Of a stretch of 64,000 nt of DNA, positions 1 through 64,000 are shown piece by piece. How positions within the stretch are numbered: the stretch's first letter is position 1; the number at the start of each line of letters is the position of its first letter. Below the pieces are notes generated by a model. The model did not search any database. It worked only from the letters and a program-made list of their open reading frames with translations, and was not told the origin of the DNA. The stretch covers positions 85,625 to 149,624 of the forward strand of contig DHGX01000001.1 in assembly GCA_002402995.1 (NCBI GenBank), written 5' to 3'. The DNA comes from Patescibacteria group bacterium UBA4787. Its GTDB lineage: Bacteria; Patescibacteriota; Patescibacteriia; UBA2591; UBA4787. A program made the translations under genes and the position numbers.

Positions 1-644
1 ATTTTAAAGAAGAAAACGGGTGTTTCGTAAAGAATAAAGTTATTTTTTATCGCCACAACGGAAAAGAGAATAAAGTTATTAGTCTTAAAGATATCAAAAT
101 ATTGGGTCAACATAATTTAGAAAATATTTTAGCAGCCACAACAACATCTTTAGTGGACGGTATTAAAAGCAAAGACATTAAAGAAGCGATTAAAAATTTT
201 TCCGGCGTGCCAGATCGTTTTGAGTTAACCAGAACGTGGCATGGTGTTAAATTCATCAATGACACAACCGCTACAACACCGGAAGCTTCAATCAATGCTA
301 TTAAAATTTGTCGATCATTTTCGTATAAAAATATATTTTTGATCGCTGGCGGCGCGGACAAAAAATTGAATTATACTTCCTGGGCGGGCGCGGTTAAAAA
401 ATATTCCGCTCAACCCTTTTTATTAGAAGGAACAGCTACTCCTAAGATTTATCAATCTCTTGGCAAGAGAGGCATAAAAGCGGTTATTTTCGATGACCTC
501 AAAAAATGCTTTAATCAAATTATTAGTTTGGTTAAAAGGGGCGACACCGTTCTTTTGTCTCCAGCCGCGGCTAGTTTCGGGATGTTCAAAAATGAATTTG
601 ATCGCGGCCGCCAGTTTACTCAATTAGCGAAATTGTTAAAATAG
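1..644 (+). CDS. murD: UDP-N-acetylmuramoylalanine--D-glutamate ligase (MurD), C-terminal part. The frame is open from the window edge, so the N-terminus lies upstream.
   Basis: The frame carrying ORF 102..644 has no stop back to base 3. It contains the Mur-ligase motif GQHNLENILAA and a C-terminal Mur ligase domain, followed by ftsW (dcw order). Confidence 0.7.
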   Translation, partial: FKEENGCFVKNKVIFYRHNGKENKVISLKDIKILGQHNLENILAATTTSLVDGIKSKDIKEAIKNFSGVPDRFELTRTWHGVKFINDTTATTPEASINAIKICRSFSYKNIFLIAGGADKKLNYTSWAGAVKKYSAQPFLLEGTATPKIYQSLGKRGIKAVIFDDLKKCFNQIISLVKRGDTVLLSPAAASFGMFKNEFDRGRQFTQLAKLLK

Positions 645-756
645 AATAGAACAGAACCATAGAAAATAGAAAGTAGAATTATCAACGAATTTACTCCGCC
701 AACTGGCGGAACAAATTTACGAATTATGAGTTTAGAAATTAGAATTTTTTAATATT

Positions 757-1857
757 ATGTTCAAATCAGAGCATCAGCCGGATTATATTCTTATCGTCAT
801 TACTGTAATTATTTTATTTTTAGGTTTAGTGGTTTTGTCTTCAGCTTCTTCGGTGGTTGGTTTCCAAAAATTCGGCGACAGCTATTATTTTTTAAAACAT
901 CAATTATTAGTCGGAGTTCTGCCAGGACTTATTTTATTTTATTTAGCCAGTAAACTAGACTATCAAATTTTAAAAAAGATCGCTTTGCCATTTTTAATAA
1001 TAAGCGTTATTTTAAATTTTTTGGTTTTTGCTCCGGTAATTGGTTTCTCAAGCGGTGGAGCCCATCGTTGGATTAGAATATTCGGTTTTATTTTTCAGCC
1101 CAGTGAATTATTAAAATTAAGTTTCTTATTATATTTGGCCAGCTGGCTTGATGCCAGACCCAACAGGGTAAAATCATTATATGAAGGGTTTTTGCCCTTT
1201 GTCGCGGTTCTGGTTCTGGTTTCTATCCCGGTTGTTTTACAACCAGATCTGGGAAGCTTGATTATTATTTTTATTATTGCCGTGTCAGTCTATTTTATGG
1301 CCGGCGCAAAAGCCAGTCATTTTTTGATTTTAATTAGCGCTATTTTGGCTATAGTTTTTTTGGCTATTTTATTAGAGCCTTATCGTTTGACTAGATTAAC
1401 CACTTTTCTTCATCCGAGTCTAGATCCGCAGGGAATCGGTTATCACATCAAACAATCTTTGATAGCTGTTGGCTCGGGCGGATTTTTCGGTTTGGGTCTC
1501 GGGCATTCACGCCAAAAATATCTTTATTTGCCGGAGGCTCATAGTGATTCCATTTTCGCGGTGATGGCCGAAGAATTGGGCTTTTTTATGATTCTGGCTT
1601 TTCTCGGGATAATTTTACTTTTAGCCTATCGTTGTCTTAAGATTGCCAGAAAAGCGCCGGATCACTTTGGTAAAATTTTGGTTAGCGGGGTTATGGTTTG
1701 GTTCATCTTGCAAGCTTTTATAAATATCGGAGCAATGATCAATCTTTTTCCTTTGACTGGTATTCCTCTACCCCTGATTAGTTCTGGAGGAACGGCGATG
1801 ATTGTTTTTTTGGCTGCCTTGGGTATAGTAGTTAATATTTCAAAAGAGACAATCTAA
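757..1857 (+). CDS. ftsW: SEDS-family peptidoglycan glycosyltransferase FtsW/RodA
   Basis: Ten-TM-type hydrophobic profile with SEDS motifs (e.g. GGAHRWI, PEAHSDSIFAV and LPLTGIPLPLISSGGT). It sits directly after murD. Confidence 0.8.
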   Translation: MFKSEHQPDYILIVITVIILFLGLVVLSSASSVVGFQKFGDSYYFLKHQLLVGVLPGLILFYLASKLDYQILKKIALPFLIISVILNFLVFAPVIGFSSGGAHRWIRIFGFIFQPSELLKLSFLLYLASWLDARPNRVKSLYEGFLPFVAVLVLVSIPVVLQPDLGSLIIIFIIAVSVYFMAGAKASHFLILISAILAIVFLAILLEPYRLTRLTTFLHPSLDPQGIGYHIKQSLIAVGSGGFFGLGLGHSRQKYLYLPEAHSDSIFAVMAEELGFFMILAFLGIILLLAYRCLKIARKAPDHFGKILVSGVMVWFILQAFINIGAMINLFPLTGIPLPLISSGGTAMIVFLAALGIVVNISKETI

Positions 1858-1866
1858 AATAGACAT

Positions 1867-2277
1867 ATGAGTGGTTCGCGCCTCAAACAAAAATTGCCGT
1901 TCATTCATTCGCCGGCTTTTACTCTGGTTTTGTTATTTCTTTTTTTGTTTTTGACAATCGCTTTGATCAAAGAGACTGCAAAATTTATTAATATTTCCCG
2001 TCAACTTTCTTCGGCCAGAAAAGGCATCGTAAAATTAGAAGAAAAAAATCAGAATATGGCAAGCGAGCTGAATTATTTACAGGATGATTTTTCTAAAGAA
2101 AAGGAGGCGCGCGAAAAATTAAATATGCTTAAACCTGGCGAAAAGAAAATTATTATTCAAGCGTCTGGCAAAAATTTTAAAAATAATGACTGGGTTGCCG
2201 GATTGACGCTGAAAAAAGAATCTCTATGGCAAAAAATTTATCAGTGGGTAAGTTCCTTGTTTCATCTTTATAATTGA
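1867..2277 (+). CDS. Septum-formation initiator (FtsB/DivIC/FtsL-like) bitopic coiled-coil protein
   Basis: Single N-terminal TM followed by a leucine-zipper-like coiled coil (LEEKNQNMASELNYLQDDFSKEKEAREKLNMLKP). Position in the dcw cluster supports the call. Confidence 0.5.
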   Translation: MSGSRLKQKLPFIHSPAFTLVLLFLFLFLTIALIKETAKFINISRQLSSARKGIVKLEEKNQNMASELNYLQDDFSKEKEAREKLNMLKPGEKKIIIQASGKNFKNNDWVAGLTLKKESLWQKIYQWVSSLFHLYN

Positions 2278-2640
2278 TTGTTTATCCAGGTTTCAATATC
2301 GTTGCGCCATACCGGTTCTAATATTATCTTCGCTAAATTTTATATCAAATTAAATACTCTACATTTCCTCAAACAGGTTTTAATATCGTCCTATCCGGAG
2401 AGCCAAGCGGGATTTGCAGAGCCGAAAGCTCCGCTTTTCTCTTTGTTAGAGCCTATCTGGGCAGGTTCTAACCGTCCAATCTTTTGTTTTATTGTAAGAA
2501 AAATTGAAAGCCACTCCGCTGTTTTTTATACCGCCACCGGACGCGACGAGATATTCAATTTATTTATAAACGTAAATATTACTGATAAAGATGTGCGTAA
2601 ATTACATAATAAAGAAGTTAAAGAATTAAAAAAATTATGA
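2278..2640 (+). CDS. Hypothetical protein (weak call)
   Basis: ORF only; no recognisable motifs and no clear RBS. Confidence 0.2.
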   Translation: MFIQVSISLRHTGSNIIFAKFYIKLNTLHFLKQVLISSYPESQAGFAEPKAPLFSLLEPIWAGSNRPIFCFIVRKIESHSAVFYTATGRDEIFNLFINVNITDKDVRKLHNKEVKELKKL

Positions 2641-3107
2641 ATAATACACTCAAACTCATCGTCGCCATCGTAGTTTCTGAGCTGGCCGGTATTATCGGCT
2701 CGGTATTTACGACTCCGTCCATTGCCGGCTGGTACGCAGGACTGGTTAAGCCTGCCCTAAATCCGCCGGCATGGGTGTTTGGTCCGGTCTGGACGACGTT
2801 ATTCGTTCTTATGGGCATCGCGGCATTCCTGATCTGGAAGAAAGGATTGGATCGTAGGGATATTAAGATAGCTCTCGGTATATTTCTCGGTCAGCTAGTT
2901 TTAAACACGCTTTGGTCGATTATCTTTTTCGGCTTGCATTCTCCGGGCGGTGCGTTCATTGAGATTATATTCCTCTGGCTTGCCATCCTCGCTACGATCG
3001 CTACTTTCGCAAGAATTTCTAAACCGGCTGCATGGCTTTTGGTGCCCTACGTTCTTTGGGTGAGTTTCGCCTCGTATTTAAACTTTGCCATCTGGTCGTT
3101 GAATTAA
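2637..3107 (+). CDS. tspO: TspO/MBR family tryptophan-rich sensory protein
   Basis: Five-TM protein with W-rich TspO signature stretches (WYAGLVKPALNPPAWVFGPVWTTLF and LWSIIFFG). Confidence 0.8.
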   Translation: MNNTLKLIVAIVVSELAGIIGSVFTTPSIAGWYAGLVKPALNPPAWVFGPVWTTLFVLMGIAAFLIWKKGLDRRDIKIALGIFLGQLVLNTLWSIIFFGLHSPGGAFIEIIFLWLAILATIATFARISKPAAWLLVPYVLWVSFASYLNFAIWSLN

Positions 3108-3493
3108 ATCCATTAAGCAAATATGACTCGCTGTAATTTGCTTAATATCGCGTAAGTTAAGCAAATCGTCCCGTCCCAAGCTCGCAATTTTGGGCAACGC
3201 GCCGGGTCAGATTCTCAATCGGTATCCAACTACCCCGGGGACAAAGCTCGCCTCCGGGGCAAACAGGTGGCAAATTCGAATCAATCCTCTTTGTATTCGG
3301 CCAGCAGTTGATTCATTTGGGAGAGAACGACGGTCAGATGCTTGTATTCATCCGCCCAATCAAACGTTCGGAAATCGTTGAGCAGGGCGAGCTCACAAGA
3401 GAGTCAACTTTGGCTGGTTTTTATTCGTGATTATTTTCAGATTCGCATTGCTCTAGCTGGCGAATATTTATAAAGATGCTAAACTGAATATAT

Positions 3494-4072
3494 ATGTGGT
3501 GGGATTATTTCATTTTCCAAAAACTGAATTATTTGATTAATCATAAAACCATGACCGGTTTTTATTTTGATACAGCTACAATCTTTTTGGCTGATATTTT
3601 GATATTTTTTATTCCAGCTTTAATTTTAATCTTTTATTTTTTAGCCCCCAAAATAAAGAAAATAATTTATCAACAAGCTATAATAGTGGCCGCTTTATCG
3701 GCCGCATTTGCTTTTTCAGTAAGCCAGATTATTGGAAAGATTTATTTTCGCCCCAGACCATTCGTATCGCATCAGGAAACGATTCGTTTAATCAAGGCAT
3801 TAGAGACTATATCCGACAAATCTTTCCCTTCGGACCATACTACTGTGTCCTTTGCTATTGCTTTTGCCGTATTTTTTTATAATCGTTATTTGGGGTGGAT
3901 CTTATTGATTATGAGTCTTTTGATCGGCGCGGCGAGAATTATCGCCGGGGTTCATTATCCTTTAGATGTTTTAGGCGGTATAGTTCTTGGTTTATTAAGC
4001 GCGCTATTGGTTAAATTTCTTTTTGAGACTAAAATAAAGAATAAAATATGGCCGACCTCGTCGAACAATTAA
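3494..4072 (+). CDS. PAP2-family phosphatase (undecaprenyl-diphosphatase-like)
   Basis: PAP2 motifs KIYFRPRP, PSDH and ARIIAGVHYPLDVLGG in a polytopic membrane protein. The true start may be the internal Met at about 3551. Confidence 0.7.
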   Translation: MWWDYFIFQKLNYLINHKTMTGFYFDTATIFLADILIFFIPALILIFYFLAPKIKKIIYQQAIIVAALSAAFAFSVSQIIGKIYFRPRPFVSHQETIRLIKALETISDKSFPSDHTTVSFAIAFAVFFYNRYLGWILLIMSLLIGAARIIAGVHYPLDVLGGIVLGLLSALLVKFLFETKIKNKIWPTSSNN

Positions 4073-4686
4073 TCGCCAGCAAATATCTTAAAGCACCTCA
4101 CTTGATTAAAGCGTTTAAAAAAATTAAACGCGAAGATTTCGTTTTACCTGGAGCGAAAGAAGAAGCAGGGCTAAACGTTCCTTTAAATATAGGATTCGGC
4201 CAAACAATTTCTCAACCCTTAACCGTGGCCTTTATGTTAGAACTATTAGAACCAAGAAAAACCGAAAAAGTCTTAGATATTGGTTCGGGATCGGGTTGGG
4301 TGTCGGCTTTATTGACAGAGATAGTCGGCGAAAGTGGCAGAGTCTACGCCATTGAACGAATCGAGGAATTAAAAAGTTTCGGTGAACAAAATACGGAAAA
4401 ATATAGATTTGTTTCCGACGGGCGGTTGAAATTTTTTGTAGGCGATGGCGCAAAAGGACTGCCGGAATACGCGCCTTTTGACGTGATTCACGTGGCTGCT
4501 AGCGCTGCGACAATTCCGTCAGCCTTATTGGATCAACTGGCAATTGGCGGGCGCTTGATCATACCTGAGGGTGTGGACACCCAAGAATTAGTTTTAATTG
4601 AACGTAAAAGCGAAAATGAATATACTCAGCGCCGTTTTAGTGGTTTTGTCTTCGTACCCCTAATCTCCAAAACAATAAATAGATAG
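4048..4686 (+). CDS. pcm: Protein-L-isoaspartate O-methyltransferase
   Basis: GQTISQP motif, LDIGSGSGW SAM-binding motif, and the expected overall length. Confidence 0.85.
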   Translation: MADLVEQLIASKYLKAPHLIKAFKKIKREDFVLPGAKEEAGLNVPLNIGFGQTISQPLTVAFMLELLEPRKTEKVLDIGSGSGWVSALLTEIVGESGRVYAIERIEELKSFGEQNTEKYRFVSDGRLKFFVGDGAKGLPEYAPFDVIHVAASAATIPSALLDQLAIGGRLIIPEGVDTQELVLIERKSENEYTQRRFSGFVFVPLISKTINR

Positions 4687-4719
4687 GTTCGTAAAATTAA
4701 ATTATAAATTTTTAAAATT

Positions 4720-5118
4720 ATGGCCGAACCAAAATTAAGCCCTAAATGGTTAAGGCTTGTTATTTTCTGGATAGGTATTATCGCGACTGTAACATATAGG
4801 GCGATTATTATTTTTAATCATTATAAAATTTATTTTTGGTCGGATGTTCTATGGTATGTCGGCACCATAGGTTTCGTGATTTATTTCTGGCATCGCTCCC
4901 AAATTTCTGAACGCCGCATCAAAGTTATTCAAGAACAAAATCTGGGAGAAAAAATCAGACAGTCGTCCCTCGATTCCGAAACTAAAGAATCGGTTAATTA
5001 TGTGATTGGGGGCTTGTCTTCTTCTATGGAAAAATGGAATTATACCGCAATTTTTATTACTTCTGGACTAGCCTTGTTTTTTATGGTCGCTTTGAATTTA
5101 TTCAAATTAAGTAAATAG
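4720..5118 (+). CDS. Hypothetical membrane protein
   Basis: Two to three predicted TM helices; no recognised domain. Confidence 0.35.
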   Translation: MAEPKLSPKWLRLVIFWIGIIATVTYRAIIIFNHYKIYFWSDVLWYVGTIGFVIYFWHRSQISERRIKVIQEQNLGEKIRQSSLDSETKESVNYVIGGLSSSMEKWNYTAIFITSGLALFFMVALNLFKLSK

Positions 5119-5252
5119 AAGGTGCTTTACTTAAATTTCACCGGCTTTATAATAGAGGGTGTTAATCCTGTGTTTCCGCCGGTCGGCGGATCGTTCGCTT
5201 GATAATAAATTATTGAACCAAATGAATCTAAAATTATTTATTTTATAAAATT

Positions 5253-5819
5253 ATGCCACTTAATATTGATACAATTCCCGGGGGTAAGGAATTAATTGAT
5301 GCTCAAAAAACTCTCGAGACCGCTGGTATTATTGAAGGTATGCGCGTAGGAGATTTAGGCTGTGGCGCTCGCGGACTTTTTGCTCTACAAACAGCCAAAT
5401 TGGTTGGTCGCAAAGGATTGGTTTATGCTATAGATATTTTAAAAAATATTTTACATGGCATTGAAATAAACGCCAAAGAATATGGACTGAGTAACATCAA
5501 AACCGTTTGGTCGGATTTAGAAATTTATGGCGCTACAAAAATTCAGGAAAATTCTTTGGATATGTGTTTGTTGATCAATGTGCTTTTTCAAACCAAAGAC
5601 GATAAAACCGTAATTAGAGAGGCGGCGCGATTATTAAAAAACGGCGGCCGATTGTTGGTGGTTGATTGGGAAAAAACCGGCGCTCCTTTTGGTCCGAAAG
5701 TTGAAGAGAGGGTTAATGTTGATGCTCTGAAGAAATTCGCGCAAGAAATTGATATGATATTGGAAAAAGAATTTGAGCCAGGGCCTTATCACTTTGCGAC
5801 AGTTTTTATTAAAAAATAG
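5253..5819 (+). CDS. Class I SAM-dependent methyltransferase
   Basis: Motif I (VGDLGCGARG) and a post-I acidic residue; LLKNGGRLLVVDWE is motif IV-like. Confidence 0.65.
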   Translation: MPLNIDTIPGGKELIDAQKTLETAGIIEGMRVGDLGCGARGLFALQTAKLVGRKGLVYAIDILKNILHGIEINAKEYGLSNIKTVWSDLEIYGATKIQENSLDMCLLINVLFQTKDDKTVIREAARLLKNGGRLLVVDWEKTGAPFGPKVEERVNVDALKKFAQEIDMILEKEFEPGPYHFATVFIKK

Positions 5820-5876
5820 AAGGTGTTAAACCTTTTGTTGTTGCGTTCGCTCGCTTAATAATAAATTATTCATATA

Positions 5877-6236
5877 ATGGGACTAACCCAAGAAATCGGC
5901 CGTCGTGGGGAAAACGAGGCGGTTGATTTTTTAAAAAAGAAAAAATATAAAATAATTGGACGCAACTTCCGCACGTCTAAATTTGGCGAAATTGATATTA
6001 TTGCCGAAAACAATAACCAGCTGATTTTCGTGGAAGTTAAAGCGAAAACAAATTATAACTTCGGGGCCCCAGAAGAAGAATTCACGCGATATAAAAAGAA
6101 AAAAATGCGACGCGCTATTCAAGATTATTTTTGGGCCAAAAAGTTAGAAACCGAAAATTGGCGTATTGATTTGGTTGCCGTCGATTTTCTACGAGATAGA
6201 ACGGAAATTCGCCAACATACTATTTATCAAGATTAA
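5877..6236 (+). CDS. yraN: YraN-family (UPF0102) PD-(D/E)xK endonuclease-like protein
   Basis: GRRGENEAVDFL...GEIDIIAE...VEVKAK pattern typical of YraN. Confidence 0.75.
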   Translation: MGLTQEIGRRGENEAVDFLKKKKYKIIGRNFRTSKFGEIDIIAENNNQLIFVEVKAKTNYNFGAPEEEFTRYKKKKMRRAIQDYFWAKKLETENWRIDLVAVDFLRDRTEIRQHTIYQD

Positions 6237-6257
6237 GATTTTATTTTCCATCGCCAC

Positions 6258-6287
6258 TTGACAAAAAGCCTTAATTTTAAGTAAAAT
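6258..6287 (+). promoter_or_regulatory. Sigma70-like promoter (TTGACA, about 18 nt spacer, TAAAAT) upstream of the ARC ATPase gene
   Basis: cTTGACAaaaagccttaattttaagTAAAAT; followed by the GTTCTTTAAA leader motif at about 6333. Confidence 0.5.
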
Positions 6288-6369
6288 TAGATTGTCTTCT
6301 ATTTTAAGACAGAATAAAAATAAAATAGTTCTTTAAATAAAAAATCAAAATGGGAAAGGAGGGTGTAAA

Positions 6370-8094
6370 ATGCCCGAAACCTTGAAACAGCGTCTGCAGA
6401 AGTGGATTCGCGACGAGGGTAGTTCAATCGATAAACTGGTCGAGTTTATTCAGCAGGAAATCAACGCGGTTATCCAGGAAAAGATCAAGCAGGTCGGAGC
6501 TTTAGTCGAGAAACTAAAGAATAGCGAAAATGCGCGACTCGATTTATTTGAGAAGTTCCAGGAACTAGTGAAGCGCTACAAGAATCTGAAAGAGCCGCCT
6601 TCAAGCTATGGCCGTGTTTTAGACAAACAGAGCGAACACGATCGTCTATTAAATCAAGACACTAAAACCGTAACCATTATCACTGCCGAAGGACGGATTA
6701 TGAAGGTTTTAGCCGAATCCGATGAGCTGTATAACAGGTTAAAATTCGGCGACAGCGTAGTAATAAACGCTAACGGCAACATTACGGCCTGCGGCTCGTT
6801 CCTCGGTAATGGTAGAACTGCGACCATCGAAATTGTCCTTGATGCGCGCCGGGCCCTGATCAATACGGGTACGGATCACAAAGAGGAGGTTTATTTGGTC
6901 CCTGGTTTCGCCAGTTTGAAATCTGGTGACGTGGTGGTTTACGATCCGTATTCGCACTTCGTTCTGGAGAAGATTCCGAAGGACGCCAATTTGAGCGAAC
7001 TGGAGCTGGAAAAGGTTCCGAACATTTCTTTGGACGACATCGGCGGTTTGCCGGAACAGAAAAGCACTATTGCTTTTAATATCTTGTCGCCGTTGGTTTA
7101 TCCCGAGATTTTCCAGAAACAGAAGCTCGAAATGTCCAAGGGCGCGATTTTGATCGGCCCTCCGGGCTGCGGCAAGACCATGATGGCCAAAGCGATCGCT
7201 CACGAACTGACGATGCATATGCGGGAAAAGCTCAAGAACCCAACGGCTATGGGCTGCTTCCTTTATGTGCGCGGTCCGGAACTTTCCGCCTGGTTGGTCG
7301 GTATGACCGAGTACAAGCTGCGCGAATTGTTCAAGAAAGCGGTGGAGAAAGCCAAGGAAACTGGTATTCCAACCGTCATTTACATTGACGAGGTGGAATC
7401 TTTTTTGAGGACGCGTGGAACAGGGATCTCTTCTGATGTGAAGGACGATTACGTGACCCAATTTAACTCTTTGGTTGACGGCCTTGACGAGACCGGCGGT
7501 CTGGTGTTTGTGCTGGCAGCCTCTAATCGTCCGGACATGATCGACCCGGCTGTGATGCGCGAAGGCCGACTTGACCTGAAGGTGATGGTCAGCCGTCCGA
7601 CACGCACAGAGCATGCCGAGGACATCCTGCGCAAGTATTTGACTTCGGATCTTTATTTCGACAAGTGTCACGAGAATGACGATAAGACGGTCTTGGTCAA
7701 CGAGTGGATCAAGAAAATCGCCAACTTCATTTTCGCGGACACGGAAGAGACGGAGTTCATGCGAGTGGACTATGTTGACGGCACAAACGAGGTTCTGTAT
7801 TTCCGGCATTTCGTTTCCGGCGCATTACTGAAAGCAATCGTCGATGAGGCGAAGCGCAAAGCTATCCGGCGGGAAATGGAAAAGCGCGGTGACTGTGGCT
7901 TAACGATAGACGACTTCTTGTCGGCTACAACGGAAAAGTTCTGCCAGAATAAACATCTGATTGACAAAGATGCTCTGCGGCAGGAATTCATTCTGCGGCC
8001 GGGCAAGACCGTTGAGAAGGTCATCAGCCTCGTGGAAACCAAGGAGGTGGAGAAGGAGCGCGGTGGTCTGAATGTTGACAGTGATGCTGTGTAA
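6370..8094 (+). CDS. arc: Proteasome-associated AAA+ ATPase (ARC/Mpa-type)
   Basis: N-terminal coiled coil, a middle OB-like region, and a AAA module with Walker A GPPGCGKT, Walker B IYIDEVE and a second region of homology. It lies adjacent to pup, dop and prcBA genes. The C-terminus ends ...DSDAV and has no GQYL/HbYX motif. Confidence 0.8.
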   Translation: MPETLKQRLQKWIRDEGSSIDKLVEFIQQEINAVIQEKIKQVGALVEKLKNSENARLDLFEKFQELVKRYKNLKEPPSSYGRVLDKQSEHDRLLNQDTKTVTIITAEGRIMKVLAESDELYNRLKFGDSVVINANGNITACGSFLGNGRTATIEIVLDARRALINTGTDHKEEVYLVPGFASLKSGDVVVYDPYSHFVLEKIPKDANLSELELEKVPNISLDDIGGLPEQKSTIAFNILSPLVYPEIFQKQKLEMSKGAILIGPPGCGKTMMAKAIAHELTMHMREKLKNPTAMGCFLYVRGPELSAWLVGMTEYKLRELFKKAVEKAKETGIPTVIYIDEVESFLRTRGTGISSDVKDDYVTQFNSLVDGLDETGGLVFVLAASNRPDMIDPAVMREGRLDLKVMVSRPTRTEHAEDILRKYLTSDLYFDKCHENDDKTVLVNEWIKKIANFIFADTEETEFMRVDYVDGTNEVLYFRHFVSGALLKAIVDEAKRKAIRREMEKRGDCGLTIDDFLSATTEKFCQNKHLIDKDALRQEFILRPGKTVEKVISLVETKEVEKERGGLNVDSDAV

Positions 8095-8102
8095 ATCAAT
8101 CC

Positions 8103-8136
8103 AGAGGGGAGCTCAAGCTTCCCTCTTTTATTTATT
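8103..8136 (+). terminator. Rho-independent terminator after arc
   Basis: agaggggagctcaagcttccctc hairpin followed by TTTTATTTATTT. Confidence 0.6.
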
Positions 8137-8216
8137 TAATTAATTTTTTATTGACCAATGCACCTCGGCTTATTTTATCAAAAATAACGACTGTTGATAA
8201 AAACTTCTAAATGGGG

Positions 8217-8246
8217 TTGACAAATTGGGTTTTTTACAACTATAAT
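8217..8246 (+). promoter_or_regulatory. Promoter (TTGACA, 18 nt spacer, TATAAT) upstream of the dop-like gene
   Basis: gTTGACAaattgggttttttacaacTATAAT; leader motif CGTTCTTTAAA at 8269-8279; strong SD AAAGGGGG before the ATG at 8298. Confidence 0.6.
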
Positions 8247-8297
8247 TAAGTATTAAAAAATTAAATATCGTTCTTTAAAAAGAAAGGGGGTAACTCA

Positions 8298-9869
8298 ATG
8301 AGAATCCCAAAAGTTTTTGGCATAGAAACCGAATGGTCTGTTCGTGTTCGAACGCGCAATAGCGTCAGGTTAGCTAACGCCAAAGAATTCGGCGTATTAA
8401 TAAAATTTATACGCGAATTTTTTACTTTGACCAACACCAGACAAGATTCCCAATGGGAGGCTTGTTCGGTTGATGCTGACCGCGAGTTAGAGCAAGAAAT
8501 AGATCTGCGGCATATCGAGAGTGTTGGTTATCTACCGAACGGCGCTCGTTTATATGTCGACTGGCCGCATTTGGAATATTCAACGCCCGAATGTCAGACG
8601 ATTCGTGATTTAATCGCCGCTGACCAAGCTGGCAATTGGCTGCTTAATATGGCCGCCAAAAAAGCCAGTCAACTCTTGAAAAGAGAGATTATAATTATCA
8701 AAGATAATTCCGATCGCAAAGGCGTTTCTTATGCCAGCCACGAGAATTATTCTTTGCAGCCCAGAACATTTAAGGCCATGATCGACCGACAGAACAGCGA
8801 AGCTCGCGATTTGATTTTGCCGTTTTTGGTAACGCGTCAAATTTTGGCCGGAGCCGGCAAAGTTGGTTCCGAAGCTAATAATTTGAGATCTGCAGATTAC
8901 GGCGAAACAAATTTTCAGATTTCGCAACGCGCAGATTTTATCAATGAAATTATCGGTATCGCCACTACGTCGCCGCGCAATCTGATCAACAGGCGCGATG
9001 AACCACATGCTGATTCTGATCTCTGCCGGCGATTGCATGTTATTATTGGTGATGCCAATTTCTGCGATTGGTCTTATTTTTTGCGCGTTGGAACCTACGC
9101 TCTGGTTTTGCGCATGCTGGAAGATTGCTTTATCGGCAATTCGCCAGTTTGTGTCGACAACCACTGGCTCGAAGCGCTTTATCAGACCTCGCGAGATTTG
9201 ACATGCAAGAAGAAGTTGCAGATTGGCACGGCTAGTCAATCACAGATGAATCCGATCGAGATTCAGCGTTGGTATCTTGGCTTAGTCAAGGAATATCTTG
9301 CCGAGTTTAAAGGCAGCGCCGAAGATCATGAGGTTTGTGAAAAATGGGAATATGTTTTAAACGCTCTGGACAACGACCCGAACCAATTGTTCGGCGTCTT
9401 GGACTGGGTAACAAAGAAATGTATTCTTGATCAATATCTTCAACACCAAGGCTTGCTTTGGCAGGATTCTCGGCTCCGTGTAATCGACATAGCTTACCAC
9501 AATATTAGCGATGAGGCTGGTCTTTATTATCAATTTTTAAAAAAAGGGAAAATCCAGAAATTGATTAATAACGAGTTGTTAATGGATAGGGTTCATAATC
9601 CTCCCGTTGACACACGCGCCTATTTGCGCGGAAAGATCGCTCGGCTTTATCCTGAGTTTGTGGAAGATTGGGAGATAATTTCCAATCGCATGCCAAGTAG
9701 ATTTCGTAAGGAACAGTTGGATTCGTTAAGGGTTATCCTAGAAGAAAAACACATTATTACTTTGGGTAACCCGGTTTTAACGCGAGAAGAGAGCGAAGAA
9801 ATTTTCAAACAAATTATTAATCTTTTGAAATCATGGAAAGGAGGAAGCGAAGATGTTAACACGACTTGA
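8298..9869 (+). CDS. dop: Pup ligase/deamidase family protein, Dop-like (candidate Pup deamidase/depupylase)
   Basis: FGIETEW start motif and NGARLYVD.P..EYSTPEC. SHENYS, LPFLVTRQILAGAGKV, INRRDEPHAD, RRLHVIIGDAN and NPPVDTRAYLRG are all PafA/Dop signatures. It has the longest insertion of the three paralogs between GIETE and NGARLY and a C-terminal extension, which is Dop-like. Confidence 0.75.
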   Translation: MRIPKVFGIETEWSVRVRTRNSVRLANAKEFGVLIKFIREFFTLTNTRQDSQWEACSVDADRELEQEIDLRHIESVGYLPNGARLYVDWPHLEYSTPECQTIRDLIAADQAGNWLLNMAAKKASQLLKREIIIIKDNSDRKGVSYASHENYSLQPRTFKAMIDRQNSEARDLILPFLVTRQILAGAGKVGSEANNLRSADYGETNFQISQRADFINEIIGIATTSPRNLINRRDEPHADSDLCRRLHVIIGDANFCDWSYFLRVGTYALVLRMLEDCFIGNSPVCVDNHWLEALYQTSRDLTCKKKLQIGTASQSQMNPIEIQRWYLGLVKEYLAEFKGSAEDHEVCEKWEYVLNALDNDPNQLFGVLDWVTKKCILDQYLQHQGLLWQDSRLRVIDIAYHNISDEAGLYYQFLKKGKIQKLINNELLMDRVHNPPVDTRAYLRGKIARLYPEFVEDWEIISNRMPSRFRKEQLDSLRVILEEKHIITLGNPVLTREESEEIFKQIINLLKSWKGGSEDVNTT

Positions 9870-10602
9870 GTTGACTTGGCGATTAATGGATGAGCTAATC
9901 GCTCAATTCCTGAAATTGCCGAGCGCGATAGGACAGAGCGACTTTAAACTGGAAGAGTATTTACAGCAATCCCATCTTCACGGTACCACCGTCCTCGCTC
10001 TGAAATATCAGGGTGGAGTGCTGTTAGGTGGAGACGGTCGGGCTTCCGGCATGGATTTCCGTATTTTTACGGACAAAACTCCGAAGGTTTATCCGGTTTC
10101 CGAGTCGACTGCTTACGGTCTTTCTGGGGACGCTCATCTGGGTATTGAGGTGGGAAAGATCTTGGCTTTGACGCTTAAGAATTACGAGAAGAAAGAGTTT
10201 CGAGCCATGAGTTTTGTCGCTCAAACCAAGATGTTGGCTAAAATGATCGAGCGTTTACTGCCAATGGCTATGCAGGGCCGTATCGTGATGCCGATTTTCG
10301 TGTCATGTCAGGAAATCTGCACGATTTATCCGAATGGCATGGTGGTAAGGGGAGATGAAGGTTATGGTGGAATTGGTTCGGGTAGTCCTCACGCCATTCA
10401 TCGCATCAAGGCTCGTTTGGCTGATAACCCCAATCCAGATAAAACCAGGGCGATAGAAATTATACTCGAAGCTTTTGCGGAAGCTCATAAGAGTGATGCC
10501 GCAACCGGCTCTAATTTGCTGATTTATAGTCTGGAAGAGTCGGGAATCGCTATCGTTCGCAACGATGTCGGAAACGGACCGTTTTCGATGAACCTGTTGT
10601 AA
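9853..10602 (+). CDS. prcB: 20S proteasome beta subunit (PrcB) with propeptide
   Basis: The propeptide is followed by the active-site HG/TTVLALKYQGGVLLGGDGR, which matches the mycobacterial TTIVALKYPGGVVMAGDRR. The GIGSGS and AATGS motifs are present. The start overlaps the dop end by 17 nt and is preceded by GGAAAGGAGG. Confidence 0.85.
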   Translation: MLTRLELTWRLMDELIAQFLKLPSAIGQSDFKLEEYLQQSHLHGTTVLALKYQGGVLLGGDGRASGMDFRIFTDKTPKVYPVSESTAYGLSGDAHLGIEVGKILALTLKNYEKKEFRAMSFVAQTKMLAKMIERLLPMAMQGRIVMPIFVSCQEICTIYPNGMVVRGDEGYGGIGSGSPHAIHRIKARLADNPNPDKTRAIEIILEAFAEAHKSDAATGSNLLIYSLEESGIAIVRNDVGNGPFSMNLL

Positions 10603-10617
10603 TCGTGAGGTGAAATA

Positions 10618-11322
10618 ATGGCTGATAAATTGGATCTCATTGCCAACGACAAAGATAATGCCTTGCCGGTTATCGCAGTCAGCACCAAAGACGGCATACT
10701 TCTTGTCGCAATTAATTTTTCCATTAGTCCGGAGGATTCCGATACCTACATCCACAAACTTTCAGAGATCCATGACAATATCGGCATGGGCGCTTGTGGC
10801 AATAGCAGCGAGTATGATCCGCTGCGCAGGCAGTTTATCGACGTCGTTGATAGGCTTGCCTACGAGTTGTCCAAGGACGATATTGTCTTGAAGAGTCTGG
10901 CCAATAGTTTGGCCGGAGAGTTGCGCGATGTATATCGCAATCCCCGTCTGGTTCCTCGTGTGGTCTTCTTCGTCTTGGTGGAATGTCAGGAAGATTCGAA
11001 GCGGGATCGTTTCGTCCGGATCGGTCTCGACGGCAAGTTCAAGATCTTTAATAATTTCACGGTGATCGGCGGCAACGACAAAGAGGTTGGCGCTCTAATG
11101 GATAACCTCAGGTCCGTCGAATTTTTGGAGATGGACTGGCCGACCGCTTTAACCGCGATCAAGGAAGCGATAAAGAAAACCAACATCGCCCGGATCGCTG
11201 GCGCAAAGAAATCGGACAAGACCGTCGAACCGTTCCCATCCCTGGAGCTGGCAATTCTCTGGCGTGGAAGAACTGGCAGAAAATGGCAGCTTTTGCCGCA
11301 TCAAATTAAGGAGGTGAAATAA
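10618..11322 (+). CDS. prcA: 20S proteasome alpha subunit (PrcA)
   Basis: VIAVSTKDGILLVA, KLSEIHDNIGMGACGNSSEYDPLRR and VIGGNDKE align with PrcA segments. It follows prcB. Confidence 0.75.
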   Translation: MADKLDLIANDKDNALPVIAVSTKDGILLVAINFSISPEDSDTYIHKLSEIHDNIGMGACGNSSEYDPLRRQFIDVVDRLAYELSKDDIVLKSLANSLAGELRDVYRNPRLVPRVVFFVLVECQEDSKRDRFVRIGLDGKFKIFNNFTVIGGNDKEVGALMDNLRSVEFLEMDWPTALTAIKEAIKKTNIARIAGAKKSDKTVEPFPSLELAILWRGRTGRKWQLLPHQIKEVK

Positions 11323-11323
11323 A

Positions 11324-11527
11324 ATGCTTAAAAAGCAGTTTCTATTCTTAACCCCAGACGAGCAAGAAAAAAAGGAGACTGAAAAACATCCTCTGGGGCC
11401 CAAGCCCGGCGGACCTGGCTCCGGTAAGAAGGCAGACAAAAATGATGATAACATCGATGACATCCTTGATGACATCATCGAACGGAATAAGCGGGTTAAT
11501 GAAACTGACGAGCGAGAGGGTCAGTAA
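11324..11527 (+). CDS. pup: Prokaryotic ubiquitin-like protein Pup (67 aa, C-terminal -EGQ)
   Basis: Small acidic, disordered protein whose C-terminal half DDNIDDILDDIIERNKRVNETDEREGQ resembles the Pup helix plus the terminal G-Q. Strong SD AAGGAGGTG. Located between prcA and a pafA-like gene. Confidence 0.6.
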   Translation: MLKKQFLFLTPDEQEKKETEKHPLGPKPGGPGSGKKADKNDDNIDDILDDIIERNKRVNETDEREGQ

Positions 11528-11535
11528 TATTTAAT

Positions 11536-11568
11536 CCCCGCACTTTAAAATAGTGCGGGGATTTTTTT
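11536..11568 (+). terminator. Rho-independent terminator after pup
   Basis: ccccgcactttaaaatagtgcgggg hairpin followed by ATTTTTTTAT. Confidence 0.7.
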
Positions 11569-11673
11569 ATAATCGCAATGAGCGAGGCAGCAGAAATTTT
11601 ATTTTTAGATTGCCGGACAGGTCAGATTATATATTGAAGAGAGGCATAGTTCTCCTCTTCTTCTATTTTAATT

Positions 11674-11708
11674 TGACAAATCATCAAAAAAAGATAAGAT
11701 TTATATAA
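11674..11708 (+). promoter_or_regulatory. Promoter (TTGACAAAT-type) upstream of pafA-like paralog 2
   Basis: tTTGACAaatcatcaaaaaaagaTAAGATttatataag; GTTCCTTAAAA leader variant at about 11725. Confidence 0.45.
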
Positions 11709-11755
11709 GAAAAATAATAATGTTGTTCCTTAAAATTATTCAAGGAGAGAATAAA

Positions 11756-13285
11756 ATGAAGAAGAGAATTATTGGGATAGAGAATGAATATCGGATTCAG
11801 GCTCTGCCCGGATTCGATAAAAGCAGATACAAGGTTTATTTTCGGGGATTGAAAATAAGCTTGAATCAGTTTCTATCCAACGGAGCGAGGTTTTATTTGG
11901 ATTTTCCGAGCGAACTGCCGGAGTATTGCACGCCGGAAGTTACGACCATCCGTGAAGTTCTGGCGCATGAACGCGCCGGAGATTATATTGTCTGGGAGAG
12001 CCTGAAAGACATGATGGAAATTTTTAGGCGGAATACCAGTCAGCCAGGTCTCTTTTACAAATATCTGGCAAGTGGTTGTCATGAGAACTATCTTTTTTAT
12101 CTTGATGAAGCTATCAAGTCAACTGCGAATATCTACCCGCAGATGAGCGGCCACATCTTGGCAAGATTGGTGGCTTTTTTGGGGCCCTTCTTGGTCTCTC
12201 GACAGATTTTTTGCGGCGCTGGTTGGTGGTTAACAAATGAAGATGGGCGAAGTTATTTTAATATTTCGCAGCGCGCCCATTTTATGAAGCGTGATTACGG
12301 CGGAGACACGATGCAGAATAGGGCGATTATCAATTCTCGGAATGAATCATTGTGTTCGTCGAGCAATTATTCTCGTCTTCATCTCATTGTTGGCGACTCC
12401 AATATGAGCGATCTCTCTGGTTTTCTCAAGCTCGGCACCACGTCTATCGTTTTAAGGATGATCGAAGCAGGCTTCTTTGATCCACAAGACATTGTTCTAG
12501 TTGATCCGGTTGCGGCTATCGCTGTCATTTCCGATGATTTGAGCTGTAAGGCGACTGTCCAGGCCGGCGGTTTGCATCGTTCGCTTTCAGCCATTGACAT
12601 CCAAGAGTGGTATCTTAATAAAGCTCGTGAATTTTTTGAATGTCGAGAAGTATCCGAAGAGGAGAAGGAGGTTATAAAATATTGGCAGGAAGTTTTGGAC
12701 AAACTGCGCCGAGACCCCATGCTTCTCAAAGAGGAGATCGACTGGGTGATCAAATATAATTTGATTTGCCGTTATGCTGAAAAACACGGTGTTGATCTCG
12801 ATCATTGTTCGGACGAGGAGAGTGAAGCGCTGAGAGTCATTGACACTCATTATCATTCTCTAAATCCGGAGAGAGGTTTGTACCACAAGCTTCTCGGCGC
12901 TGGGAAGATCGCCAAGCTTATTAGTGATAAAGAGGTGGCTTTGGCAATAAAATCTCCACCGACTGATACGCGAGCCAAAGTCCGTGGTGACTTCATTTCT
13001 TTCATCCTGAAAAATCATGCGGATTTGGTTAGGTATTTCATCGTCAATTGGGACGCTATTCGTTATAATTATCGTGCTAATGGATTTTCTAGGCTGATCC
13101 ACGAATTTCAACCTAATCAAGACGATGAATCGGTGAAAGCCTGTGTTTTCAATCTCGGCGATCCGTTTCTTTCAACAGAAACTTGCAACAACTTCCAAGT
13201 ATTGGTTGAAGAGATTGAGTCTCACCAAGAATTTTTCAAATCTATGATACCAACTCCGTCTCCTGACCATCGCGATTATGAATAG
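11756..13285 (+). CDS. pafA: Pup ligase family protein, PafA-like (paralog 2)
   Basis: IGIENEY, NGARFYLDFP.ELPEYCTPE, GCHENYL, RLHLIVGDSNMSD, LKLGTTSIVLRMIE, EIDWVIKYNL, PPTDTRAKVRG. Start chosen at MKKRII with SD AAGGAGAG. The GIENE-to-NGARFY spacing is short, which is PafA-like. Confidence 0.8.
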   Translation: MKKRIIGIENEYRIQALPGFDKSRYKVYFRGLKISLNQFLSNGARFYLDFPSELPEYCTPEVTTIREVLAHERAGDYIVWESLKDMMEIFRRNTSQPGLFYKYLASGCHENYLFYLDEAIKSTANIYPQMSGHILARLVAFLGPFLVSRQIFCGAGWWLTNEDGRSYFNISQRAHFMKRDYGGDTMQNRAIINSRNESLCSSSNYSRLHLIVGDSNMSDLSGFLKLGTTSIVLRMIEAGFFDPQDIVLVDPVAAIAVISDDLSCKATVQAGGLHRSLSAIDIQEWYLNKAREFFECREVSEEEKEVIKYWQEVLDKLRRDPMLLKEEIDWVIKYNLICRYAEKHGVDLDHCSDEESEALRVIDTHYHSLNPERGLYHKLLGAGKIAKLISDKEVALAIKSPPTDTRAKVRGDFISFILKNHADLVRYFIVNWDAIRYNYRANGFSRLIHEFQPNQDDESVKACVFNLGDPFLSTETCNNFQVLVEEIESHQEFFKSMIPTPSPDHRDYE

Positions 13286-13326
13286 TCCCGTTCTGGCTGA
13301 TTGAAATCCCCATTTTATTTTTATTA

Positions 13327-13356
13327 ACGCTCCTAAATAATTAGGAGCGTTTTAAA
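13327..13356 (+). terminator. Terminator after pafA-like paralog 2
   Basis: gctcctaaataattaggagcg hairpin followed by TTTTAAATTT. Confidence 0.55.
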
Positions 13357-13357
13357 T

Positions 13358-13386
13358 TTGACAAATTATCAAAAAACGCTAAGCTT
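13358..13386 (+). promoter_or_regulatory. Promoter (TTGACAAAT-type) upstream of pafA-like paralog 3
   Basis: tTTGACAaattatcaaaaaacgcTAAGCT; CGTTCTTTACAAAGAAGGG leader nearly identical to the dop leader. Confidence 0.45.
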
Positions 13387-13430
13387 TAAATAATAAAATT
13401 AAAATCGTTCTTTACAAAGAAGGGAATAAA

Positions 13431-14900
13431 ATGCAAAAACGCATTTATGGTTTGGAGACTGAGTATAGGTGGTGGAGTTCCTTGCCGGAGAAAAACCCCG
13501 ATAATCCGAGTCAGGTTTTTTCCGGATATCATTTGAATACTATAGTCAATTACTATCCGGGTAATTATTCTGGCTTTTTGCCAAACGGCGCTAGGTTTTA
13601 TGTGGACATGGTTCGGTTTCCAGAGTTCTCAACTCCGGAATGTGCGAGTGTTAGAGATGCCGTGATTTGGGATAAGGCAGGGGAAAAAATAGTTTTCGAT
13701 TGTTTGGGCGGCGCTGTTGTCATCCGAAAAAGAAATTTAGGCAGCAACGGAAAAGTACAGGGTTGCCACGAGAATTATTTGATCGATCGCCAGGTCTTAT
13801 TGAAAGATCGCGACATCTCTCTCGGTCATGTCCATTTGGTCGAACGAGACTTTAATTATTTGGCCGATCGTCTAATTCCTTTTTTGGTGACGCGCCAGGT
13901 TTTCTGCGGCACCGGCGCCATTATGGAGTTCCCACAAATTCAGATAGGGGAAAATCCTTCAACTCAGTGTTTATATCGCTATGTCATTTCACAGCGAGCT
14001 TTCAGAATCGAGCATTTAATCCACGCCGAGACTACTAATAATCGGCCGATCATTAACATGCGCAATGAGCCTCTGTGCGGTGGCGACGAGAGATATTTCC
14101 GCCTGCATCTGATTCTGGGTGATTCTAATCTTTCAGAGTTTTCGACTTTCTTGAAATTGGGTACTACTGGCATAATCTTGCGGATGATTGAGGCTGATTT
14201 TTTAGACACAACCAGTATTGCTCTGCTTGATCCATTAGCAGCTCTTCGGCAAGTCGCGATAGATCCGACTTGCAAAAAAAGGCTAGACTTGGTTGATCAA
14301 CGTCAGTTTTCAGCTATCGACATTCAACAGTGGTATCTCGACAAAGCCAATAAGTTCTTCCAGCGCAACGAAGCTTCAGAAGAGGAAAAAGAAGTGATTG
14401 AGCGTTGGCAAGAAACGTTGGACAAACTGCGCCGAGACCCCATGCTTCTCAAAGAGGAGATCGACTGGGTGATCAAGCTCAACGCTTTGATAAGATATTG
14501 CGAATCTCGCAATTTATCTTTTGACAGCGAAGAAGCAAGGCGTCTTGACGTGGCTTATCATGATCTTGATCCGGATAATTCTCTCTACTTAAAACTTCTT
14601 AAACGTGGTCGCGTCAAGAGGTTAGTTGCCGAGGAAGAGATCGAGAACGCCATTGTTAATCCGCCCGATACGCGCGCCAAAATTAGAGGTTCTGTTATAC
14701 TGGCAATCAACGATTATATTAATCGTTCGTCTATTGGCCGTGATCGCGGCATCTTAATAAACTGGGATTTGGTTTCTGTGTATGCTTCTACGATTCCTCC
14801 TACCACTACTTCTGATAAGATAATAACACTAAGCGATCCTTTCGCGGTGGAAAATTCGGAAATCCAGGCTCTAGTCAACCAATTAAATGCTACACTTTAA
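13431..14900 (+). CDS. pafA: Pup ligase family protein, PafA-like (paralog 3)
   Basis: YGLETEY, NGARFYVD...FPEFSTPEC, GCHENYL, LIPFLVTRQVFCGTGA, RLHLILGDSNLSE, LKLGTTGIILRMIE, EIDWVIKLNAL and PPDTRAKIRG. Confidence 0.8.
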   Translation: MQKRIYGLETEYRWWSSLPEKNPDNPSQVFSGYHLNTIVNYYPGNYSGFLPNGARFYVDMVRFPEFSTPECASVRDAVIWDKAGEKIVFDCLGGAVVIRKRNLGSNGKVQGCHENYLIDRQVLLKDRDISLGHVHLVERDFNYLADRLIPFLVTRQVFCGTGAIMEFPQIQIGENPSTQCLYRYVISQRAFRIEHLIHAETTNNRPIINMRNEPLCGGDERYFRLHLILGDSNLSEFSTFLKLGTTGIILRMIEADFLDTTSIALLDPLAALRQVAIDPTCKKRLDLVDQRQFSAIDIQQWYLDKANKFFQRNEASEEEKEVIERWQETLDKLRRDPMLLKEEIDWVIKLNALIRYCESRNLSFDSEEARRLDVAYHDLDPDNSLYLKLLKRGRVKRLVAEEEIENAIVNPPDTRAKIRGSVILAINDYINRSSIGRDRGILINWDLVSVYASTIPPTTTSDKIITLSDPFAVENSEIQALVNQLNATL

Positions 14901-14934
14901 CCCCTACTATAAAACAGTAGGGGTTTTTATTTTA
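14901..14934 (+). terminator. Rho-independent terminator after paralog 3
   Basis: cccctactataaaacagtagggg followed by TTTTTATTTT. Confidence 0.7.
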
Positions 14935-14953
14935 ATTATCCCCACTTACAACT

Positions 14954-14982
14954 TGATTTTTTCGCCATTTTATATTATAATG
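14954..14982 (+). promoter_or_regulatory. Candidate promoter for nusA (TTGATT ... TATTATAAT)
   Basis: cTTGATTttttcgccattttaTATTATAAT, followed by the palindrome GACTAATtagtgatgATTAGTC (14993-15014). Confidence 0.4.
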
Positions 14983-15041
14983 TATTTAACGTGACTAATT
15001 AGTGATGATTAGTCATTTTTAATTTTCTAAATTTTTGAGAT

Positions 15042-16415
15042 ATGGAAATGTCAATTATTGAGGCGATTGAGCAAATTTGCTTAGAGAAAAGTCTTTCCAA
15101 AGAAAAAGTTTTAGAAGCAATTGAACAGGCTTTAGCTGCTGCTTATCGCAAAGACTTTGGAGAAAAAAACCAAAATATAAAAGTTGAGTTCAATCCGGTG
15201 AACGGAGCGATGAAAATCTTCGACATAAAAACGGTTGTCGAAGATTCTTTATTGGAAGAATTTCAGAAAGAGATGGAAGAAGGCGAATCTGAAGAAGCGC
15301 CCAGTTCGGAAATTGCATCTGAAGGAGAAAAAGAGAAGAAGCGTTTTAATCCTAGAACAGACATCGCCTTAACTGAAGCGCGCAGAATTAAAAAAAGCAT
15401 GAAACAGGGAGATGAAATAAAAATAGAGCTGTCTTTACCTGAGGATTTCGGACGCGTGGCTGCGCAAACCGCCAAGCAAGTTATTATTCAGAGATTGCGA
15501 GAAGCCGAGCGGCAGAATATTTTTGACACATTTAAAGATCAGGAAGGTAAGGTTCTTAACGGGGTTATCCAGCGTCGAGAAAACAATAATTTATTTGTCG
15601 TTGACTTGAACGGTACGGCAGCGGTTTTGCCTCCGTCTGAACAGGTGCGCGAAGAGAAATATTATCCTGGGCAGAAATTAAGATTTTATATCGCAACGGT
15701 AAATATGACGCCACGCGGTCCGGAGATTATAACATCTCGTCGACACAGCGAAATCGTGAAAGAACTTTTCCGTTTGGAAATACCGGAAATTAACAGTGGC
15801 GTCGTAGAGATAAAAGGCATCGCCCGCGAGGCTGGTTTACGTAGTAAGGTGGCAGTTATTAGCAATGACGAAAATATTGACCCGATTGGTTCTTGTATTG
15901 GGCAAAAAGGCGTTCGCATTCAAACAATTATTAACGAATTAAACGGCGAAAAAATAGATATTATCGAATACTCGGAAGACGCAGCTAAATTTATCGGCAA
16001 TGCTCTATCTCCGGCCAAGGTTACCTCGGTTGTTTTAAATGAACAAGAAAAAAAGACTATTGTTTCTGTTAAAGAAAATCAATTTTCTTTAGCTATCGGT
16101 CGTGATGGCCAGAATGTCCGCTTGGCAGCCCGTTTAACTGGTTGGGCTATTGAAGTTGTTAAAGATGGCGAAACGTTTGGCGAAGGCGTAAGCGCCAATC
16201 AAGAAGGAGAATTACAGGGTGGAGAAACCGGCGAACCGATAACAGAAATTGAAGCTGAACAACTCGGTGAAGAGGAAAAAACCAAAGAAGAATCTGTTCC
16301 GGAATTAGTCGAAGAATTAAAAGAAGAAATGTCTTCAGAAACGATAGGCGGAGAAATAGTGGCCGGCGCTGGCGAAGAGGTTGTTGAAGAAACCCCCGGA
16401 AAATTAGAAGAATAA
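15042..16415 (+). CDS. nusA: Transcription termination/antitermination factor NusA with acidic C-terminal tail
   Basis: N-terminal NusA domain (EAIEQICLEKSLSKEKVLEAIEQAL), S1 (GKVLNGVIQRRENNNLFVVDL), tandem KH (IGSCIGQKGVRIQ and AIGRDGQNVRLAARLTGW) and a Glu-rich tail. Confidence 0.85.
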   Translation: MEMSIIEAIEQICLEKSLSKEKVLEAIEQALAAAYRKDFGEKNQNIKVEFNPVNGAMKIFDIKTVVEDSLLEEFQKEMEEGESEEAPSSEIASEGEKEKKRFNPRTDIALTEARRIKKSMKQGDEIKIELSLPEDFGRVAAQTAKQVIIQRLREAERQNIFDTFKDQEGKVLNGVIQRRENNNLFVVDLNGTAAVLPPSEQVREEKYYPGQKLRFYIATVNMTPRGPEIITSRRHSEIVKELFRLEIPEINSGVVEIKGIAREAGLRSKVAVISNDENIDPIGSCIGQKGVRIQTIINELNGEKIDIIEYSEDAAKFIGNALSPAKVTSVVLNEQEKKTIVSVKENQFSLAIGRDGQNVRLAARLTGWAIEVVKDGETFGEGVSANQEGELQGGETGEPITEIEAEQLGEEEKTKEESVPELVEELKEEMSSETIGGEIVAGAGEEVVEETPGKLEE

Positions 16416-16542
16416 TCGTTTTTTATTTATAGACATATTTAAAAGCCGAAAATAATATCTCGGTTTTTTAATATAATTAGTTGGAATTGATTTTTTTCTC
16501 AAAAATACTAAGATTAGAACAATAATACAATAAAATAAATAT

Positions 16543-17769
16543 ATGCCTCAGGAAAAGAAAATAGAAAAATTTTCCAAAGACAATGAAGCTTTAATTAAGC
16601 TAGAAGTTTTTGATCCCGTCGTAGAATTGCAGAATATCAAAAAATTGTCCAAGGATGAACGACTAAAAGTTTTTCAAGAATACAAAGAAAAACTCATCGA
16701 GCAAAAAGAAAATTTAGCCAAAACGCAAGAAGCGCTTACGGCTTTAGTTCGATTCAATCCGGACAGGCCGCTGGAGGAATTGATAGAAAAAGCGCAACAA
16801 TTGGGCGACAAATTCGGTTTTTCTGAAGAACAAATGGAAACGATTAAATCAAATTTAAGACAATATTCTAAAAGACATAGTTTGGTCAAAGAGTTAAGAC
16901 AAAAATTTCCCAAAGACAACGAATTATTCAAGGCTTTATTTGGCCGTGAACCAAAAGGACGAATTGAAGTAATCGCCGGGCCGATAACTTTATATTTCCG
17001 TTGCCATGACATTAATGATTACGCCTATCTTTATATATATGGCTTTCTTAGAAAAGAAGAACCAACCATTGAACAAATAAATTTAGTTCAAAAAACCGGT
17101 GGTGCTAAATTAACTTTTGTTATCGGGATAAAAGATGAAATTAAGCAGCAACTTGCTTCTACAGATTTAATTGGCATTGAAAATGCTTCGATAAGACACG
17201 AATTTACTGATAAACAGAAAGGAATATTAGCTCACGAAGAGCAACACGCCATAAATTCTTTATTGTTCCCGTCAGAATATAATACTTATTATGTTTATTT
17301 GGATCTATTGGAAGCAAAAACCAAAACAGAGAAAGAGCTGGCGCTTAAAAGATATTTTAGGTTTTTGCGGGAAACCTACGACACTAGAGCCAAAAGCGAG
17401 ATTGTTGCTTATTTTAAAGAGGGCCGTCCCGTGGACCACGTATATGATTCATTAATTCGTCCGATTGAGGACGATGGTTTTTATGACTATTTTCCAAAAA
17501 ATCAACAAAAAGAATTAGTAGAACAAATTTTTAAAGGTTCGGTGGAACAAACCCCGGAGCTGAAACAAATGATCAATGATATGGTCCAAGAAATTTTCGC
17601 GAGAGAATATCACCAGACTATTAAAAGTGGTCTTAATGCTTTTGCGTCTTTACGCGATATGGGATATTCTTTGGAACAAACTATCGCTTTGTTCCAACAA
17701 GAGCCATTAACTAAGTGGCCCAAATTAGCTAAACGATTTATGGATCAATATGGTGGACAAAATAAATAA
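16543..17769 (+). CDS. Hypothetical protein with HExxH motif (tandem paralog 1)
   Basis: About 400 aa; AHEEQHAINS motif; paralogous to the next gene (shared FDPV.EL.NIK, NPD.PL.EL and PL.KWPK). Confidence 0.5.
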   Translation: MPQEKKIEKFSKDNEALIKLEVFDPVVELQNIKKLSKDERLKVFQEYKEKLIEQKENLAKTQEALTALVRFNPDRPLEELIEKAQQLGDKFGFSEEQMETIKSNLRQYSKRHSLVKELRQKFPKDNELFKALFGREPKGRIEVIAGPITLYFRCHDINDYAYLYIYGFLRKEEPTIEQINLVQKTGGAKLTFVIGIKDEIKQQLASTDLIGIENASIRHEFTDKQKGILAHEEQHAINSLLFPSEYNTYYVYLDLLEAKTKTEKELALKRYFRFLRETYDTRAKSEIVAYFKEGRPVDHVYDSLIRPIEDDGFYDYFPKNQQKELVEQIFKGSVEQTPELKQMINDMVQEIFAREYHQTIKSGLNAFASLRDMGYSLEQTIALFQQEPLTKWPKLAKRFMDQYGGQNK

Positions 17770-18955
17770 AAATTTCGAGACATCGGGAAAAGAGAAAAAT
17801 GAATCAAAAATCTTTGATCCGGTTTTAGAGTTGGAAAATATTAAACAAATCGAGGATCACGCTGAACGCCATGAGAAAATTAAAGAATACAAAGCAAAAT
17901 TAACGGAGCAAAAAGAGAGAATAGCCACCATGCAAGATTTGTTAATTAATTTTATTCGCCAAAACCCCGATATTCCACTCGACGAATTGTTGCAAAAATT
18001 AGAAAAAATGGGCAAAAATCTTAATTTAGCGGATTGGCAGACTGAGATCGGCAGAAAAATTTTGACTGAATACAATCGCCGTCATAATTTAATCAAAGAA
18101 TTGAAAGGGCAATATCCGGACGAACAAGAATTATTTTATTTTCTATTCGGCTGGAAACCGGAAGGAAAAATTGAATTTGTTGAAGGCCCCATAACCTTAA
18201 GTATTATTTGCCACGGATCTCGTGATTACGATAAGCTTCATTTCACTAACGGCGAATACCAAATAGGAGAAATTGAAATTACGAAGGAAGGATTAAAAGA
18301 AAGCACGAAGTCAGGGGGCTGTCATCTACACGGCTTAAAAGAACCATATAATGACTTAGTAAACATATTGAGGACAGATGTCGATAATTTTGACAACCTT
18401 CTAAATCACGAGGAACGGCATGCTATTTATAGTTTGTTCTCAGAAGTTTTCATAAAAGAAATAAACTGTTTATTCTTTGAGAAAGATTCTTCGCTTGAAG
18501 AAAATTTCGGTATCATAAGGAAATATGTGCGCGAACGCTGTTCTTTAGAAGAGGATGGGGCGGCAGACGAGATATTGGCATTTTTAAATGAGAGCGGGTG
18601 GTTCCCGCCAGAAGAAATTTTTGAATTATTAATTGAACCAGACGGTTTATATAATTTCACTGATTTAAGCAATATAGATCTGGTTAAGGAATGTTATGAT
18701 GAACTTAGAGGGAGTCTTAAATTGCCGCCGTCAGAAGATTTAAAAAGGAAGATTGAGAATATAGTTACAGAAATTTGGGTAAATGATTTTCAGAAACATA
18801 TTCAGGAGGGTATAAGGGCCTTTATGCTTTTAAAAGATTTGAATTTTTCTAACGAAGAAACGATGGCTTTTTTGTCAATCGAACCATTAGCCAAATGGCC
18901 CAAGGCGGTTAATCGTTTAATTGAACAGCGTCAGCTTAAGGGTAAATTAAATTAA
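17750..18955 (+). CDS. Hypothetical protein with HExxH motif (tandem paralog 2)
   Basis: About 400 aa; NHEERHAIYS motif; collinear similarity to 16543..17769. Confidence 0.5.
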   Translation: MVDKINKNFETSGKEKNESKIFDPVLELENIKQIEDHAERHEKIKEYKAKLTEQKERIATMQDLLINFIRQNPDIPLDELLQKLEKMGKNLNLADWQTEIGRKILTEYNRRHNLIKELKGQYPDEQELFYFLFGWKPEGKIEFVEGPITLSIICHGSRDYDKLHFTNGEYQIGEIEITKEGLKESTKSGGCHLHGLKEPYNDLVNILRTDVDNFDNLLNHEERHAIYSLFSEVFIKEINCLFFEKDSSLEENFGIIRKYVRERCSLEEDGAADEILAFLNESGWFPPEEIFELLIEPDGLYNFTDLSNIDLVKECYDELRGSLKLPPSEDLKRKIENIVTEIWVNDFQKHIQEGIRAFMLLKDLNFSNEETMAFLSIEPLAKWPKAVNRLIEQRQLKGKLN

Positions 18956-18978
18956 AATTAATTAATGATAATTTAATC

Positions 18979-20271
18979 ATGAAAAAAGAGAGCAAAAAAT
19001 TACCGCAAGGCTTACTTGAATACACAGTCGAGCTTTCAGCTGAAGAAATGAAGCCATATTTTGATCATGTTTTTGAAGAGATGGCAGTTAATCTTAAAAT
19101 TGACGGATTTCGGCCGGGCAAAGTTCCTACGGAAACAGCCAAACGCCATATTAACGAGGCCAAAATTTTGGAAGAGACAGCCGAGCGAGCGATTAACGAA
19201 AAATATCAAGAAATAATGTTGGCTGATAAGATTGTCCCCGCGGGTTTGCCGGAAGTTCACATTCAGAAAATTGCTAAAGATAACCCTTTTATATTTAAAT
19301 TTACCGTCCCTCTTCTTCCTAAAGTTAAACTCGGCGATCATAGGAAAATCAAAATTAAAAAAGAGAAGGTTGAAGTAATGGATGGACAGGTTGAAAAAGT
19401 TCTAAATGATTTGCAGAAAATGCGTCGAACGGAAGTCGTTGTTGATAGGGCTATTGGTCCGACAGACAAAGCCGAAGTGGACATTGAGATGTCTTTAAAC
19501 AAGGTTGTGCTGGAAAATGGTGTAGCTAAAAATACCGCGGTAGTAATGGACGAACCTTTTTATATTCCCGGCTTTGCCGAGAAAATATTAGGAGTTAAAA
19601 AAGGAGAAATTAAGGAATTTTCTCTAAAATATCCGGAGGATCATTACGATAAAAAATTGGCCGGCAGGGAAATTGACTTTAAGGTGAAAATTAACAATGT
19701 TTATGAAATTAAACTACCCGAATTAAATGACGAATTCGTTAAAACTTTGGGGAATTTCCCAGATCTTAGCGCCCTCAAAGAGCAAATTAAGAAAAATTTA
19801 ATCGAAGAGCAAGAATTAAAAGCGGACGAAAAAGCCGAATTAGAAATTCTAAAGCAATTAATAGAGGTTTCTGAATTTGAAGAAGTGCCGGAAATTCTTG
19901 TAAAAAGAGAGACCGAGATAATGCTTAATGAAATAGAATCATTTTTATCCCAGCAAAATTTGCGCTTGAACGATTATCTGGAACATCTCAAGAAAACCAA
20001 AGAATCTATGGGCCAAGAGCTGGCGCCTAAGGCGCTTGAGCGCGTTAAAACATCTTTGGCTTTAAGGGAATTAGCTCAAGCGCAAGAAGTCGTGGTTACC
20101 GACGAAGAGGCTGCTAAAGAAATTGAAAAAAGCGTGGTAATGTATGCCAATGATCCAAAAACATTAGAAAAACTTAATAGCGAATCGTACAAGAATTATG
20201 TTAGACAGATGATGACCACCAGAAAAGTCATAGAAAATCTAAAAAAGGACACCCTTAAAGAGAATAAATAA
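18979..20271 (+). CDS. tig: Trigger factor
   Basis: GFRPGKVP ribosome-binding signature, a PPIase-like middle region and a C-terminal helical arm; 430 aa. Confidence 0.85.
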   Translation: MKKESKKLPQGLLEYTVELSAEEMKPYFDHVFEEMAVNLKIDGFRPGKVPTETAKRHINEAKILEETAERAINEKYQEIMLADKIVPAGLPEVHIQKIAKDNPFIFKFTVPLLPKVKLGDHRKIKIKKEKVEVMDGQVEKVLNDLQKMRRTEVVVDRAIGPTDKAEVDIEMSLNKVVLENGVAKNTAVVMDEPFYIPGFAEKILGVKKGEIKEFSLKYPEDHYDKKLAGREIDFKVKINNVYEIKLPELNDEFVKTLGNFPDLSALKEQIKKNLIEEQELKADEKAELEILKQLIEVSEFEEVPEILVKRETEIMLNEIESFLSQQNLRLNDYLEHLKKTKESMGQELAPKALERVKTSLALRELAQAQEVVVTDEEAAKEIEKSVVMYANDPKTLEKLNSESYKNYVRQMMTTRKVIENLKKDTLKENK

Positions 20272-20298
20272 TCTTGGTTCTAATTTTAATTATCATTT

Positions 20299-20820
20299 AT
20301 GTTAGTGGCAGTTTTTTCTGATACGCACAACAATTTAACTAATCTCGAGAGAGCTATCAACATTCTCAAAGAATATCCGACGATTAAAGATTTAATCCAT
20401 TGCGGTGATATAGCGAACAAAGAGAGTTTGTTTTACCTCAGTAATAAATTTAAAGGAAATATCTTTATTGTATTTGGCAATATAGATAAAGAATTTGGTT
20501 TAGATGAATTTCTAGATAAACACCCCATAAAAAAAATAAAAATATTTAAAAATTTGGGATCGATAGAATTGAGCGGACGAAAAATATTCTTTATTCATAA
20601 AAAGCAAGATTTACCGCCAGGTTGTCAATTGGCGGATAAAGACGCCGATATAATCTTTTATGGCCATACGCATCGTCCGTGGGAGGAAAATTATGGCGGA
20701 ATTAGATTGATTAACCCCGGTAATCTAGAAGGAACTTTTTGTCGTCCGACTTTCGCTATTTATGATACTGCGAGCCAGGAAGTTAAATTAATCGACTTGG
20801 ACTTTTTTAAGAAATCTTAA
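20299..20820 (+). CDS. Metallophosphoesterase (YfcE/MJ0936-like)
   Basis: Motifs FSDTHNN, GDIAN and GHTHRPW. Confidence 0.7.
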   Translation: MLVAVFSDTHNNLTNLERAINILKEYPTIKDLIHCGDIANKESLFYLSNKFKGNIFIVFGNIDKEFGLDEFLDKHPIKKIKIFKNLGSIELSGRKIFFIHKKQDLPPGCQLADKDADIIFYGHTHRPWEENYGGIRLINPGNLEGTFCRPTFAIYDTASQEVKLIDLDFFKKS

Positions 20821-20979
20821 TTTTATGCGGGGTCTTGCCATTTTTTATATTTGTGTTAGTATTTATATACCTCTAATCGAACGAACATTATATCGATCAG
20901 AGGGCTAATAATAAAATTTTAAGCATTGAATTGTGTTAGTTCGTAAACCCAGTTGTGCTTAAAATGTTAAGGTTTTAAG

Positions 20980-21264
20980 ATGGCAAAGAATTTATTCGTA
21001 GGGAATCTTCCTTACAAAACCACCGGCGACGATTTAAAAAATATGTTCGCCCAAGCTGGAGAAGTCGAATCAGCTAGCGTTATCTCCGACAAATTTTCCG
21101 GTCGTTCACGAGGTTTCGGCTTCGTAGAAATGGCCGACGAAGATGCGGCCCAAGCAGCCATTAAGATGTTTAATGACTATGATATCGAAGGTCGTAAGTT
21201 GTTAGTTAACGAAGCTCGACCCAGGCAAGAAGGTGGTCGACGCAGCAATTTTGACAGAAATTAA
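20980..21264 (+). CDS. RRM-domain RNA-binding protein
   Basis: RNP2 LFVGNL and RNP1 RGFGFVEM; Gly/Arg-rich tail. Confidence 0.8.
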   Translation: MAKNLFVGNLPYKTTGDDLKNMFAQAGEVESASVISDKFSGRSRGFGFVEMADEDAAQAAIKMFNDYDIEGRKLLVNEARPRQEGGRRSNFDRN

Positions 21265-21290
21265 TTATTTCATATCAAATAACATCTGCG

Positions 21291-21323
21291 AAAAAGCAGC
21301 CCCGTCAGGGGCTGCTTTTATTG
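21291..21323 (+). terminator. Rho-independent terminator after the RRM gene
   Basis: aaaagcagccccgtcaggggctgctttt followed by ATTG. Confidence 0.65.
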
Positions 21324-21400
21324 TGGAGATAGTATTTATTTGGCAAGCAAGGGGAGTTGAACCCCTGTTATCAACTTACTCGTCCTCCGCAGCAGCAGAA

Positions 21401-21471
21401 AGCGAGTGAGGGGAATCGAACCCCTGTCATCAGCTTGGAAAGCTGAGGTAATGCCATTATACGACACTCGC
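21401..21471 (-). tRNA. tRNA-Gly (anticodon TCC)
   Basis: The reverse complement GCGAGTGTCGTATAATGGCATTACCTCAGCTTTCCAAGCTGATGACAGGGGTTCGATTCCCCTCACTCGCT folds as a cloverleaf with anticodon loop TTTCCAA and T-loop GGTTCGATTCC. Confidence 0.8.
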
Positions 21472-21571
21472 ACGAACTGTTACGGAGGATGGAGAAAGCT
21501 TCCACCGTCGTTGAAACAACTATGGCGGACAAGGAGGTAATACCGATACCTGCCCGTCCAAACTAGAATTC

Positions 21572-21602
21572 AGAATAAGGAGTTTAACGCTCCTTATTCT
21601 TA
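21572..21602. terminator. Bidirectional hairpin at the 3' end of the minus-strand gene
   Basis: aataaggagtttaacgctccttatt perfect 9-bp stem. Confidence 0.45.
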
Positions 21603-22375
21603 TCAATAATCGATTTATAGTATTTTTCTATATCGAGATCAATTTCATCAATTAAATACGGGCCGCCCACTCCAGCGAGTTTGGGTGCGCGCATCCAATT
21701 ACGAACCCTATCGTCAATACGATATTCACGCAAACCAGAAACCAGATATAAATAGCGTGGATTTTTTTCTCGATAAAGATTTTTATAGGTAGCGGCATAA
21801 AAAGCCATAGGTATATCTTGGTCTCGTTCATCCATTTCTGTACCTATGATATTAAATAGAGAGCCGCCGCCCGCCAAATTCTTTTTAGAAATTTCTTGAT
21901 TAGACGTATGATAACCTAAATATCGTCCGAGTTCTTGCGATATTTCGGCGATGCCCCAAAATATTGCTTCGGCAAATGCCGTTGGATTATTTTTTATTTC
22001 TGGTTTGTTTTCCACGTTTTCTTCAATAACCACTCTGATTACCTTCAAACGATTCTCGATTGGTGTAGCCAGAACAGCATCAACTACATCTCTGTTTTTT
22101 TGTTTTTTGACTAAACTAACAAATTCGTTTACAACTTTTTCTTCTAGGCCGACTTTTTTTAAGTCGTTGATAAAATCTAGCAGGATTTTCGAAAAAGCAA
22201 TTTCTCGAAAAATAATTTCTCTAATTTTTTCGCCCTCTTTCTCACTACCGGGTTCGTGGAATTCGGCCGTCTCCCTGAAAATCGTTTCTTTCTGGTCAAA
22301 GATTTCTGTAATCGGTTTTTCGGATTTTTTACCGACGATTTCTTGTTTGAATGTTGGTTTTTCAAAGGGAGTCAT
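21584..22375 (-). CDS. Hypothetical protein
   Basis: 263-aa ORF with balanced composition; the antisense ORF 21951..22385 is low-complexity. No recognised domain. Confidence 0.45.
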   Translation of the reverse strand: MTPFEKPTFKQEIVGKKSEKPITEIFDQKETIFRETAEFHEPGSEKEGEKIREIIFREIAFSKILLDFINDLKKVGLEEKVVNEFVSLVKKQKNRDVVDAVLATPIENRLKVIRVVIEENVENKPEIKNNPTAFAEAIFWGIAEISQELGRYLGYHTSNQEISKKNLAGGGSLFNIIGTEMDERDQDIPMAFYAATYKNLYREKNPRYLYLVSGLREYRIDDRVRNWMRAPKLAGVGGPYLIDEIDLDIEKYYKSIIDKNKER

Positions 22376-22634
22376 AGTTTTGTGATTATTTATTTAAAAT
22401 AATCCTACTTTAATTATATATCCGAATTAGATAATTAGCAAGATTTTGATTTAAATTGTGACGTATTTGTGGGTTATTTCCGAGCGAACGAAAAAAACGC
22501 ATAGTTAATACCTTTTATTTGACTGTCTTAATAATTATACAATCATCAAAAACGATTTGCTTAAAAATCTAATGACATTTATAATAATATCGTAAGTTGA
22601 TTATTCTAAATAATTTTAATTTTAATTTAAATTT

Positions 22635-23735
22635 ATGCGTAAAAGATTTTTTTATTTTGGACTATTGAGTCTAGCGATAGTTTTGACAGTATTTAGTTCT
22701 GCGGCAAAGGCTCAAGCTGCGCCAGTCAGCGCTCCGACAAAGATTGAATCAACGGTTAACACCGAAGCCCCAGCATTTTTGTCCTTTCTAAAAAATTTAG
22801 TTCAGAATATTAGATTAATTTTGACTACAGACCAAGTTAAAAAAGCTGAAATACAATTAAGATCAGCCGACCAGAACATTGCCGCGCTTAAAAGTTTATG
22901 CGATGAGCAAAAATGCGATTCAATTGAAAAACCCCAAAAATATTTAAATCGATTCGAAGAAAAGTTTCAAAAAAGCATTGATCAACTAGAGAAAGCCGAG
23001 CAGCAAGGAAAAGACGTGGCTAGTATGGTCGAGCAGTTGAAAGAAAATCATTTGCGCCAACAAGATGTTTTAGGCAAGGTTTTAGAAAAAGCTCCGGCAT
23101 TGGCCCAGCCGGCCATTCTTAATGCGATTGAAAAATCCAGCGCCAGTTTAGAAAATGCCATTGGCAAGATTGAAGGCCAGGAGAAAGCCAGCGAATTTAG
23201 GGTAAAATTAAATTTACAATTAAATAATCTAGGAGAAGCGGCGAGAAATAAGATTAAAGAGAAGATTCAATCAAAAATTCAAGAGAAAGCCAATTTAATT
23301 GAACAGGGGTTAAATCAGCCTGACGCCGCGCCGATCAAAGAACTGCGGAATGCCATCAAAAAACAGGGTGAACCGTTGTATCAGCAGGGCGCTCCTATGC
23401 TTAAAGAGCTGGAAAAGCAAGTAGATACCTTAAACAGCCAAGATTCTAAGAGAATAGTTCCCTCAACGTTAATTTTCTTTTACGGCTCAAGTTGTCCCCA
23501 TTGCCAAAATGTGGAAAAATATTTTACGGACAATAAAATCGCGGAGAAAATTAAATTTGATCAAAAAGAGGTATACGCCAATCCTAAAAATTCGGCTTTG
23601 TTGGTCCAATATGCCAAAAAATGCGGTATTAACGAAAACGAAATCGGCGTTCCTTTGCTTTGGGATGGATCAAAATGTTTTGTCGGCGATCAGGCGATTA
23701 TTGTTTATTTTCAAAGTATATTGGGCTTGAAATAG
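22635..23735 (+). CDS. Secreted coiled-coil protein with C-terminal thioredoxin-fold (CPHC) domain
   Basis: Signal peptide (LLSLAIVLTVFSSAAKAQA), a long helical region, and a C-terminal FFYGSSCPHCQNVEKYF...GVPLLWDG glutaredoxin/DsbA-like CxxC domain. Confidence 0.55.
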   Translation: MRKRFFYFGLLSLAIVLTVFSSAAKAQAAPVSAPTKIESTVNTEAPAFLSFLKNLVQNIRLILTTDQVKKAEIQLRSADQNIAALKSLCDEQKCDSIEKPQKYLNRFEEKFQKSIDQLEKAEQQGKDVASMVEQLKENHLRQQDVLGKVLEKAPALAQPAILNAIEKSSASLENAIGKIEGQEKASEFRVKLNLQLNNLGEAARNKIKEKIQSKIQEKANLIEQGLNQPDAAPIKELRNAIKKQGEPLYQQGAPMLKELEKQVDTLNSQDSKRIVPSTLIFFYGSSCPHCQNVEKYFTDNKIAEKIKFDQKEVYANPKNSALLVQYAKKCGINENEIGVPLLWDGSKCFVGDQAIIVYFQSILGLK

Positions 23736-23796
23736 GCTTTAATTTGAGAAGTAAGGGTCATTGACGAAAAAATTATCATTGGTAAAATATTAATGC

Positions 23797-23838
23797 AAAT
23801 AAAATCACGCAGCTTTGATCGAGCCGCGTGATTTTTTA
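23797..23838. terminator. Bidirectional terminator hairpin between convergent genes
   Basis: aatcacgcagctttgatcgagccgcgtgatttttta. Confidence 0.5.
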
Positions 23839-23849
23839 TTGAACAAATT

Positions 23850-24797
23850 TTATTTAATGCCGAGCATCTTGTCTATTTCTTTTTTTGATCTAGGCACCTC
23901 GATGCCGCGGCTTCGCAATCCTTCTGTAATTTTCGATTTGGAATTTTTTCCAGAATTTTCGGATATCTGTCGTATATCTGAAATATTTAATTGCGAAGAT
24001 AGTTTTCTGATTAAACGGTCTATTTTATTGCTGTCATCGGTTAAGTCTGCCAAATAATCATACAGAAAATCTTCAACAAAGATTTTAGCCAAAAGTTCGT
24101 CGTTATATTCTTTATCAAAGATTATTCTTCTTATAGTTTCATCGGCTGAGGAATAAATTTGGGGATATTGATTAAAAGAGTGAGAAAGGTTGATGTTGCC
24201 CGCTTTAAGGTCTTTATAAAGATGAGTATGAAGAGAGCCTAAAGAAATTAAGATTTTTAATTCTTTCCTGTTCTTATAATTCGGATTGTTGTCTAAAAAT
24301 TTTTTAATCTCATTTTTTATATTCTCTTTTATTTTTTCCTCTCTGGTAATGTTGGCCTCGGCTTCACCACGAACATATAAACGAATTTTTTCTATAGCCT
24401 CATCAAATTTTCCTTCTGCGAAGAAGCCCAAAGATTTTTCGAATATTTTCCGAGAGCTTCTGAACAATTTTCTTATTTCGGTGGCCTCTTTAGAAATATC
24501 AACAATAATAATGGGTTTTTTTGAATTATAGATTAAGCCATCTAAATAATTTAGAGCGGGATTTTGACAGGCGCTGGGTTTAATTGTGCCTTGGCTTAGA
24601 TCTTCTAAATATTTTTTTTCTTGTTCTCCCCACACATAATTTTCGGGTGCGTAAATGTCTGTTTCTTCAAAGAGCGATTTGATTTCTTTCACGTCTTCTC
24701 TGGTGCCATGTGGACTATAAAAAAAATGATAAGAAATTTTCGGTTCTTTTTCTTGTTGTTCGTCGCCGAGCTCTATCTTGTCGAACGATTTTTCCAT
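23850..24797 (-). CDS. Hypothetical protein, tandem paralog family member C
   Basis: Shares I.F..G.H.S...V, DIY.PE, IISLG..H...Y..LK and FEP segments with 24911..25741 and 25756..27003. The start was moved to MEKSFDK to avoid overlap with tRNA-Pro. Confidence 0.5.
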   Translation of the reverse strand: MEKSFDKIELGDEQQEKEPKISYHFFYSPHGTREDVKEIKSLFEETDIYAPENYVWGEQEKKYLEDLSQGTIKPSACQNPALNYLDGLIYNSKKPIIIVDISKEATEIRKLFRSSRKIFEKSLGFFAEGKFDEAIEKIRLYVRGEAEANITREEKIKENIKNEIKKFLDNNPNYKNRKELKILISLGSLHTHLYKDLKAGNINLSHSFNQYPQIYSSADETIRRIIFDKEYNDELLAKIFVEDFLYDYLADLTDDSNKIDRLIRKLSSQLNISDIRQISENSGKNSKSKITEGLRSRGIEVPRSKKEIDKMLGIK

Positions 24798-24825
24798 AGA
24801 GATATGGTTAGAACTAAGATATTTT

Positions 24826-24902
24826 TGGTCGGGGTGCGCGGATTCGAACCGCGGACCTTCTGCTCCCAAAGCAGACGCGCTAGCCAGCTGCGCTACACCC
24901 CG
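24826..24902 (-). tRNA. tRNA-Pro (anticodon TGG), CCA encoded
   Basis: The reverse complement CGGGGTGTAGCGCAGCTGGCTAGCGCGTCTGCTTTGGGAGCAGAAGGTCCGCGGTTCGAATCCGCGCACCCCGACCA gives a canonical cloverleaf. Confidence 0.9.
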
Positions 24903-24910
24903 TCTTGAAT

Positions 24911-25900
24911 TTATCTATTATAATCTTGTTTTTCTAATTTTTCAACCAATCTTTTAATACTGTCTTCGTTAGCTTCGTCAACTTCGTCATCAAAAATAAG
25001 TCCTTTTGATTCCAGAAATTTTCCAACTACGAAGATATTATTTGCTCTGATTTGATCTGACATTTTCTTCTCGCCTCTTAAATTTTCTTTTAATTCCACG
25101 GATAGTTTTTTTATCTCATCAAGAGAAATTCTTTTAGAGGCTTGTATAATCAGGCGGCTTATTAACCTTTCGTCTTTTGTTTCTTTGTCGATATGAGTTC
25201 TTATAAATCTTTCTATAAGAGCCTTGGCTAAAATATCTTGGTTAAATTTTTCCGGGCTTATTAATTCTTTTTCTCGTAAGGCAGTGCGATAAGGCTCAAA
25301 AATTATCGGTTTTTCTTGGGGATATTCTCGTTCTACGTTCTGTCCGAATTTTTTAAGATTTATATATGGCAGAGAATGAGATTCGCCCAGAGAAATGAGA
25401 ATATTGATTGCTTCTTTATTTTTTAGGCTGGGCCTATTATTAATAAATCTGGGAAGATATTTTTTCAGAGAATTAATAATATGATGGTCGCGCTTATTCT
25501 GAATATACGCGAAAAGATTCATTTCTTCGTTGATTAATTCTATCGCTTTAGCGAAATTGCCTTTAATGAAATTGTCGAAAACTTTTTGATTATAATTTTG
25601 AAATTTTTCTTCCATTTTTTCTATCTCTTTGTCGCCGCTTGATATATCAGCTAAAAATATTTCTTTGTTTGAGCCAAAAATAAGCTTTACCTCTTCTTTT
25701 TCAAAGTCTTCATAAATAGAGTCGCACCCCCATGTTTCCATAAATTTTTCAGGCGTTAATTCTCCGGCGGAAAGTTTTTTGAGGTCGTTTTTAAAATCCT
25801 CGCTATAGAAAGCAAATTCCGGAATATAAACATCGCAACCTCCAAAGTTTTTTGTAGTGGCGCCACGTTTTCTTTCGAGGTGTGAGGACCTAAGACAAAT
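24911..25900 (-). pseudogene. Paralog family member B, disrupted by a frameshift near 25850 (5' part in another frame, fused to the end of the upstream ORF)
   Basis: The minus-strand reading MKIKFVLGPHTSKENVAPLQKTLEV continues after a 1-nt shift as CDVYIPEFAFYSEDFKNDL...METWGCDSIY. Together these are collinear with the N-terminus of paralog A (MKIEFAFGWHASAKDVKFIQQKFESCDIYIPEMAFYSPEV). Confidence 0.45.
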
Positions 25901-27003
25901 TTAATTTTCATTTTTTCTCTAATCTTCTCTAATTCGTGAGTATCTTCAAGTTCTAAAACTTCAACTAATTCGCGAACCGTTTCGTCGTTAAGTTCGACTC
26001 CTTCTTCGAAAAGCACGCCCTTTGTTTCCAGTAAATCAAAGATTATTTTTATATTTTCTTTCCTGGCTTTTTCGTCTTTTTTATCCTCATAACGAGCCAT
26101 ATTTTCTTTTAATTTTCGGCTCAGGTTCTCAATTTCTTTAATATTTATTCTTTTGTTTATTTCAGAAAGTAGTTTATCTTTAACGCTTTGGTCCTTGATA
26201 AAACCGAACAGGGTGGATAAAAATTCAGTCATTAACGCCCGAGGCAGAAGATCTTTTGATATTTCTTTTTCTGGCATAAATTCTCTTTGCCGTAGCCCTT
26301 GTATTTGCGGTTCAAAGATAAACGGTTTTACCGGAAAGGATCGGCCAACATCATGACTATTTTTTAGTTGAATATAGGCCGGCGTATGGACTGCCCCCAA
26401 AGAAACCAAAACATTGATTTTTGGTTTTTTCTGCAATTTTTTATTTTTGCCAATAATTGCCGGCAAGTCATTTTTTATTTTTTCAGCGATATGTTCGTCT
26501 CGTTTCTTTTCTAAGTCGCTATAAAGATTAATTTCTTGGCTAATTGATTTTATGCCTTCTTCTAAGTCGCCCTCAAGAAATTTATCAAAATTTACCTCTC
26601 GTATTTTTCGGATATTTAGGTATTGATCTAACTCATGTCCATCGTCCGAAACATCAGCTAAGAATATTTCTTTATGCGAGTTGTAGATCATTTTAAGAAT
26701 AGCAAATAAGAAATCAGGAAAATTGCCTCCATGTTTTTCATAAAATTGGCTTGGTGAAAGTTTACCCGCAGAGATATTTTTTAAGTCTTTTTTAACTTCT
26801 GGGCTATAGAAGGCCATTTCCGGAATATAAATATCGCAACTCTCAAATTTTTGTTGAATAAATTTAACGTCTTTGGCAGAGGCATGCCATCCAAATGCAA
26901 ATTCAATTTTCATTTTTTCCCTGATTTCTCGTAAATCTTTTTCCGATAATTCTTTTTTTTTGTTTTGCGGGCGTATTTTCTTTTCTGACGGGGTAGAATT
27001 CAC
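25756..27003 (-). CDS. Hypothetical protein, tandem paralog family member A. The ORF runs without a stop into the start of member B.
   Basis: 415-aa ORF. Its C-terminal 40 aa restart the family N-terminal motif (L.EIREKMKI.F..G.H). Confidence 0.45.
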   Translation of the reverse strand: MNSTPSEKKIRPQNKKKELSEKDLREIREKMKIEFAFGWHASAKDVKFIQQKFESCDIYIPEMAFYSPEVKKDLKNISAGKLSPSQFYEKHGGNFPDFLFAILKMIYNSHKEIFLADVSDDGHELDQYLNIRKIREVNFDKFLEGDLEEGIKSISQEINLYSDLEKKRDEHIAEKIKNDLPAIIGKNKKLQKKPKINVLVSLGAVHTPAYIQLKNSHDVGRSFPVKPFIFEPQIQGLRQREFMPEKEISKDLLPRALMTEFLSTLFGFIKDQSVKDKLLSEINKRINIKEIENLSRKLKENMARYEDKKDEKARKENIKIIFDLLETKGVLFEEGVELNDETVRELVEVLELEDTHELEKIREKMKIKFVLGPHTSKENVAPLQKTLEVAMFIFRNLLSIARILKTTSKNFPPEN

Positions 27004-27063
27004 GATCAGCCATATTAAAGTTGGTCATAATTATGGATTTGTTTCGTTAAATTTATTTCGCAA

Positions 27064-28668
27064 TTATTTAACGGGGTAAACTTTTTTAATATCCACACCT
27101 GTATAATAATATTTTAAAATTTGCAGATAATTAGCGCCTTGTTGGGCGGCGACAATCGCGCTTCTTTGCGGCATGCCTACGCCGTGTCCTAATAATTTTT
27201 TGCCTACGCCCGGCGGATCATTTTTAGCGATTAAATACGGCACTGGAGCCGTGGTCATCCTGACGTCGTAAGAGCTGCGAGTGCGGCCATCGCTTTGCGC
27301 GAAATAATAAGCGACAATCGGGTCGTTATTGTATAGAATGACTTGTCCGCGAGTTTCTTCCGCTGCCCGGCCGATATTCGGCGCGCGTTTTTCAAAATTA
27401 TAGCCGCGGTAAACCTGGTCGGCCTGCGTAGCTTTTAAGGTGAAAATTGGTTCTTCGTCCGGCGTATCGGTGTATTTTGGATTTAGATATCTGAATATCG
27501 CATAGGTGCGAGCCGCGATTTTTTGCGCTTTTAATAGTTCGTAGGGCGATGAATCTGAAACCTCAGACACACTTTTGAGATATTTCTCCATAGGCAATTC
27601 GTTAATTAACCAACATCTTTCGGTATTCGGGTTATATTGAACTTCTATAAGACCGCGAAATTCATTGTCGTTAACTGGCATACCCCAAAAAGGTCCGTTA
27701 TTCCAACTGACAATTTTGAAAATTGTGTTTTCGTCTCTTGGTAAGAATCTTAATAGTTGGTCGGTCATTAATAATCGTTGGCCGTTAGAATTGATAAAAT
27801 ATCTTTTAAGATTAAAATCAAAATTAATTTCTAACAGGTCGCCACTCGTCGCATTTACGAGAAGGTTGTTATTTTTATCTCTGATTTCATAGGGCGCATT
27901 ATCCAAAGTTTGAATTTTAATAGGAAGATATTTTTCTTGATCTTTGGTGTCAGCGAAAAATAAGGCCACTCTAAGAGTTGGTTCGGTGAAACGAAGATCT
28001 TCAGGAATACTTTGATCCGAAGAAATCACCTGCCAGAAATAAGGAGTTGGAGAATTATTAATCTGTTCGTTGGCTATGGGTGGAGGAGGCGGCGACGGAT
28101 TTTTACCGCCATATACATTCATTATAATTTCAATTGTGCCACCGGGAATCGGGTCTTTGCCTGCGAATAGGCTGAGTTTATTGGAATAAGGGCCGTTGAT
28201 GTCAGGCGCTTTAACTTTGAATTTAAAAGTGCCGACGACATTCGGGTCAACATAATACTTAACGCGATAGGCTTCGTTTTGAGACAGCCACTCTTTGGCG
28301 TAAAAATCACTATTCTCGCCATTAATCATTTTCAAACTGACAGGCTTGTCGATATTTTTGCCGAGCCATTTTTGGGCGCCGATATTTTTAAATTTAACGA
28401 TAAAAGTCGCTTCTTCGCCAGCTTTTAATTTGAGCGGTTCAATCGGATTCTGCTCTACGCGCAAGGCCTTATAGGCTGGTTTGGCGACTTGTTCGGTTGT
28501 AGCGGTTGCCGCGTATGCATAATTCACCCCGAATTTATTTTGCAAAAAATTTCCCAATAAACTAAGCAACATAGAAACGATCACCACAATAATTATGGCG
28601 ATAAATAAGGCGAGCCAAACTTCTTTACTGGAATGACTTTTCTTGTTTTTTAATTCTTTTTCTTCCAT
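27064..28668 (-). CDS. SpoIID/LytB-domain protein (membrane anchored)
   Basis: N-terminal TM and a C-terminal SpoIID/LytB signature (YYFAQSDGRTRS and GHGVGMPQRSA). Confidence 0.8.
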   Translation of the reverse strand: MEEKELKNKKSHSSKEVWLALFIAIIIVVIVSMLLSLLGNFLQNKFGVNYAYAATATTEQVAKPAYKALRVEQNPIEPLKLKAGEEATFIVKFKNIGAQKWLGKNIDKPVSLKMINGENSDFYAKEWLSQNEAYRVKYYVDPNVVGTFKFKVKAPDINGPYSNKLSLFAGKDPIPGGTIEIIMNVYGGKNPSPPPPPIANEQINNSPTPYFWQVISSDQSIPEDLRFTEPTLRVALFFADTKDQEKYLPIKIQTLDNAPYEIRDKNNNLLVNATSGDLLEINFDFNLKRYFINSNGQRLLMTDQLLRFLPRDENTIFKIVSWNNGPFWGMPVNDNEFRGLIEVQYNPNTERCWLINELPMEKYLKSVSEVSDSSPYELLKAQKIAARTYAIFRYLNPKYTDTPDEEPIFTLKATQADQVYRGYNFEKRAPNIGRAAEETRGQVILYNNDPIVAYYFAQSDGRTRSSYDVRMTTAPVPYLIAKNDPPGVGKKLLGHGVGMPQRSAIVAAQQGANYLQILKYYYTGVDIKKVYPVK

Positions 28669-28695
28669 GTTTAAAATTATTTTAGCTGAAAATTA

Positions 28696-28841
28696 TGACT
28701 CAGTCAACCCCTCACATGGGAACGATATGTTTTGTCTTAGTTAGGGAAAGACATTTTTATTTTAAATAGATTTTTGGTTCTCGTTTCATGTATTAAAAGA
28801 AAAATATATTAAATTCCTTGATTGTTCCCATGTGAGGGGTT
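28696..28841. repeat. Perfect 20-bp inverted repeat pair (TCAACCCCTCACATGGGAAC / GTTCCCATGTGAGGGGTTGA) separated by about 106 bp
   Basis: Arms at 28696-28715 and 28822-28841. The second arm abuts the TTGACA of the downstream promoter. Confidence 0.7.
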
Positions 28842-28844
28842 GAT

Positions 28845-28874
28845 TTGACAAAAGGCGATTTTTGTGACTAAATA
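28845..28874 (+). promoter_or_regulatory. Promoter (TTGACAAAAG...TAAATA) for the 28935 gene
   Basis: tTTGACAaaaggcgatttttgtgacTAAATA; AAGTTCTTTAAAA leader at about 28885. Confidence 0.45.
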
Positions 28875-28934
28875 ATTTTAGTCAGAAAAAAGTTCTTTAA
28901 AATAAATTTTCAATCAATAAATAGGAGCCTGGTA

Positions 28935-29654
28935 ATGAGCAAGACAATCTTCTCGGTCGGCTTTGTACTGGTGTTTTTGGTAGGCCTTAGTTTCGCCCAA
29001 GCCGACCTTGATTCTACTACAACGGTTATCTCAGATCCTTCTTTAATTATGGACGACACAGAGAAGGAAATAGCCCATCGGAAATATCAGAGCTGGGACG
29101 AGATCTTTCGTTTAGGAAAGGCCCAGAAATCCTGTCGCGATTCTGGCGTTAATATCCCCGAGGAATATATTGCCTATACTCGCTACAAGATTGAGCAACT
29201 TTTCAGCGACTCAAGCAACTTTGTTTTCAACGAGAAGGAACTCAATTATATTGTTCAGCAAAAGTTGAGTGAGAAAGCAGGCAATCCGTCAGCCGAAAGC
29301 GTGAAAGTTTTTCTAAGAGACGGCCTAATCAAGGCGAGCGGGACGTTGCTGTCGCCTTTTCGCGCTTCAGTAGTTGTTATGATCAAATCAACGATCGATG
29401 ACAGCACCCACGACGCGAGACTAAAGGTAGTTTCTATGAAAATAAAACGCAAGAGCTTCTTCTCTAAATTCCTTCCTGTACCTCGTCCCATCGTCAATAA
29501 TTTAGCCAACCGCGACCTGAAGAAAATACTTGCTTTTATGCGCGAATATGGCTATCAGATGAAAATCGTCATAACGCCATCAGCTATTCGATTGCTCGGC
29601 CACAAGATAGAGCCGACAATATCGACAACGGCTAGTTTCAAAAACAAGAGGTGA
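28935..29654 (+). CDS. Hypothetical secreted protein
   Basis: Signal peptide MSKTIFSVGFVLVFLVGLSFAQA and SD AGGAGCC; no recognised domain. Confidence 0.4.
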   Translation: MSKTIFSVGFVLVFLVGLSFAQADLDSTTTVISDPSLIMDDTEKEIAHRKYQSWDEIFRLGKAQKSCRDSGVNIPEEYIAYTRYKIEQLFSDSSNFVFNEKELNYIVQQKLSEKAGNPSAESVKVFLRDGLIKASGTLLSPFRASVVVMIKSTIDDSTHDARLKVVSMKIKRKSFFSKFLPVPRPIVNNLANRDLKKILAFMREYGYQMKIVITPSAIRLLGHKIEPTISTTASFKNKR

Positions 29655-29677
29655 ATTAAATTCACCTCTTTTATTTA
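29646..29677 (+). terminator. Rho-independent terminator
   Basis: agaggtgaattaaattcacctct followed by TTTATTT. Confidence 0.65.
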
Positions 29678-29927
29678 GAATATTTAGAAAAAATATGGTA
29701 TACTAATGGAATAAAGGATATTAAGCCCTGTGTTTGTTTCACTCGCTCCAAAAAGCAAATGAATCTGTTTTCCCGCCTGCCAATGCCTTGAGCCGACCTA
29801 AATAAAAACTTTTTATTAAAGATGTCATATTGCTGCCATAAACAAAATAGTTCACGACAACACGGCATAAGGCGAATGGCGGGCAGGTCTCTCGCTTGTC
29901 CACAAATAAAATAACGAATTCTACAAA

Positions 29928-30524
29928 ATGACTTTATTAAAAAATAAACCTATCTTTTCTTGGATAATTGTAGTTGCCTTGCTCGCTCTGGTTATAGGGA
30001 TATTCACGCCCTTGTTATTTAATGATGAATTTTTTGAAAAAGAGCCCGCGTCTCAAAATAAAAAAATTGCAATTTATTTTAATAATAATCAGCTCAATCC
30101 GAACCTTAGCGACTGTAGTAAGACTTATCCAGTTTTTAGAACCATAAACGATGAAATTAATCTGTCGGAAGCGGCACTGAAAGAATTGTTCAAGGGTCCG
30201 ACCGAACAAGAAAAAGAGCAGGGCTATATTTCCTGGTTCTCTCCTCAAACAAAATTTATCTTAAAAAATCTTAAAATAGAAAATAATACAGCCTATGTTG
30301 ATTTAATAGACATTCGGTCTATTATCCCTAATGCTTCTAGTAGCTGTGGTAGCGCGGAATTTTTATCTGAAATAGAAAATACGCTTAAACAATTCCCCGA
30401 AATAGAAAAAATTATCTTTGCTATTAATGAAAAGCCGTCCGATTTTTACGAATGGATACAGATCGGCTGTGATAAGCAGTTGAATAATTGCGACGAAGGG
30501 CCCTTCGCTAATTTTAAAAAATAA
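29928..30524 (+). CDS. Membrane-anchored GerMN-like domain protein
   Basis: N-terminal TM; LKELFKGPTEQEKEQGYISWFSPQTKF...NNTAYVDL resembles the GerM N-terminal/GerMN fold. Weak. Confidence 0.4.
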   Translation: MTLLKNKPIFSWIIVVALLALVIGIFTPLLFNDEFFEKEPASQNKKIAIYFNNNQLNPNLSDCSKTYPVFRTINDEINLSEAALKELFKGPTEQEKEQGYISWFSPQTKFILKNLKIENNTAYVDLIDIRSIIPNASSSCGSAEFLSEIENTLKQFPEIEKIIFAINEKPSDFYEWIQIGCDKQLNNCDEGPFANFKK

Positions 30525-30717
30525 TTTATTTTTTACAATTATGAATGTTTATTTCAAAAACATTGGTGTAATGTTGCCGAAAATACTTTTGTCAAACAAA
30601 AAAGTCGACTTAAGGAAGTGGTCGGTAGTGGCCTGCGACCAATATGCTTCAGGGCCGGCCTATTGGCAAAAAGTTTCTATTTAGAGCGTCGGAAGATTAA
30701 ATAAGCCGTTCTAGCAA

Positions 30718-31281
30718 ATGAGCGTTTATACTCCAAAAATTCAAGAAGCATTGGAATTTGCCGCCAAAGTCCATCAGAATCAAAAAAGAAAGATCGGCGG
30801 TTTGCCATATTTAATACATTCTGTGGGTGTAGCCTTGATTTTGACAGGAATAAACACAGAAGAAGATTTGATCGCCGCCGCCTTACTCCATGACACCATA
30901 GAAGACGGCGAAGGAATTAACAAAGAAGTTTTAGCTAAAAAATTTGGTGATAGAGTAGCCGAAATTGTTTATGGGGTTAGTGAAAAAAGTAAATCATTGT
31001 CATGGCAAGAAAGAAAAGTTGAGGCACTTGATCATGTTGTCAGGGCGGGTTATGACGAGATTTTGGTTAAATCGGCCGACGTGGTTTATAATATGAATGA
31101 TGTCGCCACCAGTTATCAGAATGAGGGCGAGGCGATATTTGAGCACTTTAAGGCTGGCAAAGAACAGCAACTAGAGCGTTATCAAAAATTAGTTAAAACT
31201 ATAAAAAACAAATGGCCGCAGAACCCATTAATGCAGGAGTTAGAGGAAAAGCTGAGCAAGCTGGAGAATCTTTGGCAATAA
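30718..31281 (+). CDS. HD-domain phosphohydrolase, RelA/SpoT-type (p)ppGpp hydrolase-like
   Basis: HD motif (LIHSVGVA...AALLHDTIEDG) typical of the SpoT/RelA N-terminal hydrolase domain; 187 aa with no synthetase domain. Confidence 0.65.
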   Translation: MSVYTPKIQEALEFAAKVHQNQKRKIGGLPYLIHSVGVALILTGINTEEDLIAAALLHDTIEDGEGINKEVLAKKFGDRVAEIVYGVSEKSKSLSWQERKVEALDHVVRAGYDEILVKSADVVYNMNDVATSYQNEGEAIFEHFKAGKEQQLERYQKLVKTIKNKWPQNPLMQELEEKLSKLENLWQ

Positions 31282-31339
31282 ATTTTAATAATTAATAGAA
31301 CATAATTAATTTCTGGCGCAACGATTTATTTGATATTTG

Positions 31340-31588
31340 CCCCGTAATACAACTTCGATGAGACCGACTCTGGTCGGCCCAAAAATCATGGAAAATTTTG
31401 TTAGTTAGATTGATAAACCCCGTTAGAGATTTAAAATTAAATATATTTAGGAGATTGACAAGAGCCGTGAGGCGGCTTCGCCTTAGTTGGGCGACAAAAG
31501 ATAGTCTCGGCTGAATCTCTAACGGGGTAAACATAAATATTTATTAGGACATAAAAATTATTAAAAATATCGAAGATGATATACGGGG
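31340..31588 (+). mobile_element. Miniature inverted-repeat element, family B copy 1 (about 249 bp, includes a nested hairpin module)
   Basis: Imperfect TIRs CCCCGTAATACAACTTCGAT ... ATCGAAGATGATATACGGGG. A second copy lies at 35835-35975. The internal arms AACCCCGTTAGAGATT / AATCTCTAACGGGGT (31416-31431 and 31514-31527) enclose a TTGACA box. Confidence 0.55.
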
Positions 31589-31652
31589 TTTGCCAAAATC
31601 ATTTTATTTCTATAGAATAATTGAGTATTTTAAAATTAAAAGTCTTTTTAAT

Positions 31653-33050
31653 ATGCTTAAGAGAACTATTGTTTCGGACGCAGTGAATAAAGTAGGGCAA
31701 GAAGTCCGGCTTTGCGGTTGGGTTAATACGCGCCGTAATATGGGCAAAATTGTTTTTATTGATTTCCGCGATCGCAGCGGATTGGTTCAGGTTATTTTGG
31801 CGCCTAAAGAATTAGACGATGATTCACGGGAAGTCATTAAAATCATTCGCCCAGAATTCGTGTTAGAAATTATTGGTATGGTTAATGCGCGACCAGTTGG
31901 TCAAATAAAAGAAGAACAATTAACCGGCGCCGTGGAGATTATGGTCAGGTCGGTGAAAATATTGAATGAATCGGAGACTCCGCCCTTTGAAATTGATAAT
32001 GAAACTTTGCAGGCCAACGAGGAGCTTCGTTTGAAATATCGTTATTTGGATCTTCGTCATGAAAGGATGAAAAATAATATTATTATTCGAGACAAGATTT
32101 TTAAATATTTCCGCGATTATCTTTCTCAAAAAGATTTTTTGGAAATTGAAACCCCGATTTTATGTAAGGGCACACCGGAGGGGGCGCGTGAATATTTGGT
32201 GCCTTCGCGCGTTTATCCCGGCAAATTTTATGTTTTGGCGCAGTCGCCCCAGCAATTTAAGCAGCTGCTTATGGTTAGCGGCATGGAAAGATATTTTCAA
32301 ATCGCCAGGTGTTTCCGTGATGAAGACAGCCGCGGTGATCGCCAGCCTGAATTTACCCAATTAGACTTAGAAATTAGCTTTGTTGAGCGCGAAGACGTAA
32401 TGAATTTGATCGAAGACATGCAGATAGAAACCATTAAAGATTTATTTCCGTATAAGCATATAACCCAAACGCCATTTCCGCGATTTACTTGGAAAGAGGT
32501 GATGGAAAAATACGGCACGGATAAACCCGACATTCGCAAAGACAAAAACGATAAAGATGAACTGGGTTTCTGTTGGGTAGTTGATTTTCATTTCTTCGAG
32601 AAAACAGATGGCGGTAAATGGATTTTCACGCATAATCCTTTTTCCGCGCCAAAGACGGAATTTATGGAAAACCTGATGAAAAAAGAAAATATCGAAGAGA
32701 TCATAACCACCCAATACGATTTAGTTTTGAATGGCGTTGAGGTCGCTGGGGGTAGTATCCGTAATCATCAACCCGAGGCTTTAAGAAGGGTTTTCGAAAT
32801 TATGGATTTGAGCGAGGAACAGATTGAAAGTAACTTCGGTCATATGTTTGAAGCACTTAAATATGGAGCTCCGCCACATGGCGGCATTGCCATAGGGCTT
32901 GATCGTTTGGTTATGATTTTACAAAACGAACCCAGTATTCGCGAAGTTATAGCTTTCCCCAAAACCAGCGATGGCCGCGATCCGATGATGGGCGCGCCCT
33001 CAGAGATACCATCGGAAAAAATTAAAGAAGCCAACATTAATATTTTATAA
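31653..33050 (+). CDS. aspS: Aspartyl-tRNA synthetase (compact type without GAD insertion)
   Basis: N-terminal OB fold (VRLCGWVNTRRNMGKIVFIDFRDRSG), class II motif 2 FRDEDSRGDRQPEFTQLDLE, and motif 3 GGIAIGLDRLVM. Start set at MLKRTIV. Confidence 0.85.
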   Translation: MLKRTIVSDAVNKVGQEVRLCGWVNTRRNMGKIVFIDFRDRSGLVQVILAPKELDDDSREVIKIIRPEFVLEIIGMVNARPVGQIKEEQLTGAVEIMVRSVKILNESETPPFEIDNETLQANEELRLKYRYLDLRHERMKNNIIIRDKIFKYFRDYLSQKDFLEIETPILCKGTPEGAREYLVPSRVYPGKFYVLAQSPQQFKQLLMVSGMERYFQIARCFRDEDSRGDRQPEFTQLDLEISFVEREDVMNLIEDMQIETIKDLFPYKHITQTPFPRFTWKEVMEKYGTDKPDIRKDKNDKDELGFCWVVDFHFFEKTDGGKWIFTHNPFSAPKTEFMENLMKKENIEEIITTQYDLVLNGVEVAGGSIRNHQPEALRRVFEIMDLSEEQIESNFGHMFEALKYGAPPHGGIAIGLDRLVMILQNEPSIREVIAFPKTSDGRDPMMGAPSEIPSEKIKEANINIL

Positions 33051-33061
33051 TATTAGACTCA

Positions 33062-33961
33062 ATGGCCCGCATTTTTAAATTAGCTTGGCAAAATTTTGTC
33101 CGCAATATTTGGTTGTCGTGCACATTAATTATCATTTTGATATTAATGTTTTTTTCGTTTAGTATCGTCAGCGGCATAAATTTGATAATACGCGAAACAG
33201 TCAATAGCTTACGCAATCGAGTTGATTTGAGCCTTTATTTTAAGCCGAATGCAGGGGAAGAGAAAATAAATGTTTTAAAAAATCAGCTTCAAAAGATGCC
33301 GGAAATTCAAGAGATTAATTATGTATCACCAGAAGAAGCTTTAGTTAAATTTAAAGATCTTCACGTACAGGACAACCTAATCAATAAGTCACTGGAAGAA
33401 TTAGATAAGAATCCTTTTGGCGGCACGATTTTAATTAAAGTGAAATCAATTGAAGATTACGAAGCGGTTCGGGAATTATTAAAGGGCGATGCCTACCAAC
33501 AAATTATTCAAGAAATGAATTTTTATAATTATGAACAAGTAGTTACGCAAATCGATCAATGGGGGACAAAAATTAAATTTACCGGATTTTTGGTCAGCAG
33601 TATCTTTGTTCTAATCGTTGCCTTGGTCGTTTTTAACGCCATTCGATTGAGTATTTATGCTCGCCAGGAAGAAATTAAAATTATGCGACTAGTCGGGGCG
33701 TCAGCTGGATTTATTCGTTGGCCGTTTATTTTGGAAATAACATTTAGTATTTTATTGAGCTGGATTATCGCGGGCGGATGTTTTATTTCTTCTCTGTATT
33801 TTATTCAACCCAAGATTTTTGAATTTTTAAACTTTAATTTCCCGATTTCCACATATGTTTTGAATAATCTCCCGATATTTTTTGGGCCGCAATTAATTTT
33901 TGCTTTTCTGATTTGTATCTTGAGCTCCTCTTTGGCTATGCGCAAATATTTGGAGATTTAA
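33062..33961 (+). CDS. ftsX: FtsX-like permease
   Basis: N-terminal TM, a periplasmic domain and a C-terminal three-TM bundle with LRLVGAS..FIRWPF typical of FtsX. Confidence 0.7.
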   Translation: MARIFKLAWQNFVRNIWLSCTLIIILILMFFSFSIVSGINLIIRETVNSLRNRVDLSLYFKPNAGEEKINVLKNQLQKMPEIQEINYVSPEEALVKFKDLHVQDNLINKSLEELDKNPFGGTILIKVKSIEDYEAVRELLKGDAYQQIIQEMNFYNYEQVVTQIDQWGTKIKFTGFLVSSIFVLIVALVVFNAIRLSIYARQEEIKIMRLVGASAGFIRWPFILEITFSILLSWIIAGGCFISSLYFIQPKIFEFLNFNFPISTYVLNNLPIFFGPQLIFAFLICILSSSLAMRKYLEI

Positions 33962-33966
33962 TTTTT

Positions 33967-35355
33967 ATGTTAGCTTATTTTAAAACCAAGAGATTTAAAA
34001 TTTATTTGGGTTTAGCCCTGTCTATATTTATTGTTCTGCCGGTTTTGGCAGGGTTTTTTTATTTAGCTACTCCCATAGATAATTTGCGTGATTTAACACC
34101 CAAAGATCAGACGATCTTTTATGCTCATTTTAACGTCAATACGCGTCATCTGATTGGCAATCGCGCCTATCATTTTCTTAAAGATCATTGGCCAGAGAAG
34201 GAATTGACGCAATTATACGCGAGATACCCAATTTATGAGCTTTTTAAGTACAATTTTAATGTCGCAATTTTGGACGCTCTCGATGACTTTTCGTTGGTTC
34301 TTTTAAAAGACGAGAAAGACGGAACCATAAATCCGATTGTGATGTATCATTTTAAATCATCTTTTTCGTCGCCAACAATTGTAACTGGCGAAAAAAGAGA
34401 CAATCAAGTTTATAGTCGGCTACTTGATAATCGAATCGCAGTCATTGGCTTAAAAGAGAATTTATTGAATGAATTCTTGTCGCCGGCCCATTCGCCATTT
34501 TCTAAGATTATTTCGCCGCTTCAATATGTCAGCAATGATTTTTTGAACGGCTACGCGACTAATAATATTCTGCCGAGCAATAATTATTTTTCTTTTTTGG
34601 GGAAAGAAAGCGTACAAAAGATTGGCCAGATAAAATTTAGGGCCCGCAATCTTAAAAATTTAATTTTTTTTGAGGCTAGGGTTTTTGATGTAGGGAATGA
34701 AGAGGTTCGTCTTTTTGAAGATCATTTTTCAAATTTTGTTAACTTTTTATCGCCCCGGCCCGGGCTGGCTAGTTTTTTTAATATTGAAATCGATTCGAGT
34801 ATTAGAATTTTTCTCGGACTCAATAATGCTTCTTTAATTGATGGAGACAACGGGGCGCAAATTTATTTACGTGGTCCGCAATTTTCGCCAAATTTATTTT
34901 GGGAAGATTTTAAAAATAATTTAGCTCGAGCTTTTCCAGAAGAAAAAACGATACTTCTGCCCGATAAAACCAAGACGATCGAATATATTATGAACCTTGA
35001 TCGTTTTTCCGCCGAGAAAGAGCAAGTTGAAGATTTTACTTTAAATAAAATTATTATTAATCGTCCTGACTTATCATCGAAAAATCGAGAGCGCGCATGG
35101 GCTTTTAATGACCATTTCGTAATTTTAGGCAACAATATTAATTTTGTAAAAAATATTATCAACAATTATTATCTTAATTCCCAAGACAAGCGTTTCGTAA
35201 AAGATTTATTAATTCTAAAAACGAGATGTGTTCCTTTAGATAGCAAAAAAATAATTTTTTATAATTTTCCAGCACAAGGATGGTTTAAAAAATTAATTGC
35301 AGGCATGGTTCTTTCCGATAATTCTCTTCTCTGGGGCGGTTGTTTTTCGTACTAG
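33967..35355 (+). CDS. Hypothetical membrane-anchored protein
   Basis: Start at MLAYFKT directly after the ftsX stop; one N-terminal TM; no recognised domain. Confidence 0.4.
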   Translation: MLAYFKTKRFKIYLGLALSIFIVLPVLAGFFYLATPIDNLRDLTPKDQTIFYAHFNVNTRHLIGNRAYHFLKDHWPEKELTQLYARYPIYELFKYNFNVAILDALDDFSLVLLKDEKDGTINPIVMYHFKSSFSSPTIVTGEKRDNQVYSRLLDNRIAVIGLKENLLNEFLSPAHSPFSKIISPLQYVSNDFLNGYATNNILPSNNYFSFLGKESVQKIGQIKFRARNLKNLIFFEARVFDVGNEEVRLFEDHFSNFVNFLSPRPGLASFFNIEIDSSIRIFLGLNNASLIDGDNGAQIYLRGPQFSPNLFWEDFKNNLARAFPEEKTILLPDKTKTIEYIMNLDRFSAEKEQVEDFTLNKIIINRPDLSSKNRERAWAFNDHFVILGNNINFVKNIINNYYLNSQDKRFVKDLLILKTRCVPLDSKKIIFYNFPAQGWFKKLIAGMVLSDNSLLWGGCFSY

Positions 35356-35460
35356 CTTATTTGTGGGGATAAGTTGTGGATAAGGCTCTTGCCAGAAACG
35401 GCGATAAGCATAATATATTGTAATTATCTTAATAAATGACTAATCTTTATTTTTTATCTT

Positions 35461-35826
35461 ATGAACAAAAAAGACATGGAATTATTTAAAAATCGTCTGG
35501 AGGAGATGAAAAAGAGCGTAGAGGGCCAGCTAAGCGAAGTGGCTGAAAAAAGCTCGCATGGCGAGAACGTTTACGAAGCTAAATTCCCCGAATTTGGAGA
35601 CACGGAAGATGAAAATATTGACGAGGTAACCACTTTCGTTGATCGTCTCTCCATCGAAGAAAATTTAGAAAATCAATTACAAGAAATTAATTTGGCATTG
35701 GAAAAAATAAAAAAGAATAAATATGGTTTTTGCGAGTCTTGTGATAAAGAAATTCAAGAAAAAAGGCTAGAGGCCATACCAACCGCTCGTTGGTGTTTAG
35801 AATGTAAGGCAAAGATAAGCAAATAA
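35461..35826 (+). CDS. DksA/TraR-family C4 zinc-finger protein
   Basis: Coiled-coil N-terminus and C-terminal CESCDKEI...ARWCLEC four-Cys finger. Confidence 0.7.
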   Translation: MNKKDMELFKNRLEEMKKSVEGQLSEVAEKSSHGENVYEAKFPEFGDTEDENIDEVTTFVDRLSIEENLENQLQEINLALEKIKKNKYGFCESCDKEIQEKRLEAIPTARWCLECKAKISK

Positions 35827-35834
35827 TCATTATG

Positions 35835-35975
35835 CCCCGTAATACAACTTCGATGGGGCCGACGATAGTCGGCCCAGAACCCCCCCAGGAGAATTTTATT
35901 AGTTAGATTTATAAATATAAATAATATTTACCAAGATCCAAAAAATTATTAAAAATATCGAAGATGATATACGGG
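35835..35975 (+). mobile_element. Miniature inverted-repeat element, family B copy 2 (about 141 bp)
   Basis: Same termini as 31340-31588 (CCCCGTAATACAACTTCGATGGGGCCGAC...ATCGAAGATGATATACGGGG), lacking the nested module. Confidence 0.55.
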
Positions 35976-35977
35976 GT

Positions 35978-36427
35978 ATGTCAATTATTTATTTTAGGAT
36001 TAAAAGATGGTCTGCCATCTTATTAGTTCTTATTTTTTTTATTTTTGACCGCGCGCTAAAAGAAATTTATTTTTATTTCAACCATCATAAAAATTTATTT
36101 TATTTTTTTGATAGCGGATTATTTTTAAATAGAAATTTTGTTTTTGGAATGATCGAACCATCCTGTTTGATGATGATCGTCCTTGCTGTATTTTTTATTT
36201 TTTTAATTTGGCAGGCGATTAATTTTTGGCAGAAAAATTCTTGGGTTAACTTTTTTGCTTTTAGTTTAATTATCGCCGGAGCCTTCTCAAATATTTTGGA
36301 CAGATTTTTTTACGAAGCCGTGGTAGATTATTGGCAGATGCGGAATTTAAATATTTTTAATTTTTCCGATATAATGATTATCGGCGGTTTAATTATTTTT
36401 ATAATTAATTTTTTAAAGAAAAAATAA
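35978..36427 (+). CDS. lspA: Lipoprotein signal peptidase II
   Basis: LspA motifs (IIAGAFSNILDRFFYEAVVDY and FNFSDIMIIGG). The start is uncertain because the annotated ATG lies at the edge of the family-B element. Confidence 0.65.
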   Translation: MSIIYFRIKRWSAILLVLIFFIFDRALKEIYFYFNHHKNLFYFFDSGLFLNRNFVFGMIEPSCLMMIVLAVFFIFLIWQAINFWQKNSWVNFFAFSLIIAGAFSNILDRFFYEAVVDYWQMRNLNIFNFSDIMIIGGLIIFIINFLKKK

Positions 36428-36536
36428 GAGGTATTAAACCCTGTGTTATCTGCGCTCGCCCCGCCTTAACTCGCGTCGGCGAGGCAGCCGGGAAAAGAAA
36501 ATTCATTTGCTTTTCACTCACTCGCTTAATAATAAT
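36428..36536 (+). repeat. Intergenic repeat family 1 copy (AGGTATTAAACCCTGTGTT ... CACTCGCTTAATAATAA)
   Basis: Shares both end modules and the internal GAAAAG.AAAT.CATTTGCTTTTC palindrome with copies at 5157, 5821, 22471, 29714, 39861, 40434 and 58147. Confidence 0.6.
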
Positions 36537-36545
36537 CAAAATAAA

Positions 36546-38081
36546 ATGATTGCTAAACTTTTATCATCGGTTACCATTGGTTTGGATGCCAAAGCTGTAG
36601 AAATTGAAGTGGATGCCAGTCATGGCTTTCCGTGTTTTAATATTGTCGGCTTAGGCGACAAAGCCGTAGAGGAATCAAAAGAGCGGGTGCGATCCGCTAT
36701 TCATAATTCAGGATTTAAATTTCCTTCTCAAAAAAGATTGGTGATTAATCTGGCGCCAGCGGACATTAAAAAAGAAGGCACGATTTATGACTTGCCAATC
36801 GCGCTGGGCATTTTGATGGCTTCCGGACAGATTGACGAAAAATTATTGCCTAAAAATTCCATTTTCTTGGGAGAATTGGCTTTAAGCGGCGATTTGCGCC
36901 ATACGCGATCTGTTTTACCGATAATTCTTTTTGCTAAACAGCGTAAGATTAAGAACGTTTTTTTGCCCGAAGCCAATTTGAATGAAGCCCGGCTTGTTGA
37001 GGGCTTGAATGTTTATCCTCTAGAATCCCTTAATCATTTATTGGGTCATATTTCAAAAAGCCGATTAATCGAAGTGATCGAAAGCAAGGGGGCAGAAATT
37101 TCTCCGCGAACCGATTTTGAATTTGACTTCGCCTTTATCAAAGGACAAGAACATGTAAAACGAGCCATGGAGATTGCTGCCGCGGGTGGACATAATATTT
37201 TGATGACTGGCGCGCCAGGTTCCGGTAAAACTTTGTTGGCGCGCGCTATACCCTCCATTCTTCCGCTCTTGACCAAAGAAGAAATTCTAGAAATTACAAA
37301 AATTTACAGCATCTCCGGGTTATTGTCTGATGACCAGCCGCTAATTTTGGAGCGCCCGTTTCGCGCTCCGCATCATACGATTTCTGATGTAGCGATGGTG
37401 GGTGGCGGAACAAGTCCGCGTCCTGGTGAAGTGAGTTTGGCGCACCGCGGCGTTTTATTTCTGGACGAATTTCCTGAATTTTCTCGAGCCACGCTAGAAA
37501 GTTTGCGCCAGCCGTTAGAGGACGGTATAATCTCTGTTTCGCGCATTAAATTTAACATCAATTATCCGGCCAGATTTATTTTGGTCGCGGCTCAAAATCC
37601 TTGCCCCTGCGGTTATTTCGGCGATAAAAAGAAAAATTGCATTTGTTCTCCGGCGCAAATTATGCGTTATCGCCAAAAAATTTCCGGACCGCTACTGGAT
37701 CGCATTGATTTGCACGTGGAAGTGCCGCGCTTAGAATACAAAGAAATCGCCCAAGAAGCCGCGACAGAAGGTTCGGTCAGCGTTAGGGAAAGAGCGCAAA
37801 AAGCGCGCGATTTACAGCAAAATCGTTTTGATAAGCTTAATATTTTAACTAACGCGGAGATTAAAGCCGCGCAGATAGAGAAGTTTTGTTCTTTGAGCGC
37901 TGAAGCCAGGGAAATTTTGAAACGGGCGGTCGAAAGTTATGGTTTATCCGGTCGGGCTATTCATCGTTTGATGAAAGTTGGCCGCACTATTGCTGATTTG
38001 GCGCAAAGCGAAGAAATTTTGCCTCAACATTTGGCCGAAGCCATACAATATCGAGCCAAAACAGAAGAAAATAATCTCTAA
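36546..38081 (+). CDS. YifB/ComM-family Mg-chelatase-like AAA+ ATPase
   Basis: N-terminal Lon-like domain; Walker A GAPGSGKT; sensor and C-terminal ChlI-like segments (RAIHRLMKVGRTIADL). Confidence 0.85.
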   Translation: MIAKLLSSVTIGLDAKAVEIEVDASHGFPCFNIVGLGDKAVEESKERVRSAIHNSGFKFPSQKRLVINLAPADIKKEGTIYDLPIALGILMASGQIDEKLLPKNSIFLGELALSGDLRHTRSVLPIILFAKQRKIKNVFLPEANLNEARLVEGLNVYPLESLNHLLGHISKSRLIEVIESKGAEISPRTDFEFDFAFIKGQEHVKRAMEIAAAGGHNILMTGAPGSGKTLLARAIPSILPLLTKEEILEITKIYSISGLLSDDQPLILERPFRAPHHTISDVAMVGGGTSPRPGEVSLAHRGVLFLDEFPEFSRATLESLRQPLEDGIISVSRIKFNINYPARFILVAAQNPCPCGYFGDKKKNCICSPAQIMRYRQKISGPLLDRIDLHVEVPRLEYKEIAQEAATEGSVSVRERAQKARDLQQNRFDKLNILTNAEIKAAQIEKFCSLSAEAREILKRAVESYGLSGRAIHRLMKVGRTIADLAQSEEILPQHLAEAIQYRAKTEENNL

Positions 38082-38113
38082 TTCTATATTCTATATTCTA
38101 AATTCTAACTACT

Positions 38114-38695
38114 ATGATTCGAGAAGAAGCTTTAAAAATTTTAAACGAAAAAGTAAAAACGTCTAATTTAATAAAACATTGTTTAGCGGTGGAAGCCGTG
38201 ATGGTGGAATTGGCGAATTATTTTTCCACCCAAAGCGGATTCGTCACAGACGGAAAGGAAGACAGAGATAAATGGGCCTTGGCTGGTTTGTTGCACGATA
38301 TTGATTATGAAGAAACCAAGGATGAACCGGAACAGCATAGTTTGAAAGGCGCGCAATTTTTAGAATCATTGGGCCTAGAACCAGAAATCGTTTCCGCGGT
38401 GAAAAAACATAATAACGTCCACGGTTTGACGCGTGAAACAAAAATGGAAAAAGCTTTATTCTGCGCGGATCCCATCACAGGTTTGATCGTGGCCGCTACA
38501 TTAGTATTGACGGATAAGAAAATTAGCGTTTTAACCCCGGATAATGTTTTAAATCGTTTTAAGGAAAAGGGTTTTGCCAAAGGCGCGAATCGCGAACATA
38601 TTGCGGCTTGCAGTGAATTGGATTTAAACTTGGAGCAGTTTATCACTCTGTCGCTTTCAGCTATGCAAAAGATTTCCGGCGAAATTGGGTTGTAG
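38114..38695 (+). CDS. HD/HDIG-domain phosphohydrolase
   Basis: H...HD pair (KHCLAVEAV ... LLHDIDYE). Confidence 0.65.
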   Translation: MIREEALKILNEKVKTSNLIKHCLAVEAVMVELANYFSTQSGFVTDGKEDRDKWALAGLLHDIDYEETKDEPEQHSLKGAQFLESLGLEPEIVSAVKKHNNVHGLTRETKMEKALFCADPITGLIVAATLVLTDKKISVLTPDNVLNRFKEKGFAKGANREHIAACSELDLNLEQFITLSLSAMQKISGEIGL

Positions 38696-38732
38696 GCATA
38701 TATAATATCAAATAAATTTTAGAACTTAGGCT

Positions 38733-38760
38733 TGACAAAAGTCAAAAAATCCGCTACAAT
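38733..38760 (+). promoter_or_regulatory. Strong sigma70-like promoter (TTGACA, 16 nt spacer, TACAAT)
   Basis: cTTGACAaaagtcaaaaaatccgcTACAAT. It is followed by the leader hairpin CCTGTTGAATCTGTCGC/GCGACGGATTTTTAACAGG (38782-38822) and SD AAAGGAG. Confidence 0.6.
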
Positions 38761-38850
38761 CCAATTTAGATCATTAACATTCCTGTTGAATCTGTCGCAA
38801 AAAGCGACGGATTTTTAACAGGGTAAATAAAAACCAAAAGGAGAAAAACG

Positions 38851-39660
38851 ATGAGTAAAGTCATCGGCGCAGACGCGGCCAAATTGGCTGGTTTGCAGAT
38901 CGACACGCTCCAGAAAGCGCGTGACGGCCAGATCACCCTCGAACACTGGGAATGGTTTAATAAGTTAACGAAAACAGAGCGCGATCGGCTTTGCAGAGAC
39001 GGCCATGTCGATACCAGAAGTCAGGCCAGACAAACTATCGAAGCCGTAAATAAAGTGGTATCATCTGCCCAAGAAAGATGGGCCGCTTTTGATGACCTCT
39101 TCGATCGCCAGATTCAAACCCTGCGCGACCGGGGCTGTCCCAGCCAGGTATTGGCCATGCTCATCAGTCAGAAACCCCAGGTGCTGGCCAAAGCTTCGAC
39201 CATGACCTTCAAGGAAGGTCGCATCCCGTTCCTGTCAATCATCCCGTTCTCTGCACTCAATCTCTCGACCCAGATGTCCATGGTCAGAAATGGAAACCAG
39301 TCCGGCATCAGCTGTCTCGACACCAACGAGATCAAGGACATCGTCTCCACGCCTGTCCAGCCCTATTTCATCTTTGACGTGGAAGACGGCGAAGGCATGT
39401 TGGGCCGGTCCGTTCTGAAAGCCACTGAACTCATCAAGAGCCAGAACCGTTCCCCCTTAACCGCTGCCGAGGTCATCAGTCTCGGCATCCAGGCCAAGGC
39501 GCTGTCCAAGCGCTACGTGGACGCCGCTGGCTCCCGCTACAGGAACGACGACCGCGCCCCGTTTCTGTGCCTCGACGTCAGTCGGCCGGGACTCGGCTGG
39601 AACGGCGTCGACAGCTCGTTCAGCGAGTGTGGCTCGGCATCGTGCGGTAGTCGGTCCTAG
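38851..39660 (+). CDS. Hypothetical protein (GC-rich, probably horizontally acquired)
   Basis: 269-aa ORF with clearly higher GC than flanking genes, a good SD and its own terminator; no recognised domain. Confidence 0.5.
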   Translation: MSKVIGADAAKLAGLQIDTLQKARDGQITLEHWEWFNKLTKTERDRLCRDGHVDTRSQARQTIEAVNKVVSSAQERWAAFDDLFDRQIQTLRDRGCPSQVLAMLISQKPQVLAKASTMTFKEGRIPFLSIIPFSALNLSTQMSMVRNGNQSGISCLDTNEIKDIVSTPVQPYFIFDVEDGEGMLGRSVLKATELIKSQNRSPLTAAEVISLGIQAKALSKRYVDAAGSRYRNDDRAPFLCLDVSRPGLGWNGVDSSFSECGSASCGSRS

Positions 39661-39717
39661 GGTTTTGGAGCCTTGGGCCTTTCGGTCTTCTTGGTCTTTG
39701 GTTTTTTGGAAATTCAG

Positions 39718-39757
39718 AAAGCCCCAACACAAAAAAGTGTTGGGGCTTCTTTTTTTG
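39718..39757 (+). terminator. Rho-independent terminator
   Basis: gccccaacacaaaaaagtgttggggc followed by TTCTTTTTTT. Confidence 0.75.
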
Positions 39758-39793
39758 GCTTCGCCCCGCAGAGAAAATGAATATTTTCAGATA

Positions 39794-39860
39794 AGCCAAT
39801 CGACTGATTGGCTGATTCATTTTCTTCGGGGTTGACAAAAATATTTTATTTTGTTATTAT
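39794..39860 (+). promoter_or_regulatory. Palindromic operator-like site plus promoter
   Basis: AGCCAATCGACTGATTGGCT (39794-39813), a perfect 8-3-8 palindrome, lies 18 bp upstream of TTGACA (39832-39837), a 17-nt spacer and TATTAT. Confidence 0.5.
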
Positions 39861-39950
39861 TTTATTATCAAGCGAGTGAGAGAAGAACAAATCTGTTTGT
39901 TCTTCCGAGCGAGCACGGATAACACAGGGTTAATACCCTTTATTTGCCTT
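39861..39950 (-). repeat. Intergenic repeat family 1 copy (reverse orientation)
   Basis: TTATTATCAAGCGAGTGAG ... AACACAGGGTTAATACCC. Confidence 0.6.
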
Positions 39951-39999
39951 TTTGTTCTTTGCAAAAACTAAAGCCATAAACCCAAAACAGGAGAAAGAG

Positions 40000-40422
40000 A
40001 TGGTGTTTAAAAGCTATCAACAAATCTTGAAAGCCAAAAGTTTTATTCAAAAAATGCGGCTTGAAACAAGATCCGCCTGTTTGCAATATCGCCGCGTTAT
40101 GAAAAAGAAGGCGATTAATGTCTTGTCCTCGCTCAACAACCTAGAGCGCGATTTAATAGCCCGTAGCCAGCACCTGATTCATCAGGAACAGAAATCTCTC
40201 GAACGCATTATCGGACAAACGACAAAAGACAGCGAGGCGCTCAAGAGTAAAAATTGTCCTGATTTCGCGGCTATAGAAAATCGACTGATTAGTCAGGTCG
40301 GTGAATTAACAGTTAAGACCAAGGAACAGCTGTTGCCCATCCAGCGACAAATCGAGGAAATCGAAAGCCTTAAAAGGCAAATCGGGTTTTTAACCGGATT
40401 GAAAAGAATGCGACGCGCTTAA
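40000..40422 (+). CDS. Hypothetical coiled-coil protein
   Basis: Start at MVFKSY with SD ACAGGAGAAAGAG; helical heptad-rich; no domain recognised. Confidence 0.35.
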   Translation: MVFKSYQQILKAKSFIQKMRLETRSACLQYRRVMKKKAINVLSSLNNLERDLIARSQHLIHQEQKSLERIIGQTTKDSEALKSKNCPDFAAIENRLISQVGELTVKTKEQLLPIQRQIEEIESLKRQIGFLTGLKRMRRA

Positions 40423-40433
40423 TCAGCGCGTTT

Positions 40434-40632
40434 TATTATCAAGCGAGCGAGAGAAACGAGAAACGAAGTTTTTTATTTCCGACCACGCCCGACTTCGCCT
40501 TGAGTGATTTTTAAAAACAGTCTTTCTAAACTAATATTTGCGGGGGGGTTCGGTACTTCGCTATTACTGCGCGGAACGGCGAACTCAAGGCGGGCGGGGC
40601 GAGCGCAGATAACACAGGGTTAATATCCTTTA
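40434..40632 (-). repeat. Intergenic repeat family 1 copy (long variant, reverse orientation)
   Basis: TTATTATCAAGCGAGCGAG ... GGCGGGCGGGGCGAGCGCAGATAACACAGGGTTAATATCC. The GC-rich core matches the 36440-36480 copy in reverse complement. Confidence 0.6.
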
Positions 40633-40782
40633 TGCCGCGTCAGAATTTATATTTTGGCGCGGTTTTCATTTAAATTAAATCAGTCCTGGTTTGCGAGATT
40701 TATAATCTTGTTTTTATCATTTAAATCGGCTAAAATATAAGTCTAAGATGTTCAGCTTATCTAACAGTGTAAATATGAATTT

Positions 40783-41034
40783 ATGCAAGATTTTTTGGTT
40801 CAATATTACAACTGGATTATCTTTTTGGTCGGTGTTTGGGTTTTGCCCTGGAAGGGTATGGCTTTATGGAAAGCGGCTCACCGCAACGAAAAGATTTGGT
40901 TCATCATTCTTTTAATTGTTAATACGGTTGGTTTGCTGGAAATTTTTTACATCTTTGTTTGGATTAAATTTTTGGCCAAAGAAGAAAGCGCCTGGCAAAG
41001 ATTTTGGCATAAGGTTTTTCCTAAGAAGTCATAA
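40783..41034 (+). CDS. Small membrane protein (two TM helices)
   Basis: ORF with two hydrophobic helices. Confidence 0.3.
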   Translation: MQDFLVQYYNWIIFLVGVWVLPWKGMALWKAAHRNEKIWFIILLIVNTVGLLEIFYIFVWIKFLAKEESAWQRFWHKVFPKKS

Positions 41035-41047
41035 AGCGACGAGTATG

Positions 41048-41186
41048 CCAGGTAGTGAAAATTCGATAGTGCTTTTCGCTTCAGCTTACTATCTGGTTCT
41101 ATCATCAATAAAATATTGATTTTTACTACTAGTGCATTTATATTAATAACTGCACTTTTAAGAAACATCGAATTTCTACTACCTGG
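41048..41186 (+). mobile_element. 139-bp miniature inverted-repeat element, family C copy 1
   Basis: The TIRs ATGCCAGGTAGTGAAAATTCGATAG ... CATCGAATTTCTACTACCTGGTAT nearly match the second copy at 46587-46725 (same 139 bp length). The element ends 1 nt before the ATG at 41188. Confidence 0.65.
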
Positions 41187-41187
41187 T

Positions 41188-42333
41188 ATGAAAACTTCGC
41201 GCCCCAAAATTTATAGTTTTTTCACCTCGAAACTTACGATCAGTGTTTTTTTTATTATCGTCGTTGTCCTTAATATTTTGGTGGCAGTGTCTATCCGTTA
41301 TTCGATTAAAGCGCAAAAATCAAGCGAAGGAGAAAATGAATTTCTTAAACGAAAAATTAATTTCGATCAACCTTTTTATGTTAAAGGAATTTATCTGTCT
41401 TCCTGGACCGCCAGCGAACCTGTTTTGTTAAATAGGCTAATTGATTTAGCAAAAAAGAATAAACTTAACGCTGTAATTATTGATTTAAAAGACTCGCACG
41501 GAATAGTGGCTTATGAAAGTTCGGTGGAAACGGTAAAAAATTTAAAAACCAGCGAACCGCGTATAAAAAATCTAAAGAGCATATTAGAGAATCTGCATAA
41601 AGAAAATTTATATGCTATCGCGCGTTTGTCGGTTTTTCAGGATCCGACTTTAGCTTCCAGTAATCCTTCGGTGGCTTTGAAAAACAAAAATACAGGAAAG
41701 ATTTGGGCCGATAATAAAGGCTTGTTTTGGGTTGATCCGGCCTCTTTAGAGGTTTGGGATTATAATATAGCTCTGGCGAAAGAAGCTTGGCTGATGGGTT
41801 TTGATGAAATTAATTTTGATTACATTCGTTTTCCCTCAGACGGCAATATTTCCAATATTAGTTATCCTATTTGGGATGGCCTGGCGCCCAAAGAGGAGAT
41901 TATTCGGCGTTTTGCCGAGTACCAAAATATCGTTCTAAGTCCGCTTAACATCACGCGTTCCGCAGATTTGTTTGGTTTAACCTTTTGGCGGGATGACGAC
42001 TTGAACATCGGGCAAAATTTATCGTTATTAATTCCTTATTTCAATTATATTTGCCCTATGGTTTATCCTTCTCATTTTCCGCCCGGATTTGAGAATTTCA
42101 CTAATCCGGCCGAACATCCTTACGAGATTGTTTTCCGCAGTTTAGCCAAAGCTAAGGAAAAATTTATTGGCCAAAACGCTTTGCCGAGACCGTGGCTACA
42201 GGCTTTTGATTTGGGCGCGGAATATGACTCGGCTAAATTAGCTAAACAAATTAAGGCTGTGGAAGACGGCAACGGTTACGGTTGGCTATTATGGAACGCC
42301 CAAAATAAATACAATGATATTTTACCCTATTAA
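41188..42333 (+). CDS. TIM-barrel glycoside-hydrolase-like protein (GHL/DUF4015-type), membrane anchored
   Basis: Start moved to MKTSRPKIY immediately after the family-C element. N-terminal TM anchor, then GIYLSSWTA...NAVIIDLKD...AIARLSVFQD...GFDEINFDYIRFP segments typical of the putative glycoside hydrolase TIM-barrel family. Confidence 0.5.
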   Translation: MKTSRPKIYSFFTSKLTISVFFIIVVVLNILVAVSIRYSIKAQKSSEGENEFLKRKINFDQPFYVKGIYLSSWTASEPVLLNRLIDLAKKNKLNAVIIDLKDSHGIVAYESSVETVKNLKTSEPRIKNLKSILENLHKENLYAIARLSVFQDPTLASSNPSVALKNKNTGKIWADNKGLFWVDPASLEVWDYNIALAKEAWLMGFDEINFDYIRFPSDGNISNISYPIWDGLAPKEEIIRRFAEYQNIVLSPLNITRSADLFGLTFWRDDDLNIGQNLSLLIPYFNYICPMVYPSHFPPGFENFTNPAEHPYEIVFRSLAKAKEKFIGQNALPRPWLQAFDLGAEYDSAKLAKQIKAVEDGNGYGWLLWNAQNKYNDILPY

Positions 42334-42349
42334 TTTTTAAACTGAATTT

Positions 42350-42697
42350 ATGTCTCAGCGAAGACAAGAACAACTTAACGAATTGATTCAGCAAGAATTG
42401 TCACAAATTATTTTGCGCGAAGTAGAAATGCCCGAGGACTCTCTTTCAACCATTACCAACGTGGAAGTGGATAAAGATTATTTAACCGCCAAGGTGTTTT
42501 TGAGTGTCTTCCCCTTTAAGTATAGTCAACGCGTTTTAGGTAAACTGAGGAAAAAAGCAGGTTATTTGCAGTTTTTACTTAATAGAAAATTGGGCATGCG
42601 CTTGGTGCCAAAAATATTTTTTGAGCTGGATCAAACAGAAGAAAAAGCTTCAGAAATAGAAGACCTGCTTAATAAAATTTCACACTCGCCATCTTAA
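42350..42697 (+). CDS. rbfA: Ribosome-binding factor A
   Basis: RbfA pattern (R.E.L...I...L...V.DP...ITNVEV..D...AKVFLSV); 115 aa. Confidence 0.75.
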   Translation: MSQRRQEQLNELIQQELSQIILREVEMPEDSLSTITNVEVDKDYLTAKVFLSVFPFKYSQRVLGKLRKKAGYLQFLLNRKLGMRLVPKIFFELDQTEEKASEIEDLLNKISHSPS

Positions 42698-42864
42698 GCG
42701 GAATTTATTTGAATTTGAGGCATTTTCGGGGCTCGCAACTTAAGAATTGAATATTTATAGTTTTCCGCATGGTGTTTTCTGATAGTTTTGTTAGTATGTT
42801 ATAGTATCGACCAGTCAAAAAGTCGAAGCGAATAATAAATAAAATAACAAAATAATAAAAATTT

Positions 42865-44298
42865 ATGCGCCAAAAATGTAAAAAACACTCTAAAAAGGCC
42901 TTTGTTCAGATTCCGATAATCATGCTTGTTGCTTCTGTGGCTGCCTTGGGAGCTCTTCTCGTGGCTCCGGCGATAGTTAAAGTCGGGAATACGCGCTTAG
43001 CGCAAGTTGATTTGACTCAAGTCGTCGCTCCTGCTAATAATACGGAGTCTATCTCACAGGCTCAATCCATGCAGCCGGAAAAATCAATAATAATGAATCA
43101 AGGCCAGTCCGTCCAAATAGATCAGCCAATAATGCAACCAGGCACAGAACAGACTAATAGGCCGGAGATGAATTTACAAGAAATGAGGTCAGACTTTGAT
43201 CAAGAAAAACCAATTGATCCACAAGAAATTAAAAGCGTAACGCAACAATTGAAAGACATGCAGAAGGAGATTAAAAATCTTTTAACTCAACTTAAGAGTT
43301 TGCCGAAACTCGTTGATGAAGCAGCCCAGTTAAATGAAGCCCTTAGCCAGATTAATACTTTCGAACAGAACTTGAAAGATTCCTCAGTTGACACTTCTCA
43401 GAGAGAGGTGATACAGGAATTTTACGATGCTCGTTTCTGGGATACCATCCATGAGGTCAGGAACAGTTTCGTCAATCCGCGGGAAATAAAAAATGTTTTG
43501 AAACAAGCATCCGACTTGAAACAACAGATCAAAACACTTGCTATACAGGCAAAAAAATTGGCTAATTTGAGCGACGAGGTAAGTAAATTAAACGAACTTT
43601 CCGTTACGTTGGATAAATTTAAACAGGACATCAATAACCCGCCGGAGGATATGACACAGAGAGATGTTTTGCAAGAATTTTACGATGCCAGATATTGGGA
43701 CGATATTAATTCCATAAGAATGAAAATCGAATTCCCGAAACAGGTTAAACAGTTTGAGAAAGAATTATTAAGTGTGGAAAAATTATTAAAAAATAAGACG
43801 TATCAGAAAATCGCCATATTGGATATAGCGTCAATTACGAATACGGTTGCGGGTATGCGAACCACAATAAATGACGCAAAAGCTAAATTTAATAGCGGCG
43901 AAGTAGAAGACGCGATGCAATCCTTGCAGGACATTTACGGTGATTACGGTCCGGGCGACATAAATTGTGTGCTCAATTCTTTCCGTGACATTAATACCAA
44001 TTTACCAAAAGTCAAAGACGTTGAAATAAAGGCTTCGTTGCAAGATGTCATCGATCCTATAATTGAAGCAGTGAAAGACGAAGATTATCGCGGGGCTTGT
44101 CAGGGAGTAAATGAAATTAGAAATGAACTTTCTAAGATTATGCAATCAGCTTCCAGGGTTAAGTCTACGCTCGACACGAAAACTAGGCAGAAATTGGATA
44201 ACTTACAGCAATTAATAGATAAAAAGTTTGGCGGACAAGACAATAATGCGCCTCAAGATCAGATGAAATCACAAGAAATGAAACCGCAAGAGCAATAA
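42865..44298 (+). CDS. Secreted repetitive hypothetical protein
   Basis: Signal-peptide/TM N-terminus, a Q/N-rich region and an internal duplicated module QR(E/D)V(I/L)QEFYDAR(F/Y)WD.I. Confidence 0.45.
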   Translation: MRQKCKKHSKKAFVQIPIIMLVASVAALGALLVAPAIVKVGNTRLAQVDLTQVVAPANNTESISQAQSMQPEKSIIMNQGQSVQIDQPIMQPGTEQTNRPEMNLQEMRSDFDQEKPIDPQEIKSVTQQLKDMQKEIKNLLTQLKSLPKLVDEAAQLNEALSQINTFEQNLKDSSVDTSQREVIQEFYDARFWDTIHEVRNSFVNPREIKNVLKQASDLKQQIKTLAIQAKKLANLSDEVSKLNELSVTLDKFKQDINNPPEDMTQRDVLQEFYDARYWDDINSIRMKIEFPKQVKQFEKELLSVEKLLKNKTYQKIAILDIASITNTVAGMRTTINDAKAKFNSGEVEDAMQSLQDIYGDYGPGDINCVLNSFRDINTNLPKVKDVEIKASLQDVIDPIIEAVKDEDYRGACQGVNEIRNELSKIMQSASRVKSTLDTKTRQKLDNLQQLIDKKFGGQDNNAPQDQMKSQEMKPQEQ

Positions 44299-44392
44299 AG
44301 ATGATTAAAAGATATCAAATCCCGGGCACTAAAAATGTCCGGGATTTGTTTTTTGTTGACCTTTTCTCCTTATTTTGTAGAATAAAACAATT

Positions 44393-45778
44393 ATGTCTAA
44401 TGTTATTATTGATAAGCAAAAAATCGAAGAATTATTGACGCGCGGCGTGGAAAATATTTACCCGAACCGTGATTTCTTAGAAAAACTCTTGTATTCCAGA
44501 AAACGTTTAACTCTATATACGGGCTACGATCCAACAGCGCCAACCCTGCATATTGGCCATAGCATTACTATGCTAAAACTACGTCAATTTCAAGGATTGG
44601 GCCATAAAGTAATTATGCTTATTGGAGATTTTACCGGCATGATCGGCGATCCTACGGATAAAACCGCGACTCGCAAGCAGCTCACGCGCAAACAGGTATT
44701 GGAAAATTGTAAGGAATATAAAAAACAAGCGTCTGCAATTTTAGATTTTAAGGGCAAGAATCCGGTTGAATTGAAATATAACAGTAAATGGCTGGCGAAA
44801 ATGAATTTTGCCGAGGTTTTGGAGTTAGCTTCGCATTTTACGGTTCAGCGAATGTTAGAAAGAGATATGTTTGAAAAAAGAATGCTTATAACTTATGCGC
44901 GTTGTCGTAAATGTAATGATTTGTTTAAACCAAAAATTCAATTTAGCACGAAAGAAGCTTTTGATACAGCTCTTCCAATAATTATTTCTACTAATTGTCA
45001 AATTTGCGGAGAAAGAACGGTGGTCGAAAAAAAAGATTTAATTTTAGCGGAGTTGGAGTCGCCAGCCCCAATTTATCTCCATGAATTTTTATATCCTGTC
45101 ATGCAGGCCTACGATTCGGTAATAATGGATGTTGATGGTGAGGTCGGCGGCAACGACCAGACTTTTAATATGTTGGCCGGTCGGACATTAATGAAAGAAT
45201 TAAAAAACAAAGAAAAATTTGTTTTGACTACTAAACTTTTAACTGACACAAGCGGTAAAAAAATGGGCAAAAGCGAAGGCAATATGATTGCTTTGTCTGG
45301 CTCGCCTCAAGAGATGTTCGGTAAGGTAATGAGTTGGTCAGACGATTTGATTGTCAACGGTTTTATTCTATGTACCCGCTTGCCGGAGTCGGAAATTAAA
45401 AAATTAGAACAAGACTTAAAAAGCGGCGTCAATCCAAGAAATCTAAAAATTAAATTAGCCGGAGAAATTGTTAAAATTTACTACGGAGATAAAGCGGCCA
45501 ATTCGGCTGAAGAAAATTTCAATAAAATTTTCAGAGAGCATTTGATACCCGAAGATATAAAAACAGAAAAAATTAATCGAGGTAATCATAAGTTGATTGA
45601 TTTAATCTTTGATTATAGATTGGTTTCCAGCAAAGCAGAAGCGCGAAGATTAATTGAACAGGGAGGTGTGGAAATTAATCAAAATATCATTAAAGATTGG
45701 CAGGCGATTGTAAATATTGAATTACCTCAAATTATAAAGGCGGGGAAAAGAAGGTTTTTAAGACTTGACCCCAAATAA
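44393..45778 (+). CDS. tyrS: Tyrosyl-tRNA synthetase with C-terminal S4 domain and a Cys-containing insertion
   Basis: HIGH (PTLHIGH) and KMGKS motifs, a GYDPTA...GDFTGMIGDP TyrRS core, and a C-terminal S4 region (RRLIEQGGVEINQNII). Confidence 0.85.
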   Translation: MSNVIIDKQKIEELLTRGVENIYPNRDFLEKLLYSRKRLTLYTGYDPTAPTLHIGHSITMLKLRQFQGLGHKVIMLIGDFTGMIGDPTDKTATRKQLTRKQVLENCKEYKKQASAILDFKGKNPVELKYNSKWLAKMNFAEVLELASHFTVQRMLERDMFEKRMLITYARCRKCNDLFKPKIQFSTKEAFDTALPIIISTNCQICGERTVVEKKDLILAELESPAPIYLHEFLYPVMQAYDSVIMDVDGEVGGNDQTFNMLAGRTLMKELKNKEKFVLTTKLLTDTSGKKMGKSEGNMIALSGSPQEMFGKVMSWSDDLIVNGFILCTRLPESEIKKLEQDLKSGVNPRNLKIKLAGEIVKIYYGDKAANSAEENFNKIFREHLIPEDIKTEKINRGNHKLIDLIFDYRLVSSKAEARRLIEQGGVEINQNIIKDWQAIVNIELPQIIKAGKRRFLRLDPK

Positions 45779-45802
45779 ATTTTGTGTTAATATGTTGATA
45801 TT

Positions 45803-46114
45803 ATGTTAGCTATTAGATTTTCAAGACACGGGAAAAAAAATCAACCATTTTTTAGGATCGTTGTATCCGAAAAAGCCAAAGATCCAGTGGGAGATTTTTT
45901 AGAAGACTTAGGTTTTTATAACCCTCGTTCCAAAGAAGTTTCTTTTAAAAAAGAAAGAATTTTGCATTGGATCGGTTGTGGCGCTAAACCGAGCGCGACG
46001 GTTCACAATCTTCTGCTTAAACACGGCGTCACTACAGGTGAAAGAATTAAAGTAATGCGTCGTCACAAAAAAGACCAAGAGGAAAAAGAAGCCGCGCCGG
46101 CGCCAGCTGCTTAA
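45803..46114 (+). CDS. rpsP: 30S ribosomal protein S16
   Basis: MLAIRFSRHGKKNQPFFRIVV...FYNP S16 signature. Confidence 0.9.
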   Translation: MLAIRFSRHGKKNQPFFRIVVSEKAKDPVGDFLEDLGFYNPRSKEVSFKKERILHWIGCGAKPSATVHNLLLKHGVTTGERIKVMRRHKKDQEEKEAAPAPAA

Positions 46115-46206
46115 TATGCTTTATCTTTAAAATAAAGAAAGGTCGGATGAATTAAAAAATTATACTGGCATACTTTTGCGTGTCAGATAATAAACACAAA
46201 AAGAAT

Positions 46207-46512
46207 ATGGCTGCTAAGAATTCAGATCAAGAGTTTCTTGAGAATCTCGTTACTGCGCTTGTTAACAATCCTAAGGATGTTAAAATTGAGCGCCATGTTG
46301 ACGAGATGGGTGTTTTACTCACCATGAAAGTTAATCCCGCGGATATGGGCCAAATTATTGGCCGCGAGGGACAAACTGCTCGTGCCATTCGTACCCTTTT
46401 AAGATTAGTGGGCATGAAGAATAAAGCTCGCGTTAATCTTAAAATTGAGGAGCCGGAAGGCGGGAGAATGATGAAACCATCTACTTCAATTGACGAAGAT
46501 TTAAAAATTTAA
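46207..46512 (+). CDS. KH-domain RNA-binding protein (UPF0109/YlqC-like)
   Basis: The GxxG loop IIGREGQTARAIRTLL sits between rpsP and trmD, the conserved position. Confidence 0.75.
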   Translation: MAAKNSDQEFLENLVTALVNNPKDVKIERHVDEMGVLLTMKVNPADMGQIIGREGQTARAIRTLLRLVGMKNKARVNLKIEEPEGGRMMKPSTSIDEDLKI

Positions 46513-46586
46513 ACCTTGTTATTTATAATTAAAGGTTAGTAAAATCGCTCCATTGGAGCGATTTTACTTTCCGTTTTAAATATATG

Positions 46587-46725
46587 CCAGGTAGTGAAAA
46601 TTCGATAGTGCTTTTTGCTTCGGCTCATTACTTGGTTTCGTTGTTAACAAAATAACTAATCTTTGCTTCCAGCGCACTCCTTAATATAATCGCACTTCAA
46701 GAAGCATCGAATTTCTACTACCTGG
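46587..46725 (+). mobile_element. 139-bp miniature inverted-repeat element, family C copy 2
   Basis: Same TIRs as 41048-41186; ends 1 nt before the trmD ATG. Confidence 0.65.
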
Positions 46726-46726
46726 T

Positions 46727-47455
46727 ATGATTAAGTTCGATATTTTGACCATATTCCCCAAAGTTTTCGAAGGATATTTTTCTACTTCTATCATAAATCG
46801 GGCGAAGACAAAGAGACTCGTTAAAATTAGTATTCATAATCTGCGCGATTATACTTTTGATCGGCGCAAGACCATCGATGACCGGCCTTACGGCGGCGGC
46901 GCGGGTATGATTATGAAAGTCGAGCCGATTTATTTGGTTCTTAAAAAATTAACGCACAATTTTAGGAAAGACTCTAAACGAAAAATTATTCTGTTGCGGC
47001 CGTCTAAAAAGATTTTTAATCAAAATATAGCTCGCTCTTATAAAAACTTGAAACATATTATTTTGATTTGCGGTCACTATGAAGGCGTTGATGAACGGGT
47101 TGAACATTTTATTGACGAGTCTTTATCAGTCGGGAATTTCGTATTAACCGGCGGAGAATTGGCAGCGATGATTGTAGTCGATGCGATTACGAGGTTAGTC
47201 GACGGTTCAATTAAAAAAGAATCGCTGGGTGAAGAGTCATTCGATGATGAGGGTTGTCTCAAAATAGAATATCCTCAGTATACTCGTCCGGGAATTTTGA
47301 CAATTAAAGATAAATTCGGTAAAATAAAAGTATTGAAAGCGCCAAGAGTGTTGCTTTCAGGAAGTCATCAAAAGATCAGAGAATGGCGCCATGGCCAAGT
47401 AGCAGAAAAAGTGGCCAGAGCACTCCAAAAAAACAATAGGGGCAAAGATATTTAA
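46727..47455 (+). CDS. trmD: tRNA (guanine37-N1)-methyltransferase
   Basis: MIKFDILTIFPKVFEGYF N-terminus and the GGGAGM SPOUT-knot motif. Confidence 0.9.
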   Translation: MIKFDILTIFPKVFEGYFSTSIINRAKTKRLVKISIHNLRDYTFDRRKTIDDRPYGGGAGMIMKVEPIYLVLKKLTHNFRKDSKRKIILLRPSKKIFNQNIARSYKNLKHIILICGHYEGVDERVEHFIDESLSVGNFVLTGGELAAMIVVDAITRLVDGSIKKESLGEESFDDEGCLKIEYPQYTRPGILTIKDKFGKIKVLKAPRVLLSGSHQKIREWRHGQVAEKVARALQKNNRGKDI

Positions 47456-47512
47456 ATCGATACTTTTTGAAGAAAAATACTTCAAAACGTTATCGGCTAA
47501 TATATATGAGCT

Positions 47513-47541
47513 TGACAAATCTCAAAAAAATATTTATATTG
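47513..47541 (+). promoter_or_regulatory. Promoter of the 16S rRNA gene
   Basis: cTTGACAaatctcaaaaaaatatttATATTG; AAGTTCTTTAAAAA leader motif at about 47565. Confidence 0.5.
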
Positions 47542-47670
47542 AGTATTGTTAATTTATATAGCCAAGTTCTTTAAAAATTTATTTTTTAGTTCAAACCACT
47601 ACAAAAATTCTTAAATTTTTTGTAGTTGCAAATTTTGAGTTTTGTAAATTTTTAGTATCAAATTTTTGTT

Positions 47671-49193
<1,523 letters not shown>

Positions 49194-49342
49194 AGAGGAT
49201 ATATCCCGACTATATGTCGGGATGGTCGATACTTTTCTTTTCCCTTGGGAATTAAGAGTATTTTCTCAAATATTTGCAACTACAAAAAGCTTAGGAATTT
49301 TTTTATTTAAATTAAAAATTTTAATAATTTTTAACAAAAAAA

Positions 49343-49370
49343 CTGCCGACTCAAGGCAGTATTTTGTATT
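49343..49370 (+). terminator. Rho-independent terminator downstream of the 16S
   Basis: aaaaaaactgccgactcaaggcag followed by TATTTTGTATT. Confidence 0.55.
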
Positions 49371-49496
49371 ATTTGACTTTGATTGACCGTGTTTTAGCTA
49401 CAATCAAAACATAACTATTTATATAAATCACGTTGCGATCATAATAATTTTAAAAAGAATCAGAGAAAATTCAGTATCTTTTAATATAATTACATA

Positions 49497-49524
49497 TTGA
49501 CAAAAGACGGGTTTCTGCTATGTT
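49497..49524 (+). promoter_or_regulatory. Promoter for the 49578 gene
   Basis: TTGACAaaagacgggtttctgcTATGTT; SD AAAGGAGGT before the ATG. Confidence 0.45.
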
Positions 49525-49577
49525 TATATGAACATAATTTGTTCATTAAATAAAAATTAAAAAGGAGGTATCAGGTC

Positions 49578-50111
49578 ATGTACTCCGTGTTGATCGTTGT
49601 TGGTCTTTTTGCAATCATCGGTGTAGCTTCTGCTCTTGCTTCCCGTTCTTTGGAGATGGTTGTCCCTGTGACCATAGCCCTTGCAATCGTCGGTTTATTC
49701 GTCGGCTTGGCCGCCGTTTTGATAATTAGCTTTTTTCTGCCTATTACAACCGACATGATTTTGGTAGATTGTAAGACTTTGGCCGGCGTACAGGATGTTA
49801 ACGGAGTGTATGGTTCTTTTTTTCTCGGTTGTGGCGAAGTGAACGGTGAATTGGTTTATCGATATTTTGAGAAAATCGGAGCCAATTCTTATCGTCCCGC
49901 CGAGATAAGAACGCCATGCGACAGCCGCGTCGAAATCGTGGAAAAAGACGATCTCAAAATCGGCTTCTTAGAAATTTGGCAAACGACTACTTCGCTCCAT
50001 AACCCCAAACTGAAAAATTGGTTTTTTAATCTTGGGGGGGGTTCTAAGTTAGTAAAATTTATCGTGCCCAAGGGCTCAGTCGTCCGCCAATTCCGATTCG
50101 ATTTGCAATAA
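49578..50111 (+). CDS. Hypothetical membrane protein
   Basis: Two N-terminal TM helices and a strong SD; no domain recognised. Confidence 0.4.
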   Translation: MYSVLIVVGLFAIIGVASALASRSLEMVVPVTIALAIVGLFVGLAAVLIISFFLPITTDMILVDCKTLAGVQDVNGVYGSFFLGCGEVNGELVYRYFEKIGANSYRPAEIRTPCDSRVEIVEKDDLKIGFLEIWQTTTSLHNPKLKNWFFNLGGGSKLVKFIVPKGSVVRQFRFDLQ

Positions 50112-50123
50112 ATCGCATCAGTT

Positions 50124-50156
50124 AACCTGCTGTTAATCAACGGCAGGTTTTTATTA
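50124..50156 (+). terminator. Rho-independent terminator
   Basis: aacctgctgttaatcaacggcaggtt followed by TTTATT. Confidence 0.6.
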
Positions 50157-50201
50157 ATGGTTGATAATCTTGATTTATAAATAATTTATGAAATTAAAAA
50201 A

Positions 50202-50273
50202 TGCCGGAGGTCAGAATCGAACTGACAACGCAAGGATTTTCAGTCCTTCGCTCTACCACTGAGCTACTCCGGC
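50202..50273 (-). tRNA. tRNA-Phe (anticodon GAA)
   Basis: The reverse complement GCCGGAGTAGCTCAGTGGTAGAGCGAAGGACTGAAAATCCTTGCGTTGTCAGTTCGATTCTGACCTCCGGCA gives a canonical cloverleaf. Confidence 0.9.
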
Positions 50274-50363
50274 AAATAAATATGTATTTTGTTAATGGGC
50301 ATTTAGTCCACCAGCTGGTGGAGAACCCTAGTCCTCTTCCGCCTGCCCCGTTAAATTTCTGAA

Positions 50364-50434
50364 TGGGCGACCAAGGAATCGAACCCTGTTCTCTTCCGTG
50401 TAAAGGAAATGTTTTACCATTAAACTAGTCGCCC
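50364..50434 (-). tRNA. tRNA-Val (anticodon TAC)
   Basis: The reverse complement GGGCGACTAGTTTAATGGTAAAACATTTCCTTTACACGGAAGAGAACAGGGTTCGATTCCTTGGTCGCCCA. Confidence 0.85.
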
Positions 50435-50501
50435 AAGATTAATTTAACGGGGTGGATAAAGGAAGCTTAATCCCTTTATAATACCCATTATTTTTTTAAA
50501 G

Positions 50502-50574
50502 TGGACCCTAGGGGGCTCGAACCCCTCACCTCTTCCATGCCATGGAAGCGCTCTACCAACTGAGCTAAGGGCCC
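50502..50574 (-). tRNA. tRNA-Ala (anticodon GGC)
   Basis: The reverse complement GGGCCCTTAGCTCAGTTGGTAGAGCGCTTCCATGGCATGGAAGAGGTGAGGGGTTCGAGCCCCCTAGGGTCCA has the G3-T70 pair typical of tRNA-Ala. Confidence 0.85.
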
Positions 50575-50595
50575 ACACGTTTAACAATTTATAGT

Positions 50596-50670
50596 ATATT
50601 CGTCATGCTTCGTGAAATTGGTTCGCTACGGAATCAGACAAAAAGATTTTTGTCTGTCCCCCTGTTTGCC
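50596..50670 (-). repeat. Intergenic repeat family 2 copy
   Basis: The reverse complement ATAATTGGCAAACAGGGGGACAGACAAAAATCTTTTTGTCTGATTCCGTAGCGAACCAATTTCACGAAGCATGACGA matches copies at 55683 and 63536. Confidence 0.6.
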
Positions 50671-50703
50671 AATTATATAACTTTTGAGATAAAAATCAAG
50701 AGC

Positions 50704-51003
50704 TTAATAACCCTTTTGGTGTCTTTTTTGAATTTTTCTTTTGGTTTTTAAAAAAGCTTTTTCCAAATCAACGTGATGCCTGTTGGCGATGCTGGCCAAA
50801 CAAACTAATAAATCGCCAATTTCTTTTTCCAGATCAATTTTAACTTTTTTGCGATTTTTATTCCCGTCAATTTTCCTAATCATTTCCGCTACTTCGCCGA
50901 ATTCTTCTATTAAAAAAAGAATTTCGGTTTTTTCGTCAACTGGTTTGGAATTTTCTTCCCAATCTTCCCTAACCCAATCTTGAGCTTCTTTTAATTTAGT
51001 CAT
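50704..51003 (-). CDS. MazG-like nucleotide pyrophosphohydrolase (small, single domain)
   Basis: EEFGEVAEMIRK ... EIGDLLVCLASIANRHHVDLEKAF (EExxE plus a helical pair). Confidence 0.6.
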   Translation of the reverse strand: MTKLKEAQDWVREDWEENSKPVDEKTEILFLIEEFGEVAEMIRKIDGNKNRKKVKIDLEKEIGDLLVCLASIANRHHVDLEKAFLKTKRKIQKRHQKGY

Positions 51004-51016
51004 AAGAGATAATATT

Positions 51017-53281
51017 TTAATTTTCTAATTTGAGAGATAGAAGCTTGGAAACCTTGTCTTCGCCCATAGTTACGCCGTAGAGTATATTGGCAAAAGACAT
51101 TACGCGGCGATTGTGAGTGATAATCAAGAATTGTGTTTTGTCGTCTAACTCTCGTAAAATTTCGCCAAAACGTTCCGAGTTTTCTTCGTCCAAAGCCGCA
51201 TCCACTTCATCTAAAACAACAAACGGTGGTTTATTAATGGCAATAATTGCACAAATTAAAGCAATGGAGGTTAGGGTTTTCTCTCCACCCGACAAAACTT
51301 CAATGTGTTGGACTTTTTTGCCTGGCGGCGTGGCTAGAATTTCCACGTCATAATTTTGTTTTTTTTCTTTTTCCAGTTCTTCTTCGGCATTAATTTCCCT
51401 TTCTTGGTTATTTTTTTCTTCTCCATCCGCGGCTTCTTTTTGCTCTTCGTTTTCTTTTTCGTCCTCTGATTTTTTAAATATTAATTTCGCTTTGCCACCG
51501 CTAAAAAATATCTTAAAGTATTGATCAAATTTTTCATTAATTTTATTGAACGAAGCATGAAATTGATCTTCTATGATTTTGTCTAATTCGTTGACAATCT
51601 TGTTTAGTGTCTGCATAGCTTGTTTAAGGTCGGATGTTTGATTTGTTAGAAATTCATAACGGTTTTTGCATTCTGGATATTCTTTGGTTATTTCCGGATC
51701 AATTCCACCTATTAACTCCATTTGTCTTTTAAGGTGTTGGATGGTTTCAGTCAGGTCTTGGTTATTCTCAAGATTAATTTTTTCGATGTTAGTTATTTGT
51801 ATAATAGATAAGTCTGAAACACCAGTTTCTCTTTTTATCTCTTCACGTAAAGATTCCATTTTGGTTTCTATGCGCGCGCGTTCAATTTTCATTTCGTTTT
51901 CTTTGGACGATAATTTATCGAGTTCTAATTGTTCGTCATGGAGGATTCTTTGTGTGTCGATTATTTTGCTCATTTTTTCGCTCTCCAGGCGATTTTCTTC
52001 GGCCAGTTTTTTATCTAAGTCGTTCATCTGGTTGTCTAGACCACTGACCAATCCATCCAGCTTATTAAGCTTTTCTTCTAATTTGTTCGGTTCGCTTTCT
52101 ATGTCTTCCTTGTCTTGCGGTTCTTCGATTAAAGCTAAAATTTCTTTAATCTTTTTTATTTTGTCATTCAGGCTGGCTGATAGTTCGTCGCGATCAAATT
52201 TAGTTTTAACTTTCTCGAGTAAATTACAGTGAAGAGATATCAACTCTTTCAAGCGTTCTGCTACTAGCACCAAATTAACATCTGTTTTTATGCGTTGGTT
52301 TGTTTTTTCTCTTAGGGCTATCTTTAAGTCAATTAATTTTTCTTTGATGTCCATTCGTTCTTTAAGGCGCTCGTCTTTTAAGTGTTGGATTTTGCTATAT
52401 TCTTCCCTTAAATTTTTAAAAGTATTTTCTGCGGTTGGGGAGAAGGCATTGGCAAATTGTTTTTGTAGCCCACTAAAATTATATTTAGTTGAATCGTATT
52501 CTTGACTGATTTTTAATAATTCGTTGTTGATGTTTTTGAGCTGGCGGTCCAGATCGTTTAAAAATTCTTCATAATATTTTTTCTGGAAGAAGTGCAGGCG
52601 ATTTTCTATCTCTTGGCGTTGTTCGAGTTTTTTAATTTGGCGCGCCAGCGAACGCATACGCGGTTCAATTTCTTGCAAAACAATTTCTGCCTGGTTTAAG
52701 TTTTCCTGGGTTTTAGCTAATTTTCTTAAAGCCGAGTCTTTTTTTATCTGATGTTGGCGAACGCCAGTTGCTTCGTCAAAGAACAATTTTTTTTCATTAG
52801 CCGAGCTGTGCAGAATGGCATCAATCATGCCTTGTCCGATAATGCTGTAGCTTCTCTGTCCGACGTTGGCTTTAGCTAAGAGCATTACAATGTCTTGCAA
52901 CCTTGTTTGACTATTATTAATAAAATATTCACTCTCGCCGTTGCGATAAACGCGGCGCGTAATGTTAAACTGTTTAAAGTCGATGGGCGCCCAACCGTCT
53001 TCATTGTTGAAGGTTATAGAAACCTCCGCCAAACTAAGGCGCGACTTTTTTTCTGAACCGGAGAAAATAATATCTTCGGATTTTTTTCCGCGCAGAGATT
53101 TCAGACTCTGCTCACCCAAGCCCCAGCGAATAGCTTCTAATATATTAGATTTACCCGAACCGTTCGGACCGACAATAGCGGTAATGCCGCGACTTAAATC
53201 GTCGATCGGTTTGGGGAATTCTAATATAGTTTTATTGGCAAAAGATTTAAAGCCGTTAATTTCCAGTCTTTCTAAATGCAT
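51017..53281 (-). CDS. smc: SMC-family chromosome-segregation ATPase (short, 754 aa)
   Basis: N-terminal Walker A GPNGSGKSN, long coiled coils, and C-terminal signature LSGGEKTLTSIAL with Walker B FVVLDEVDAALD. Confidence 0.75.
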   Translation of the reverse strand: MHLERLEINGFKSFANKTILEFPKPIDDLSRGITAIVGPNGSGKSNILEAIRWGLGEQSLKSLRGKKSEDIIFSGSEKKSRLSLAEVSITFNNEDGWAPIDFKQFNITRRVYRNGESEYFINNSQTRLQDIVMLLAKANVGQRSYSIIGQGMIDAILHSSANEKKLFFDEATGVRQHQIKKDSALRKLAKTQENLNQAEIVLQEIEPRMRSLARQIKKLEQRQEIENRLHFFQKKYYEEFLNDLDRQLKNINNELLKISQEYDSTKYNFSGLQKQFANAFSPTAENTFKNLREEYSKIQHLKDERLKERMDIKEKLIDLKIALREKTNQRIKTDVNLVLVAERLKELISLHCNLLEKVKTKFDRDELSASLNDKIKKIKEILALIEEPQDKEDIESEPNKLEEKLNKLDGLVSGLDNQMNDLDKKLAEENRLESEKMSKIIDTQRILHDEQLELDKLSSKENEMKIERARIETKMESLREEIKRETGVSDLSIIQITNIEKINLENNQDLTETIQHLKRQMELIGGIDPEITKEYPECKNRYEFLTNQTSDLKQAMQTLNKIVNELDKIIEDQFHASFNKINEKFDQYFKIFFSGGKAKLIFKKSEDEKENEEQKEAADGEEKNNQEREINAEEELEKEKKQNYDVEILATPPGKKVQHIEVLSGGEKTLTSIALICAIIAINKPPFVVLDEVDAALDEENSERFGEILRELDDKTQFLIITHNRRVMSFANILYGVTMGEDKVSKLLSLKLEN

Positions 53282-53340
53282 TGATTAAGATTAGATGAAT
53301 TGATAAACGCATCTATTATACTATTTTAAAATAAAAATAA

Positions 53341-53366
53341 AAGAGGCTCTTTTTTGAGAGCCTCTA
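53341..53366. terminator. Hairpin terminator downstream of the 53393 gene
   Basis: agaggctcttttttgagagcctct. Confidence 0.5.
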
Positions 53367-53392
53367 AGGGTTTTTGGGTTGACTAGCAAAGC

Positions 53393-54052
53393 TTAGTCTT
53401 CTTGCTCAAGCGCACCACCTGTGGCGCCGGCGACGATTTGACCGTTTTTGGCTTCTTCGATGACCAGATTATCAATGTTGTCCTTCGGGGTGGTTGGTCC
53501 GGTCGGTCCAGCCGGAGGATGGGGCGACCAGTCAGACTTGATGATTCTGATCACTTCTTGGATGTCGGCATTTTTGAAGATTAGGCGCCAGGCAGCTTCA
53601 TTGGGTTCTCGGTTGACGCAGATAAAAAATTCTTTGCCTCCCCCAAGTCCTATCTTTTCTTCCAGCGCTCTTAAGACCGCGATGATCTCTCTGGGCTTGC
53701 GATTGATAAAGAGACGGTGCCAAGCATCGTGGATTTTGTGGAGTATTTTTTTCTTATTCCATGATTCGCTGGTGCCGCCGCGGGAACGCGGAATTAGATG
53801 ATGGACGGTCAGTTCATTGGGGTTGCGAGGTTGTACGGGGACGCGCGATTTTTTATCTTTTGTTCCCGTGGGGATCGCTGTTTTTTTACTCTTATGCCCG
53901 ATAACGGTTTTTATCTTGTCTACGTTTTTGACGGTGAGCCGGCTTCCGATTCTTTTTTCAAACAAGCGCAGTTGTTTTCTCCGTCTGCGTTTAACCGCGC
54001 TTTGTCTGATGCTAATCAGCTTCTTGCTTTTCTGGATTTTTTTACGTGCCAA
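53393..54052 (-). CDS. Basic protein with HNH-like motif
   Basis: Lys/Arg-rich N-terminus; HHLIPRSRGG...N...HKIHDAWH resembles an HNH nuclease core. GC is elevated at the 3' end. Confidence 0.3.
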   Translation of the reverse strand: MARKKIQKSKKLISIRQSAVKRRRRKQLRLFEKRIGSRLTVKNVDKIKTVIGHKSKKTAIPTGTKDKKSRVPVQPRNPNELTVHHLIPRSRGGTSESWNKKKILHKIHDAWHRLFINRKPREIIAVLRALEEKIGLGGGKEFFICVNREPNEAAWRLIFKNADIQEVIRIIKSDWSPHPPAGPTGPTTPKDNIDNLVIEEAKNGQIVAGATGGALEQED

Positions 54053-54100
54053 CTTATGACACCCCCTTTCTTTCTATTTTTATTTTAAAAGTGCGATTAA

Positions 54101-54826
54101 TTACTTTTTATTGAGATCTTTTTGAAATTTCACAAGAGCTTTCTTGGCTGCTTCGGTTTCGGCTTCTTGTTTATTGGTGCCTCTTCCCCGGGCGATAGGT
54201 TTGCCATCAACGACAGATATGGCTACAAATAATCTTTCGTGGGCTGGTCCGGTCTCGGAAACGATTTCATATCGGGGAGTCTTTTTTAGTTGAGCTTGTA
54301 CAATTTCTTGTAAAAGTGTTTTGGGGTCTTTGTCTTGGATAATTTTTACCGCCGATTTGGGAATACCAGTAATAATAAATTTGTTAACAAATTCTTTAGT
54401 CTTGATAAAACCTTGATCTAAGTAAATAGCGCCGATAAGAGCTTCTGTGGCATCGGCTAAAATTACTTTTTTAGCCTTGGGTTCTCCGATTAATTCGCCG
54501 CGGCCAAGGAATAGAAATTTTTCTAAATTTATTTTTTCAGCCGTATCTGATAGATTATTGGTATTAACAATAGCAGACCTTAAAAGTGTTAATTCGCCCT
54601 CCGGTTTGCGGAACATTTTAAATAGATATTCCGTAACAATCAATTCGAGGACTGCGTCGCCTAGAAATTCTAGTCTTTCGTTATGGTCCCACCTAACGAG
54701 TCGATTCTCATTTTTGAAAGATCGATGAGTAAGCGCTTCTCTGAGCAAATTGAAATGTCTGAATTTAATATTAATAAACTTTTCTAGTTTCTCAAGATTT
54801 TGATTGTTCGTTTTTATTTTCTGCAT
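54101..54826 (-). CDS. rnc: Ribonuclease III
   Basis: [20 protein letters not shown] RNase III signature and a C-terminal dsRBD (GPAHERLF...[10 protein letters not shown]). Confidence 0.9.
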
Positions 54827-55259
54827 CTTCTTTGCCTTTTATTTTTTCATAAATAGCTCCTAGCACGCCATTAACGAATTTACCGGAACTAATGCCACTG
54901 AACGCTTTGGCCACTTCAATAGCTTCATTTATGGCTACTTTAGGCGGCGTATTTTTAGACACGGCCAATTCATAAACGCCAATACGTAAAATATTGCGAT
55001 CAATCGAGGTGATTTGTTCAAGCGGCCATTGGGGCGCATATTCTTTAATATAGTTATCTATTTTGTCTAGATTGTCGATTATGCCAAAGACTAATTCTTC
55101 ACTGAATTTATTATCTCCATCCAGCATGCCGAATTCTTCAGAGTTTCTTTTAACAATTTCTATTAGTTCATTTTTGTCTAATTCTTTTTCCGCGCGCGAA
55201 AAATCCCATTCATAAAGGGTTTGCAGGGCGATAGTTCTACTCAAATGACGCGAGGCCAT
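54792..55259 (-). CDS. nusB: Transcription antitermination factor NusB
   Basis: [21 protein letters not shown] and [10 protein letters not shown]. Confidence 0.8.
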
Positions 55260-55281
55260 ATGATTTTTATTAAAAATCTAA

Positions 55282-55494
55282 TTATTTGCTCTTTTTATCT
55301 TTTTTGTCTTTTTTTGTTTTCTCGAGATTAACAACGATTTTTCCTTTATAGTTTCCGCAATGAATGCAGGCTTTATGCGGTAGGGTTTGTTTTTTGCACT
55401 GCGGACAAGTGGTAAGATTAATTTTTTTGAGTCTATATTGATATTCTCTCCTTTTTTGGCGACTTCTTGATCTTTTTTGAGTTGGTAGAGCCAT
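55282..55494 (-). CDS. rpmF: 50S ribosomal protein L32 with Lys-rich C-terminal extension
   Basis: MALPTQKRSRSRQKRR and the CPQCKK...CIHCGNYKGK zinc ribbon of L32. Confidence 0.8.
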   Translation of the reverse strand: MALPTQKRSRSRQKRREYQYRLKKINLTTCPQCKKQTLPHKACIHCGNYKGKIVVNLEKTKKDKKDKKSK

Positions 55495-55559
55495 AAGATT
55501 AATCTACATTTAAATTTATTAATTATTAAAGCTATAAATAAATATATCATTTTTTATAA

Positions 55560-55890
55560 TTTTTGGCAAGTTGATACCGAGAAGATTTTTAAAATTTAAT
55601 ATTTCGGCGCTATCCACACTTTATCCCCATTTTATCCTCGAAACTCCAAAAAATTTCGTTTCAATTATAAACGATCGATGTTATAATTGGCGAACGGAGG
55701 AACAGACAATTTTTTGTCTAATTCTGTAGCGAGCCAATTTCACAGAGCGAAGCAAGTATAATTGGCAGCAGGGATAAAACAAAAATTTTCCGCCAGCTGG
55801 CGGATTGATTTTATCCGAAGCGCTCAAATTTCAGAAGCGAGGCGACTATATTTTTTTTGTTGATCAAGCTAATAAAAATAAAATAAATTT
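55560..55890. promoter_or_regulatory. Candidate chromosomal origin (oriC) region upstream of dnaA
   Basis: Consecutive DnaA-box-like 9-mers cTATCCACA (55611), TTATCCCCA (55621) and TTATCCTCG (55632), and TTATCCGAA (55810). The flank is AT-rich and dnaA is immediately downstream. The region also contains repeat family 2 copies (55683-55760, and a degenerate one at 55757-55850). Confidence 0.5.
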
Positions 55891-57252
55891 ATGGAGATAA
55901 ATCGGGAACAATTGTGGCAGGCTGTTATGGCAGAATTAGAGTTAATTATTCCCCGAGTAAATTTTTTAACATGGTTCCAGAGCACGCATTTATTGACGGC
56001 TAATTGTGAGAGCGGCGAAGCGGTGGTCGGTGTGCCGAACAATTTTACCAAAGAATGGTTAGAGAAAAAATACCATAAATCTATACTTAATATTTTACAA
56101 AATTTAACTGACAACAAGGTTAAAATAATAATTTATCAAGTAGAGGGAACGCCAATCACTATTTCCAAAACTATCCCCAAGGTTGATTTAGCGCGCCTGG
56201 AAAAAATGATGCCGACAGAAGAGCCGAACATTTCTGAGCTTAATCCACGTTATACTTTCGAAATGTTTGTCGTGGGTAAAGGGAACGAGTTGGCTTATGC
56301 TGCCGCGCAAGCAGCCGCCGAAGCTCCCGGGGAAAAATATAACCCACTTTTTATCTACGGTGGTGTTGGTTTGGGTAAAACTCATCTTTTGCAAGCAATC
56401 GGCGGCGCCGTTTTAAAAAGAAATGGCCGTCTAAAAGTTATGTATACAAATGCCGAGAAATTTACCAATGAATTCGTCAGGGCTATTCGCGACGGCAACG
56501 TGGAAAAGTTTAAAAGAATTTATCGCAACCTGGACGTATTTTTAATCGACGATATACAATTTATCGCCGGCAAAGAAAGCACACAAGAAGAATTTTTCCA
56601 TACCTTTAATGCTTTGCATCAAAAAGACAAACAGATTGTAATAACATCCGATCGCTTGCCCAAAATTATTCCGGCTCTAGAAGAAAGGTTAATGTCCCGT
56701 TTTGAATGGGGCTTGATCGCCGATGTTTCTTCGCCAGACTTAGAAACCAGAATGGCTATTTTGAATAGCAAATGTAAAGAAAGGAATTATGAATTAAGCC
56801 AGGAAATTATCCAATATCTTGCCAGTCATATCCAGAAGAATGTGCGCGAATTAGAGGGCGCTTTAAGTAAAATTATGGCTTATCATGAGATGAATAGAAC
56901 GATTCCGACTATAGATTCAGTGAAACAAATAATGTCTAGTTTAGCCGCACAACCCAAGAAGTCTTTGATTAATTCAAAGCAGCTTATTAACGCAGTGGCA
57001 GAATTTTATGGGATCAAGCTTCCCGACTTGGTCGGCGATTCTCGAAAAAAAGAATTGGTTGGTCCGCGTCAAGTAGCTATGTTTTTATTGCGTGAAGAGT
57101 TAAACGTTTCGTTCCCATTCATCGGCCAAGAATTGGGTAATCGCGATCATACTACGGCTATGCACGCTCACGATAAAATCAAAAAAGAATTGGAGGGTGA
57201 TGGCCGCGTTAAACAAGAGATTGATTATATTAAACAAAGGCTTTATAATTAA
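55891..57252 (+). CDS. dnaA: Chromosomal replication initiator DnaA
   Basis: Walker A GGVGLGKTHLL, box VII, and the C-terminal DNA-binding helix (GNRDHTTAMHAHDKI). Confidence 0.9.
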   Translation: MEINREQLWQAVMAELELIIPRVNFLTWFQSTHLLTANCESGEAVVGVPNNFTKEWLEKKYHKSILNILQNLTDNKVKIIIYQVEGTPITISKTIPKVDLARLEKMMPTEEPNISELNPRYTFEMFVVGKGNELAYAAAQAAAEAPGEKYNPLFIYGGVGLGKTHLLQAIGGAVLKRNGRLKVMYTNAEKFTNEFVRAIRDGNVEKFKRIYRNLDVFLIDDIQFIAGKESTQEEFFHTFNALHQKDKQIVITSDRLPKIIPALEERLMSRFEWGLIADVSSPDLETRMAILNSKCKERNYELSQEIIQYLASHIQKNVRELEGALSKIMAYHEMNRTIPTIDSVKQIMSSLAAQPKKSLINSKQLINAVAEFYGIKLPDLVGDSRKKELVGPRQVAMFLLREELNVSFPFIGQELGNRDHTTAMHAHDKIKKELEGDGRVKQEIDYIKQRLYN

Positions 57253-57293
57253 TATTGTCGTCAATTTCTGATTTTTAGTTTTGAGCCAATTGT

Positions 57294-58130
57294 ATGTATA
57301 TTATTAAGGCCGATGGAAAACGTGAACGTTTTAATGCGAGAAAAATTCTGCGCACTTGTTTGCGTGCCGGCGCTGATCGAATATCGGCCAACGAGGTAAC
57401 GAATCGCATTAACCAAGAGGTGCGTGAAGGAATGACCACGCGCGAGATTTTACAACGCACGCTTTCTTATTTGAACGCAATTAATCCTGCGGTGGCTGCT
57501 AAATATTCTTTAAAAGATTCTATGTTCAAATTGGGTCCGGCTGGTTTCCAGTTCGAACAATTTTTATTAAGGATTTTTCAGGAATACGGATACCGAACAA
57601 AACATTCTCAAATTATTCAAGGCGCTTGCGTTAAACACGAAATAGATATTGTATTATTCTCAAAAAATATTTATTCAACAGTGGAATGCAAATATCATAA
57701 CTCTCCCGGCGTTTATACCGGCATTAAAGATGTACTTTATGTTTGGGCCAGATTTTTAGACCTGCGCGACGGTTACAAGAAAGGACTGTGCGCTAATTTT
57801 AAAGAAGCGTGGCTGGCTTCTAATACCAAGTTTTCCGACTGGACGATTCAATATGCTGAGTGTAAAAAAATGAAGCTTTTGGGTTGGAATTGGCCGGTCG
57901 AAGGAGGCCTGGAGAAATTAATTGAAAACAAAAAACTTTATCCAATCACAATTATCCCTAATTTGGAACCCGATCTTCGGGCAAGGTTCGTTAAAGCAAA
58001 TATTATATTGTGTCGTGACTTGGTTTCTTATGATTCAACTCGCCTATTATCTGTGGCCAAAGTTAAAGCCAGTCGTCTAAAAGATATAATTTCGTTGGCC
58101 GATCAGATATTGAATCATTCTAATTATTAA
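57294..58130 (+). CDS. ATP-cone domain protein with C-terminal PD-(D/E)xK nuclease-like domain
   Basis: N-terminal IIKADGKRERFNARKILRTCLRAG is ATP-cone-like; the C-terminal HEIDIVLF...VECKYH looks like a restriction-endonuclease-like core. Confidence 0.45.
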   Translation: MYIIKADGKRERFNARKILRTCLRAGADRISANEVTNRINQEVREGMTTREILQRTLSYLNAINPAVAAKYSLKDSMFKLGPAGFQFEQFLLRIFQEYGYRTKHSQIIQGACVKHEIDIVLFSKNIYSTVECKYHNSPGVYTGIKDVLYVWARFLDLRDGYKKGLCANFKEAWLASNTKFSDWTIQYAECKKMKLLGWNWPVEGGLEKLIENKKLYPITIIPNLEPDLRARFVKANIILCRDLVSYDSTRLLSVAKVKASRLKDIISLADQILNHSNY

Positions 58131-58146
58131 AAATTTGAATAAATTT

Positions 58147-58222
58147 ATTTGTGAGCAAGCGAGGGAAAAGCAAATGAATTTGCTTTTCCGAGCGAGCGAA
58201 ACAAACACAGGGTTAATAGTTT
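58147..58222 (-). repeat. Intergenic repeat family 1 copy (reverse orientation) with perfect internal palindrome
   Basis: GAGCAAGCGAGGGAAAAGCAAATGAATTTGCTTTTCCGAGCGAGCGAAACAAACACAGGGTTAATAG. Confidence 0.6.
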
Positions 58223-58298
58223 GACGTTTGCATAAGTTGACGCATAGAGCACGCTCTGTGCGGGCATCAAGCTTGCCCCGTGGTAAACACCTTTATAT

Positions 58299-59981
58299 AT
58301 GGATAATTCAACAAGCAAAATTAAATTAACCGAGGAAGAGGGAGCGGCAAAATTACAGGAAAAATTAAAAACAATTAGTAGTAAGGGCGAAGAAGAGGAA
58401 GTAGAAGAAAAAGCCCGTTTTGCCGGTTTAAGTTATGTCAACTTGGTTCGTTTTCCGATTGCGCCGGAAGCCCTATCTCTATTGACCCCAGAAGACGCTT
58501 TAAAATATCACGCCATTTGTTTTTATGCCGGCGAGCGAGACGCCAAGATTGGTTTTGTAAAAGCCGAAGACCAGACTGTCAAAGAAGTTAAAGAAATGAT
58601 TGAATCCATTTACCGCCTTAAATTAGAAGTTTTTTTAATTTCTCAGACAAGTTTCGATTACGGATATAAATTATACGCTTCTTTGCCCAAGGTTAGTAAA
58701 TTTGCTACAGGCGTGGAAATCACCGAAGAGAATTTGAAAAAATACCAAGTTGCCATCAAAACTTTCCGCGACTTGGACCAAAAAATTAAAGAAGTTTCTA
58801 TTTCCGACATTATTATTTTAATAATGGCTGCTTCTTTGCAATCTAGAAGCTCGGATATCCATATTGAGGCTGAAGAAGCAGACATTAAAATTAGATTTCG
58901 CGTAGACGGTGTTTTAATTGACGTAGCTTCTTTGCCGAAATCTTTTTGGAAACAAGTAGTCACTAGAATCAAATTGCTTTCCGGATTGAAAATCAATATT
59001 ATTGATAAACCGCAAGATGGCCGTTTTACGATTCATTTGTCTAACGAGAGTATTGATGTTCGTGTTTCTTGTTTGCCGACTGCTTTCGGGGAAAGCGTGG
59101 TGATGAGAATCTTGCGTTCGTCTTCAACCGGGCTTTCTTTTGACAATTTAGGTCTTCGCGGTACGGTTTACGAAAAATTGAAACAAGAAGTAGAGCGACC
59201 AAACGGCATGGTTATTACTACTGGCCCCACAGGTTCAGGTAAAACTACAACGCTATACGCGATTTTGAATAAAATTAATGATCCGGAGACAAAAATTATC
59301 ACACTAGAAGATCCCGTGGAATATCAACTGAAGGGTATTAATCAAAGTCAGGTTGATCCCAGTCGCAATTATACTTTCGCCGCGGGCTTAAGATCTATTT
59401 TGCGCCAAGATCCGGACGTAGTAATGGTTGGAGAAATTCGCGACCTAGAAACAGCAGAGATTGCTATCCAGGCGGCTCTAACTGGCCACTTAGTAATTTC
59501 GACTTTACATACTAATGATGCGGCTGGCGCTCTTCCGCGTTTTTTGTCTATGGGGGTCAAGCCATATCTATTAGCGCCGGCGATTAACGCGATTATTGGT
59601 CAGCGTTTGGTGCGGCGTATTTGCGAACACTGCAAAGAAGAAATGATTTTGTCGCCAGAAGTTTTAGAAAAAGCTAAAAAAACACTTTCAGACATTCCTT
59701 TTGTGTCCGGCGTGAAAGTTGATTTAAACACTCTTAAATTTTATCATGGTTTGGGTTGCGACGAATGCCAGGGTTTGGGTTATAAAGGACGTATAGGCAT
59801 TTATGAAGTTTTTAATATGAACGCGGAAATCGAAAAAGTGATTGTTGGCGGAGAAGTAAGCGAGTATTTAATACGCGATTTAGCTAAAAAACAGGGTATG
59901 TTGACTATGGCGCAAGACGGTATTCTAAAAGCCATAGAAGGTATCACCACCGTAGAAGAAGTTTTCCGTGTTACCGAGTAA
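58299..59981 (+). CDS. pilB: Type IV pilus / type II secretion ATPase (PilB/GspE)
   Basis: Walker A GPTGSGKTT, the Asp box, His box LVISTLHTND, and a C-terminal tetra-Cys CEHC...CDEC. Confidence 0.85.
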   Translation: MDNSTSKIKLTEEEGAAKLQEKLKTISSKGEEEEVEEKARFAGLSYVNLVRFPIAPEALSLLTPEDALKYHAICFYAGERDAKIGFVKAEDQTVKEVKEMIESIYRLKLEVFLISQTSFDYGYKLYASLPKVSKFATGVEITEENLKKYQVAIKTFRDLDQKIKEVSISDIIILIMAASLQSRSSDIHIEAEEADIKIRFRVDGVLIDVASLPKSFWKQVVTRIKLLSGLKINIIDKPQDGRFTIHLSNESIDVRVSCLPTAFGESVVMRILRSSSTGLSFDNLGLRGTVYEKLKQEVERPNGMVITTGPTGSGKTTTLYAILNKINDPETKIITLEDPVEYQLKGINQSQVDPSRNYTFAAGLRSILRQDPDVVMVGEIRDLETAEIAIQAALTGHLVISTLHTNDAAGALPRFLSMGVKPYLLAPAINAIIGQRLVRRICEHCKEEMILSPEVLEKAKKTLSDIPFVSGVKVDLNTLKFYHGLGCDECQGLGYKGRIGIYEVFNMNAEIEKVIVGGEVSEYLIRDLAKKQGMLTMAQDGILKAIEGITTVEEVFRVTE

Positions 59982-60050
59982 CGCACTTGACTCTTCAATA
60001 AGAAATAGGATAGAATTATCTTATTGATAAATAGCACTTTTAAAAATTCA

Positions 60051-60108
60051 CCCCGTTAAATCCTATAGAGTAGGAATTCCGACTAAAGTCGCAATTATTT
60101 AACAAGGG
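60051..60108 (+). promoter_or_regulatory. Leader hairpin CCCCGTTAAAT...ATTTAACAAGGG followed by GTAAATAAAAA and SD AAGGAGG
   Basis: Same architecture and 3' sequence (TTAACA(A)GGGTAAATAAAAA) as the leader at 38782-38835. Confidence 0.5.
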
Positions 60109-60143
60109 TAAATAAAAATTCTCAAAAAAAGGAGGATTCTAAA

Positions 60144-61008
60144 ATGAGGCGTAAAGACTGTGACAGCAAGAATGGTCTGCTTCTGCCATCAGAAGAGCTT
60201 ATTAAGGATAACATCTATCTGATCCAGGGTGTTTTGGAAATCGACATGTTCGGCTATCCTGATGAAGATGGTAATTATGTTCGCTACGACGAATGCTCGT
60301 TGCATTATGTCCGCGACAAGCTTCTACTCTACTGGATGAAGTTGATGAAAGGTGAGCTCAAGCTCGAGGACGAGGAAAGGCGTCCGCTTGTTATCGTCAT
60401 CGATTCACCTGGTGGTAACGTGGCCAGCATGTTCCAGGTTTACGACATCATGCAGAATTTGATAGGCATGGGTATCAAGATTTATACTGTCGGTTTGAGC
60501 CTGTGTGCTTCCGGCGGCGCTTTTCTTCTGATGTCAGGCACTAAGGGTTGCCGCTTTGTTCTGCCGCATACTCGCGTGATGTTGCATCTGGCCCGTCAGT
60601 CTTCCTCCGCAACGCCCGAAGGGGCCTCTGCCTCTCCCGCCGACCCCGTCCGTATCCCAGGGAGAAGCTTTAGAGGAAGACCAGGAAGATCGACTAAGAT
60701 TGTATGAAGAGCAGAAGCGAGTGTATGAAGAGACACTAAAAATAGCCGCTCGTAAGCGTAAACAGAAGGAAGAAGCGGACAAAGAAGCTTTGGCTGAATT
60801 CAGGCGCGTTCAAGAGAAGCTGGTAGATCTCATCATGAAGCACTGCAAAAACGGCGATCAGTCAAGTCGGTCGATCGTTCGGAGCGAGATGGCCAAAAAG
60901 GATTTTTGGTTCGAAGATCAGAAAACAGTTGACTACGGAATCGTCGACCATATCCTTTCGCCAGAAAACGCTCAAGAAATAACCGGATTGCCTCCGAAGG
61001 CTTCCTAG
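60144..61008 (+). pseudogene. clpP: ClpP-family serine protease homolog, reading frame broken (two overlapping ORFs, 60144..60707 and 60580..61008)
   Basis: The N-terminal part has IDSPGGNVASMFQVYDIMQ, GLSLCASGGAFLLMSG and HTRVMLH. The C-terminal part in a different frame has ...SEMAKKDFWFEDQKTVDYGIVDHIL. A roughly 60-bp, very GC-rich segment (60607-60662) sits at the frame junction. Confidence 0.5.
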
Positions 61009-61102
61009 CCTAAATCTGTTCCTGACCCAACTTTTCCGAAAAAGTAACAAAATAAAATCACCGATTTATAATAAATCGGTGATTTTTCTGTTAAATTTAA
61101 TT

Positions 61103-63523
61103 TTATTCACGGATTTTGATTTTGACATTTTCAATCTCAATTTCTTCTCTGGTTTGCTCTGCTACTTCTGACGAGATATTTACTTTGGCCAATTTATTGA
61201 TAATTTTCGCATATTCTAGGACATCTCTATCTTCGATAGAGATGTTTAATATTTTATTGTTTTCTATCTTATTGGTTGTGCGATAATTTCTGATACCGGC
61301 GATGATATTTTTTAATTTTTCAAATTCCGAAACAATTTTTTCGTTAATAAATCTTTTCTCGATTTTCGGCCACCTATCGATCATCAATAAATTTTCTGAC
61401 TTTTCTAAATTTATTTTATCTTTTAGGTTTTGGTAAATAGTTTCCGTCACAAAAGGCGCGAACGGATGGATTAAGCACAGTATATTTTTTAAAAGATATT
61501 TCAAAATGACCAAAGTATTGGCTTTCATCTCCGGCGTTGCGTCTTCAGCCACCTGAGTTTTGCTGATTTCCAAATACCAATCGGCAAATTCGTGCCAGAC
61601 AAAATCGTAAATTTTATGGCCAGCTTCTCCGAATTCGCAATTGTCTATATTTTTAGTTACTTCGCTAATAATTTCATTTAGGCGAGAGAGTATCCATTCG
61701 TCAACCAAGGTAATGGGTTCTATTTTTGTTTTGGGCAGATTGGCGTTATTGTCAATGTTCATTTCTATGAAGCGGGCGATATTCCAAAGTTTATTGATAA
61801 AATTGCGGCAGGCCAAAATTGTTTGTTCGTCGAATTTAATGGCCTGTTGGTCGCGGTTAGTCATATACATCAAACCAAAACGCGTGGCGTCGGATCCGTA
61901 TTTATTGATTAGTTCCAATGGATCAATGCCCGTACCTAAAGATTTGCTCATTCGCCGGCCCTCAACATTCAAAACAGTGGCATGAATGTAAACAGTTTCA
62001 AAAGGAATTTCTTTCATAAATTCCAAAGAAGAAAAAATCATTCTAGCTACCCACAAGAAAATAATATCCTTGGCCGTGGTTAAAAATGACGTAGGATAAA
62101 ATTCTTTTAGGTTTTTGGTTTTTTCCGGCCAGCCTAAAGCGGCGAACGGCCATAAAGCGGAAGAAAACCAAGTGTCCAACGTGTCTTCGTCTTGAATAAT
62201 ATTATTTGAGTCGCAATGCGGGCACTTATTCGGTTTGGTTTGGGAAACAATAGCTTCGCTTTTACAATCGCTACAATAATAAACTGGAATCCTGTGTCCC
62301 CACCATAATTGACGCGAGATGCACCAATCATCAATATTTTCCATCCAATTAATTAAAATATCGTGATAGCGTTCAGGCACGACTTTAACTTTGCCAGATT
62401 TAACCGCTTTAATGGCCGGTTTGATCAATTCGTCCATGCGCACAAACCATTGCTCGGAAATAATTGGCTCAATCGTCGTGCTGCAGCGGTCGCAATATCC
62501 GATTGAATGTTCGTAGTCTTCTATTTTATCCAACAATCCTTGTTGTTCTAAGAGTTTTACTATTTTTTCGCGCGCTTCTATGGTGGTTAGGCCTTCAAAG
62601 TCTTCGCCCGCTTCCTTGGTCATTTTCGCATCAGTGCCAATCACGTTAATAATGTCCAATTTATTAGTTTTTCCAATCTGCCAATCAACTTTATCGTGAG
62701 CCGGCGTTATTTTTACTGCGCCGGTGCCGAAAGTCATATCAATCTTATGGTCAGCCACAAATTTTATTTTGCGGTTAACGACAGGTAAGATAATGGTTTT
62801 GTCTAATAAATTTTTATATCTTTCGTCGTTGGGATTAATTGCCACGGCTGTATCGCCGAGCATGGTTTCCGGTCGGGTGGTGGCAACTGTCACATAACCA
62901 GAGTCATCTTCATAAGGATATTTGATATACCAAAGTTTAGTTTTTTCGGGTTTATATTTTACTTCTAAGTCGGAAATAGCGCTGTTGCAACGCGGGCACC
63001 AATTAACGATGCGTGGCCCTTTATAGATATAGCCCTTTTTCCAATAATTAACGAAAGCCTCAAAAACTGCTTGCGAATATTTTTCATCAAGCGTGAATCT
63101 CTGGCGCGACCAATCGCAAGAGCAGCCTAAAAGTTTGAGCTGGCTAACAATCAAACCGCCATATTCTTTAACCCATTGCCAAACTCGTTCAATAAATTTC
63201 TCTCGGCCCAACTGATGTCGGTTAGTTCCCTCTTTGACAAGCTGTTTTTCCACTACATTTTGCGTGGCAATACCCGCATGATCGGTGCCGGGCATCCAAA
63301 GCGTTTGGAAGCCCTGCATTCTTTTGAATCTGATTAATAAATCTTGAATCGTGTTATCCAGAGCGTGTCCCATATGCAGAGATCCGGTAACATTTGGCGG
63401 GGGGATCATAACCACATATTTTTTTTTGCAATTTTTTAAATTATCCGGGTTAAAAAATCCACTTTCTTCCCAAAGCTTATAGATTTTTTCTTCATTTTGT
63501 TTCGGCTCGTAAATTTTATCCAT
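61103..63523 (-). CDS. valS: Valyl-tRNA synthetase
   Basis: PPPNVTGSLHMGHA (HIGH), KMSKS (RMSKSLGT), and an editing-domain-sized insertion; 806 aa. Confidence 0.85.
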   Translation of the reverse strand: MDKIYEPKQNEEKIYKLWEESGFFNPDNLKNCKKKYVVMIPPPNVTGSLHMGHALDNTIQDLLIRFKRMQGFQTLWMPGTDHAGIATQNVVEKQLVKEGTNRHQLGREKFIERVWQWVKEYGGLIVSQLKLLGCSCDWSRQRFTLDEKYSQAVFEAFVNYWKKGYIYKGPRIVNWCPRCNSAISDLEVKYKPEKTKLWYIKYPYEDDSGYVTVATTRPETMLGDTAVAINPNDERYKNLLDKTIILPVVNRKIKFVADHKIDMTFGTGAVKITPAHDKVDWQIGKTNKLDIINVIGTDAKMTKEAGEDFEGLTTIEAREKIVKLLEQQGLLDKIEDYEHSIGYCDRCSTTIEPIISEQWFVRMDELIKPAIKAVKSGKVKVVPERYHDILINWMENIDDWCISRQLWWGHRIPVYYCSDCKSEAIVSQTKPNKCPHCDSNNIIQDEDTLDTWFSSALWPFAALGWPEKTKNLKEFYPTSFLTTAKDIIFLWVARMIFSSLEFMKEIPFETVYIHATVLNVEGRRMSKSLGTGIDPLELINKYGSDATRFGLMYMTNRDQQAIKFDEQTILACRNFINKLWNIARFIEMNIDNNANLPKTKIEPITLVDEWILSRLNEIISEVTKNIDNCEFGEAGHKIYDFVWHEFADWYLEISKTQVAEDATPEMKANTLVILKYLLKNILCLIHPFAPFVTETIYQNLKDKINLEKSENLLMIDRWPKIEKRFINEKIVSEFEKLKNIIAGIRNYRTTNKIENNKILNISIEDRDVLEYAKIINKLAKVNISSEVAEQTREEIEIENVKIKIRE

Positions 63524-63535
63524 ATTTATAGATTT

Positions 63536-63620
63536 TATAATTGGCGAGCGGAGGAATAGACAAATTTTTTTGTCTGATTCCGTAGCGAGTCAATTTCACG
63601 CGCAAAGCAAGTATATTCTA
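63536..63620 (+). repeat. Intergenic repeat family 2 copy upstream of valS
   Basis: ATAATTGGCGAGCGGAGGAATAGACAAATTTTTTTGTCTGATTCCGTAGCGAGTCAATTTCACGCGCAAAGCAAGTATA. Confidence 0.6.
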
Positions 63621-63667
63621 TATTACTTTTTTTGGTTTGACAATTCTTCATGTCACTCCTTCAGAGA

Positions 63668-63856
63668 TTGACAAATGGCAAATTTTTTGATTTAATCTTA
63701 TCAGCAAAAAGAAAATTTAAAATTATTTATTGATGTGGCGACCGCGCCCGATACGTATTCGTCAACTTGTGTAATCACCACCCAATAGATTTTGGTGGTT
63801 TGAGCTGTTTGTTTAAAAATAAGACGCCTCTCCAAAAGTGGAGAGATGTTTTTTAT
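63668..63856 (+). ncRNA. Candidate small RNA transcription unit (promoter to terminator, about 150 nt)
   Basis: The promoter TTGACA, 17 nt spacer, TTTAAT (63668-63696) and the terminator ctctccaaaagtggagag followed by ATGTTTTTTATTT (63826-63856) bracket a sequence with an internal hairpin ACCACCcaatagattttGGTGGT. There is no convincing ORF on the plus strand. Confidence 0.3.
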
Positions 63857-63904
63857 TTGATTTAATTCTTTGAAGCTTCGCTTTGTCAGTTGGCGAATCA
63901 AACT

Positions 63905-64000
63905 CCAAGATTTACTTCAGTAATTCCAACGCCTTGTCCAGTTGCGGGTCTTTCTTTTCTTCTAAGTCTTTATCGGTTATTTTAACTTCAATGTCCGGCT
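63905..64000 (-). CDS. 3' end of an unidentified minus-strand gene (partial, runs off the window)
   Basis: Open frame reading ...PDIEVKITDKDLEEKKDPQLDKALELLK* ending at 63905. Confidence 0.3.

What the first reader, a model, noticed from the sequence alone, without database searches (positions are those of the whole stretch)
60144..61008. clpP-like gene split across two frames with a very GC-rich segment at the junction
The ClpP catalytic-core motifs (SPGG, the S in GLSLCASGGAF and HTRVMLH) are in frame 60144..60707. The conserved C-terminal segment (DFWFEDQKTVDYGIVDHIL) is in the overlapping frame 60580..61008. Between them lies 60607-60662, a run of near 70% GC encoding Pro/Ser/Gly-rich peptide in every frame. 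The cause could be a genuine pseudogene, a sequencing indel in a homopolymer, or a programmed frameshift or insertion. The gene is also a GC outlier with the portable leader described above.
Basis: seen in the sequence. Interest (0 to 1): 0.55.

Follow-up and report, generated by a model that had tools for sequence, protein, structure and literature searches.

The report
Frameshifted divergent ClpP-like protease gene
A very divergent ClpP-type protease gene in a groundwater Patescibacteria genome is broken by one extra G in a GGGG run; this looks like an ordinary, recent, strain-specific frameshift, not a programmed recoding signal.

Summary
ORF 60144-60707 carries the ClpP Ser and His. The +1 frame (open from 60580, ending 61008) carries the ClpP C-terminus with the catalytic Asp. 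Two orthologs in the same gene order (type II secretion ATPase, clpP-like, ValRS) are single ORFs of 291 and 282 aa. DNA alignment puts exactly one extra base in GGGG at 60621-60624; removing one G gives a colinear 287-aa ORF. The same sequence, frameshift included, occurs in per-run assemblies of three SRA runs, a JGI assembly and the NCBI/ENA record, so a one-off assembly error is unlikely. No intact allele of this strain was found. The frameshift is not conserved, and I found no slippery-site/rare-codon pair and no significant RNA structure, so programmed frameshifting is unsupported. The downstream frame has no further lesions and no relaxed dN/dS, so the mutation is recent or tolerated. 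The GC-rich junction is an ancestral Pro/Ala/Ser-rich linker inside a ~57-aa handle-region insertion shared by the orthologs. The gene's high GC is also shared, so it is not a recent import. Verdict: a genuine, recent single-base frameshift, probably inactivating. Interest is low. Side findings: a Pup-proteasome cluster and structured intergenic repeats.

The parts
59987..60016 (+). Sigma-70-type promoter, TTGACT-18-TAGAAT
   Evidence: Consensus scan gives 10 of 12 matches. The -35 and -10 blocks are conserved in the orthologous loci L004 and L006.
60017..60143 (+). 5' leader. It has a conserved start (TTATTGATAAATAGCACTTTTAAAAA), a window-specific ~62-nt branched hairpin insert (about 60046-60107), then TAAATAAAAA and the Shine-Dalgarno AGGAGG at 60130-60135.
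   Evidence: Alignment with the ortholog leaders shows the insert only in the window. RNA fold is -21.6 kcal/mol, z -2.45. A similar hairpin+TAAATAAAAA module lies upstream of the gene at 38851.
60144..60707 (+). ORF1 (187 aa): N-terminal two thirds of the ClpP-like protein with Ser123 (60510-60512) and His148 (60585-60587). After the shift it reads 27 out-of-frame residues and ends at TGA 60705-60707.
60621..60624 (+). Frameshift site: GGGG, one base longer than the orthologous GAG codon in L004. Frame 0 matches the orthologs up to here and frame +1 matches them from the next base on.
   Evidence: DNA alignment A2 and protein alignment A1. Deleting one G gives an 864-nt ORF of 287 aa.
60596..60672 (+). 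GC-rich (61-75% GC) stretch encoding the Pro/Ser/Ala/Gly-rich linker at the start of the handle-region insertion. It is poorly conserved among orthologs.
   Evidence: The low-confidence AF2 model of ortholog P0001 puts no secondary-structure element at the equivalent residues.
60591..60852 (+). Lineage-specific insertion in the ClpP handle region. Corrected residues 150-236 (87 aa) lie where solved ClpP1 chains have about 30 aa. It consists of the linker plus a long charged helix.
   Evidence: phmmer against PDB chains: query 78-149 aligns to chain 53-121 and query 237-274 to chain 152-190. Pfam profile positions 117-127 are unmatched.
60622..61008 (+). C-terminal third in the +1 frame (128 codons plus TAG), with catalytic Asp253 at 60901-60903. 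Gene callers start the ORF at TTG 60700 (102 aa).
61054..61086 (.). Bidirectional intrinsic-terminator-like hairpin between the clpP-like gene and the convergent valS
   Evidence: Terminator scan finds a 15-bp stem followed by a T-run.

Best explanation
This is a genuine single-base insertion, an extra G that makes GGGG at 60621-60624, in a chromosomal, vertically inherited and very divergent ClpP-family protease gene of a Patescibacteria strain. The insertion lies 11-12 codons after the catalytic His, in a disordered Pro-rich linker. Normal translation therefore gives a 187-aa product that has Ser123 and His148 but lacks most of the handle, the catalytic Asp253 and the C-terminus. The remaining 128 codons are left out of frame. 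The event is evolutionarily recent and most likely inactivates the gene in this strain, so it is a young pseudogene. Shown here: the position and nature of the indel, its reproducibility across assemblies, the intact orthologs, and the absence of further decay. Inferred: loss of function. The loss may be tolerable because the same genome carries a Pup-proteasome system.
For: (1) Orthologs P0001 (291 aa) and P0002 (282 aa) are uninterrupted ORFs in the same gene order, T2SSE ATPase / clpP-like / valS. (2) The DNA alignment shows exactly one extra base in the window at GAAGGGGCC against GAA-GAGCC. Frame 0 agrees with the orthologs before it and frame +1 after it. Removing one G gives a colinear 287-aa ORF. 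(3) Logan per-run assemblies of SRR1313282, SRR1313283 and SRR1313285, and JGI assembly 3300002703, are 100% identical to the window over 2.1-8.3 kb including the GGGG. The two ORFs are also on record from NCBI and ENA. (4) No intact allele of this strain turned up among 5.8 billion protein clusters; the best full-length hit is 78% identical. (5) Eighteen other ORFs of the window were scanned against Pfam, including several adjacent or overlapping pairs, and none looked like a fragment of a split gene. (6) There is no sign of a programmed signal. (7) A Pup-proteasome cluster at 6370-14900 gives this genome another compartmentalised protease.
Against: The downstream +1 frame has no stop codon or second indel in 128 codons. 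Its dN/dS against L004 is 0.135, as low as the upstream part (0.171). Window-specific codon changes are 16 synonymous to 10 non-synonymous downstream, against 18 to 10 upstream. So there is no signature of decay. That fits a very recent lesion, but it fits continued use of the downstream frame equally well. Read-level data were not available, and the three SRA runs may come from related samples of one study.
Confidence: 0.68

Rival explanations
1. Sequencing or consensus error: the true genome has GGG and one intact 287-aa ORF.
For: The lesion is a one-base length difference in a homopolymer inside a 75% GC stretch, and a single-base correction restores the ORF. The lack of any decay downstream is what an artefact would look like.
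Against: Three separate per-run assemblies, a JGI assembly and the NCBI/ENA record all carry the identical sequence. From general knowledge, a run of only four G is not a typical source of consensus-level indels in short-read data. No protein or fragment with the intact junction exists in the collection.
Confidence: 0.1
2. Recoding by +1 ribosomal frameshifting, programmed or just leaky. A P-site tRNA re-pairs one base downstream somewhere in the 60580-60707 window where both frames are open, for example tRNA-Gly on GGG-G at 60621-60624. Other candidates are tRNA-Pro(UGG) on the frame-0 CCC-G sites at 60615-60618, 60636-60639 and 60645-60648. Some full-length protease would be made.
For: GGG-G and three CCC-G sites allow re-pairing in the +1 frame. 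From established knowledge of sufA/sufB/sufD suppressors and of m1G37/EF-P-dependent CCC-N shifting, such sites are shift-prone. GGG is the rarest Gly codon here, at 9%. The linker is poorly conserved, so a shift anywhere in it would give an acceptable protein. The downstream frame shows purifying-selection-like statistics.
Against: The frameshift is absent from both orthologs, so it is not a conserved feature. The 0-frame codon after GGG is GCC, a common Ala codon at 32%, not a stop or a rare codon. No SD-like element sits at prfB-like spacing from a shift-capable codon (my reading). The local RNA fold is not unusual, z -1.04. No comparable case is known for clpP (my knowledge).
Confidence: 0.08
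3. A functional two-chain ClpP-like protein: ORF1 is translated, ribosomes terminate at TGA 60705-60707 and re-initiate at the overlapping TTG 60700, and the two fragments assemble non-covalently because the break lies in a flexible linker.
For: The stop and start overlap (TTGTATGA). The break falls in the poorly conserved, proline-rich linker. The downstream frame is intact and conservatively evolving. Chlamydomonas ClpP1 is processed into ClpP1N, ClpP1C and ClpP1C' pieces that stay in the core complex (bioRxiv 10.1101/2021.07.26.453741).
Against: TTG 60700 is simply the ancestral Leu codon, identical in L004. No SD-like sequence sits at a usable distance; the nearest AGAGG is about 24 nt upstream (my reading). 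ORF1 would carry a 27-residue out-of-frame tail, and ORF2 would lack the first ~26 residues that follow the shift in the corrected protein. The catalytic triad would be divided between two chains, for which no bacterial precedent is known to me.
Confidence: 0.07

Closest known systems
Canonical ClpP (MEROPS S14; Pfam PF00574), e.g. Mycobacterium tuberculosis ClpP1 and E. coli ClpP
   Same: Pfam CLP_protease matches above the gathering score. The conserved SPGG block and the Ser-His-Asp residues align with solved ClpP1 chains.
   Different: All NCBIfam ClpP models score far below their cutoffs; for the intact ortholog, 81 against 228 bits and 59 against 308.6 bits. There are about 57 extra residues in the handle region (Pro-rich linker plus long charged helix) and about 30 extra residues near the N-terminus. 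The clade is tiny: one other 50%-identity cluster at E<1e-30 among 1.84 billion representatives. In this window the gene is frameshifted.
Frameshift pseudogenes of bacteria (single-base indels in short homopolymers)
   Same: One indel relative to intact syntenic orthologs, and a premature stop 28 codons later.
   Different: No secondary lesions and no relaxation of dN/dS, so it is either very young or not a dead gene.
prfB (RF2) programmed +1 frameshift
   Same: A +1 shift would be needed to make the full-length product, and a G-rich SD-like string (AAGGGG) is present at the site.
   Different: prfB uses a conserved CUU-UGA-C site, with an in-frame stop and an SD three bases upstream, kept across bacteria (my knowledge). 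Here there is no stop or rare codon at the site, no conservation in orthologs and no proper spacing.
Chlamydomonas chloroplast ClpP1 with its IS1 insertion, processed into ClpP1N, ClpP1C and ClpP1C'
   Same: A ClpP subunit with a large lineage-specific insertion that exists in the complex as separate polypeptides.
   Different: There the pieces arise by proteolytic processing of one translated chain, not from a frameshifted gene, and the insertion is unrelated.

Membership tests
ClpP family (Pfam PF00574 / MEROPS S14) | Sequence match to the family profile above the curated threshold | tested here: met
   ORF1 scores 66.9 bits and the +1-frame part 21.9 bits against a cutoff of 20.2. 107 PDB ClpP sequences match at E<=0.01.
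ClpP family (Pfam PF00574 / MEROPS S14) | Ser-His-Asp catalytic triad at the aligned positions | tested here: met
   Ser123 (CASGG), His148 (VMLH) and Asp253 (KKDFWF) align with ASMGE, ILMHQ and DRDRWF of ClpP1 chains. In the window, Ser and His are in frame 0 and Asp is in frame +1.
ClpP family (Pfam PF00574 / MEROPS S14) | One uninterrupted reading frame encoding the whole subunit | tested here: not met
   A one-base insertion at 60621-60624 splits the gene. The orthologs P0001 and P0002 meet this feature.
Canonical ClpP equivalog (NCBIfam TIGR00493 and PRK subfamilies) | Score above the curated equivalog or subfamily cutoff | tested here: not met
   The intact ortholog P0001 scores 59.3 against 308.6 (TIGR00493) and 81 against 228 (NF009205).
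ClpP family (Pfam PF00574 / MEROPS S14) | Double-heptamer barrel that docks a Clp ATPase through hydrophobic pockets | not testable with these tools
   The AF2 monomer model of the ortholog was poor, mean pLDDT 43. No clpX/clpA/clpC and no second clpP were seen in the window, but only tblastn for clpP was run.
Programmed +1 ribosomal frameshift (prfB type) | Shift site conserved among orthologs | tested here: not met
   Both orthologous lineages have a single frame. No further split copies were found in any collection.
Programmed +1 ribosomal frameshift (prfB type) | Slippery P-site codon followed by a stop or rare 0-frame codon | tested here: not met
   The site reads GGG-GCC, and GCC makes up 32% of Ala codons in 29 long ORFs. 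GGG-G does allow re-pairing.
Programmed +1 ribosomal frameshift (prfB type) | Stimulatory element: an SD-like sequence at fixed spacing, or RNA structure | tested here: inconclusive
   AAGGGG is present, but no shift-capable codon lies 3 nt downstream of it (reading). Folding 60596-60715 gives z -1.04.
Frameshift pseudogene | Disabling indel relative to intact orthologs | tested here: met
Frameshift pseudogene | Relaxed constraint or further lesions downstream | tested here: not met
   dN/dS is 0.135 downstream against 0.171 upstream. Window-specific changes are 16 synonymous to 10 non-synonymous downstream, against 18 to 10 upstream. There are no stops in 128 codons. This fits only a recent event.
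Assembly or sequencing artefact | The indel is not reproduced in independent data | tested here: not met
   The sequence is identical in three per-run Logan assemblies and in the JGI assembly; the two ORFs are also on record from NCBI and ENA. Read pileups could not be inspected.

The most novel reading that the evidence does not exclude
The strain still makes an active protease from the broken gene. It would do so either by lineage-specific +1 slippage on GGG-G or CCC-G codons inside the permissive Pro-rich linker, or as a two-chain ClpP-like enzyme whose catalytic triad is shared between two polypeptides. Either would explain why the downstream frame shows no decay.
Probability: 0.12. Interest if true: 0.6.

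Novelty: new member of a known kind. Interest (0 to 1): 0.2.

Why it matters
As a frameshift it matters little: it is one more strain-specific lesion, useful mainly as an annotation note that the two called ORFs are one disrupted gene. The context is more interesting. The intact gene belongs to a very small, fast-evolving clade of ClpP-like proteins with a ~57-residue handle insertion, so far seen only in a few groundwater Patescibacteria, in a genome that also carries a Pup-proteasome cluster. If the gene really is dispensable here, that hints that this unusual ClpP-like protease and the proteasome are redundant in a reduced genome. If it is still expressed, it would be a rare case of a tolerated or recoded frameshift in a compartmentalised protease.

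Tried and rejected
Programmed frameshift: rejected as the main reading, because it is not conserved, has no rare or stop codon and no significant structure.

Intein, insertion element or foreign insert at the junction: rejected, because the GC-rich linker is present in the intact orthologs.

Recent horizontal import as the cause of the high GC: rejected, because the orthologs have the same elevated GC and GC3 (0.485-0.503, and 0.586-0.601) against ~0.39-0.40 flanks, in conserved synteny.

Prophage head-maturation protease: rejected, because PHROG and NCBIfam phage models score lower than the cellular ClpP models and the context is chromosomal, near dnaA.

Second clpP paralog in the window: none found by tblastn.

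Known RNA family in the leader or at the junction: none. Rfam at E<=1 gave only chance hits on the terminator hairpin.

Structure prediction of the ortholog with a 6-sequence alignment gave pLDDT 43, so it was not used beyond noting that no secondary-structure element is predicted in the linker; no fold search was run.

More orthologs: scans of the GTDB representatives and the JGI metagenomes returned only the already known lineages.

Origin of the SRA runs: the literature search found nothing relevant.

Polarising substitutions on the window branch with a reliable outgroup was not possible. The gene trees of the T2SSE ATPase and of valS/clpP-like disagree.

Full report
**What is in the sequence**

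The window has a 187-aa ORF at 60144-60707. A second frame, +1 relative to it, is open from 60580 to the TAG at 61006-61008. Pfam CLP_protease matches ORF1 residues 76-152 to profile positions 43-116 of 182 (E 2.7e-18). It matches the second frame to positions 128-180 (E 1.7e-4, just above the gathering score).

phmmer against all PDB chains gives two-part alignments to actinobacterial ClpP1. Corrected residues 78-149 align to chain residues 53-121 and end at the catalytic His. Corrected residues 237-274 align to chain residues 152-190 and contain the catalytic Asp. So Ser123 (60510-60512) and His148 (60585-60587) are in frame 0, and Asp253 (60901-60903) is in frame +1.

The stretch 60607-60662 is 75% GC, and all three frames are open across it.

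**Where the frame changes**

A protein search found two full-length relatives: P0001 (291 aa, 78% identical) and P0002 (282 aa, 71% in that search). It also found the window's own 187-aa ORF. Both relatives are single ORFs in the same gene order as the window: type II secretion ATPase, clpP-like gene, then convergent valS.

In the protein alignment, frame 0 follows the orthologs up to ...HLARQSSSATPE. Frame +1 follows them from PLPLPPTPS... onward. The DNA alignment shows exactly one extra base in the window, GAAGGGGCC against GAA-GAGCC in L004. The lesion is therefore inside GGGG at 60621-60624. Deleting one G gives an 864-nt ORF of 287 aa that is colinear with the orthologs.

**Real or artefact**

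The two ORFs are on record from NCBI, ENA, JGI and Logan. Logan per-run contigs from SRR1313282, SRR1313283 and SRR1313285 are 100% identical to the window over 2.1-5.5 kb, including the GGGG. The JGI contig from 3300002703 is identical over 8.3 kb.

No protein with an intact junction from this strain exists among 5.8 billion clusters. Eighteen other ORFs of the window, including several adjacent or overlapping pairs, were scanned against Pfam, and none looked like a fragment of a split gene. That argues against a generally indel-prone assembly. I could not inspect reads, so an error is not excluded, but I rate it at about 10%.

**Programmed or accidental**

The shift is absent from both orthologous lineages. 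No other split copies were found in the GTDB representatives, the JGI metagenomes, or an exhaustive HMMER scan of 1.84 billion representatives.

At the site the 0-frame reads GGG-GCC, and GCC is a common Ala codon at 32%. No stop or rare codon follows a slippery codon. No shift-capable codon lies at prfB-like spacing from the SD-like AAGGGG. Folding 60596-60715 gives z -1.04. Rfam finds nothing there. Programmed frameshifting is therefore unsupported.

What remains possible is leaky +1 slippage. GGG-G and three frame-0 CCC-G sites lie within the 127-nt zone where both frames are open. Because the linker is poorly conserved, a shift anywhere in that zone would yield an acceptable protein.

**Age of the lesion**

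Downstream of the shift there is no stop and no second indel in 128 codons. dN/dS between the window and L004 is 0.171 upstream and 0.135 downstream. I then counted codons where the two orthologs agree and the window differs. Upstream there are 18 synonymous and 10 non-synonymous changes. Downstream there are 16 and 10.

The branch-length ratios show no window-specific acceleration relative to valS. The lesion is therefore recent on the scale of these divergences (dS 0.4-1.3), or the downstream frame is still used. Gene trees of the flanking genes disagree with one another, so finer polarisation was not possible.

**What the gene is**

It is a very divergent member of the ClpP superfamily. All NCBIfam ClpP models score far below their cutoffs even for the intact ortholog. 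Phage head-maturation protease models score lower still. The context is chromosomal, three genes from dnaA.

Relative to solved ClpPs there are 87 residues where about 30 are expected between the catalytic His and the segment before the catalytic Asp. From established knowledge of ClpP structure, that is the handle region. The extra sequence is a Pro/Ala/Ser-rich linker followed by a long charged helix. The AF2 model was too poor to add anything, with pLDDT 43.

The clade is tiny. Apart from the P0002 cluster, the next best hit in 1.84 billion representatives is a 216-aa protein at E 1.7e-23.

The gene evolves about three times faster than its neighbours. Its amino-acid identity to the L004 ortholog is 78%, against 93-94% for the ATPase and valS. 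It is still under purifying selection.

**The GC questions**

The GC-rich junction is present, with different sequence, in both intact orthologs, and it simply encodes the Pro/Ala/Gly/Ser-rich linker. The whole gene has GC 0.49 and GC3 0.52-0.59 against 0.39 for the window. The orthologs show the same pattern: GC 0.485 and 0.503, with GC3 0.59-0.60, against flanks of 0.39-0.42. The composition is an old, shared property of the gene and not a mark of recent import.

**Leader**

A TTGACT-18-TAGAAT promoter (59987-60016) and the start of the leader are conserved in the orthologs. The window alone has a ~62-nt branched hairpin inserted between GCACTTTTAAAAA and TAAATAAAAA. A related hairpin+TAAATAAAAA module precedes the gene at 38851. 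The leader as a whole is not repeated in the window.

**Verdict**

This is a genuine, recent single-G insertion in a short homopolymer that splits a divergent ClpP-like gene. It is most likely inactivating in this strain (confidence about 0.68). The rivals are:

- a sequencing error (about 0.10);
- leaky or programmed +1 frameshifting (about 0.08);
- a functional two-chain enzyme made by re-initiation at TTG 60700 (about 0.07).

The finding is ordinary in kind, so interest is low. The most useful outcomes are the annotation correction and the side observations listed separately.

Noticed in passing
window 6370-14900 (+): A complete-looking Pup-proteasome gene cluster in a Patescibacteria genome. 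It holds an AAA ATPase with a weak proteasomal OB-domain match (6370-8094) and three Pup_ligase-family paralogs (8298-9869, 11720-13285, 13431-14900). Two proteasome subunits lie at 9853-10602 and 10618-11322. All are GC-elevated (GC 0.44-0.50, GC3 up to 0.62, against 0.39 for the window). A full-text search found no paper linking bacterial proteasomes with the Candidate Phyla Radiation.
   Followed up: partly
window 31338-31596 and 35833-35984 (+): Two intergenic elements share their ends: GCCCCGTAATACAACTTCGATG... pairs with ...ATCGAAGATGATATACGGGG. They fold into long closed structures (-81.8 and -50.3 kcal/mol; z -6.3 and -6.5). The first carries a nested CCCCGTTAGAGATT...AATCTCTAACGGGG hairpin. 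There is no Rfam match at E<=1.
   Followed up: partly
window 50346-50353 and 50445-50452; also 31418/31520, 60051, 15557, 27069; L004 and L006 just upstream of the clpP-like promoter: The octamer CCCCGTWA is enriched (9 found, 2.6 expected). It occurs as inverted pairs, one of which brackets tRNA-Val (50363-50435). AATCTCTAA(C/T)GGGG abuts the -35 box of the clpP-like promoter in both orthologs but not in the window. This could be a family of small palindromic elements or processing stems.
   Followed up: partly
window 60046-60107 and 38780-38833: The 5' leader of the clpP-like gene carries a ~62-nt branched hairpin that the orthologs lack. A similar hairpin followed by GGGTAAATAAAAA and an SD precedes the DUF5701 gene at 38851.
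   Followed up: partly
window 6328, 8270, 13407, 28892, 47566 (+): A GTTCTTTAAA-type motif lies shortly downstream of promoter-like sequences of several GC-elevated genes, and about 100 nt upstream of the 16S rRNA. GCACTTTTAAAA is the variant at the clpP-like gene (60034) and at 54083(-). The enrichment is modest: 9 found against 3.8 expected with one mismatch.
   Followed up: partly
window 38851-39660 (+): This is the strongest compositional outlier among the protein-coding ORFs: a 269-aa DUF5701 protein with GC 0.57 and GC3 0.71. Other GC-elevated ORFs are TspO/MBR (2637-3107) and an unassigned 219-aa ORF at 53393-54052(-).
   Followed up: no
window 49180-49193 (+): The 3' end of the 16S rRNA reads GGATCACCTCTTTT, so the anti-SD is CCUCU rather than the usual CCUCC. 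Ribosome-binding sites in the window are mostly AGGAGG or GGGGG.
   Followed up: no
whole window: Among 29 ORFs of at least 250 aa, the stop codons are TAA 24, TAG 4 and TGA 1. The premature stop of the frameshifted ORF1 is a TGA.
   Followed up: no
window 58299-63523 compared with L004 and L006: Neighbouring genes give conflicting relationships among the three genomes. For the T2SSE ATPase the window is closest to L004. For valS and the clpP-like gene, L004 and L006 are closest. This suggests recombination among these lineages.
   Followed up: no
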